64,000 nucleotides of DNA from Acanthaster planci (GCF_001949145.1 NW_019091361.1:372001-436000), one strand, 5' to 3'; counted from the first letter of the stretch, positions 1 to 64,000 are shown. Notes: a model not told the origin generated them from the letters alone. Numbers and translations: made by a program.

Positions 1-1223
1 CCTTGGTGTCTGGCGGTTATAGAACCATGGGAACTTGAAGACACCGAGGGTGGCACAAAGTTACCGCCGTGGATGTTGTTGTTGAGATGGGGCAACCAGC
101 CACTAGTCAGAGAGGTTGGGGTGATGACAGAGGTAGGGATAGCACTTTGGTGTGTGCTCATCGGGTGAGAAGTTGTCATAGGGGGAGCATAACTTGAGAT
201 GTCCATGATGTCCTCAGACGCAGTGTAATCCTGATACAGGTTGTATAGAGAGAAAGAAAACGTGCAAGAATTATCAATATATTATTTATGATTTCCTTTT
301 AATATTAGACAACCAAGAGCTGTATAACTTTGTGAAGTTCACAAAATGTATGGAAATACATTTTGATCATACACGTAGGCAGAGTAGAGTATCAACTTAC
401 CGCTTCAACCTTTACAAGTTTGGCCGTTGTTGGATACATAATCGATCGCCACGGCCAATCGCCAGGACAATGAAGTATTGAAACAAAAAGTGAAACTTGC
501 CAACAAGTGAAATTCCTGGCCAGTCAATCAACTTGACCGCAACTTTACAAGTGACTTATTATGAACTCTCGTGGTTGTCTCTTTTATCAAAATCAACTCG
601 GTGAAGTCCAGAATGCAAGTGTTTGTAAATGCAGCGAGTTAAGTTACTAACATTCGCAGTAGTTGAGTGTAAGCCCCACCTTCTTCGTCCGGTACTACAA
701 ATTAACCTAATCCTGAACGGGGAGGAGCACCCATCCGCCCGGACATGCCGGAAGAGAAGTTTACCCGCATGACTTTGACTAAACCTCAGTGGGATCTTTG
801 CCACGAGTTGCGCAAAAAAGGTCACATGACAAATTTGCTTTTCTGGCAAGAGGACGGGATGTCACGCACTACGCACGCCAGATCCCCCAAAGTCCTTTCT
901 TCTTCAGAAATCTATCTGTACTGGATAGGTCGACGACCCGGGTTGAGGTACTCTAAGAAGGGCATACATGTAGACTTGAAAAACTAGTCATCAGCTATAT
1001 AAAGAACGATGATGCACGCCACTTCAGACCTTTCACCACAAAGAAGTCCCTGGAAAGACTGAATCACACTTAACTGCTCAAGCAAGAGACAAAAATTTAA
1101 AGTGTTACATACCTCCCCATCTGCTGGAATGGCTCCAGTAGACATGGTGGTCAGCACGTCGTTCAGGTTCTTCATGAGGTTCGTCACGCCTTCTTTGGAT
1201 GGCAACGTAACGTTGGGGTACAT
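1..1223 (-). CDS. Fos: Fos-like bZIP transcription factor, 5' part (gene continues beyond the left edge; bZIP not in window)
   Basis: Exon 1a 1223-1113 (MYPNVTLPSKEGVTNLMKNLNDVLTTMSTGAIPADGE, donor GAG|GTATGT, phase 0) or exon 1b 439-401 joins exon 2 (230-1, acceptor ttttctttctctctatacaacctgtatcag). Exon 2 is open: DYTASEDIMDISSYAPPMTTSHPMSTHQSAIPTSVITPTSLTSGWLPHLNNNIHGGNFVPPSVSSSSHGSITARHQ. The motifs VLTTMSTG, PTSVITPTSL and NFVPP resemble the ILSSMAxG / TPTLTPTT / GFVPP motifs I recall from invertebrate Fos N-termini. The exon structure is seen directly; the family call is inference. Confidence 0.6.
401..439 (-). CDS. Alternative first coding exon (1b) of the Fos-like gene
   Basis: ATG TAT CCA ACA ACG GCC AAA CTT GTA AAG GTT GAA GCG|GTAAGT = MYPTTAKLVKVEA. 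Consensus donor, phase 0, in frame with exon 2 at 230. Confidence 0.55.
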
Positions 1224-1420
1224 GCCAAGCAGTTGGCTACAACGAAAAAATCTAGCTCTCTCTTGGGCGCACAAGTCTCTAAATATTCCGCACTTCCGTT
1301 GAGGCTCTATATTCTGTAGGATGAATAACAATGTCTTTAGTGTCTTTTAGATTCGGTGAGCTTCGGAAGAGTTCGTATGTTCGTTCGGGAAAGGCTCGTT
1401 TGTCAGGGCTTCCACTATGA

Positions 1421-1949
1421 TGAGTCACAACTGATGCTATTGGGGTTGTCCCAGAATCTCATCGTATTATATACATTCAGCTCCGCAGATCTGCATGGGC
1501 TTGCGCTTGCATTCACACGTACACTCACGTTCCGTTCTATTTTCGGAGTGTGATGTAACCTACTATGATATTAATATTCATGTTCGTTTGCCAGAAGCGT
1601 TAACGTGTGGAATGGCGAGATCGTGCGCGTCATAGAAGTTCCCTTTTGGCTTTCGCATTTTTTGTACAGCTTTTCCATCTGCAAGAGCACTAATAAATGT
1701 CTCAAATTCTACAAGGATCAATAAACCACAAATTCTTGATATCCTACAAGAAAATCAACCTAAATTCTGTGGCGCGATTGCCGGAGCTAATTTTCTGGAC
1801 CTTTCCAGAAGATTATAAATATTCATATCTGTTGCATATTCATGTTGCTAAGCGACAGTCTTTTATTTACATAAATAAATAACCCGGCCGTGCGTCATAA
1901 GCTATTCACCATTCATTTCTGCGTGCATAGGGCGAATCCTCTGACGTCA
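1421..1949 (-). promoter_or_regulatory. Candidate immediate-early-type promoter of the Fos-like gene
   Basis: Minus-strand TATATAA at 1473-1467, Inr-like TCAGTT at 1434-1429, AP-1 site TGAGTCA at 1421-1427, full CRE TGACGTCA at 1942-1949. TATA-Inr spacing (about 40 nt) is longer than canonical. Confidence 0.45.
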
Positions 1950-2017
1950 AACCGGTTATCCAATCACTATCACTGTTTACTATAACTGGTTGCTAGCAAC
2001 ACGAAATGTGCGCGTAC

Positions 2018-2291
2018 TGCACTGCACTGTACACTGTACATGTACATGTACATATGCATGACATGTACTGTACATGTACATGTACGTGTATATGTAGCCT
2101 ATTATACACGTACTGTACATGTACTGTACACAATGTACATGACATGTACATGTACATATTGTGAACGTATTATACATGTACATTGTACATGTATAATACG
2201 TTCACAATATGTACACATGTACATGTACAAATACATTACATCTACAATGTACTGTACAGGTATATGTATATGTACATGTGTACATATGCGT
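2018..2291. repeat. Degenerate (TGTACA/TACATG)n microsatellite
   Basis: Run of tgtacatgtacatgtacat variants. Short copies recur near 3990, 4880, 19092, 44418, 46937, 59504 and 61995. Confidence 0.9.
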
Positions 2292-5200
2292 ATTAATTTT
2301 GATCTGTAGTGAGGTGCCCTTAATTAGGGCATGGGGGGAACACCCATGTGGTTTCAATAAGTAGACTCAAAAAGTAGTTGTTCCTTTTCACCTTAGTTAT
2401 TTATCGATCCTAGAAAATTTTTTTTTTATTAATCTTGGTCTATTGGAAAAAATCTGTCAAATTCATTTTGGAAAATTGTACCCAAAACAGGATATTGCAG
2501 GATTTTAATACTACTACTACTTCATCAAAATATCCATACGGAATAAATTGTAGAAATGTTGAGATTTAATTTAATTTATTCAATTATTCAGTTAGTAATC
2601 TTGCATAGCGAGTTTGCGTTGTGACCTGAATTATCATAATTCAACCTCGAATAACAAGACGCTGTATATATGCTCCTTGTGTAAGGCACTAAATTTAGAA
2701 TTCTCAGTAGAGTTACATCGACCGCCTAAAGTAGTTTCTTAGCCGATTGCTTAATGGAATAAATTATGCTGTGGTGGTGCATATATGCCTGCACGACCAT
2801 GCTTCATCAGTGTCGGTTAAGAGTGGCACTCTTAGATGGCCAGCGACAGGACAACTCGCTCTTCAAGCCCGTTTTTCAGATTTTCCAGATTGAGATGTAT
2901 TAATCATGCTCCACTTATAAAAGACTTTCTAATAAAAGAAAAATATTCTGCACTGTTATTGACTGCACTTGGTTTGTAAATATTGCATTTAAACGTTCTT
3001 GTAACTGTTTAATAAGCCCTGCATGACATGGACAATTTCTATAACTTTTATAAACATTCATTTCTCCGCGTACGTTTCGTGTGAACCATTTTTATGTTAT
3101 CAAGAATGTTAATAATTGGTTGCCTGTATGTGTATTTTAATAAACATTGCTGTTACTAAGGAAAATTGCCACTATTATATTTCATGCACTACATAGATTC
3201 CTTTTCGGTGGAGGTTGGTTCTACTTTTTATTTTGTTAATCGCCGTCTTTAAATCGACTGATTACGTCTCAGTTTCGACTTGCAGACTGTTTTCCAAATT
3301 TACGCGAAACTTATGAATATTTGAATGAAATCATTACAGAGTTTTCCCATTTAACTTCATTAGTATTTGACGATTTTTAATTTATTTTTTATGTCATCCT
3401 TTGGTCAATTTCACGGAGCTGAGAAACATGGAATTTAGCATAGAACCAGAAACATACGTTACCAGGCTCATATTTTTATCAGCGCAAATTGTTCGGTTTT
3501 TGCACAATAAATTTTATAATAAACAAATGACTTTCTTTAATAGTTGCGATAGATAAGACAAATAAGATTAGTCACATATAAACAGGAATGTGTTTTCTAA
3601 GCTTACTGTGGAAGGTTATAAATGAATGATAACGCAAATAATATGTCTTTGTCACATTCCATTCGGTCAATGCCGCTGGTACATCCCACGCTGTAAATAC
3701 TATTGTTCGTATATATAGTCTGGAATTTTTCATGGTTTCCTCTGGTAATACAATTTAGGGCGTGGACAAACACTCTACACCTTCAACATATTTGGCTGAG
3801 GGGATGTGGCTGATATACTGTAGGATACATTCCATCATTGTGAGCATCGTCACAATAAAAGCTAATTGTGACAAGAATAACCGCAAGTCTTGGGATATCC
3901 CTCAGTTATGACTCAGCTTCACTCCTATTTATACTTCCACGATGCCATGCACCCGAAACAATGGACCGAAGTGTACATACATTCGTGTATATGTACATGT
4001 ACATGAATTTTGTATTTGTACTTAGCAACCGGCCGCTGCGTACCCGCGCCTTTTGTAAGATGGATTTGATTACTGAGCTACGCAGACACGTGTAAGCTAT
4101 TACGCATGATCTATACGCCAAAAGGCAAGGGCGTGTTGCAGTAACGCCCATGCTCAATCCGTGCTCGTCCAAGAACTCAAGAGAAAAATACCGATAGCCC
4201 AACGCCAGCAGCGTCGTGATCGATTGTCATTGTCTTGGTAGCAGTCCTTTGTTTAGTCAAGGAGATTCCGCGGAAATACCATGTGAAATTCTTCGCATAC
4301 CACACATACCTCGATGAGTTTTACTTAATACGCCATTCCACACACTGGATACCAGGATTTCAGATCTCGCTAAGTGATTAGTGTTCTGTGGTTCAATTAT
4401 GCTTGGTCCCGTGCCTTAATATACTCATCTATAGTGTTGCTGTATAATTTGTTAATACGGAACTTGTGGACTGAGTATTGTCGACGAGGTACACACACGC
4501 AAGTCGTTTAGGCTTTACACATATTATTTTCATATCGCACATGTATTCTTGGTGAAATATTTAATCTTTCAGCTTCCAAACCTACCTTGCTTTACAGTGT
4601 AGCAGGTTCCGTGACCAGTTATTGTCGTCTAACTTGAAGTAAGTCTTGTACAGCAAAGGCAACTAACCAGTCATCCAATTTATTGCTTTACTTGGCATAT
4701 ATAGTTCGCTTTGTTTCTCTCCCCTTGTTTTTGATGTGACAACATTTATCCAAACCTCCAGCTCCTTTTATGTTAAGAATTGACGCGCTGCACTGTCAGA
4801 ATGATATTTTTGTACTCTGACTAAATTTCGCTTCAGCCAAAAGAACAACTGCTATGTAAAATACGGAAGTAGCGTATAATGTACATGTACACTCACCTGG
4901 TTGAATATCGTACCTCGCACTCTGATTCATTTTCACTTTCAAGTATACAAAACAATCATACAATAAACGTTGATTTGAAGGCAAAGGGCGATGCCAATCG
5001 AATTATATCAACTCAATTTTTAAAATAATCACAAATTACAGTATATATATCCTCTTTTATAAATATACCAATTTGTACTCAGAGTCTTAGTTCTTCTTTT
5101 CCAACTCGCAACATGCTATATTTTCTAATTCCTCAAAAGAGGGCTTGGCAAATTCAAACATGAAAGACCCAACAATAATTATTATACCAGTATATTGGTA

Positions 5201-7332
5201 TTCAAGTGCATTGCGATTTTTTAGTTTGATCCAGTTCTCTCTTTTGCTCTGAATTATTGAGTAAATTTAAAATCGACATGTGTCTCATGTTGTTTTACTT
5301 TATTCATTTAAGTATTCTTACAGTATTTACATTTATATGGAGAGGAGCTGACGTTACGTTTTGTCAGTATATGATTGTGATTTAAACTGTTGTCAATAAA
5401 AACACGCATAATGGCATTTTACTCACACGCCTGAAAACCACATGATCCCTTTCATAGTTATCTGAGCAAAAACAGTGGCTGGTGTTCCGTTTCAGCCAAG
5501 AAAATCCCCAATACTATTGTTTCTTGTGTTCTCCGTTATATGCTCTGACATATCACTTCCGTGTCCATCCGGAAGGAATACGAGAAAAACAAATGAAACA
5601 CAAATAGGAAAAAATAACAAATCCACTGACGTCGTTTACTCAATAACTGTCAAGGTCGTAAAAGTCTTATTATGACATAATAATTGTCATGGTCACATGG
5701 TTTAGGAATGATGCAAATTTCCTTCTTAGATTTGGTTCTTTTTAGGATCTTTCCCTTGTAATGTCAGCAGTTAGTTTTAAATGTCCAGATGTCAGCGGAT
5801 CAATGGCCTGCGATGAACTCAATTGCGATTGACTTGCAGCACTGATGGTATACACACCTTTAGTTTAAGAGGATACGTGTGAGAAGGCTTTTTATTCATT
5901 ATTTATAATTGGATACACCAAAATATCATAACTTATATTATTATATAATTATATTTTTGGAAAGCTGCTGTGTGGATTTTTATACTTCTGCGTCGCACTC
6001 AATTTGCCATTCTGCAAGGACCGTTTTAAAGCAATAGAAAGGGGGAATACCTCACTGGAACAAGTGTACCTAATATCATATACTACCAAATGCCTCCTTT
6101 CCTGATGGAAAGATGATTTAAAATTTGTAGAAAGTATAGCAATTCCTATTGTAAAAATATTTTCTTATTGCTGAGCCTGTGTTGACTTTATGTTGAGTTT
6201 ACATTATGCGAATGCGTGCTTAGTTATTGGCTCGATCACGATATTATTTTGAAGGTCAAATTTCAGAATTGTTTTCAATTTTTTGTTCAAAGAATTGATG
6301 AGTCATGTTTCATTTTTTAACGCTGAAACTTCTGAAGTTGTTTACTTTGTGGCAAATCACTACGAACCCTTCCTGAAAACATCGAAAGTAAAAGCAATGA
6401 AGCAAGACTGTATTGTCGATATGCAACGTGCAATGCCTGGAATTACATAACATTGTTTAATTCCTTCCGCATCTATGTCAGTAAGGATTTATAATTAGAT
6501 AACTTCGATCACTTTACCTCGGCAGTCGAGAGACATCCGTCCCTTAATGCTTGTTTTTAGGGGTATCTTTTGTTTGTTTTCCAGCAACCGTTGTATTTCT
6601 TTGCAAGGTGTAGACATTGATTCGTTCCTAAGTTCACACAAAAAGACGGGGCCACTACCAAGAAGAAATTTTCAGTTTGTGAGAGGATCATAAATGACGA
6701 ACGCAATAATATCTAGTTTGTGCATAATACATCCTCAGTTTTCACAAACATTTTCACTCCTTTGATTTATTGTGGAAGAAATTTAAATTTGAAATGAAAA
6801 ATTATCTTGACAGGCAAATTCATCTAAAGAAAAAAAAGCCCACTCTAGTACTTACAGTAATGCGTTTAATAAGTAGGTTGTACCACAGTTTATGACTTTA
6901 AAAGGTAGTAAAATGTGGCTGCATAATCTTACAGCTGTCGCACCGGCATGGTTCCCAACTTTGTCGCCGAAAAATGACCGGCTTGACAATTCATTGTCTG
7001 TCAAGTACGTGTGACTAGGTCAACTTTAACGTCAGGGCTGTACTTTCCGTTGAGTGGAGTATCAGCTTGAGGTAAACAGGTATTTATAAAAAATTATCAG
7101 AAAGAAACGAATAAAACGTTGACTTTTATATGATGTAGTTTTTGACAGCCATGCCTTTTTCTATAATTTCTTATTTCTTTTCAGAGTAACCGGAACGTTA
7201 CAAGCAATTGTTCATTGATTGAAATTGATTTGATTTCAAATACAGTCAGAATTTTGGGCTTTTTTACAAATTTGCAAAAAGAGATACGAGTACCCCACAT
7301 GGAGCGTCATTTTAGTTTTGGACTGGAAAATA

Positions 7333-7396
7333 AAAGCCGATTCAAAGCCGATTCAATAGATTCAAGCCGATTCAAAGCCGATTCAATCTGAAGCCG
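7333..7396. repeat. Short tandem repeat, ~11-bp unit AAAGCCGATTC
   Basis: aaagccgattc aaagccgattc aatagattc aagccgattc aaagccgattc aatctgaagccg. Confidence 0.8.
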
Positions 7397-10300
7397 CAAC
7401 ATTCAAGAAGCGCAAGTCTATATCTTTTACTTACTTATTAAGAGCCAAAAAACAGCCAATTGATTGTTCGAATACGAGCACTACATATATAAACCATAAT
7501 GGTTCGTTTACTTTATAATTTACACACTTAAAGTAGCAGCTTGTCGAGTTCCCTGCAAGACGATTCTTTTATACAAAAGTTGGTCAAGAACTTCTTAAAT
7601 CTTATGAAAATATACATGTACTTTAGAGTAAAGTTATAGAGTAAAATGAGTTAAATTAAAGTGTCCTTCACTTTTCAGGAATATAGTCTGAAGAGTTGAA
7701 CAATGTCAACCAGGATTTCTTTCATACATGGTTCTGCGATAGAAATTGTTCCCCAATTGCTAACTTTAAGTTGAGACAGTTTCTCGGCATTCTTGAGCGT
7801 CCTTGTGACGTTTTATGAGACGTCATCGTACAACCCAGTGGGTTTAATTGTTTCAGATAAAGGGACCTTTTACGTCGTCGTTGTTCCATTCTCTCGGAGG
7901 TAATGGTCTGTTTGAGTAACGTACATTCCAGGTGCCCCATTTACGTCACTGGCTAATCTTTTCATGCGACTGAACAATGGATTTTTTCTATCGCACTTGG
8001 TAAACAGCTTCAGCGCTTTTGCCAAACTCGATTTGGCAATATCAAAGTTTTACGCGCTACTGGCCGTGAAAGCCGGGTCCCAGGTATGTTCCCAGGTCTG
8101 CTAGGCTGTATGAAAAAGTGACCTGTTGAATATAGTCTGCAGTTAATTCTTGCTATGGATACATTTCACCGTCGTCTAACTACGACATCATTCACTATTT
8201 TCAGTGGTGAGGTAGGCTTTAACATTCAACTCGAATCTCCCTGTACAATGTCTTTACACATAAACACGGCTTCATTTGATTTAATTGCTCGAAAAGATTA
8301 GGACAAGGTGACAAATATTGTCTAAAAAAGATCATCATATTCCATTTTGTAGTTGACAGTACAGGTACATGTATATTAGGCCCTGTACTCCATGTTAAAG
8401 AAGGCAAGTTACTACATGCAGACGAACGTTGTTCTCCGACTTATTAATGACGTCATGTTACATTTCATCAGCAAAAAAAAGTTCAGTAAACTGAATAGAC
8501 TGAGAATATGGACAGAATAAAAATGTCAACATCAAATATATAATACAACAGATATTTTAGAGCCTATAAGGCTGGCAACATGAAAGCTGGAAGACACCAG
8601 TCTCATAAGTAGGTTAACTGATTCACGTATAGGTTGACAGCATCGTCCCAATTCTGTCGGTCCTAAAGGCCTACTTTAGGCCCTCTAGGATTTTTTTCTG
8701 GGTCACACATTAGTCATGTATATGGCCTATTACAGGTAGGTGCTCAGTTTGGACATTAACTTTTGGAATTCAGGTACCATGAAGCAAAAACCACTCTTTC
8801 AAGTGTTTATAGGCCCTCTCTTTCTTTGCTTCAGCAAAAAACAATATTTGTACAAACTGTGTGAAGCTGCATGGGGGAAATAACAAATTATCCGGTATAA
8901 TTTGAGCATTCTTGAGTCATTATGCCATTATGTTCTGCTATAAATTAGATGAGGCAAGAAACAGATTTACTGAAGGGGCAGGATTATTTCCATCTTTATG
9001 AATCGTTAAAGTGCTTACTATTTTCTGGCTGCAGCTTTTGCATATGACAGTATTTCACTCAAATATGACAGTATTTGCCTCAAAATGCACTCATGCCTTG
9101 TATTGAGGAAGTTCTGTTATTTAGTATCTTGTAGTAGGCCCATATTTAATGAAATTGTCTTACCTTTGTACCGACGGCCGGCCATGTATGTGAATTTGCC
9201 AACAACTTGCAGGTAAAACCCATGACTGTAACTTAGCGAGACAAATACTTATTGTAATTAATCTGTCGTCATTCAGTTAGTACTGTATGGGAACTTGAGA
9301 AGGGGCCCAGTTATGAAGAGAATCTCGGTTTTTACAATTTACTGCAGGGTGTGAACCATGTACAGTTATAACTGTCAAGTGTGATGGGGGGGTGCTACAA
9401 AAATTTCGAATCGTTCGGCACACAGGACAGACACAGGACTGCCACGTAAAGCTAAATGAAAAATGTAACAATGCAAGATAAATTTTTCAGTTGTGTCCCT
9501 GTTTCCATTTACTCGATCGTGGCAAGGAAGGAAAAGATCTCTAAAAAATATTTATGGAAAAGCAAGGTCACACTCGTGACATTATGTCATGGAATATGAA
9601 TGTCAGAAGGAGGCGGAAGAATAATTTCTATGTAATGGTAAGTATCCAAGCCCATATCATCGTGTTTGTAAACTATAAAAGAATAATTTCAAGTGACAAC
9701 TTCGATACAAAAGTGGTAACTTGGACTAAAAGAGAATACATATCGTGTGCTTTTTGCGCATGACCGACTGTGCTTTGAAGCACCTCGTGATGGTGCACAA
9801 TACCTATTTTTAGCGTATGAAGTAACCATGGTGTGAGGGAGGTACCATTAAATTAAGCTCGGGTAATAAATGACACGTGAGCGTCTTTCGTCAAACCTTT
9901 TGTAGTTTGAAGTGGAACAGTCTACTGGTGGTTCCTTATCAGAATTTTATATAGATAAGTGTTAGATTATGCATGGAGTGACGATAGTCGTTATAAATAC
10001 AGAGGAGGTCTGTAACAATGAAGAAGTCGTCCAAAGTCCACATTTCAGCTTGAATGAGTTCAAAGAGTAACTTTTCAGCTTCCAGTGCATGTTGAATTCT
10101 TGAAAATGTATCGGTCTGCAGATCGAACGGTCACAGACGTGAATTCATAGACGTAATTCAAGAAGTTGTGCAGTTTGACAAACTGGATCCTTTTCATCTA
10201 TCCTAATCGCGTTTGCAACTGTTATGTCCTCTGTCTAGGAAAGAAGGGGTTTCAAATGTATATTGAATGGACCATGATGTTTCCAAAAATATTAAAAGAA

Positions 10301-11972
10301 AACTTTGACCTGTTCAAATGCTAAATTTTTTCTCAATTCTTCTCCTACAAAGGTGCCGACTACATCCTTCTCTTTCTCAAAAATTCAAATCATTGCCAAT
10401 GACAAACTATGCATGTTCTAGAATAACACGAACAAAGTCTGAAAAACAATGAAAAACAACATGAAAACAATCGTTTCTTATGGTACTTGCTCTGACGTTA
10501 ATCGAACACGTAAGTTCTGCAGCATAACAATTCCATTTCGTTAGCGTCAACAAACCGTCACCAACCGCTCAGGAAGTCACAGCGCAATGGTTCGTGTTAA
10601 AATCATTCAAATTAACGTATTCTTTTCATGTACACACGAATAAAAATGCAGTTACTGCTTCTTTGTGTGAATATTGAAGTAGTTTACTAAGCATTGTTTT
10701 CCTCTTAGTTTTGGAGCGATAAAAAATACTCCCACAATCTTTGCTTGAGATGACATGGCAGGATGGAATGAATATATCGCCTCCGCCCTATTCGTTCCCA
10801 AGTCTTGAAAGAATCTTAAAGTCACTATTCATGTTCCTGCGTTTTAGACAGAGATTGTCTTTGATTGACGGAAACGGCAGTTAGACTTTTCCCACAGGAA
10901 GCCAAATAGAGGAATAATCTCACGCAGAAAATGCAGCTATTCTCACAGGAGTCTACGCCTAAAGATTTTGCATCAATCCAAGTGGACACTATTTGAACGA
11001 TGCTGAGAAAATTCTATGCATAAGCCTTTGTGTCAATATTTGTCTTTATTAAAATAGGCTGTATGTTTTACGATCCAGCGGTGTATAATCTGATACTGAA
11101 GCACTCTTCGATACTGCCACTTTTTTCTGTCTGTCTTGCTAAATTTGACCGCAAACATCATAATGTAGCGATACTACAGTTACGCTTCATGATAAATTCT
11201 GGTGCAAGTTCGAGGACAACGCTTATTGTGTTCGTTGAAAGCAGAAGGCCTCAATATCCTCGCATTTTTAACCATTCACCTGATCTTGACGTTTCAATTT
11301 GACAAGGTCACATGAACAATGCAGAAGTGAGACAGCTGAAACAGTCCCAGAAATACACGTCTACTGAAACAGTTACGGTTCTTCAACGGAAGGACAGTAC
11401 TTGGTATGACACTCAATGTGCACCTGTTTGGTATTTATTTCGGTTGCACGTTATCATGTTCCCGAATAAATTTGAAACTACACTTTCGTTTAACTTGTAT
11501 TTTGGAAGTGTATTATGGACGGGGTAGTTTTGATTTTCGAATGGTATAAATTTTACAATACGTGTGCACGCACTTTTTAAAAAAAGAGTATGCAGACACC
11601 AGGTTGACATATCTTTTGTTAAAAAGTGAACCAATCTAGTGGAGATTTGAAAGTATGTTATCGAAGGAAAAACACCATTTGACAAAAATAAACGCCTGTG
11701 TAAGGAGCAAGGTTTTTGCTGCTTGGCCTATGTGCTACACAACAGAACCCTTCTGGTTGGGAGATTATTTGAAGTTTAGCATGCATGACACACGTGCGGT
11801 GATGTCAGATAATGTACAGTTAAAAGCGAATCAACATTTGTAATGTTTAATTCATTTCAACAGTAGCTATAAACCAAGAAAAGTGACATCAACACTTCTG
11901 GGTGAGCACCTCGCAAATAATCAAATACGATAAATGTATTTTCAGTTAGAATACCAAACGAAAGTCATGAAC

Positions 11973-12013
11973 TGCACTGCAAAAACGTAACACCCTGGGT
12001 GTTTTGCAGTGCA
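11973..12013. repeat. Small inverted repeat (possible miniature TIR-element remnant)
   Basis: tgcactgcaaaa...ttttgcagtgca arms around an inner caccc/gggtg stem. Confidence 0.55.
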
Positions 12014-13259
12014 CCGTTTTCGCATTCAAACCGCGGTTATGTTCGATGTTTTCGTAAATGGCTAGAAAAAACACACACATACATACAAGAATAATAATGA
12101 AGGAAAAAAAGACCCACCTCGCTTAAAAGTGAAATCTCAAAACTCATCAATGTCAATCGATAGACGGCAAGAGGGCCTCTTACGTGCAAGTTTAACAGAG
12201 GGCAAGTAGATCTTCCAAAGGCATGTTCGACCAGTCATTCATTTCCTCAAACCTGGAAATGACTTTCAACTTTTTTGTTTTACTGACAACGATGATACGT
12301 CTCCCGCTCCAGATGGGCCGCAAAGCCAACCGGAGCCGTTCATTACCGGCGAAATTGCCTGCTACCGTTTCTTGGTCCCCCAGCTGTGTGAACTTCAGTT
12401 CTTATAGGGGGATGCTATACACGACGTTTTGATGAAGTCATGATTTGTCAGTATTTCTGCATGCGAAGGTCTCTCACTAACTGAAAAACATTGAACATGA
12501 ATTCTAGAAGTTGCAAGGTCATTAATTTAGCATGATTCAAGTGATACAAAAAGAATGAAGAAACGGAATGGTTATTCTTATGCACAAAACTAATTATTAT
12601 CCTCAAGATTCTTGTAAAATAAAAATCAAGTTACATTGATAGCTCAAAATTTGAATGGTAAGATGATAAGAATACGTGTTAATGCATGTTTGTTTGCATG
12701 ACTAAAAGCTTCAGAAACAAACATTGAAAAGAAAATGTTGGTTTAAAAATTAAAATGAAAACACAATGCAGCCAATTTGGTATTCTTAATTCAATATTGG
12801 GTCATTTTCTTCATGTTATAGAAAAATGAAGAGAATAACAATTAATATCAATAAATAAGAAAGTACATTAATAAATAAGTTTTGGAAAGACATACTAGAG
12901 GTAAATCTTCGATTCCTGATTCGTGGCTCAAAGCACTTACGTGCGTCCGTCTTCCATCAAAACGGAAGGATATCACTCTCAGTCATGACGTCACAGCATT
13001 CAACAAAATGTCATTGTCAGAGTCGGCCCTTGGTGTCAGATAGTCACATGTACGGCTGGTGTTCCCTGACACTGAACCCGTATATCGGAAACGCCTACAC
13101 TACTAAGTAAAATCCTTCTTTCCTCTTAGGACAAGGAATTGTTGTCCGGCCAGCCTGTGACTTATAGCTGTCAACCTCGACCAGTTGATGCTACCTAGCT
13201 GTTGATGCAATATCAGCAGAAATGGGAAGGAAAGACTGACTATGTCATGGGTATATCCG

Positions 13260-13485
13260 CAATGGCGTATTCAGGTCTTGGTTTGGGGGGAGCAAAATAG
13301 AAATCTTTTTTAAAATGCCCCTCCAAATTTTTCATCTGTAAAAGAATTCTCATTATCCCTCCGGAAAAAAATAGCACCGTTTCTAAACTTCTGGTGTCTT
13401 CGATTAAAAAAAAAATCGGCAACCTGTGGGGGGGGGGACAAACTTGTCCCGTTTCCCCTGACACCCCACGCTAAATACGCCACTG
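13260..13485. mobile_element. Non-autonomous DNA transposon (MITE, CAGTGGCGTA-type termini, hAT-like)
   Basis: Left caatggcgtatt vs right aatacgccactg (11/12 inverted match), with internal poly-G tracts. No TSD recognisable. Confidence 0.6.
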
Positions 13486-16400
13486 GTACCTTGGGACCAG
13501 CCTGTGTACCAGATAATTCAAATAATGCTACTGTTAGGTATCCTACATTACAGACTGCAGACGGTTTGTAAAAATACGATAACTCAAGCAGCACAGCACA
13601 AATGTGGCCACTTTCATATCACAATAATATTATTGGCAGATCATTATCTTAAGTTTTAAACTTTTAAACTAAACATCCAAATAGGCTAACTAAATAACAC
13701 TTTTTGGATAGTGTGCTGCATTTACTTTTTAAGCCCTTCTCCTTTTTTATATTTCAACTTGCATAAAGAGCATCCGTTTTGTAAGTGGGCGGGAACAAAA
13801 TACGAATATTTAAAATGACTTCGGCATCATCGTGAGTATTGTTGGGTGTTTTTAGTCTTAATGGTTGCATTAAATTGGACACGTTTCATACATCCACTGT
13901 GTTACACTGTGATAGGATTTCGAGTCTCGGACACTCCGCCCCCAATCTTCCGGAAGGCATCATAGTTATGTGCGTGTCTCACCACTGAGGAAGGAACTTT
14001 CGTACCATAGTCTCACGTAACATATTTGGAGAAAAATATCATGAACCTGCCGATATTTGGACAAATGTGCGTTTTTCCGGACAGTCCTGATAATCCAGGG
14101 TTGGGGTGATTGAGCCGACCCGGACGTCATCATGAAGGTCAGATTCTATCAAAGTAACAAGAATGTATACGGGGAAACAGGTATAGGAAAAAGACACCGG
14201 ACATATGACCGGACGAATTCAGTATCAAGTACTGATGTTAAAACATCCGTTAGCCATATTATCAATGCTAACTTCCATGCTTCTAGTACGCTGTAACTAC
14301 GCAAACTGGTCCAGGTGCAATAAACCGCAAGCGTAATCGGAGAGACTTGCTGGGTTACGTTCAGTAACGTGAAAGGAGAACGAAAAATACACAAACAAGC
14401 ACCCCAACAAACAAACAAAAGGATTCGAGTCTAAGGCCAAGGCAACAATTAAGTAATAACCTAATGCAAGACCTCGGGTCTTGCACCTGAGTTGTCGATG
14501 CTGTAAATTTGGTTTGCTTGAGAATGAGTACAAATTGCAGAAACTACCTAGTTACCATATGGTTACCAAGTGGCTCACCGTAACTACGTACGCTCCCTGG
14601 GAGAGTCAGTGCCCTTCTGAGTACCTCCCATTTGAACTTTTGAAATGCATACCGCCCATAGCCACCGTTCAGTTACTTTCAGTCCCCTTGAAATAATGTG
14701 TGCAGCCCGGGTGCTCTCATAAATTTCAGTTAGTTACCTCCATAATACCTTATGTACTGACATTTTCAGGTCGATTTATATGCGAATACGACGGTTAAGC
14801 AAATTGACAGCACGAAACATTTGCGGTAAAATTTGCCGGAGTTAAAAAGTGTTCGACTTCTATGAATGTGATCAAAAACATCACGACCTCACGAAGAATC
14901 GTCGTGTACATACACTCTGTGCCAAATTCTCGTGTACATCAGCCTTTACCAGTGTGGTTGAATAATGAAACTGCAAATCCGAAGTCTCGACAATTTTGTA
15001 TCAAACTCCACCAAAAGAAATATATTATAGGCCATAATCAGATATTTCATAATTTTTTGTATAAACCCCAGAAGAGATCGATTTGAGCTGGTCATGCCTC
15101 AGAAAAACGAGCGTTCAAAACAAGTAAACTATATTATCAGTACATATCTGATGAAATTACAAAAGTGGAAGGAATGCACATAGTCGTGGGCCGCAGTTTG
15201 GGGCTGTACCGGTATAGTGAACGAACTCGGAGCTCCAGTGCCTCTTCGAGGCGCGACCTCCTTCCCGTCGGGTCATGTACAAATCGTTACCATGGCAACT
15301 CAGCTTACCTCATTAAATTTTAAAATAGACCTGTAACTGACTTGACATGTAAGTATTTTTTCTGTTACAGCATCGAAACTTAAACTCAACATCATCGAAC
15401 ATTAAAACGGGTATTGTTTGTTTTCCGGGCATGGCATGTACTGAACGTCTCGTTCGTTCTTCCAAAGGCTAAATTTAATTCAACTTGAGTAGTTTCTGTT
15501 CCCAAATATACAGCAGACTTTACATTTCCGGGTTATTCTGAAGCAGATTGAGTGGAAACTATTCAACTCTTTTTATCATCATTGATAAAAAGCAAGTTTT
15601 AGTTTCTCTATATCCATATTTAGCCATTGAGTGTACAGGGCACAAGCCTCTCACATTTATTCCCTTCTTAATCTCCTAAGTTTGTGGCATAAACAGTGTA
15701 ACTCCGTCACAGGAGCCTTGTATGCGTGAGATAAAACGGTGCACTTGGCGCTGTTAACGAGTGGTGGACAAGACCAACGTTGACTTTTCTACGTTCGGGG
15801 CTAAAATGCGGGAATGGGGGAAATGGAAGAAAACTGGAGAGAGAAAAAGAGAGAAGGGGATGTAAATTGTCAATTTCCCGAAAATTCCTCAGAATTGTTC
15901 GTAAATAATCATTTTTTGCTTCCTTTTCGCGCGGCATCCGATCACGTAAATTGGCGCTTATATAATGTGGCACAAAAAGAAGTTGTTCCAAATAATGAAC
16001 CGTTCATACTTTTTGTGGTTAAATGGCTTGTTCTTTCAAGTATTTACAAGTTAATATTTCACTCCTCCGTGGTAAAACATGAATTGTATTGAAAAAGTCT
16101 TACGTTAATACGTACCTCGAACAAGTGAATTTGTTTTCAGAGGATCATTTTTGGGATCATTTCTTCCAAGCTTAGCGTTGTTTTCTTTTTCATGTAAAGT
16201 AAAGCGTGAATTTTCCCTAACAAACGGGATATTAGTGAGCCCATCATACTAGTTGACGAACAGCGTAATATGACATCATCTACTCCACGCTATCCGTTCC
16301 AACCGGCTGGAAACCACAATTTAGGTGAAAGTTGTTAAACTTTCACCTGCCACCCTAGTTAAGTGTAAGCTTGACCCTGGTCATGACGCGTGTGCCCGCG

Positions 16401-17017
16401 CAAACCAGGAACAACTCGTTGAAATCCGGTCCAGACTGGCACACTACATTGCGTTACATATGAGCTTGGTTAAGTAAAATTTCATGACGGATGTTCTCGT
16501 TTCCTTCTCCAGTGTTTTTGCATCTGTGATATCAATCACTCGACGTCCAATGGCATAACTATGAAATGTAATTCAAAAAATCTCGTGATGTACATGCACT
16601 GGTAGTGATACCACTGGAGGTTTATGGAACATTTAAATATTCAAATTCAGATAAATTGACGTCAATTCTTAAAAGTTCGTTTAGTGTTGTATTCTGTAGA
16701 AAACAACAAGTTGTTATCACATGTTGATGTTGCACTAAGATTTTTTTCAAAACCTAATTTTGGACATCATGGGTTTTTGTTCAGTTTTGTTCATTATTTT
16801 TCTCATATTTTCTCCTATTTCGTTCATTTCCCCATGACTACGACTGTCACGAGACAGTGAATTATTGCTAAGCAAGTTTGGCAACCATTTCCACGCTCCA
16901 GGAGTGGCGGGAAACATTGATGAAAATAATATTGAATTAGCAGCCTATTGCTATGTAATGATGAATCCATGCCAGTACAAGTTTGTATAAACAAAATAAA
17001 CTTCACGAAATGTGTAA

Positions 17018-17041
17018 AATAATAATAATAATAATAATAAT
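17018..17041. repeat. (AAT)n microsatellite
   Basis: About 8 perfect AAT units. Confidence 0.9.
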
Positions 17042-19431
17042 ATTCAACGTACCATTCAAAGGTTTCAGGGATGATGAATATCATGGTAAAAAGTGTGTTG
17101 AAGATTGGAGACAAACAAAACCTCGTAGTACAGGTGGCGCCCCACGTCAGGTGTCTTAAAGATCAATTTACCAAAACACCTAAGGCCTGGTAATAAAATA
17201 ATAAAGGTCTTCTCGCCCAATTTCAGTGAAGATCCGTTCATTCTCGTCCACATGCATTTCAATTCGTGGAAATTTTTGACTCTCGTTCTGGGATTTCTTT
17301 TGCCCTTTTTTGACACTCAGTTGCTGTTTTTGTGCACACACAAGTCAAGTTGGCATCCTGTTCAGCATCGTTCATACGTAGCATTCAAAACTACACTTTT
17401 ATCATTCCTACGTTTTATATCAACTTTTTTTTGGCTCTTTCATATGTTTGTGCTTTTTTCCGTTGACAAGTAAATCTATTTCATTACAAGTGTTCGATGT
17501 GATTACAGGAGCAATGTCTTTCGCAGTAAGCCTGCTGTAAGATATTTAATAATCATTGTTTTGATGATTGTGAATAATTCCATTCAGCTTTCAAATTTTT
17601 GTTTGTATTTACGACTGTCTCTTGGGTCATTTTAGGAAGTTTTGTTCTTTGCTGTGTGTGTTAACTTTACTGTGTATTTTTGTGTATATTTTTGTTAATA
17701 TCGAATGCTCGATCAATCCATTTCCTTTGACAAATATGAATGAACAAAACGATTATTTGGAGTCGACTGAACGTATTTTCCGAAAGAATTCTCATACTCG
17801 AATTCGTTTTAAATGAATTTAAATGGGTCTCGTGTTACAGTGAATGGCGTTTCACTGAAATTGGCGGGAAAAACCTATAAACACCAGGGTATTTGAAAAG
17901 AGAAGGAGATAGGGCTATCTTATACTTTAAATGGCCGCCATTCTCTTTGAAATTTCCAACAGCCATAATGTTTCCATTGTTTAAAGACAGGAAAATGCAA
18001 GAAATAGGGTAGACAAAAGAGTTGAGCGCAGTTGAAATGATTTATATCGTTTGTTTATTATGTTTAAGCGCTGCAGTCCTCAATACTCTGATTTCATTAT
18101 GATTTTACTTACACCCTCGGAGGGGCTGGGTTAAACACGGTTTCACAAAAATGTTAAAACAACAGCTTCTGTGCATCCGAGTATGTTCAGAGATATAGTG
18201 GGAGGATTATGAAAAGTGACCCTCAGTGCTTAATGTTTTGAAGGTTTAGGTGGCATGCTTGCTTTTTTGTCTGATTTTTTCGTGTGGTGAAATATGAAAA
18301 TAAATCCATAAGATTGCCAGAAAAGACGCGGGCGCAGACGCTGAAAGTAATTTATTACTCCACCTACGCACTGTTTTCTACCTTTCCATTTCTTTTACAA
18401 AGTCTTATTAATGCCACTAAAACACTTAATTCTCAGTTATATGTTAACAATTCAACGCAGTTTTCAATCAGCTATTTCGCGATGCCAGTTACCGCAGAAG
18501 TTGTAGGTTTCTCGCTGATTTTTTTTCTTGGTTGTTGAACAACTTCAGGGAAAAGATCCGACAGTCACCGTTTACTAGCTTCTATCAAGTGCGCCCTCAT
18601 TCCTTGCAAATTCGCGGCGTTGGAGGCAACAAAATCAAATATTTTCAACTAAACTACTATAATATGCATGGTTCGGCAGAAAAATTGATCATTTTCCATA
18701 AAGGTGTATCAAATATCAGACGGAAACTGTTACAATTTCAGCCTGAATGTGAGAAGTACAGGTTTCCCAACTAAATTCAATTAAACTTTAGTCCTCAGAA
18801 TTTGGTGCCGGGATCTACAGTAGATCAATACTCTTTTCCACAGATTTTAAACTAGAATTATTCTTAATGTGCGGGGTTTGCAAATACATGTCATATAAAT
18901 CATCGTGTTTCATACCATGCATGTACATGCATGTAGAGTACTTAGCCTCTTTGACAGTAAGTGTAAGTTACAAGCACGTCTTTGTGGACTTTGTTTACCA
19001 AACATATCACCGTTGGCATGGAGTACTGAATGGCCTACATTGTATTGCGTTAGTTACACGTAAGCAACATGCATCGTACGTTCTTCGAAGCTACATGTAC
19101 ATGTACATGCTGTGGTGAGTTTGTCGTCGTGTGGGGGCCAGGCATGTGTAGTAAAAGAACTTTGGAACACGACGACCATTATTTTGTGACACAGAGGTTC
19201 TTAATAATTCACCGTAGACAGAACACCAACTTTGGAGCATCCTTGGGATCTTGTGAAGCAGCCCGGATCTTGGAAATGTTTCGGCAGGATTTACCAGCCA
19301 AAATATTAGCCATATCCGGGTAGACTGAGTAGAGTTAATAATGCCTCATCACGACCATAGGCAGAGGTGATTGTGCGTGATGGATGTTTGAAGCTGTAAA
19401 TGGAAGCTCTATGGTATAAAGTTGTGCAACC

Positions 19432-20862
19432 ATGAATGACACGGACAACACGACAGCTGTGACCGACTACTCTGACTATGTCACCTCCCCGTCGTCATTT
19501 ATGGACTACAGCAATGATACGACCCTCAATGACACCAGTACCAATACGACTACTGATTCTTCTCTTGCTCTGAACGCAGGGCTCGGTAGCTTGTCATGTG
19601 TTATAACACTGTGTGCCATTTTGGCCAACTCACTGATGGTGGCTCTATTTGCACGCTTCCCCGGCTTAAGAAGTCCAGGGCCAGCTTTCCTTCTGTTGAA
19701 TATGACAGTAGCAAACTTGATAGTGGCAGTGACAGCCCTGATCCCAAATACAGTTGCTTTCTTTGTGAATGGGTGGCTTTTAGGAGACCTTGTATGCCAA
19801 CTCAGCGCTTACCTCTCCTGCTTTGCCTTCCACTTGACCGTCCACACTATGGGCGTGGCGTTCTTCGAGAGATACCTCAAGGTCTGTCGACCCTTGAAAC
19901 ACGCTGAGATCTTCACAACAGTGGTGACCGTCATCCTTGTCGGCGGACTCTGGTTCTTTGCTATGGTGCTTGCCCTTTTCCCATTAGTTGGCTGGGGCGA
20001 ATACGCTTATCTTCCTCTTCAACGTCAGTGCTGGATTAGCCCGGGTGGTTGGCAAGGACATCTAAGTCACATGGGGTTCACCCTGGTTTTGACATTATTG
20101 CTACCCGTCCTCACATCCCTAGTCTGTCTGGTCACCGTTATAAGATTTGCCGCCAAGAAACGCAAAGTCGGCGCTCTCGACGTTCTTGGAGACCAAGGCA
20201 AAACAGGAATTCAGGAGACTTATGGACGCAAAATGAAGAGAAAAGAGCGAGAACTTAAACAAACCATCAGGGAAAGGAAGCTCAAGAAAGTGAAGAAAAA
20301 GAAGGGGAAAAAGAAAAAGAAAAAAGAAAAAAAAGATGACCAGTCATCTTCCTCATCTTCGTCGTCGTCGTCGTCGTCGTCGTCATCATCATCATCATCA
20401 TCATCATCGGATGAGGACGAACGTCCTTCTTACAAAAAGTACAAGGAAGCTAAGAACAAGCAGAAGGCAGAGCGCTACCGGGCAAACGAAGCCGCCTTAG
20501 TCCGTACTCTTACCTGGATTTTGTTACTTGTCCTCTTGACCTGGGTTCCTTACATGGTTGCCAAATGTCTCCAGACTCTGGAGCCCACAAGCGGTATAAT
20601 CCCACCAGATGAATTCCTGATTGTTGCTGCTTTCTTGACATATTCTACGCACGCGATCATGCCAATAATATTGTTACTGGACTACAGGAAGTACCGTAGA
20701 GCTGTTGTAGCTCTCTTTTCCCGCAAGAAAATGGAAGTGGGGAAGGACCACGCCCAAAATCTGGACCTGGATTTGGAACAGGGCGAAATGGACTCTGGCA
20801 TTGAGCTCACAAACGCTGGGAATTTAGCTGAGGGATCTAAAACTAGCGTCAAAGCTGATTAG
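19432..20862 (+). CDS. Orphan class A (rhodopsin-family) GPCR, single coding exon, 476 aa
   Basis: Seven hydrophobic segments, an N-terminus with five N-x-T sequons, TM1 AN, WLLGDLVC before TM3, ERY, TM4 W, PLVGWGEY...C in ECL2 and TM6 TWVP. There is no Lys at the opsin retinal-binding position. Confidence 0.93.
   Translation: MNDTDNTTAVTDYSDYVTSPSSFMDYSNDTTLNDTSTNTTTDSSLALNAGLGSLSCVITLCAILANSLMVALFARFPGLRSPGPAFLLLNMTVANLIVAVTALIPNTVAFFVNGWLLGDLVCQLSAYLSCFAFHLTVHTMGVAFFERYLKVCRPLKHAEIFTTVVTVILVGGLWFFAMVLALFPLVGWGEYAYLPLQRQCWISPGGWQGHLSHMGFTLVLTLLLPVLTSLVCLVTVIRFAAKKRKVGALDVLGDQGKTGIQETYGRKMKRKERELKQTIRERKLKKVKKKKGKKKKKKEKKDDQSSSSSSSSSSSSSSSSSSSSSSDEDERPSYKKYKEAKNKQKAERYRANEAALVRTLTWILLLVLLTWVPYMVAKCLQTLEPTSGIIPPDEFLIVAAFLTYSTHAIMPIILLLDYRKYRRAVVALFSRKKMEVGKDHAQNLDLDLEQGEMDSGIELTNAGNLAEGSKTSVKAD
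20344..20409 (+). repeat. Coding (TCN)22 poly-serine repeat in GPCR ICL3
   Basis: Blocks of TCG and TCA codons giving 22 consecutive Ser, between a Lys-rich block and DEDE. Confidence 0.9.
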
Positions 20863-21899
20863 TTGCCAATTAGTTAGTTCTGTAAAAGAATGTTAAGAAC
20901 ATACAGTTTGTTTGATCGTTTGTCACTGTCGACAATTTAGATTTGTTTTGTAAATTTAATCATTGTATGACCTCTTGACCTGGTATAGGCACTTTTGAGT
21001 ACAGCAAGATCGTTCATTACTACATGGTTGTTTCGCATACCCGACTAAACCTACGATGACACCACGGGTAGGCCTACGCGTGAAGGAAGTAATCGAATGA
21101 GCTGTACCGGTAGATTAATGATTGTGGTGCGGTCATTTAGAGGGCGCCATAATCCCAAGGTCTTTTTTCGTTTTTTTAATGGATATAATCTGTATTTTCA
21201 TGTGGGAATGAATGGATTGATCTACCTGGCAGAGGTGAGGTTGAGGCCTTGGTCCGGGAAACCCCCGAGCAGGATTTTCATGCATCTAGTGGGTGTCCAG
21301 TTCCACATGGTTTTATAGATACACATTTTGACCAAATATTACTTTTTTTTTAAAGCTAGGCATCAGTGATTGGTCGAGACATCTGCTATAGGTTGATATT
21401 CATTTGATCATCACAAAATTTATTACCACCTTGTAACCATTAAACGCTGTCGATGTTTTCACAGACTGACAAAAAACTCTTTTTCGAAGACACATTTATC
21501 CGCCTGTATGTAATGGATTGGGAATTTGTTGTCATGTCTTGTAATGCATTCTTTGTTCTGTGTTAATTCACACTTGGTTGTTAAAAGTAATTCATTACAC
21601 CTTTTATAAACTTCTTGAAAACAGCTGAACTTTTTGCCACGACATTGTTCACGTTTGCCATCTCTAGAAAAATAGTTGTTTCTATTATTATTACAAGAGC
21701 ACAGCTCTTTTCAAGGTCGTGGGAAATAAATATGTAAACGCTCTCATTCTTCCAGTGCCCAGCGCTGCTAAAGAAGTACCTCGCTCGGTGAAAACACACA
21801 AATACAGATCGTATTTGTTTATGATTAGAGTAAACAAATTGCTCCGAAATTTGGTCATATTGTTCTTTGACTCAAATATTTGGTTCTACATTTCTATGA

Positions 21900-21962
21900 A
21901 CCGAGAAATTGACCTTCGGAACGCCATACCGGTGCTCTACCAATTGAACTATCCAGCGCTAC
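21900..21962 (-). mobile_element. tRNA-derived SINE head fragment
   Basis: Minus strand reads gcgctggatagttcaattggtagagcaccggtatggcgttccgaaggtc, an A-box/D-arm-like start with no complete cloverleaf. Confidence 0.5.
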
Positions 21963-24043
21963 GTTTGTTATAAGTGATCTCGAATAGAGAACCTGATTGA
22001 CACCCCCCCCCCGAAAAAAGGCTTGTGGGCGTGGTTTTGAATATCTAAAGTCACTGGAGATAGCGCTTAAACAAATAAACTTGTTAATGATGTAATTGAA
22101 ATACCGAAATAGTTACTCAGACGGTTCAAGCGGAATCAGTTGACAAAAGATTAGGACGAAAAATTAAAGTGCCGTAATTAACGTTCCAACTTTTGTGCCA
22201 CTGAATGTGTATTGACTCTCCTGCCTAAGTTCGTGGAATTATGGTCACTTTTCTGGATGATTTATTTTCTTCGGTGTGATTATTTAAAAACTTATTTTGC
22301 CAACACACCAAAAACTTGAAAAGAAATGGAAGACAGATAAGACAAATTAGTTTTGTTGAGAAACCCTAGTAACGTCGGCCTGCAGGCAATTTGTCATTGA
22401 ACTTTTTGATTTTACGCTGTTTTGAGTGGGGCTTGAATGTTTTGCATCAGGGACATTGCTTTCAATATTACATGTTTTGGCCTGGGAGAGGCCATTGATT
22501 TCCTTTGCAGCTCCTTCAAGTTTTTTCTTTTGATCTCAAAAAGGGTTTGTTGGAGTTGAGCCCTTCTTTCAATTACGTATTCAGTTTTCGTGATGAAGAC
22601 ATCTTTAAAGTATCAGTAACAAAATGTTCAAAAGGTGTCTCCAGCTTCCAGTTTGAAAGCTTGGTAAAGAATGGGGTAGTAAATTGCTGTAAATAATGCA
22701 CAGTGTGTGTTTGTTAATTCCTTGTCGAATCAGTATAAAAACACTGTAAACAACTTTAACCACAGATAAGACCCTCCATGCAAGTGCAAAAACAATAGCA
22801 ATTCTGATTGAAATTTTTACAGTATAGTGTAACCTTTAACAGTCTAGAAACTTCACTAACTCTTTGATATTGTTTGTGGAGCATGCGCCTAACGTTTGAA
22901 TTGGAATAAAGCACACCTAAGCATCCAGAACCAAATTGTCGGGGGTAAGTTTTCGGGGGAATTTTACAGGATTTAGAAAGAATAGAAATGAAATAGTCCC
23001 AAAAACGGGATTTGTGCATTATTCTCAAAAATCATAACCAAACACTTGCTCCTCTTTAAGGAGCGGCTCTGTTTCCCCATGGATCCGTTATGTGAACAGT
23101 ACCACCCAATGTCATTAATTCAGCACGTTTAATAAATTATAGGCAGTTGTGTCCTTAGAGACTTGGTCAATGGTGCTACCGTTTCTCTTCCTCTAGGAGT
23201 AATCAAAGGCCTGTAATCCGACATCCTCATCTCTACAGCTCTCACTCATACTTTGCAATACGTTGATCTGATATAATGCTGTCTGTTCAACCCCTTGAAT
23301 CGGATGTAAATGGCACATTAATATCGGAAAATTCACAATTAGTTTCACCGGCGTTAATAGATTTTTAAAAGCATTTTTAAGGTTCAAAGGGCACTGCAGG
23401 AGATAAATACAAATGTGGGACATAAATACAAATGCCCAATTTCCAGAAATAAATGAGGAAAGAGCAAATTTGTTTTGCCGTTACAATAGGCCAGACGTTA
23501 CCGCTAAGTCTTAGGAAAAATTCCGTCGTCCTGAAGTACTCGTATAAATTGGCCACGCTGGTGCATCGTGTTATTATTATTACTGATGATGATTTATTTC
23601 AAACACTGTGATTGTAGCCCGGAGGCTAATTTGCCATAGAACACACAGCTTGACTATTCAATAAATAAAACATTAGAGCATTAAAAATTTTAAGTATTTA
23701 AAATAAACACAAAACAACAATCAGAAAATGAAAATTTCTTAAGATACAAACAGAAAATGGCACAGTTATAACCAATGCCCTCAAAAACACAAATCAATTA
23801 AATCGTACACTTCAAATACCCGGTTTAGTCAGCTGGCTAGTTGGATATAACAGGGCTCATCCCTCGCTGTTCTTATTGTAATTACAATATATATGCACAC
23901 GGAGTGGTACTCTCCACCTGTCATGTTAAATTAATGCAAGAGGGCGCTTTTTATCGAAGCGGAGACACGTACATATATATACAGACGCACACATTCTTCC
24001 CAAATTAAGTCGTGGTAAGTAGGCCCATGAAGGCCTATAGAAA

Positions 24044-35105
<11,062 letters not shown>

Positions 35106-37200
35106 GATACTGAACCATCTTTGTTACTTAAAGATATTTACTGATAGGCTTCTCACAATGACGTCAAACTTTGTTTACTCGTGCACTTTCCTATCCGGTT
35201 TGTAAGTGACTTAATGATACATGCGCACGCACCACTGATGACAAGCCTTCATTACATGAGCCTTCAAGTTGAGCGTTATCTTCCAGTTCCATGGTTCAAC
35301 GTAGGTCTATGTGCAGTGGGCGTAGTTTAAACTGAAGTGACCCCACGCTTACAAACCAGATGGCAATGAGGTGGGCCTTGATCCATAGCCCCCTTGAGAA
35401 AATGCACGCAGAAACAAAGAGTGATATCATTATGTTAATAGCTGGATATTATTCCATTAAGACTAGCCTTGGTTTGGTCATTGCCTGTTATATCTAACCC
35501 TCAACTGAACACAGTGTTGTTCAAGACGTTTAAGGTGAAGTCCAGTGATTATTTTGAAGAGGAAGGGTTTATATTTGTCGTAAACTCTGTTTAGACACTC
35601 TCCAATGTAACAGGTTTGAGATGCATGCTGCCAAGCTTGAAAATAAAAGGGAAAAACAAAGAGAACAAAGGGTGTATGTCATAAGTGCTTAATGGTTTGA
35701 ATTCACCAATTCTGGTAGATACGAACTCAAGTCGGTAATTGTCTGGGTTTAGTCTGGCTTCACTGCTGTGTATACTGTGTTACATACAGCATGTGGTAAA
35801 ATAACATCATGCAGAAATGGTCAGTGCAACTCACCCCCAGTATGCATGTGAGTCATCTACCAATGACCAACTTAAATAATCTGCCAGCTCCTGGGAACCT
35901 GCTACCAATATTGTATGGAGTAGTCTGATTGGCTCAGAATGATGACATTATGAATATTCATTTTTGGCACAATTTAATTGGTTTAGAATGAAAGTAATGT
36001 AAATATTCAAGCCTTGCTGTGTGCCCATGTACTTGCACACATGCTGCTTTCACAACAGAAATTGTCTACACTTCCATCCACAACATTGTTTGTTCATCAT
36101 TTCTTTTGATTTTTTGTCGTTCAAATAACACAGTGGAGGTGTTAGAGTAAGGAATTACCAAAAAGCAAAGAGTTCTGTTGGCCATGGCTTGAGAAAACCA
36201 GGATTTTGAGTACTCTGAAACCCAAACAAGCTGAGGTAATCATGAGATTTCTACCAGACGCGTACATGTAGGTGAAATACCTGATTGGTCCTGTCTGTAG
36301 GAAGGTTTATGCAGAGGCTATTAGCTTGCTGCTTACTTGAATATCTTCCCTCAGTCATATTGGTCAAGTTTGACATGTTGGATTGCAAAATGTTAAACAG
36401 AAGGCTTAGTATTAACATTAATGATGCAGTACTGATGACATAAAAGGATAAACACGACTTTTTGATGACTTGATTTCAAGTCCATGATCTTGACAGTACA
36501 GCATTATTTGAAAAGTTGACAGTCAACACTAACAGTGCTGTTGGGAAACAATTATTAAAAAAATATACTGTGGATGGTCAATTATATGTCTTGTTGGCGG
36601 GATAAATGTACTGCCAGCATGACATATTATGTTATGTTAAGTTTGTTTTCATGTTTAATCATTATTCTATTCATAAGGCATAGATTTTTGTTTAGTTGTA
36701 AGATACAAATTTTATGCATCTGGTTTCTATTACAATCACTTCCATATTTTTGTGTAATATTTGAAAGCTATTTTATGATAATTTAAATCTTTTCAGAAAT
36801 CTGGTGGCATAAATGATTTAAATTTTTTGAACAGAATGCTGGATTTAGGCAAGAGTGTGAGGGGTCAATGAACCTTCTTAGTACTGGCATCTTTCTCTTA
36901 AGACGATGTGTCAATGTATCAATGTTGCAGGTCGCATAGGTCCCAATTGATTGAACCACATACTTTACAGAAATTTCATGAATATTTTACATTTTTTGGG
37001 AGAGGATTCAATACCATTGCCAAAATTATGATTATGGATTGAAGTTTGGTATGAGAGCAGAAGAAATCATATACATCAAAACAATAGTGCAATTCAGATA
37101 CATTAAGTAGAGCAATTCTAAAGCAGTAAATATAAAGTCTAAATTTGTAATAGATAAATGTGTTGAAAACTTAAAAATTTGTATAACCCACTTGTATGTA

Positions 37201-37206
37201 AATAAA
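37201..37206 (+). terminator. Candidate polyadenylation signal for a long (~2.1 kb) SIRT2 3' UTR
   Basis: AATAAA in an A/T-rich context ahead of the convergent gene's 3' end. An earlier AATAAA lies near 35642. Confidence 0.3.
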
Positions 37207-37700
37207 TTGTTTCCAACTTTGGTAAAAATTAAACAGTGGTGATAGTGGAAGTCGGATACCTTTGAGGTAAATGGAAGAAATCAACCCTGGAATGTGGAAT
37301 GAGTTTTACCTTTTAAGTGAAAGGTTTTTAGTTTTTCGTGATTTTTTTTCACCTGCGTATGGAACATGATTTAGTCTTTCAAAAACCACTGACTGTTAGT
37401 GCCAGTGACCCAACGAATGACCACCTGCAACTAAGTGGTGAGGTTGCTAATGGACAGTCTAATTATATAAATTATATAAAATTATATAAAAGGGAATGTT
37501 GGGCATCTGAAATGCTTAATATTATGCACGAAGACAAAAATTGTTGGAAGCATCATTTTTGTTTAACATAGGCCTACAATCGATAATCCCATACATTTTT
37601 CTACATTTTTATTTTTTTAGTAAACTCGGACAACCTTTTCTGATTTAGGAAGAGCAGACTGGAAGGTTAAGTCTGTGCTAAGCTACCCACATCAGGTAGA

Positions 37701-40700
37701 TTACTCACGACCGAGACTGCATCTTATTTGGCGAATTTTTGTTTTCATGTCCTCTTGTGCAGGGCAATTGATCTTATCAGCGAGATCATTTACAAATTTG
37801 TTCACCTCTGGAGGTGGTATTTTACGATCTTTGGCGGACGAGGATATCCATCCTTGAAGGTTGCAAGGGACTTGGATGACACTGAACAAGGCATCAGAAC
37901 TCGGTAGACCCGACCTGATACTTGCGCGAGTAGCCTCATCAATGATTGATTCGGAGGCCGATTCAACTGATGTATCTCTTACTTGAAACTTCAAAGTCTC
38001 CACTTCCGTCGTAATATCCAGCGCGTTTCCCATTCGTTTCGCTTCAGCTTCTGCACCGGCAATACGCCTCCATTCCTTCTGCATCAACTCCGAGACTAAC
38101 TTGACTGTTTTAAATGCACACCGGAGATATTCGCAAGCTTCAATGTCACTGTGGTACTGCATTGGAACCTTTATTTTTGTATATATCGAAAGGATTCCAC
38201 AGAAAACAGCAAGAATAAAGAAGATAACCGCCGCAATACCCGACATGATAAATCCAGTTTCCTGTGAGGTAAAATACAGAGATCGATTATTTTTCCAATT
38301 TTATAGAAAACATGACGTGTTTTATTTTCAACACATATACAGGGAAGACTATAGTTATATTGATCAGTTGATCCACAATATTTTATCCTCGTGCATCAAT
38401 AAAAATCGTCTTCACCCCAGACTATCTTCTATACTTGACATCCTCAAAGAACTACAAAAATTGTACTAAATGTTGGGTGTTTCTCTTTCCCCTGATAAAG
38501 GTCTGGAATTGAGGGCCCTTTCAAACCTGTTGAAGAGTTAAACTTAATTGCATTCAATAACACTGCATTTCCCCGGCAATTTCTTTTCCAAGTTGTGGTT
38601 TATGTTTGAAGCAATGTTATTTTGGTTTCCCCAAATTCAAAGGAATTTTTTTATTCTAGTAAGAAAACACTCAGTTTGGATTACCTACGGAAACTTATGA
38701 AAGTCGCTGAATCGTCTAAACCACACCTACTGCGTCCGCTGCATGTGAAAATGGCTACGTAACACAAAGACTCGTCAGAGTTTGTTGGAAATCACGGGGA
38801 GGGATGGCATACGTAGGTGTCTTCTTATAATAGAATTGAATATCTTTGGGGGATTTTTGAAATTCTGTTACAGTTCATCGGTCATAAGAAGATGGTTTCG
38901 ACTGTCACCTGTAGTGTGATAGCAAACCGTGAACGGATGCGTGTATCACGTTGGAGAGCCCCCGTATAGCAGAGCGGTGGCGCGGTCATGGTTACCAGAA
39001 CGACATGGAAAATGGCACCGCGTCTTGGGGACCAAATACATTGTGAGCCTTCCCAAAATGTGGAGAATTCTTACGATGCGGTATGCAATAACGTTATATC
39101 TCATGGGGAACATCTTTTAAGACCTCATGGGAGACAAATTGCAAGGACAATCGCAGCTGAACTATCGATGGTCGTTAGGAAAATAGGACTACGTATAGGG
39201 CTGAGAATGTGACGACAAAGCTGGTACGTTGGGGCCAGATAGTAGTGACGACGTCGATGGTAGGGGCATCACCACCATCGACATCATTATTTTTATTTAT
39301 TATAAGTTTATTTGGCCATCGACAACAACATGTACAACATTAAAGAAACAAGGAACAGTCTCATGAAAATTCCACAAGACTAAGCATAAAGAAAACAACC
39401 CAATTCAAGCTGGCCAGGGTTGACAAAAGTGTATCTAAACACTGTGGCTCGAAAGCCTGTCAATCCAAACTTGAACTAGGAACGCAAGGTAATTTTTTAA
39501 ACAAAATGCAAAACAGAATTGGATTTTATTTTAAAAAGAATACAGTACCCAGTTGGTAAATTTAATACAAATAAATGCTGATAAATCAGTTTAAAACATG
39601 TTATGTTTTTACAAACGTCAGTGTTTACAAAAGTTGAGTGCCACACGCGCAATGCACACTAAACGTATCCCTGAAAAACAATCAGCCTTGAACGGGGCCA
39701 ACAGAAGGCGCGATTTTCTTAGAAAACTCTTTTGATGGATGAAAAATGTACTTTGCTGGTTTACAATCGGCAGTGAACTGCATGACTTTCGGTCGTATGG
39801 CTACTAAGACAATGAATACTCTCCCCAAGGCATGTGATGAGGGGGTGCTTTTGCCCTAGGCAAACAGGACGAGCCTTTGTGGTACACGACACATTTTGTA
39901 TGGTAGGCACGAAGGTGTGGCATGGGCGACTTTTCCAGTCAGGTTTATGTAAATTGAGGTTAATAGAGGTGAGTCATTTTCTATAATGAAATCGAGAGAA
40001 CACGAGTCACTAGGGCCTACTAACTAAAGTTCACCACCCAGTCTAAGTAGGTTTGATGAATTAGGATTTAATTCTTGACACTCGAATACAGGTAGTACTC
40101 ACCCAAATAATCGGAAGGGTAAATTCATCAGTACAGCCCAGGCGAAGGCACAACATCAGTAAAACGATACAAAAGCAAAAAAGACGAAAGAAGTGTTCAC
40201 CGATGTCCTATGAGGGAAAAAAGATTATCAAATGTTTACGATTTGTTGAGGGGTGCAGCATTTACGTCGTTAATTTTACTCCTTGGGCGAAGAAAAAGAG
40301 GAAATGAAGGTCTCAGAAACACCAGCACGATACTCAAATTGTCAATGAAGGGTATTCAAAGAAAATATCTTATGTGCTGTGACCACAATTCACAGGAGCG
40401 AAAAAAAAATCGGGGGAGGGGGGTTTCAGATCTTTTCATGTCACTGTCACTGACCATTTAAAATGATGACCCTTGCAGATTGTCATGTTGTAATTTTTTT
40501 ACCACGATGGTTGTTAATCATGTAGTTTTGTTATGTGTAAATTTCTACCAGAGCAGAGGGGGTTGACCCCTTCCAATCTGGGTCTACATACTGGCCTTTT
40601 CTGACTTGAAAGCAAAAAATCAGTGATACATTCGTTAGTGGATTGAGAAAACGATTTTTAGGGTATTTTGCTTATAAATGTTGACCACTTTGAGCAACTG

Positions 40701-43700
40701 TAAGAGTTATTCTAAGGATGCTCACCTTAAAGACCCAGATGACTGGTGCTGAGTTCATTTTGGCAGATGTTACGCGATCTTCATCATCCCCAACCTTATC
40801 ATCAACTTCATCACTTCCCCGTGAGTATGTCTTGAGCAGTGTACCAATACCAGTGAAAAGCAGGAGGACTGTGACCAATGCGTACATCAGGTACGAACGG
40901 ATATTTTCATATTTCTATTAGAAAAGATAAATACCTCGTTTAGAGCCTTGAGCACTCCTTGTTTGAACTAATTTAATATTTTTCACATGATTCAAAAGAA
41001 GCGTGACAAAAAAAGTGAAAGATGGTGCAGTCGGATTTTCTACTTGACATTAATATCGAAAAGCAATTTGTTTTGTAAAAAAAATCTGAGAACCTTAGAG
41101 AAGGAAGATCAGAACGATGGAAAACTTCCGATTGATTTGGGATACATACAACTTCAATACATTGATTAGATTGAAATAAAGACTTAACATACATCATAAC
41201 AATGGGAACGTATATGTATCACAGTGACGTTGTAGACGTGGACAGTAAGAACGTCTTTGAAGTCCGACTCAGCGTATGTGGAGCTCAGGAAGGCGAGAGT
41301 AGTGAGAAGAGTAACCATAGCAACAACGAGCATAACTGCAAACTGTTGGTGAAAAGAAACTGGTATGATATGTGGTGTTTATTTTCTTGAACATATCTTT
41401 CGATAAACACGCAATTACATTTCTGGCTTTTATCCCGAGGAGACAGACATGTATAAGTGCACTTACTGCCAGTATCGTGGACAATCAGCTCGTATCCCGT
41501 TTATTTTGCATGTACCTGCATAATGATCCTTACTGCTTGAATTCGTACCGATTTCACGCATGTTTCCTCATTTAAAAAAAAATTATCACATGTATTTGAG
41601 CGTTTCAAGGACATTTAGAATTCCATAAATACGTCAGGAGGGAGAAGAAACAAATATGCAAACAATAAAAAATCCAGTATTTGCTTCAAGAAATTTCGCT
41701 GACAGAAAAACTCGGGCATAAAAGTCTATGTCAGGACAAAATTCGCGCAGCCGTACGCCTACTCAAACGCGTACTAAGGCCGTGTCCGAAATCGGCTTCC
41801 AGAGCTACGGCTAGGTCTATTGTCTACGCGTCTCCACGCATTTCCAATGGAGTGAAGACCTAGACCTAGCTCTAGACAAGAGATTCGGAGTCTCAGAATG
41901 ACGTAACCTTTTTCAAATATTGAACTGGCTCAATATGCAATTCCTTTACAGTTGGTATTTTGTCAGAAAACAGGCCTTTGACTCAGTCTCTGTTTTTAAC
42001 GTCCCGTGTGCATGGGGGATCTGGGTGGGAGGGGGGAGATTGCATTTCCCCTCGCGGTGGGAGGCGTCTTTCCCTCTGATATTTTCCTTCACTACTGTAC
42101 ACATTTTCTTTCAAAGAATTTTGAGGCATTGAACAAGCTTATTAAAACATTGGATGGGTTGTTTGGACTCATGAGCAATTCAATAGTCGATGATGTTTAC
42201 GATTCATTATAAACCTACCTCTGCAAGTATTTTCTGTACTGTAGAACGTGTGTAATCACAAGCAACTCCACGAAGCATCTCTACAAGTGCCTTACGACGT
42301 CGAACATATTCGACTGCTGCTTGCTCTAAAGTGTTCAGATGCTGGTCAAGACACTGCACGCTTATGATCCTTTTAATGACAGCTGTCAGGGAAAAATCAT
42401 GACCAATTAACATCACCTGATAACTTCTCTCTGAAGGCAAAAGATTACAAAACTTACTCTCAAAAAATAGTGAGTTCCTTATAAATCCACTCCACGCAGA
42501 AAAATTTAAAACCACCGTAAAAAGAGAGAAAACTACTGGTTACTCCGTAAGAGTGAAAAATCACTCGAAAGAGGAGTTATATGAAGGACAACTCTTTTTC
42601 AAAGGACCCCTAAATGACTCTTTGGAAGAGTCCGTACGTACCGTATTTGATCCCGAGATTTAGGAAAAAATGGTCCATTCACTACTTCGGTCGGGCAAAA
42701 GTGTCACAGCAACAAAGTATATTAATCTCAATTCTTATTTTACAACCAGTTTTGATTGTCACCAAGGACTAAACTGTGCCCAAGCAATTCGTGTTCCGTA
42801 TTTCCGTATCTCACTTCGTCAGATTCACTATATACTTAATTATAGGCAGTCCACAAGATGCCTAACCTACAGTTACAAGTACATCAAAGATTCTTTGAAT
42901 TCTAACTTGTAATTGGTTGTTTAACCTCCAACCAACTTTGATTTTTCCCGAAACTATGTTGATGTAGCTCAGTTCACGTTTTTCTCACCTTGTCCAGTTA
43001 TCTTTCCAGACCTCCCAAAAAATTTGCAACCCATCTGGTAGTCGTTCTCAGATACTTTCACCGTTTCGATTGGTAAGTCTTTTTGCAGACATCGTTTCAG
43101 ATCTCCAGTTAAGTACATCTTCCAGAATCTTCTCAAACCCTCCAGACTTCTAAAACGCCAAGTCACTCTTACACATCCGTCCCCTACGCCTGTCGTCTTC
43201 GCGTCACATTCCTTTAATATGTCTTCCAACGACGTGATTCTTGGCTTATTTTCTCTCACCATATTTTTGATTTTTTCCTGAAGTTTCCGAGTTTCTTCTT
43301 CATTCATCATTCCGTCTTTTATTGCGTAAAGCTTGGCTGGCATATCTACAGCAAAGAATAGGTTTAAACATTGCAACGCGAAATTGTTTTGGGCCATTTC
43401 TAAAGAGCAAGTCATTTGTGTACAAATAATTTGAATGAAAAAACCAAATACCAAGTGTGCTCCATATGAAATTTCTATAATGTGTAAGTTTTAGTTAAAA
43501 TGTGTTGAGTTAGTAAAATGAACTTTGCACTACCTACACCCAGAGACTGATCGGCAAATTTTTGCACTCTAGTTATTGCATGTACATGCACTTGATCTTT
43601 AAATCCCAACTATGGATCCGATTATCTCGATGCGAAAATGTAAAATGTTGGCAATATTCAGAGCATGGATACAATATATCTGGACACAATTCACGTCTGT

Positions 43701-44098
43701 GGAACTGTGGGAAGTTGGTTCTCACCAAAATAGTACTTGTTGTCTCTACTGCATCCAAATGTAACAGGACTGTTGTTCAGAAAAAAATGGTTGTTGATGA
43801 TAATAGGTGGAGGAGTGGAAGAGTTAGTTTCCTTGGATTCCTGTTCCTTCTCTGAAGACGTGTCACTCCTTTGCCATCGTGATTTTCGTTGACCCTGCCT
43901 CTTCCGTCTTCTGACTGTATTATGGAGAAGATCCGTCTTTTGCCCTGAATAGTACGTTCATAGAAACTTGATTTTCAAAGAAAATGACAACAGTATATTC
44001 CAGTCATTTAAAAACACAGCTTGGTAAATTGTGGTGTCAAGTCAAAGATGCTAAAAAATCTCACCTGATTTTCTCTTTGACTTATACTCAGGATGCAT
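37701..44098 (-). CDS. Uncharacterised multidomain membrane protein: cRHIM-like motif + TRADD-N-like domain + apolipoprotein-L-like region, 7 coding exons, ~557 aa
   Basis: Exons 44098-44065 (exon starts at 44154), 43944-43726, 43345-42989, 42382-42219, 41342-41193, 40914-40726, 38261-37701. All are GT-AG with polypyrimidine tracts, phases 1,1,1,0,0,0, giving a 1674-nt open frame. A further in-phase upstream exon ends at 44671 (TATG|GTAAGC), so the true start could lie further upstream. The gene model is well supported; domain names are by-eye inference. Confidence 0.8.
39290..39720 (-). mobile_element. Degenerate 3' end of a CR1/L2-like LINE
   Basis: Minus-strand translation ALRVWHSTFVNTDVCKNITCFKLIY resembles the LWN...FK..K tail of L2/CR1 ORF2, followed by an A-rich tail (tttatttatt on +). 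Confidence 0.35.
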
Positions 44099-47000
44099 TG
44101 TGTACAAATTCAACTTCCGTCTCTCCTTCCAAATACTAATACACTTCACAAAATCTGAAGATGGAAACAACAAATTAGTCTTCTTTTTATATTTTACTTC
44201 TATTTTTTTAAATATAAACATCACGTTCCTCTAAACCTTTTAATCCCGTTTCACGATTTCACCACACGTGTAAGTATGGAATCATTCAGCAGTGCCATTC
44301 TGAGAACATGGTTTGTGGATGAAAGGTAACACTTTTGAACAGATGTGGACGGACTCTAACCCAGACCTCAATTGCACGTCATTCTCCCTAGTAGACCTAT
44401 TTCAAGCTATTTACATGTGTACATGTACATGGATCATGACCTTGAGCTGCGTGATCACAACCACAGATGAATTCAATTTGAATCAAGACTAGCTTTGAAT
44501 GATTTAAAAATCTGATCCTTACGAAGCCCACGAAAAGATTGCGGGAACAACGTTACAATTACCGAAACAGTGTGTTCGGTTTGGTCGAAGAGAAATGAAA
44601 CATACTCCCCTCCGTAGTTTACTCCGTAATTCTGCCTTTTTATTTATCAACGCCGAGAATCTGAGCTTACCATAAAGGTTATTGTCTTCACTGACCTCTT
44701 GTACAAATAGGTCCGTCAAGAAAATCTTCTCATCGCTCCAAACTCCAAAGAAAATACAATGTACATCCTCTTTACAGCCCTCGTTTCCGCAGCTTGAAAT
44801 TAACCACGGTCAACTTCAGCATCGAGTAGTCATGGTGGAACAATGTTACGGAAGTATATTGTTGCCACCAACATGAAAAAAATTGCAATTCGTATAAAGA
44901 ATATAAAATCCAAACGAGACTGACAAGTCTGTTCATGGGCAAGCTATTTGAACGGTATCGTGGGAAGTTGCTTAAGGGGATGTGGTACCCCCTTTCGTGA
45001 TAAACATAATTATTTGTAACACCGTATCGTTTAGCGTCCCCACCCCACTGGACGGCAAAATAAGGTCAATTTTAAAGAGTGGTGTGGGGTACAGGTTAAG
45101 CACACGGATGCGGTAATATGGGGGCTCACTAAAGGGAGCACTCGATGCGCTTAGTCACCGTTACCGAGGCGGACTATCACCAGATTTTTTCTTCTCTAAT
45201 ATCTGAGTGAGGATAATATACTGGGGGGGGGCTGTAACCTCATGCCCTCATCTTTATTAGTCACGTGGCTACTCTTAACAATGACACTTTGTGTCAAAAC
45301 ACATCCAGTCTGATTTATTTTGAAAAATGCTCGTCGTATGGATATTCCAACCTATCCGAACCCTCACCATTATAGGAATGTGAGATAATATAACTTGCGT
45401 TCTCCTGTCGTCTAGCGACAATTTTATTCCTCCCTATCCCCATTCAAATCAGCTGAGTAACACCTTTGCATTTAAACAATTTATCTAGGACGACTTTGTA
45501 TCTGGTTCAATCATAAAGGACATAATACCTTTATTTCTTAACGTTGGCAGAAATAGGGTTCCGTGGATGGTGTTCAGTTCCGGGGGAAAAACCTAATCTG
45601 TGCAATGCAGTTAGGGATATGTTGAAGTATGACCGACACAATAGGAGGGCGCTATTTGAAGTGTGCAAATTTGGCACTGGTGGATAGGACCCCGATTGTG
45701 TTTGTTTTTTTATATGTCCACAAAGTTTAGAGTAAACACAAAAGATTTTACCCAAACCAAAATGTGCCCTCCTATCCACCTTGAGCAGAAGCACTCCCTC
45801 ATCGGTTGGAAAGAGTCATTTGGGCTGGAGTGTCCATTTTCTCGGTAGTTATTCATCTGTAACGCGTGCATTTCATAGTCGTTTGTGAACTAGCAAGTCC
45901 TACCAAATAAAGGAGCCTGCGTTGCTAATGAAATTGCACCCTCTCTTGGCCCAGCTCGGGGCTCATTTTGTCAGCCATATCAGCTCAAACAGACTTATTC
46001 GTGTGGGCCTGTTTTTGAGCAGAGCCAGATTGCAATCAGTGATCTGACTTTTTTAAAATTCTGAACCCGCTAAGTGGATGGCACGAACCAGCCGCAGGAC
46101 GGCGCAATTATCAAGGAGGGCTTGTTTTATGATAAATTGACAATTCTTGAAGTATTTTATAATCCGGCAATATGTTATGGTCTTTCTGTAAACTGTAATA
46201 AAAATGTTAGTTTAAGTTATACATGATTTAGTAATACATGAGAAAGTAATAATTCCATATGTATTTTTTCCTACAGTAAAACAAGTTTTTCTGGTCATGG
46301 AAAGGAGAGTTTCTTCCTAAGCTGAAGTCAACTTTGTCTAAATCGGTTCCAGGCAAAACTTACGAACCCGCCGCAGGAAACAATTCTGCAAGATTTGACA
46401 ATTCGATAAAAACGTTGCTCCAAATCCTGCAGATAAGGACATCTTTCAACTGAAAATCGGTCAGAATCAAATTTGTAATAATTTTACGTCAAAATAATGG
46501 CGGACAAGTTAGCAACGCGCACGCGTGCAATGTAGATACTCTCTCAAGGCATCGGAGCAAGTCATTAGACGAATACGTCATCCACGGTTGAAAAAAACGT
46601 AGTTCCGAATGGTTGAGAGTATCTTTTGATATAACAAATAACCAAACATAATGTTGTCGGAAATATTACAACATAATGTTACGTACATGTATAGGCCTAC
46701 ACACAGAGTCTCTGTACGTGAGGCAGATTATGTAGTGTTATACCGCACACGATTTTGTGTGTGACCCGCGTTTGATCCTTGGCCACACTATAGTCCAGAA
46801 TATTTTTAAAAATCGTAATTTTTCCAATTAAATTTTTTCGTAATTTTCAATAGAAAATTGTCATTTTTCCTGTGTGCACGAGATCATCCTTTCTTAGTGT
46901 GATCCCCTTCCAGCAGGCCTATACGTAGTATAAACTACATGTACATCGTTAGTGTCTCGGAGCCAACCTGTGCATTTGTAAAAACACCGGTCTACTGATG

Positions 47001-48644
47001 TTCAATCTACATGTGTAAAATGAAGTGGTCTGTGCGCGATCTGCGCTCCAGCTCGAGATGACGACATTTACCGGGAGATTGGAGGACTTGTTGAAGCAAA
47101 GGATTTTGATTCTCAAGGCCAAGACTTTAACCACCAAGCCTGTAATGTAAACTTAAAAAATATACCTTTTTGTCTCAGTTAACCTTACTTCCAACTATTG
47201 TTTCACTATCATGATTTTAAACGGTGTGTGAGAAAGATAATTAATATATCCACATATTGATGCACGCAACATTCAAGAAACCTCCAGATACCTTTTTATT
47301 GAAAACAGTGCCCTGGACTGACAAACACAATTGTTTTATTAACCCGACAACCGCACTTTTTCCAATAGTGATGGTACAACAGTAGAATTTCCTGTTAGTA
47401 TACAGAGAAAAACTGACACTAGAACGTGCTGTCCTAGAACAACTTCTGTAATGCCAATTATCAATGGAATCTAATGTTATTTAACAGATTTTTTTTCCTA
47501 GTGTGCATACAACCTCTATATCGTGGCGCATAGTCCATTCGGTAACTCGCGTTATATTTAATTTTGATCTGACTGAAACATAATATCGTCATTTTTATAA
47601 AGTTATTCCGTGCCTCACTGGCCATAAGTTTAATATCGGTATTTACAAAAATGCCACGGCCAGAAACCATCCATTATTTAGTCAAGTTTGTCCCTATGCG
47701 AACTCCAATAGGACACTGCCAAAATGTACCGGCCATTTCTCAAACGTTTCTAAAAATCAATTACAAGTACTTTCCATATTTGCTTAGTTGCTTATTGACG
47801 CAACCTTACAACACCCTCTTTGGAGTGGCCGTAAAACTCTGCAAGAACGTTTGTGAAAGCAAAGCATGTCACTTAACAAACCCAAGAGTAGTAATTTGGA
47901 TTTTTACTCATAACCAGTATATGGCGGGAGGAGTGTTTGTGAACAATAATGGAAAATGGAGGTGGGTGGTTTGCAACTATCCCAACCAAATCTCAAAATA
48001 CTGAGCAAACTTCCCTCCCCATCTCCGGTCAATATTGTGTCTCATGGGCCATAGTCTGTGCAACCTGGGTAGGGTGTGGCTATTGACACGTTTCCCAACA
48101 ATTTTGGCCAGGAATTTAGTACCCCTGTGTTTGTGACTACGGAGGGCTGATCAAGTAATGGGTCATCATCCATCCAAAACATTTATTTATTGTTACAGAT
48201 ATTTGTTAAAAAAGTCGTTTCTTTTGCCTGTTCATATTTAACCGTTTAAGTCTTGCTTGGCGAATTCACCATTCAGCTTTTTATTCACCTTTGGAAAACA
48301 ATAGTTACCTGCTGTTTTTTATTGAAAGTGAGGTAGCAATATCTGACTTGTGTTACTTAAACAACAAGTCGATATTCAAGCTAGCATCCAAGATGACGCA
48401 AATATACCCTTCCATTCATACTTGAAGCACGAACCACATTGGTTAATTGAAACATTAGAGTAATATTTAGAACGGAAATCATTTATAAATGTGGCTTCAA
48501 TTTTAGAAAAAAAAATAGAAAGCTTAATGACCGACAGCTTTTCCCCCTTCCCCTTTCCCATGTTTATTTTTTGTTTATTTCCGCGCCCACTGCTGGTAGT
48601 TGAACACCCAACATCCAACTTGTGTTGGCCACTCATTATCCCTT

Positions 48645-51572
48645 TCAGATATTCAAATCTGGATTCAAATTTGGTTCTATGTTGAACACTCTACTGTTAC
48701 GGATTAAGAATTCGAAAAGAGGAGTTGGCAACCACCGGGCTACATTGATCAGGGTGCCCGCCAGTAGACCACATTCATAGCAGGCACTGGGCACTCGCTC
48801 CAATAAAGCCCTTGTTACGGTGCGACAAACAGGTGACACGTCCGTTGGGATAAACGATGGATTTATGACGTCAAGTGTCGCTTCAAAGTATCCTGGTGTA
48901 TAATATTGCTTGAGTTCAGCGGTAAGTTGTTCAAGGCACTTACGTTGGTACTGACGCATGCCATATCGGTTGGTCGTTAGGGCTGTGAAACATGAATAGA
49001 GACTACATTCACTAAGTTTGATAGCCGTTAAGTATCAGGTCAGGTGACCCTATTACGTCAGGTGACCCAGGTTGGGTCAAGGTGACCTAAGTTCCTACCC
49101 TAACCTTTACACCTTGGTCAAATATCGGAAAGCTGCTTAGCAAATTCATGTGCTATTATAAGTAAAAAGAAGGGCACCAGTCACTAGAGATGTAGGCACG
49201 ACTACTGGTAAGCATTTTTTAAAACTTGGTATCTAACTTTCCTCCCCATAATGAACAAAAAGTAGTTTCTTCATTCACAGATCTGTCACATTGTAAAGAC
49301 GCGATCTCCTCCATGTCTATAGCTGCATATACATGCAGCCAGTTTTTAAATCCTGAGTTGAAACTTAGCTAGTGTTTCCTCCATGACATGGTTTATGTCA
49401 TTGAATAGTGACATTCCAATTTCATCTAAAATAAAAAAAATCTCTCATTGAATTTATTCTATGTTATAAAACAGACTCGTTGCACCAGCATAAGGCGATG
49501 CGATCATCTGAAGCCTGCCTTTGCACCTATTGTGACAGAAGGTGCTACAAGGACACACACAGTTCATCACCTGTCCGGAAGCTTCCTGGGTGAATGGTAA
49601 TCACTTGGATTCCCCACTTCCTTGCTTCTAGTCGTAAGATATTGCAGAACATCTCGGTTGCTGCCTTGGATATGCCGTAGGCCCCAAACAGTGGCATGTA
49701 GAAACTACCTGTGTTATAATTACAGCGGTTATTTGTCATAATAATATCATATGCCTTAAAATAGGAAAAATCTTTGCGATTTCTGTTCCTCACAACACAT
49801 TAAACTTACACAGGACTTTTTTCCAGAGGAAGAGGTGGTCCTCTTTAACTTTAAGTTCATGTTCAAGTATGTTTTGGGGATAGAGATATGGTGGAACTAA
49901 AAATCTTAAGAACTCATTTTCAACTCGGGGGTAACTTGTGTCTTTGCGCATGAACATGATATGGAAGAGTTGCTTTGTACTGCCAAACAAGCAATGCACT
50001 ACAGCAATATATCATTATCAGTTTTGAACACTTTTACACTTCAAACAAAGTAACAGGTCACAAGCTATATAGTCAGTCGATAATATTTCCAAATAGGTCA
50101 CTTGTGAGACATTTTGTGGTAAATTTTTCAACATTATGGAGACATCGGTCATTAGGGAGACAGTCTCCCTAATGCTCCAACTACCAAAAGGAGGAAAAAT
50201 TTTATCGTCCACATTTTGAGAGATGATATAATAGTGTCTGAAAGGAAAACATGCAAAGTTTGGTTAAGATTGGATAAGGGGAATATTGAATTATGGGACG
50301 GTAAAGTTTGAAAAATTGTGTGCACGTTCCTATGGGAATGTCTCCAAAGTGACCCATTTTCAATAATTATAACACAGGCAAACATTAGATTATACTGCAT
50401 CATATGGTAAGACGTACTATTTACGCTGTTGATACTGATGACTCGACCTCTGGTCTTGCGCAATAGAGGAAGTGTTGCCTTGACAACACGGATCTGACCC
50501 AGCAGGTTCACATCCAGATGATGTTTGATTGTCTCCATGGGCGTGACCTCCAGCTCAGACCAAAGGCAGATACCTGCATTATTAACCACTCCCCATAGGC
50601 CTGCAAGGGCAGAAAAACCTAGGTTACATTTGAACGAGACACACCTCCCAAAGGGAGATTCGTCTTACCCAGCCATAGAAGTGATAAACGATAGCTGCAT
50701 CAGCCTTTTTTTCATAAGGTTAAATATCTGTCGGTTGCTCCTTATCTTTGTATCCAATTATCTGTCTCTCTGCTGTTTGATTGCACAGGTTCTTTGGACA
50801 ATATCTTATCTCCCTACCCTCATTTCCAATAGATTGTGTGATGGTTGCTATGGCAGCGTCAACATCCTCCTGTTTGGTAACATCCAATGGGATTACGCGT
50901 AGCTTTTCCGAGCATTCAGCTCTCAGCCGAGAAGCGCCTTCACCGCCTGGAAACAGACAGCCTGCAAAGACCTGAATCCCAAGAGCATCCAAATGCTTTG
51001 CAGTTGCATGGCCGAAACCACTGTCACAACCTTGAAATCGGGGGATTAAAGCAATCCAATCATTCCAACAAGCAAATAATTATTCAAGGAACAAATGGTT
51101 TGTTCGCCGGTTATAAAATACATTTTTATCTCAATAGGCCTAATTGAACTAGCGTCTTCATCTTAAAATTTGTACTCACCGATTTCGCTTTTAATTCCCG
51201 CGCAATCTGCCATTAAGCCCATGCTTCACGCTATTACGACTGAACAAGGACATTAAAACCCTTTGGTAGACAATGCCCTCTCTGAATTTTCGTAAATTGA
51301 TAAATTCCACTCTTGTCACGAAAGTTGTACATGTACAAAGTAGAATTTTCGGCAATGACATGCTCATAAAACCCTGTTGGTATGATTTTACCTGTTATGA
51401 AGACAGACTGTTTCTCAACTTGTAGGAGATTGGGCCCAACATATTTACGAAGGTATGCCACGAAAGCACTAAAACCCAGCCCGATAAGTATGTTCCTCAT
51501 TGACAGCTCCCAAGAAAAGCAAGTGATAATTAGAACTAGACAGGCTGAGAGACAAACCGTCGTAGATAGCAT
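48645..51572 (-). CDS. Short-chain dehydrogenase/reductase, SDR9C type (BDH1/RDH16/HSD17B6-like), paralog B, 5 exons, ~350 aa
   Basis: Exons 51572-51392, 51030-50818, 50600-50418, 49708-49571, 48982-48645, all phase 1 (1053 nt). Hydrophobic N-terminal anchor, VFITGCDSGFG, VFAGCL, LDVT, GLWGVVNNAGI, catalytic YGISK, IHPG. Confidence 0.93.
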
Positions 51573-51599
51573 TATGAAGCACAGAGTGGTGAGCGTTGA

Positions 51600-51608
51600 T
51601 TATATATA
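51600..51608 (-). promoter_or_regulatory. TATA-box candidate for SDR paralog B
   Basis: TATATATAA on the minus strand about 30-36 nt upstream of the ATG at 51572, which implies a very short 5' UTR. Confidence 0.35.
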
Positions 51609-54289
51609 AAGTGGCTTCTGAGCGATCGACTCGTAAGGATGACACTCTAGGACATAATGTTAAGTATTGTAATGCACAAATCTATATAGCAAACGTTATC
51701 TTTGCAAATCTGAACCATGAACATGTAAGTTTCCCAACGCTCAAAACTTGTATGGTAACAGACTATGCGAAAATTGATACAGCCTATAGCGTTAATCGAA
51801 TGACTCGACAGAGACAGTATGTTGCCTTGATTCACCTATAGGATTGATCAAAGTCCATTTCACAAATTATCGGAGAGTATTATGACAAACGCTCGTGTGC
51901 ATGTGTGGTTTGGTCAAAAGTCTCCCCCTGTTGCGCAACTCCATTAGACCGATGTTAAAGCATACTTCATACAGAGAAAAATTAATGGTTTATGCGCTTA
52001 AGGACAAAGGACGTCCATTGATTCCTCATTTAGTTGATTCGTTGTGATGCTACCATTTCCCACCGAAAGTCTAATTTATGGACCATTTATCCATTCCCCA
52101 TTCAACAAGTTCAAGGCACAAAGATAAATGAACTTAAGTTATATCCAAGACCTGAGTACTTTAAACACAGCGTGCAACAATGAGCAGTCATCTCTTTGCA
52201 AGGTTATCCTATATCTTGTTTGCTTTGTTGTCGCTGATGTTTTTGTTGCCGTACAATTCAATCGCATGATACCACTTTTTTGTAAAATAAGTTGTGGACA
52301 TAAAATACACAACTTATTTTACAAAATATCAGAATAAAAGGAATCTTGCTGATTGTAAACACCACAATAGACACTTTATTTAAGAAGGCAATACATGTAT
52401 ACTATAGCGCTAAGAAGTTGAACCGCAGATACGACCAGTTGAAAGTGGGGAGACGCACACTGAAGCATTGATATTGTGCATGATTCATGGTCAGTATTGA
52501 CAACGCTGAACGTTAACATCAAGTAAAATATATGTGATTCACATCGGAGAAGATAAAAGTCCACGTTCCAAAATTAACGTAGACATTGCAAAGGTCGGTG
52601 ATGCCACGATGGATTAATTTGAAGTGCAAACATTTACACGAGAGTCGTAACTGGGCCACTGATGAAACACACGATTAATGAGTCATGGGGGGGGGTTAGC
52701 ATATTTGCAGGGCAGTTGTTATGTTCCACAGGGAAACCTCTGTGCATACCTTGTGGAACAAAAGCACTTGCCTGCAAGATGGCAGCCATGCAAACCCTCT
52801 ATAATGTGGGCTTTTTAAGAGAACCCACTGTGTCTTGAAGCATGGAATCTTGGCACATTTTTGTCCATAGTTGGATTTTCCTCAAGGAGGCAGGCAATAA
52901 CTGGTTCCTGTATATACATTTTTTGGTCTCATTTAATCGGATTTTCAACTTTTTTTGTAGTGGTCTGGCCCCCAGCCAAACGCTCCGGGGGTGGCGGTCC
53001 GCCCACCACTGAAGGGGGGAATTAGAGGCCAGGCAAAACAGAAAACTCAGCAGGCAAAAGACTTGGGTACTTCAAACGGGCTGGATTCCTTTTATTTCAT
53101 CGTCACTAAATAATGAAAACTGCTTGGACAATTATATTTGAAAGATGCCACAATCTATGTGATTCCCAGCGGAGCCATCACCACGACCATCTACCCAGTT
53201 GTCTAGCACAGCACAGCACTCCCGAAAAAAATCCTTGGAAACCCGCCAAACTTCTTCAGTCCCGCCAAAAAGTACAACATTGCAGGCCACTTCCGGCCGA
53301 CCGGCGTGACTTTAAAAAATACAATTTAACTGGTTTTCTTTGTCGAGGAAAGCATGGAAAATTTGAAATGTTTAAAAACAAGCATGGCACTTTTCAGCCT
53401 AAGTCTTGTCTGCAAGAGTAGGGTTCCGTAGTCCTTTGTACACCCGAGGGGCTAAATGGCACCGAGGCCGCAGATATAAACAGAACTGATGACGGTCATA
53501 TCAGAGATAGTACTTCACCTTCCCTTATAGCACATCTCATAGAAATATTAATTCATAATACCAGCTTCCCTACAACCTCGTATCTAACGTCGCGGTAAAA
53601 GATACAATACATGGAAACGTCACTTTGACCAGCGCGCTCGAAAGATCAAGGTGATGGATTCGCTAGTCACCCCAGCACCCAAGGGCGCTGCAAGGGTGTG
53701 TGAACTTGCACTGTAATTGGCTACATTGTGCATGACCAGCGACCGCTAGGTTATCACTTCCTTCTAGCGAAGCGCTATTTAAATACTTCGGTTTGCCAAT
53801 GGCAATTTTTCGACAAAGTGTTGGCTATATCATAAAAAACATGGCCTTGGTACAATCACAGTGTGGTAAGAGGAAGTAAAAGAAAAAAAATATTGAACTG
53901 ATAACCGCCGCTTATGTAACGCATTGAGCGAGCTCGCGCGCCTGGCAGAAATTTACCCACAATGCTCTGCGTGTCGTTAGCTGTGACCCCATGTGACGTA
54001 TTTCCTCCACTAAAATCTGTGCAAGGCCATCCGAGCGAGGGAAGGGAATGAATCCTTGAACTTTTCCCTATTCCTATTACATAGGGACCGGCAGCTAGCT
54101 GCAATTTAAGGTATACGATTAGCTCTGTCAATTTAGATACTGGAATATTTAAGTTTTTGTCAGGCCAGTACAAACACTTTCACGTGAATTACGTCTAGCG
54201 CTATAGCGGAGGAGTTGTTGTTGTTTTGTTTTAATGGCGCTTTCAGAAACTCAGGTTATTTGCACCAATTATTGTAGTTTATTCATACA

Positions 54290-54480
54290 CTTTATTAATC
54301 AGCATCACATTACAGAGTTAGGAAAAATGGCCAGTTTTAGAGGCAGGAGGAAACCGGCGTACCCGGAGAAAACCTCCGAGATCGAGTAACCAAATGCACT
54401 TAAAGCCTGGGCCAGGCTGGAACTCGAACCCGGGCCTCAATGGTGCAAAGCAAGAAAAGAGCTGCTATGCTAACCCGCTC
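54290..54480 (-). mobile_element. tRNA-derived SINE
   Basis: Contains ggaggaaaccggcgtacccggagaaaacc, a conserved central motif of widespread invertebrate and fish SINEs, and a B-box-like gggttcgagttcc on the minus strand near 54418-54431. Confidence 0.7.
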
Positions 54481-55543
54481 CCCTTGTGGAGAAGCGAATA
54501 AAATACAAGTACCTACCCTTTCTAAGCCTCTGTTGATCGCAGTGTGGTAATTTCCTTTTAAATGATTATCATCGATAAATCATTTTACTGCATTTTATTT
54601 CAAATCAGTGGTTAATCAGTGTTAAATTTTAGAAAAATGAACAATTTATGGCGAAATTAGTTTCGTTAACAAAGAAGAAAAAGCAAAATATTCTATAAGC
54701 TCATGCTTGATATGTGCATTGAGCGGGCTTCGTTCCCTCAGTTTACATAAAACTGGCAGGATTCTGCCGGATTCATTAGCCGCTACCGGTCCTTACTTTC
54801 GGAGGACGTCTGTAAGACGTCTGGAGACTACGAATTGGACGGGAACCAGTTTAATGGATCTTGTGGGTACAGGGTATAGGTACGTAACTCGCAAACCATG
54901 GCGGACATCGCTTAAGAAATTCCTTACTGATGTATTTGCGTATTTGAGGCATATCATTTGATCAATGTACGACCAACAAAAATTCACAGTTTATTACCAT
55001 GGTATAACAAAAAGAAACGTCATGTAGCTCTCTCACGTTTTATAGGAGTAGGGTTCCGGACCATGTTATTGTTAGCATTAGAATCAAAAATAAAATGAGC
55101 CGTATAATATATTTGAGATATAATTTTGAGACAAGGGCCGTATAATAATAGCCATATTAAACTACAGTAAACAGTTAATTGATAGATACAGGTGGTTAAC
55201 ACTTTCCACATCCCCAAAAGGGAATATTTGTGGGTGTGACAAAAACAAAACTTGCTGATATAGAAATCCATTGAATAAACAATGTTAATATATAATTAAG
55301 GCTCAATAATTGTTATGATTGATATTACATCAATGCACATGCATTTGTGGTACACTCGTGATTTTCAGTGCAGTAACGACCCCCCCCCAAAAAAAGCATA
55401 ATCGCACCCGGGCTTTTACAGGCTTTTCCTTAGGTTGGCAGACTGAAATTAATTGCCGAATAAGTAATGAGTTAATTGGGTATTTTGCAATTTGTGAGGA
55501 ACACTGATGTGATTATGAGAACCATCTCTGTTCAAGGTACCGA

Positions 55544-58500
55544 TTACCGGTAGCGTAAAAAGGCCAAAGACCTAGAGTTTACTGTCATCTTTGATCGTAT
55601 GCGGATTAAGACCTTCAGTTCCTTGTTAAACAATTTGCTGTTGCGAACAAAGAATTCGAAGAGCGGAGTTGGCAAAAACTGAGCCGAACGGACCATCACA
55701 CCTGCAAACGGACCACACCTATAGCAGGTACTGGGCGCCCTCTCCAATAACGCTGTTGTCACTGTGCGACAAACAGGTGACAGATCCGTGGGAAGAGTTG
55801 AGGCGCCATTATTATCGAGCATTGCCTGGAAGTATTCCGGTGTGTAATACTGCTTAAGGTCAGCGCTAAGTTGATCGTTGCACTTCTGTAGATATTGACG
55901 CATGCTGTTTAGGTTGGTCACGAGGCCTGTTGAAACATCACATTGTAGAAAAGTTGAAATAGGGATTATAAATATCAATATAACGCGGGTTGAATCCGCG
56001 GGCACACCATGCGAATTGGGTTTATCTCGGCTCGTTTATGTGGGCCTGCCGCAGAATACAATGAGCTTTTCTTCCTTCAAGTAAACTTGCGTTTTCCATC
56101 GTCTTCATTCAAGACCGCCAGTCAGTGGTGTGTCACGAGTAAAAAAACAAGAAATTAAACAACAAAGATTTGCGTCTTCCAATATTGTAAGACACTGACA
56201 AAATTTGGAGCAATTAGCCAGCTACAAGACAGAAAAATTAAATGGAATGCACATGCAAAGAAACAAATCCAGTGACGGATGACAAACAGCAACATTAATT
56301 ATACGAATAGATCATGCAGACATCAATACGAAATTGGAGAGCAACCAAGTGGAAACAACCATTAGGAAGTTAGGCTCGAGATTGCACCAGGAGAGTCACC
56401 CTCCTGAAGACGAACTGAGAATGCTGTTCGGAACGTCGCGTGTGTTCACCATCGGATCTTCTCAGAACCACGCACTCATAGAAGAGATATTTTCTTGTAC
56501 ATGGTGCAACCGCAAACCTAACCTAAGTTAGTACTTCCACCATGCATAGCTTCAAGTCTTATCCAATCATTAGAAATAATCAACAATATGCTGCTATTTC
56601 TCACCAGTTCGGAAGCCTCCTGGATGAATGGTTATCACTTGGATTCCCCACTTCCTTGATTCAAGTCGTAACACATTGCTAAACATTTCGGCGGCCGCCT
56701 TGGATATGCCGTAGGCCCCAAACAGCGTCATGTAGAAATAACCTGTTTGTCAGGGAGGTTGCTGTTACCATCACACCCTTCCAAGATCACGCACAAATTC
56801 CTCCAAAATCATGTTTACAAGTTCAGTTCTCCGAACACATTATGGCACATTAGGTTCACTTATACACTATTAATAGCCATTTTATTTGCAAAGTCTTTTT
56901 ACAGAGCACTAAAACTCCCGCTTAGGTTTGAAACTAATAGCAAAAACGATTTAATGGGATATTCTGAAGAAAAAAATGACCAAAGACAGAAAAGCTGAGA
57001 GAAAGTGATCAAAATCGCACCCTTGTACGTTTTCAATGGCCCGCTCACACTTCTTACCGCCAAGGCCATTTGTGCGCAGGCGTGCATAATTATGAATTTA
57101 TTGGTGGAAAGGTCTATTGCTTGGGTTTGACGTAGTTGGTCAAGTTCTTATAAATGTGACTTTCGTACGTGCAGATAATTCAGACCAAACAGTTTCAAGG
57201 ATTTCTTTCCTTTTGCGTGTTCTGATCAGCGATTCCAGCATTGTACTGAGGAAAGCTCAACAGTATAATACTCATTTTGATCCCCTTGCAACCTTGATGA
57301 CTTTTGTCTGGATCAATAAGCAACATGTACTATGTGACTGATGACTTCACGCTTTGTTTATAGGTGCACTTTCCTATGGGGGCCCACAGTCCACTGAACT
57401 CATAAGGAGAGTGCACAAGTAAACAAAATGTGGCGTCATGGTTTCACGTACTATTTGTACTGTTGATACTGATGACTCGACCTCTGGACTTGCGCAATAG
57501 TGGAAGCGTTGCCTTGACAATACGGATCTGACCGAGCAGGTTCACATCCAGATGTTGTTGGATTGTCTCCATGGGCGTGACCTCCAGCCTAGACCAGAGG
57601 CAGATACCTGCGTTATTAACCACTCCCCAAAGACCTGCACTGGGGAAGAAACATAATGTTATCAACATGTTGCTGCATTATATTATACATGTGAACGTCA
57701 CTCACTCATAAACTTCTTCAAAGGAAGATTTATCGGGCATACATTTCAACCAGGCGCTTGCTAGCCGTAAAATTGAAAATTATTTCATTTCCTGTATTGG
57801 TAAGCCCATTGGCTGTTTTCATGCGCCTGCAGTGGTCTATCCGGTTATATCTTCGCCTTTGTCTGCAGTTCTCTGTCTTTCTGCTGCTAAGCTGTAGAGT
57901 GTCTACCTACCCTCATCTCCAGTGGATTTTGTGATGGTTGCTATGGCTGCGTCAACATCCTCCTGCTCAGTAACGTCCAATGGGATAACACATAATTTAT
58001 CCGAGCATTCAGCTCTCAGCCGAGAAGCGCCCTCACCGCCTGGAAACAGACAGCCTGCAAAGACCTGAATCCCAAGAGCATCCAAATGCTTTGCAGTCGC
58101 ATTTCCGAAACCACTGTCACAACCTTAATCGAAAAAGAAAGAACTTCAAACTCGTTAACAAAATCGTTGACGAAATCGCTTGGTTGCCTGCATAAAATAA
58201 GTCACCATATAGCCACTGTTTCTTGTGGTCAATCGTGATCAAATCTGGTGTCTTCTTATAGCTCTGCACTCGTTTATCTCTTCTTTCGATTCTCCCAAAC
58301 AGTACAGGGGTGTAGCCATGGGGGAGGGCCTGGGGCAAAAGCTTCCCCCCCAAAAAATAGACCACCACAAGCTGCCCCCATAAGATTCTGGTGCCCCCTT
58401 GTGCCCCCATTAGTAAAATCATAGCTAAGCCACTGAAACAGCAGCTATATAGCCAGGCAGGCAGCCAACTCCCCTTTGCGCCCACAAATGCAAACCGGTG

Positions 58501-59158
58501 TCTGAGTGTGCTTCTCTTGCAGGGGCAAACCTACTTCTTGTCAGAAAATTTTTCTTTATTAAAGGCGAGTCCTTCGTGTAGGGGGTCGCCAGTTGAGGCA
58601 CGCCGCCCCACAAAAAGTCTTGAACAAGTTGCTGTTCTTGCATTCTCATACAGTTTAAGAATAAGTTAGAAACTCCACGTAAATGCGCACACTATTTTAC
58701 TAGTAAATGAATCAGCGACTGATTGGGAATTCGAACACCCCCTCCCACTACTTGGCCCTTGGAACTGCAGTCGATAAAACATCCCACTTGTCATTCTCTA
58801 TCCAGTGCATAATTTACGCTTGCTTTTAATGTTTGCATTAATTTGTAATGATGGTGAATTAACCTATCGTTGACACACTATATCTCTAATTCTAGAGCTG
58901 CCGACCTAAGGAAAGTGTAGTATTATTTCAATGACAGAACTGCTTAGTTTTTTACTGATCACTTTTACCTGTAATGAAGACGGACTTTCCTCTCGGTGGA
59001 AGACGTTCAGGCCACGCGCACCTGTGAAGATACAGAACCGCGATAATAAGTACAGCAAGCCCTGTCAGCAAGCTCCACATCGCTAGGTTCCATGCAAACC
59101 CAGCGAAACTAAGAAAAGCGAAACAGGCTAAGAGAAAGACTTTGGTGGAGACCATCAT
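55544..59158 (-). CDS. Short-chain dehydrogenase/reductase, SDR9C type, paralog A, 5 exons, ~368 aa
   Basis: Exons 59158-58969, 58123-57911, 57634-57452, 56742-56605, 55926-55544 (1107 nt). Internal exon lengths (213/183/138) and motifs match paralog B (TGCDSGFG, NNAG, YGISK). Confidence 0.93.
58305..58435. mobile_element. 131-bp hAT-type MITE in intron 1 of SDR paralog A
   Basis: TIRs caggggtgtagc / gctaagccactg, 8-bp TSD aaacagta / aaacagca (7/8). Confidence 0.75.
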
Positions 59159-60170
59159 TTTGTGAAAAACTCTCTATTGGCGAGAGAAGCGCACTAGAAA
59201 TTGAGAAGTGTGGGTTGACAAAATGTGTGTTGCGCAGAGTACACTTCCGTGTGAATAGTTTTCGTTCAAACCTAGTCAACGCAGGAGGTCAAATTGCATC
59301 AAACCATGCATGCATGCGAACACACAACACACTGGAAAGACATCACTGTCGCGACGGGAGCCGACGCGTCGGCTGCCCCTCGGTTGGGCCCGAGAAGCTT
59401 TGAACCGTGGCACACTATTGTGTAGAAACGCCTCGCTCAGAGTTTCATTTCATTTATTACTATAGCTGACTGTTGCTTTAGACTAGCATTAATTTCCTGG
59501 TAAGTACATGTACGTGTATAGTTACGTAAAACGGAATGTGGAACAACCGGCGTAGATGCAGAAAGGTGGAGAAGCAGGCTATTGAAGCAGATTATGTAGA
59601 AGTTCACAATACTGAAGCTGATTGTACCATGGAGGAAGGACCTCCATGATTGTACTGAGGTTTACCACATACGGAAGTTGGAAGTTTGAAGTTAGGTTTC
59701 GCTGAAAATAATTAACAAAATATGCAACTTTATAAATGTGCAATATATAATAAAGGAATTGAAAAAAACCACTAATTTTAGACAGGCTTATTATTAAATG
59801 GTACTCAAGAGCTAACATTGATGGTTAATACAATACACAATGTCCGCTACAATTACCTCTCATGACAACTAAACCGTTATGGACAAACAGCAAATACAAA
59901 GACAGTTGTAAATGCAGGACTACCCCCGAAGGAGCACCAAAAGTGAATCTAATCACTGTCAAATGCTATCCTGGTCACGGTGGTACTACAAACATACAAA
60001 ACATAAAACCGTGGAGCTATTAAAAAATAGCTCCCTGATAAATAATAGACAAAAGTACTGAGATAAAACCCAGCTAAAGTAGTACTTGTATTAGGCCCTA
60101 TGTGTTAAAAATAATTCAGACAAAATAAATAGAAGACTGTACGGACGAAACTAGTATAAAGAATTACTGT

Positions 60171-60745
60171 ACACACCCAGTTATGAAATTGTATTCAGAT
60201 ATGGCGCAGTCACAGGAAAATCGATTTCAAATAAGACAAATCCCTTTTAATAGCTCAATGGACAAATTTATTGGTAAAAAAAATTGTGACCTGTTTATAC
60301 AAGAGTTGAGACCATGGAGGATACTCGCAGTGGTTTCAAAAGGTATATAGGACATTCCAGAGACGGGAGAATCCAACAACAGTAATTGTTGAAAGGCATT
60401 TATATACTATATAAATACCAAAAAAAAAATAAATAAAAAGATTAATCCAGCTAAATATGACATGTATGAATTTAAAATGATTCACACAAAATTAATAAAA
60501 GATTGTACAGACAAGACTGATATAAAATATTGCTCTAAACACCCAATTGTGAAATTGCATTCAGATATGGAACAGTCACAGGAAAATTGATTGCAGATGA
60601 GACAAATATATTGCTTAAGAAATTGTGATCTGAGATTGTTTAAACAAGAGATGGGTCCATGGAGGATACTGTCCGTGGTGTCAGGAGGTCGGGCATTCCA
60701 GATACGAGGGAAATCCAACAAAGAGTGATTGGTAAAACGGCATTT
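60171..60745 (-). repeat. Two diverged direct copies (~60171-60402 and ~60538-60745) of a probable CR1/L2 LINE 3' end
   Basis: Shared blocks tgaaattg.attcagatatgg..cagtcacaggaaaat, ccatggaggatact and cattccaga.acg...aatccaacaa. Minus-strand translation FPRIWNARP...CLICNQFSCDC resembles CR1/L2 ORF2 tails. Confidence 0.6.
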
Positions 60746-61699
60746 GTACTACAAACATAAACAAAATTCTAAAACTTTCTAAAAATTCTTTTTGTGCTCA
60801 CTTCTTTCACGTGTTTCATCCAAGACATTTCCAGGTGACGTCCGCCTGTCCCATGTCAGTGTTAGTATGGCAAAATAAAAAGGGCTATTCTCCATAATTG
60901 TTCAGTTCATAAACTTCATGCCCAGTCAGTTCGATTGTTGTTTTTTTTGGGGGGGGGGAATCAGGAATGTCTCAGGGCAAAAGTCCAAAGTTAATTCCAT
61001 CTCCCCAGTGAAAATCCATCTTTGATATAACTATTTGATACTCGTCTGAAAATAAATTCTGTTTTTTAAGTAAATGCTTTGGAATTTTCCTTGCTAAATT
61101 TCATTTGTTGGGATATGTAATCACTTTATAACACCTGTTATAACATTTCATGGGAAAATTAGTGTTGTCCGTAACTCTTGTGGAACACTTCCCCTAATAC
61201 TCTTGATGATACAAGGGACGTCACAATAGGCCTTCCACACCTTACTTGTCACAGAGATTTGTCGAATCGAGTGGAGCTGTGATCCTGATCCGTGGCTCGA
61301 GAGTCGGAAAATAATGTGAACATTCGTGTATGAGAAGTAGTTGACAACCTCCTTCAAAACCCTACTTTCCATGAATTAGTTGCAACTAATGTTATACCCA
61401 CTACGCCTACTACTGTCGCTGCCAGTGTTACGGCGCGTCATGCCTGACACTGGCAGCAGTGCCCATTGGCCGACTGTCAACAACGTGGTCAAGCACAATC
61501 GGCATGACCATAGCAGCAACCGGCAACGTTATATGTGGCCTCACCATGATGAGGGGCGTTCTCAATTGTTCCGTATCGTCCTAACATTCCGGAACAGTAG
61601 AGAAAGATCCGCATCACTTCAGAGCAATTGAAAAAGCTCTGCATCTTGGTTAGGAGCGACGTCCGCTAACCAGTCGGTAGGTTGCGCTTCGTCTTATAC

Positions 61700-62500
61700 A
61701 TTTTACGTTTTCGTTCTATATGTTTTGCATTTTGGTCTATATTACAACCGGTCTGGCGTCGAGGTGGCGGCGATTCGTCCTATTTATTAGTTTCGTTCTA
61801 TATTTATCATAGTTTCGTTCAATGTGTATTAGGCCACATGAAAAAAAAAATGTTTAGCGTCAGTGCCTGCCTCAAAAATCTTGCTGCGTGTTTTTCGTTG
61901 TTTTTATAAAGTTGTCTTTTCCGATGTCCTTAGCCGTCCCCCGTAGTTTCTAAAACGCCCACACAACCTCGTGCACGCACAAACTGCGACCTGAGTACAT
62001 GTACATACACTGTATGTGCACTTCTGTGCACAAGTCTAAAGTGAACATGGCGCTTTCGTTCTGTGGTTGCGGCAGTACGTCCAGATCAGCATTCATACCA
62101 AAGTATTTAAAAAAAATAACCTCCTACCTCCTCGTTTTTTTGCAAATCCAACTGATTTGAAACTATTTTTTAAGTGACCTTAGTTTCGTTCCACAGTCTT
62201 TTAGTTTCGTTCTATATTTTAGTTTCGTTTTATATTACTAGTTTCGTCCAATATATTATTTCCGTTCTCTAGGCCTATTTATTAGTTTCGTCGTTTATAT
62301 ATGAGTTTTGTCGTATATTATTTATTAGTTTTCGTCCGATATATCTATCACCTTTGTCCTTTAAATGTACTTTTGTCTTATATCATGGATTGGTTTTCGT
62401 TCTATATGTACTTCTTTCGCACTTTATATATTTGTTTCGTTTTAAATTTAGTTCACTTTCGTCCTATATATTAGTTTCTTCATATCTATTATTTTCATTT
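61700..62500. repeat. T-rich degenerate minisatellite of TAGTTTCGT(T/C) units
   Basis: At least seven tagtttcgt copies (near 61788, 61810, 62181, 62203, 62220, 62239, 62283) plus degenerate ones. Confidence 0.7.
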
Positions 62501-62789
62501 TATTATTTTTTTGTAGGCCTACTAATAAAGTCAGAAAGGGTGTCTCATAGATAAGGGGCAAAACTGTACGACCGAACCATACTTTAATAAGCTTCTTCAT
62601 CGAGTGGCAAAAGGTACCTTAGAACTCTTTTTTTCTAGGCATAGGCTACACCTTTTGTGGGAAGCACAATTAAAGGTCAACTAGAGAGTAACAACTTGAT
62701 ACGGATATAAAAATCACCGAGATACAATGTGGATTGGATCCGAAATCATGCATATTCTTTACAGTAAAATATCAAAACAGTGAGATTAC

Positions 62790-63030
62790 CCTTTACACCG
62801 GCACGGCTCCCCTACATATCAACAAATTTTTATACAGCGCTCCTACGTATACAGCTCGATACTGCCATTTCAGTGCACATTAACTGTCTCTGCCCTAACA
62901 GGTACCCATTTTTACTCCTGGGTGAAGAATGACAAGGGGGAATTAAGTGACTTGCCCAAAGTCACATCATGTAACCGGGAGCAGAACCCCTGACGCTGCG
63001 GGTTAGCCAGTCACAAACCCGACTCCTATA
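62790..63030 (-). mobile_element. tRNA-derived SINE with CORE-like segment
   Basis: caggtacccatttttactcctgggtg and taagtgacttgcccaaagtcaca (close to the MIR/CORE motif), followed by a degenerate tRNA-like head on the minus strand. Confidence 0.7.
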
Positions 63031-63284
63031 GTATTTGTCTCACCTTCAGAGACATAGCGGTATAAGGACAGGAGCTCTGGGTTTCATTTCCCAAAATCAA
63101 TGAGCCTGCTCCCAGATCAAAGAGAAAAATATTCAACCTACTAAATAGGCGCATTCGTACGTTAATAATTCAAATGCCATTTCCTTGTCTGAAAAAAATT
63201 CAAAACGTACGCAAAACATGTCTATTTTTTTTAAATAACAATTGGATTCATCGATCACATCCAAGACAACCAAGTAATCGTTTT

Positions 63285-63387
63285 CTATTTTTCATGTAAG
63301 CCGACCATCTCCACACTCAGATCCCAGAGTCTCCGTGCCGCGTCATCATCCAGTGCATGTTGAGAAGGTTCCTTCGGTGCACAGTCG
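63285..63387 (-). CDS. Last coding exon of a retinol dehydrogenase 11-14-like SDR (SDR7C type); rest of gene beyond the right edge
   Basis: Acceptor acttttctaccttatag, phase 2, encodes (S)DCAPKEPSQHALDDDAARRLWDLSVEMVGLHEK*. This matches the SDC...A.D...A.RLW..S..LVGL C-terminus typical of this family. Confidence 0.85.
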
Positions 63388-64000
63388 CTATAAGGTAGAA
63401 AAGTGGAAAGAGAAATGATGGGAATCGTTTCATTCAGGTCGCCATTTCGAAAAGTGTATTTCTCTGAGTGTCAGTACTTCCCTGTCATACTCTTCAAATT
63501 CTTAATACAACTGATATCTTGCATTCAATAAAGATATGAATTGAAACGCGGCAGCAATTTCGCACCAAGCGTCCATACACAGTGACAGGAGGGACTACCT
63601 GTTTGCCAACTTGAATTTCACATTGCCTGACTGGAGAATGCGAATTCAGGAAAGTTTCATCCCGGTATGTCAGGGGATCCACTTTAAAGAGGTAAAGTCG
63701 ACAAAGCTATATTGACATGTGGAAGCTATTTTTCCTACTTGTATGAACCACAGCCGTCCACAAAAACTGAGAAAGTTGAAATGAAACTGATAAAGTGTGA
63801 TTCCACTCAGGCTGGAGATGCCCGTATATTTTGGCGGGCTTTTCAGTATCATTCAAGTTTCGTCTAAATTCCCTCGTTAAAATCAAAGAAATGTGTTCTG
63901 AATGGAAAAATACTTCCCAATTACATAAAAAAATCTATTTTTATTTTGCATAAATAAATATGTGTGTAAATGTCACTCAATCACGTTACTGTCACGTGAC

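Follow-up and report, generated by a model that had tools for sequence, protein, structure and literature searches.

Among the closest known systems to the protein studied here are the invertebrate DEDD2-clade TRADD-N proteins of Kaur et al. 2021 (PMC8195603), in which TRADD-N is likewise preceded by a recruiting part and followed by a variable C-terminal one. In that paper, a uS (or uC) motif in the beta2-beta3 turn defines the domain, binding of TRAF MATH by TRADD-N is described as not universal, and TRADD-N is proposed to restrain its flanking domains until a signal arrives, the one on its N-terminal side being a recruiting domain and the one on its C-terminal side an effector. Its Figure 4 source data list our protein, LOC110988373, as TRADDN-DEDD2+TM+TM+TM+TM (592 aa) and label a paralogue, LOC110987722, as TRADDN-Bac+TM+TM+TM. 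The main text and most of the supplementary files name neither ApoL nor RHIM. Our protein (P0001 from here on), by contrast, has no Death-like domain.

The second comparison is with the ApoL family (PF05461; APOL1, APOL3 and APOLD1), to which the N-terminal helix and the C-terminal helices of the putative effector part are homologous by way of another starfish protein, P0011. Human APOLs have a Gly/Ala-rich hydrophobic hairpin. P0001, in contrast to the family, has four bulky hydrophobic segments, about 130 extra residues and a fused TRADD-N and motif. APOL3 is described as a membrane-permeabilising immune effector (PMC12139963).

A third group is formed by the RHIM and cRHIM proteins. The core of PGRP-LC reads VTFG, and in RIPK1/3 the downstream Asn stands three places after the Gly, against five places in P0001. 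What P0001 has in common with the cRHIM proteins (Drosophila PGRP-LC, PGRP-LE and Imd; shrimp SRB2) is a VxxG core in a stretch predicted to be disordered, followed by Asn-x-apolar; PGRP-LC is moreover a membrane protein with a cytosolic motif, a placement that is predicted for P0001. The differences are the non-canonical tetrad of P0001, the proline before its core and its lack of a PGRP, kinase or Death domain. The cRHIM core is defined as VxxG/IxxG with an invariant Gly (PMC9387487, PMC13506858), and the canonical RHIM tetrad as (V/I)Q(V/I/L/C)G (PMC9444067). According to Kajava 2014 (PMC4262963), Asn-x-apolar follows the core in RHIMs, short divergent RHIM motifs carry little statistical power, and amphioxus RHIMs occupy the usual place of death-fold domains.

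Finally, fungal HET-S/HeLo and HELLP and bacterial BASS are described as carrying, on a single chain, both an amyloid-type motif and a helical domain active on membranes (PMC9387487, PMC13506858). In those systems the effector occupies the N-terminus and the motif the C-terminus, whereas P0001 has its motif at the N-terminus, TRADD-N in between and an ApoL-derived putative effector part. HET-S-type effectors are soluble until triggered; P0001, unlike them, is likely already in the membrane.

The preliminary description of this DNA had proposed a cRHIM motif, a TRADD-N-like domain and an ApoL-like domain in a single protein, and knew of no described protein that combines them. The three-part anatomy stands: the gene makes an eight-exon message encoding a TRADD-N domain and a C-terminal part that descends from ApoL (at aa 210-258 and 443-589), together with a conserved motif that also occurs in Death-domain and MIB-type proteins of the same species. 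An intact ApoL hairpin and a canonical RHIM, on the other hand, are absent. As for novelty, the protein and its TRADD-N were already in Kaur et al. 2021, but our search of the open-access literature for the motif (or RHIM), TRADD-N and ApoL together found no paper, and neither the ApoL descent nor the shared motif nor the rebuilt hairpin seems to have been catalogued.

Results

The window is the whole stretch of Acanthaster planci DNA that was analysed, 64,000 nt in length. On its minus strand lies one spliced message of 592 codons in eight coding exons, the single gene in its region, read from the ATG at 44098 to the stop at 37701. The translation (592 aa) is exactly that of RefSeq P0001 (LOC110988373, A. 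planci). The features, in window positions, are as follows.

44671..44814, minus strand: 5' non-coding exon; its joint 44154/44671 (GT-AG) occurs in raw reads as well as in contigs; upstream end approximate
44065..44154, minus strand: coding exon 1, ATG at 44098, aa 1-11; joint 43943/44064; translation equal to P0001
43726..43944, minus strand: coding exon 2, phase 1-1, aa 12-84, predicted disordered basic region with the motif at its end; RNA, translation, pLDDT
43727..43807, minus strand: RHIM-like motif, aa 58-84, core VTFG (aa 72-75) at 43765-43754; conserved, held-out scoring
42989..43345, minus strand: coding exon 3, phase 1-1, aa 85-203 (119 aa), TRADD-N domain; PF20694, 1F3V, Kaur 2021
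42219..42382, minus strand: coding exon 4, aa 204-258, first ApoL-like helix; alignment to P0011, ApoL-like profile, orthologue
41193..41342, minus strand: coding exon 5, phase 0-0, aa 259-308, carrying hydrophobic segment 1 followed by a loop that holds the sequon N296-V-T; RNA, hydrophobicity, translation
40726..40914, minus strand: coding exon 6, phase 0-0, aa 309-371, carrying an acidic loop besides hydrophobic segment 2; RNA, hydrophobicity, translation
40103..40207, minus strand: coding exon 7, phase 0-0, aa 372-406 (35 aa), hydrophobic segment 3; joints 38260/40102 and 40206/40725
37701..38261, minus strand: coding exon 8 (aa 407-592 plus stop codon), with hydrophobic segment 4 and the C-terminal helices that resemble ApoL; phmmer, hhalign

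All seven coding junctions have GT-AG ends, and each of the seven is supported by RNA reads or contigs. This evidence comes from eight of the 24 listed runs, four of them recorded as raw RNA-seq and four being spliced contig sets that we took as RNA. Joints 43943/44064, 43345/43726, 41342/42219 and 40206/40725 were each seen in two sets of RNA alignments; joints 42382/42989 and 40914/41193, as well as the joint between exons 8 and 7 (38260/40102), were each seen in one. Two contigs show that the parts lie on one message: X4 record 7 reaches from within the motif exon to exon 6, and X2 record 1 spans exons 3 to 7 and continues into the letters of exon 8. In the raw-read runs, depth over the coding exons was below about 2 in three and rose to 5.6 in the second alignment set, and contig depth on the gene reached up to 34 in one run. 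The GT-AG ends of all seven junctions, their read or contig support and an orthologue in Patiria (P0002; 46% identity over 583 columns) argue that this gene is not a product of chance.

The single minus-strand frame over 44098-37701 in the preliminary description was correct, and the RNA-seq check that it proposed for the splice model found the exons joined on one transcript. Its count of seven exons and about 557 aa has to be revised to eight and 592 aa, since the exon at 40103-40207 had been missed. The seven-exon 557-aa model is an open frame, the same minus exon 7, and we rejected it as the main form: RNA joints flank exon 7, and no joint skipping it is among those listed for the one alignment set that covers 38260, a listing of all but four of its joints.

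The product of exon 3 (aa 85-203) is a TRADD-N domain, and the TRADD-N-like character expected of the 119-aa exon at 43345-42989 was borne out by profile, by the fold match to 1F3V and by the listing in Kaur 2021. Pfam PF20694 matches exon 3 at E 8.7e-5 and 22.7 bits, below the curated cutoff of 23.7, and the close relatives P0003, P0004, P0005 and P0014 pass it at 27-28 bits. The structure model was built from a 15-row alignment, with pLDDT of about 66-92 per block over aa 81-200; a single-sequence fold of P0001 was poor (pLDDT 40.6). The best structural match of aa 79-194 is human TRADD-N, 1F3V (Z 7.4, rmsd 3.6, 106 aligned; next match Z 6.2), and Foldseek of the whole model against 1F3V gave a probability of 0.99 with a weak E of 0.16. 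The predicted model contains the RRM-like alpha+beta sandwich of 1F3V, and the uS/uC turn motif of Kaur corresponds to G141-C142, between the predicted strands 133-139 and 143-149.

By sequence comparison, aa 210-258 and 443-589 are of ApoL descent, a transitive assignment made via relatives. For the region 42382-37701, described earlier as ApoL-like, homology was supported through starfish P0011, but a direct Pfam ApoL match and an intact hairpin were not. Neither P0001 nor its Patiria orthologue P0002 matches Pfam ApoL (PF05461) at E up to 10, and among the fused paralogues only P0020 does (E 0.67). P0011, from Acanthaster, was among 13 matches in 1.84 billion representative proteins (phmmer E 4e-5 to P0001) and passes Pfam ApoL at 68.2 bits against a cutoff of 25.9. 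In pairwise comparison with it, P0001 aligns over aa 448-589 (E 4e-12), and aa 210-247 align to P0011 aa 11-46 (E 1e-4). An ApoL-like profile built from P0011 and three fused paralogues, with P0001 and P0002 excluded, scores P0001 at 41.0 bits, the best of 500 shuffles reaching 4.6; exon 4 scores 21.4 bits on this profile and is 66% identical in the Patiria orthologue. Profile against profile (hhalign), a Pfam-positive starfish ApoL set matched aa 443-589 over 137 columns with a probability of 97.3%.

In the Atlas, all 30 of 30 matches of aa 150-383 of the paralogue P0021 were ApoL or APOLD1 clusters (best 0.92, 203 of 256 features shared), on a scale where shuffled proteins score 0.9 in 4-10 of 100 cases and protein parts are uncalibrated. 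The Atlas feature search with P0001 aa 204-592 gave no usable match, and all Atlas structure matches were below the naming threshold. The fold search for a solved ApoL structure returned only generic helical bundles, and the PDB sequence search with P0011 found no ApoL. Fold matches to XaxB (Z 8.1) and HlyE (Z 6.7) were set aside, as they lie within the range expected for any bundle.

The C-terminal part is helical and hydrophobic, as first described, but the hydrophobicity profile has four strong segments in place of the three reported. Their Gly+Ala content is 13, 14, 5 and 19%, against 40% and 49% in the hairpins of P0011 and P0021; the Gly/Ala-rich ApoL hairpin is absent from P0001, and these bulky segments stand in its stead. 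Positions 12-76 of the ApoL-like profile fall on P0001 aa 215-279, and positions 69-229 on aa 362-543 of the Patiria orthologue. The profile thus puts the hairpin halves on segment 1 and the last segment, suggesting that about 130 residues, mostly on phase 0-0 exons, were inserted at the tip of the hairpin. Among the hydrophobic segments, the fourth is conserved best (59%), and exon 7, with segment 3, is only 14% identical in the Patiria orthologue, which has three strong hydrophobic peaks against the four of P0001.

The loop after segment 1 holds a sequon, N296-V-T, with N283-T-T at the aligned place in the orthologue, which is modest evidence, coming from two sequences. Counting charges by the positive-inside rule pointed to no clear topology. 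Bulky hydrophobic segments and a conserved sequon suggest that P0001 is likely an integral membrane protein, inserted beforehand. They point to a membrane-resident protein and away from a soluble lytic domain of the HET-S type.

The N-terminus is basic and predicted to be disordered, in line with the earlier description (aa 4-79 have pLDDT below 50 in the predicted model). Between the orthologues, the motif at its end is 45% identical, against 32% for the preceding region and 68% for TRADD-N. A related stretch stands directly before TRADD-N in 10 of the 15 starfish proteins examined; the C-termini of these proteins differ, and their architectures include Death+TRADD-N+MIB_HERC2+ankyrin and ubiquitin-like+TRADD-N. 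A motif unconserved in orthologues had been named beforehand as counting against the idea; it is conserved in the orthologue and shared by 10 starfish proteins.

When scored against five other copies with its own held out, the P0001 motif was the best window and was matched by none of 200 shuffles; P0006 and P0013 gave the same outcome (0 of 200 each), the motif windows having been chosen by eye. A regular expression was derived from the same sequences, and its 10 matches are thus no test. Of the five proteins that it missed among the 15, P0012 is divergent, and the other four begin at TRADD-N or shortly ahead of it. The Gly is invariant in all 10 copies, with windows anchored on it, and the first core position is V or I in seven and L in three.

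Pfam contains a RHIM model, and no RHIM family was among the Pfam matches of P0001, its orthologue or its relatives, a search of low power for short divergent motifs. PDB sequences gave no match to the alignment profile at E up to 10, RHIM included. The core VTFG agrees with the VxxG/IxxG definition of cRHIM and departs from the canonical (V/I)-Q-(V/I/L/C)-G; the downstream Asn-x-apolar pattern of Kajava 2014 is present. Of the RHIM/cRHIM motif originally proposed, the conservation and the loose cRHIM core were upheld, but the canonical tetrad and a Pfam RHIM match were not.

Three paralogues of 382-390 aa, P0021 (A. planci LOC110987722) and P0019 and P0020 (Patiria), have the motif, TRADD-N and an uninterrupted ApoL-like domain, and they fit the idea of RHIM, TRADD-N and ApoL in one chain better than the window gene does. 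P0003, P0010 and P0022 (Patiria) are truncated-looking relatives. All named relatives come from Acanthaster and Patiria, which reflects the reach of the search and not the range of the family; a scan of metagenomes yielded no related loci. In an unrooted tree built from 12 TRADD-N domains (P0004, P0008 and P0009 left out), a long branch, supported at 100/100, parts a group with clean ApoL domains from one with expanded membrane segments, and the Death/MIB proteins fall on the latter side. This topology may reflect two fusions, or one fusion followed by swapping.

Discussion

We tentatively favour the reading of P0001 as an ApoL-derived, membrane-anchored effector that is switched on by motif-driven clustering, and rank it over a signalling platform, a non-amyloid motif and decay. 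We do so because the motif stands in the recruiting place of Kaur's model and the ApoL part in the effector place, and because APOL3 permeabilises membranes. The ApoL-derived protein would likely be anchored in the membrane from the outset, with segments 1 and 4 as the old hairpin helices, about 130 inserted residues between them and a glycosylated loop on the far side. The motif would fill the recruiting role that a Death-like domain has before TRADD-N in related architectures and, lying in the cytosol, would likely co-polymerise with its counterparts in other TRADD-N proteins of starfish. Clustering could then lift the restraint imposed by TRADD-N, which is what Kaur et al. suggest for the family; once clustered, the helices derived from ApoL might make the host membrane leak, killing or disarming the infected cell. 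We consider it slightly more likely than not that the motif forms a signalling amyloid. No immune genes were found among the neighbours within the 64,000-nt window, which we count against an immune effector. Also against this reading are the missing Pfam ApoL and Atlas matches of P0001, the lost hairpin chemistry, the non-canonical tetrad with its preceding proline, the lack of a RHIM match and the three hydrophobic peaks of the orthologue.

Two further readings seem unlikely to us. In one of them, P0001 would be a membrane-anchored signalling platform like PGRP-LC or shrimp SRB2: the ApoL part would serve as anchor or sensor, the motif would nucleate a fibril recruiting Death-domain and MIB-type ubiquitin-ligase partners, and the output would be gene induction and not lysis. 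Possible partners do exist in the same species, sharing the motif and carrying Death, MIB_HERC2, ZZ and ankyrin domains, and both the loss of the Gly/Ala hairpin and the conserved sequon suit such a role. Insect cRHIM amyloids are also reported to signal without cell death (PMC9387487, PMC13506858). However, the short far-side loops (at most about 34 aa) are conserved to about 30%, against 66% and 42% between orthologues for the ApoL helical regions, and Kaur's model assigns the effector to the position that follows TRADD-N (PMC8195603).

The other unlikely reading concerns the motif, which would be a short non-amyloid beta-strand accessory of a TRADD-N subfamily that folds on partner binding, leaving TRADD-N alone to gate the ApoL-derived domain. 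The motif may be such an accessory, since every one of its 10 copies immediately precedes TRADD-N; hardly any linker separates its C-terminal side from that domain, seven of the 10 copies have a conserved proline right ahead of the core, the tetrad is non-canonical, and neither Pfam nor PDB sequence gave a RHIM profile match. The predicted model, though, leaves the motif in a low-pLDDT stretch, outside the TRADD-N fold and off its sheet. The motif also has its own phase 1-1 exon, separate from that of TRADD-N, and is rich in Asn, aromatic and beta-branched residues around the invariant Gly. Besides, one Patiria gene has a RefSeq isoform with the motif (P0019) and another that keeps TRADD-N without it (P0009). 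The motif-less isoform, if real, could act as a regulator. The two differ by 39 residues, which hold the motif.

That the gene is a neutral or decaying product of exon shuffling in a fast-turning starfish family, its ApoL part functionless, is improbable: depth below about 2 on the coding exons in three raw-read runs, the truncated-looking Patiria relatives (P0003, P0010, P0022) and the poorly conserved segment 3 fit decay, but the frame is intact, splicing is complete, contig depth reaches up to 34 in one run, and an intact orthologue in another genus is 68% identical over TRADD-N and 66% over the first ApoL helix.

The membrane effector that we prefer could belong to something wider. It is possible, though rather doubtful, that sea stars have an amyloid-linked immune network in which the motif plus TRADD-N is joined to swappable outputs (Death/MIB-type ligase or ApoL); its ApoL members would be polymer-triggered single-chain membrane killers, in parallel to fungal HET-S, and the window gene would be a version whose ApoL hairpin became a multi-pass membrane domain. 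If true, amyloid signalling in an animal would be tied straight to an ApoL effector, and the unknown 'TM' effector behind some invertebrate TRADD-N domains would have a name. The gene also offers a handle on Kaur's TRADD-N switch model, which is still a proposal, and a probable natural case of an ApoL hairpin rebuilt through exon insertion. Even should the amyloid step fail, re-annotating the protein with ApoL after TRADD-N and a shared motif ahead of it is of use.

Several minor observations concern the surroundings of the gene and of its relatives. An in-frame 3-base loss in exon 6, at window position 40862, occurs in one run and is likely an allele. The intron between coding exons 4 and 5 contains a 116-base high-copy repeat (41774-41889) of very high depth and with many unrelated flanks, likely a short mobile element, and a second repeat-like stretch lies at about 45630-46000. 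Over 36000-37335, RNA depth is clearly above that of the coding exons in three raw-read runs; one contig extends from exon 8 down to 36430, likely reflecting 3' ends that overlap a neighbouring transcript. The neighbours are a rhodopsin-family receptor in a single long frame (19420-20862, plus strand), a Sir2-family fragment (29304-29702, plus strand) and apparently duplicated short-chain dehydrogenase exons (48645-56035, minus strand). In Patiria, the same longest contig, of 38,186,250 bases, is reported for P0003, P0004, P0009/P0019, P0010, P0014, P0020 and P0022, which suggests a cluster on one scaffold, and some of these genes resemble split gene models.
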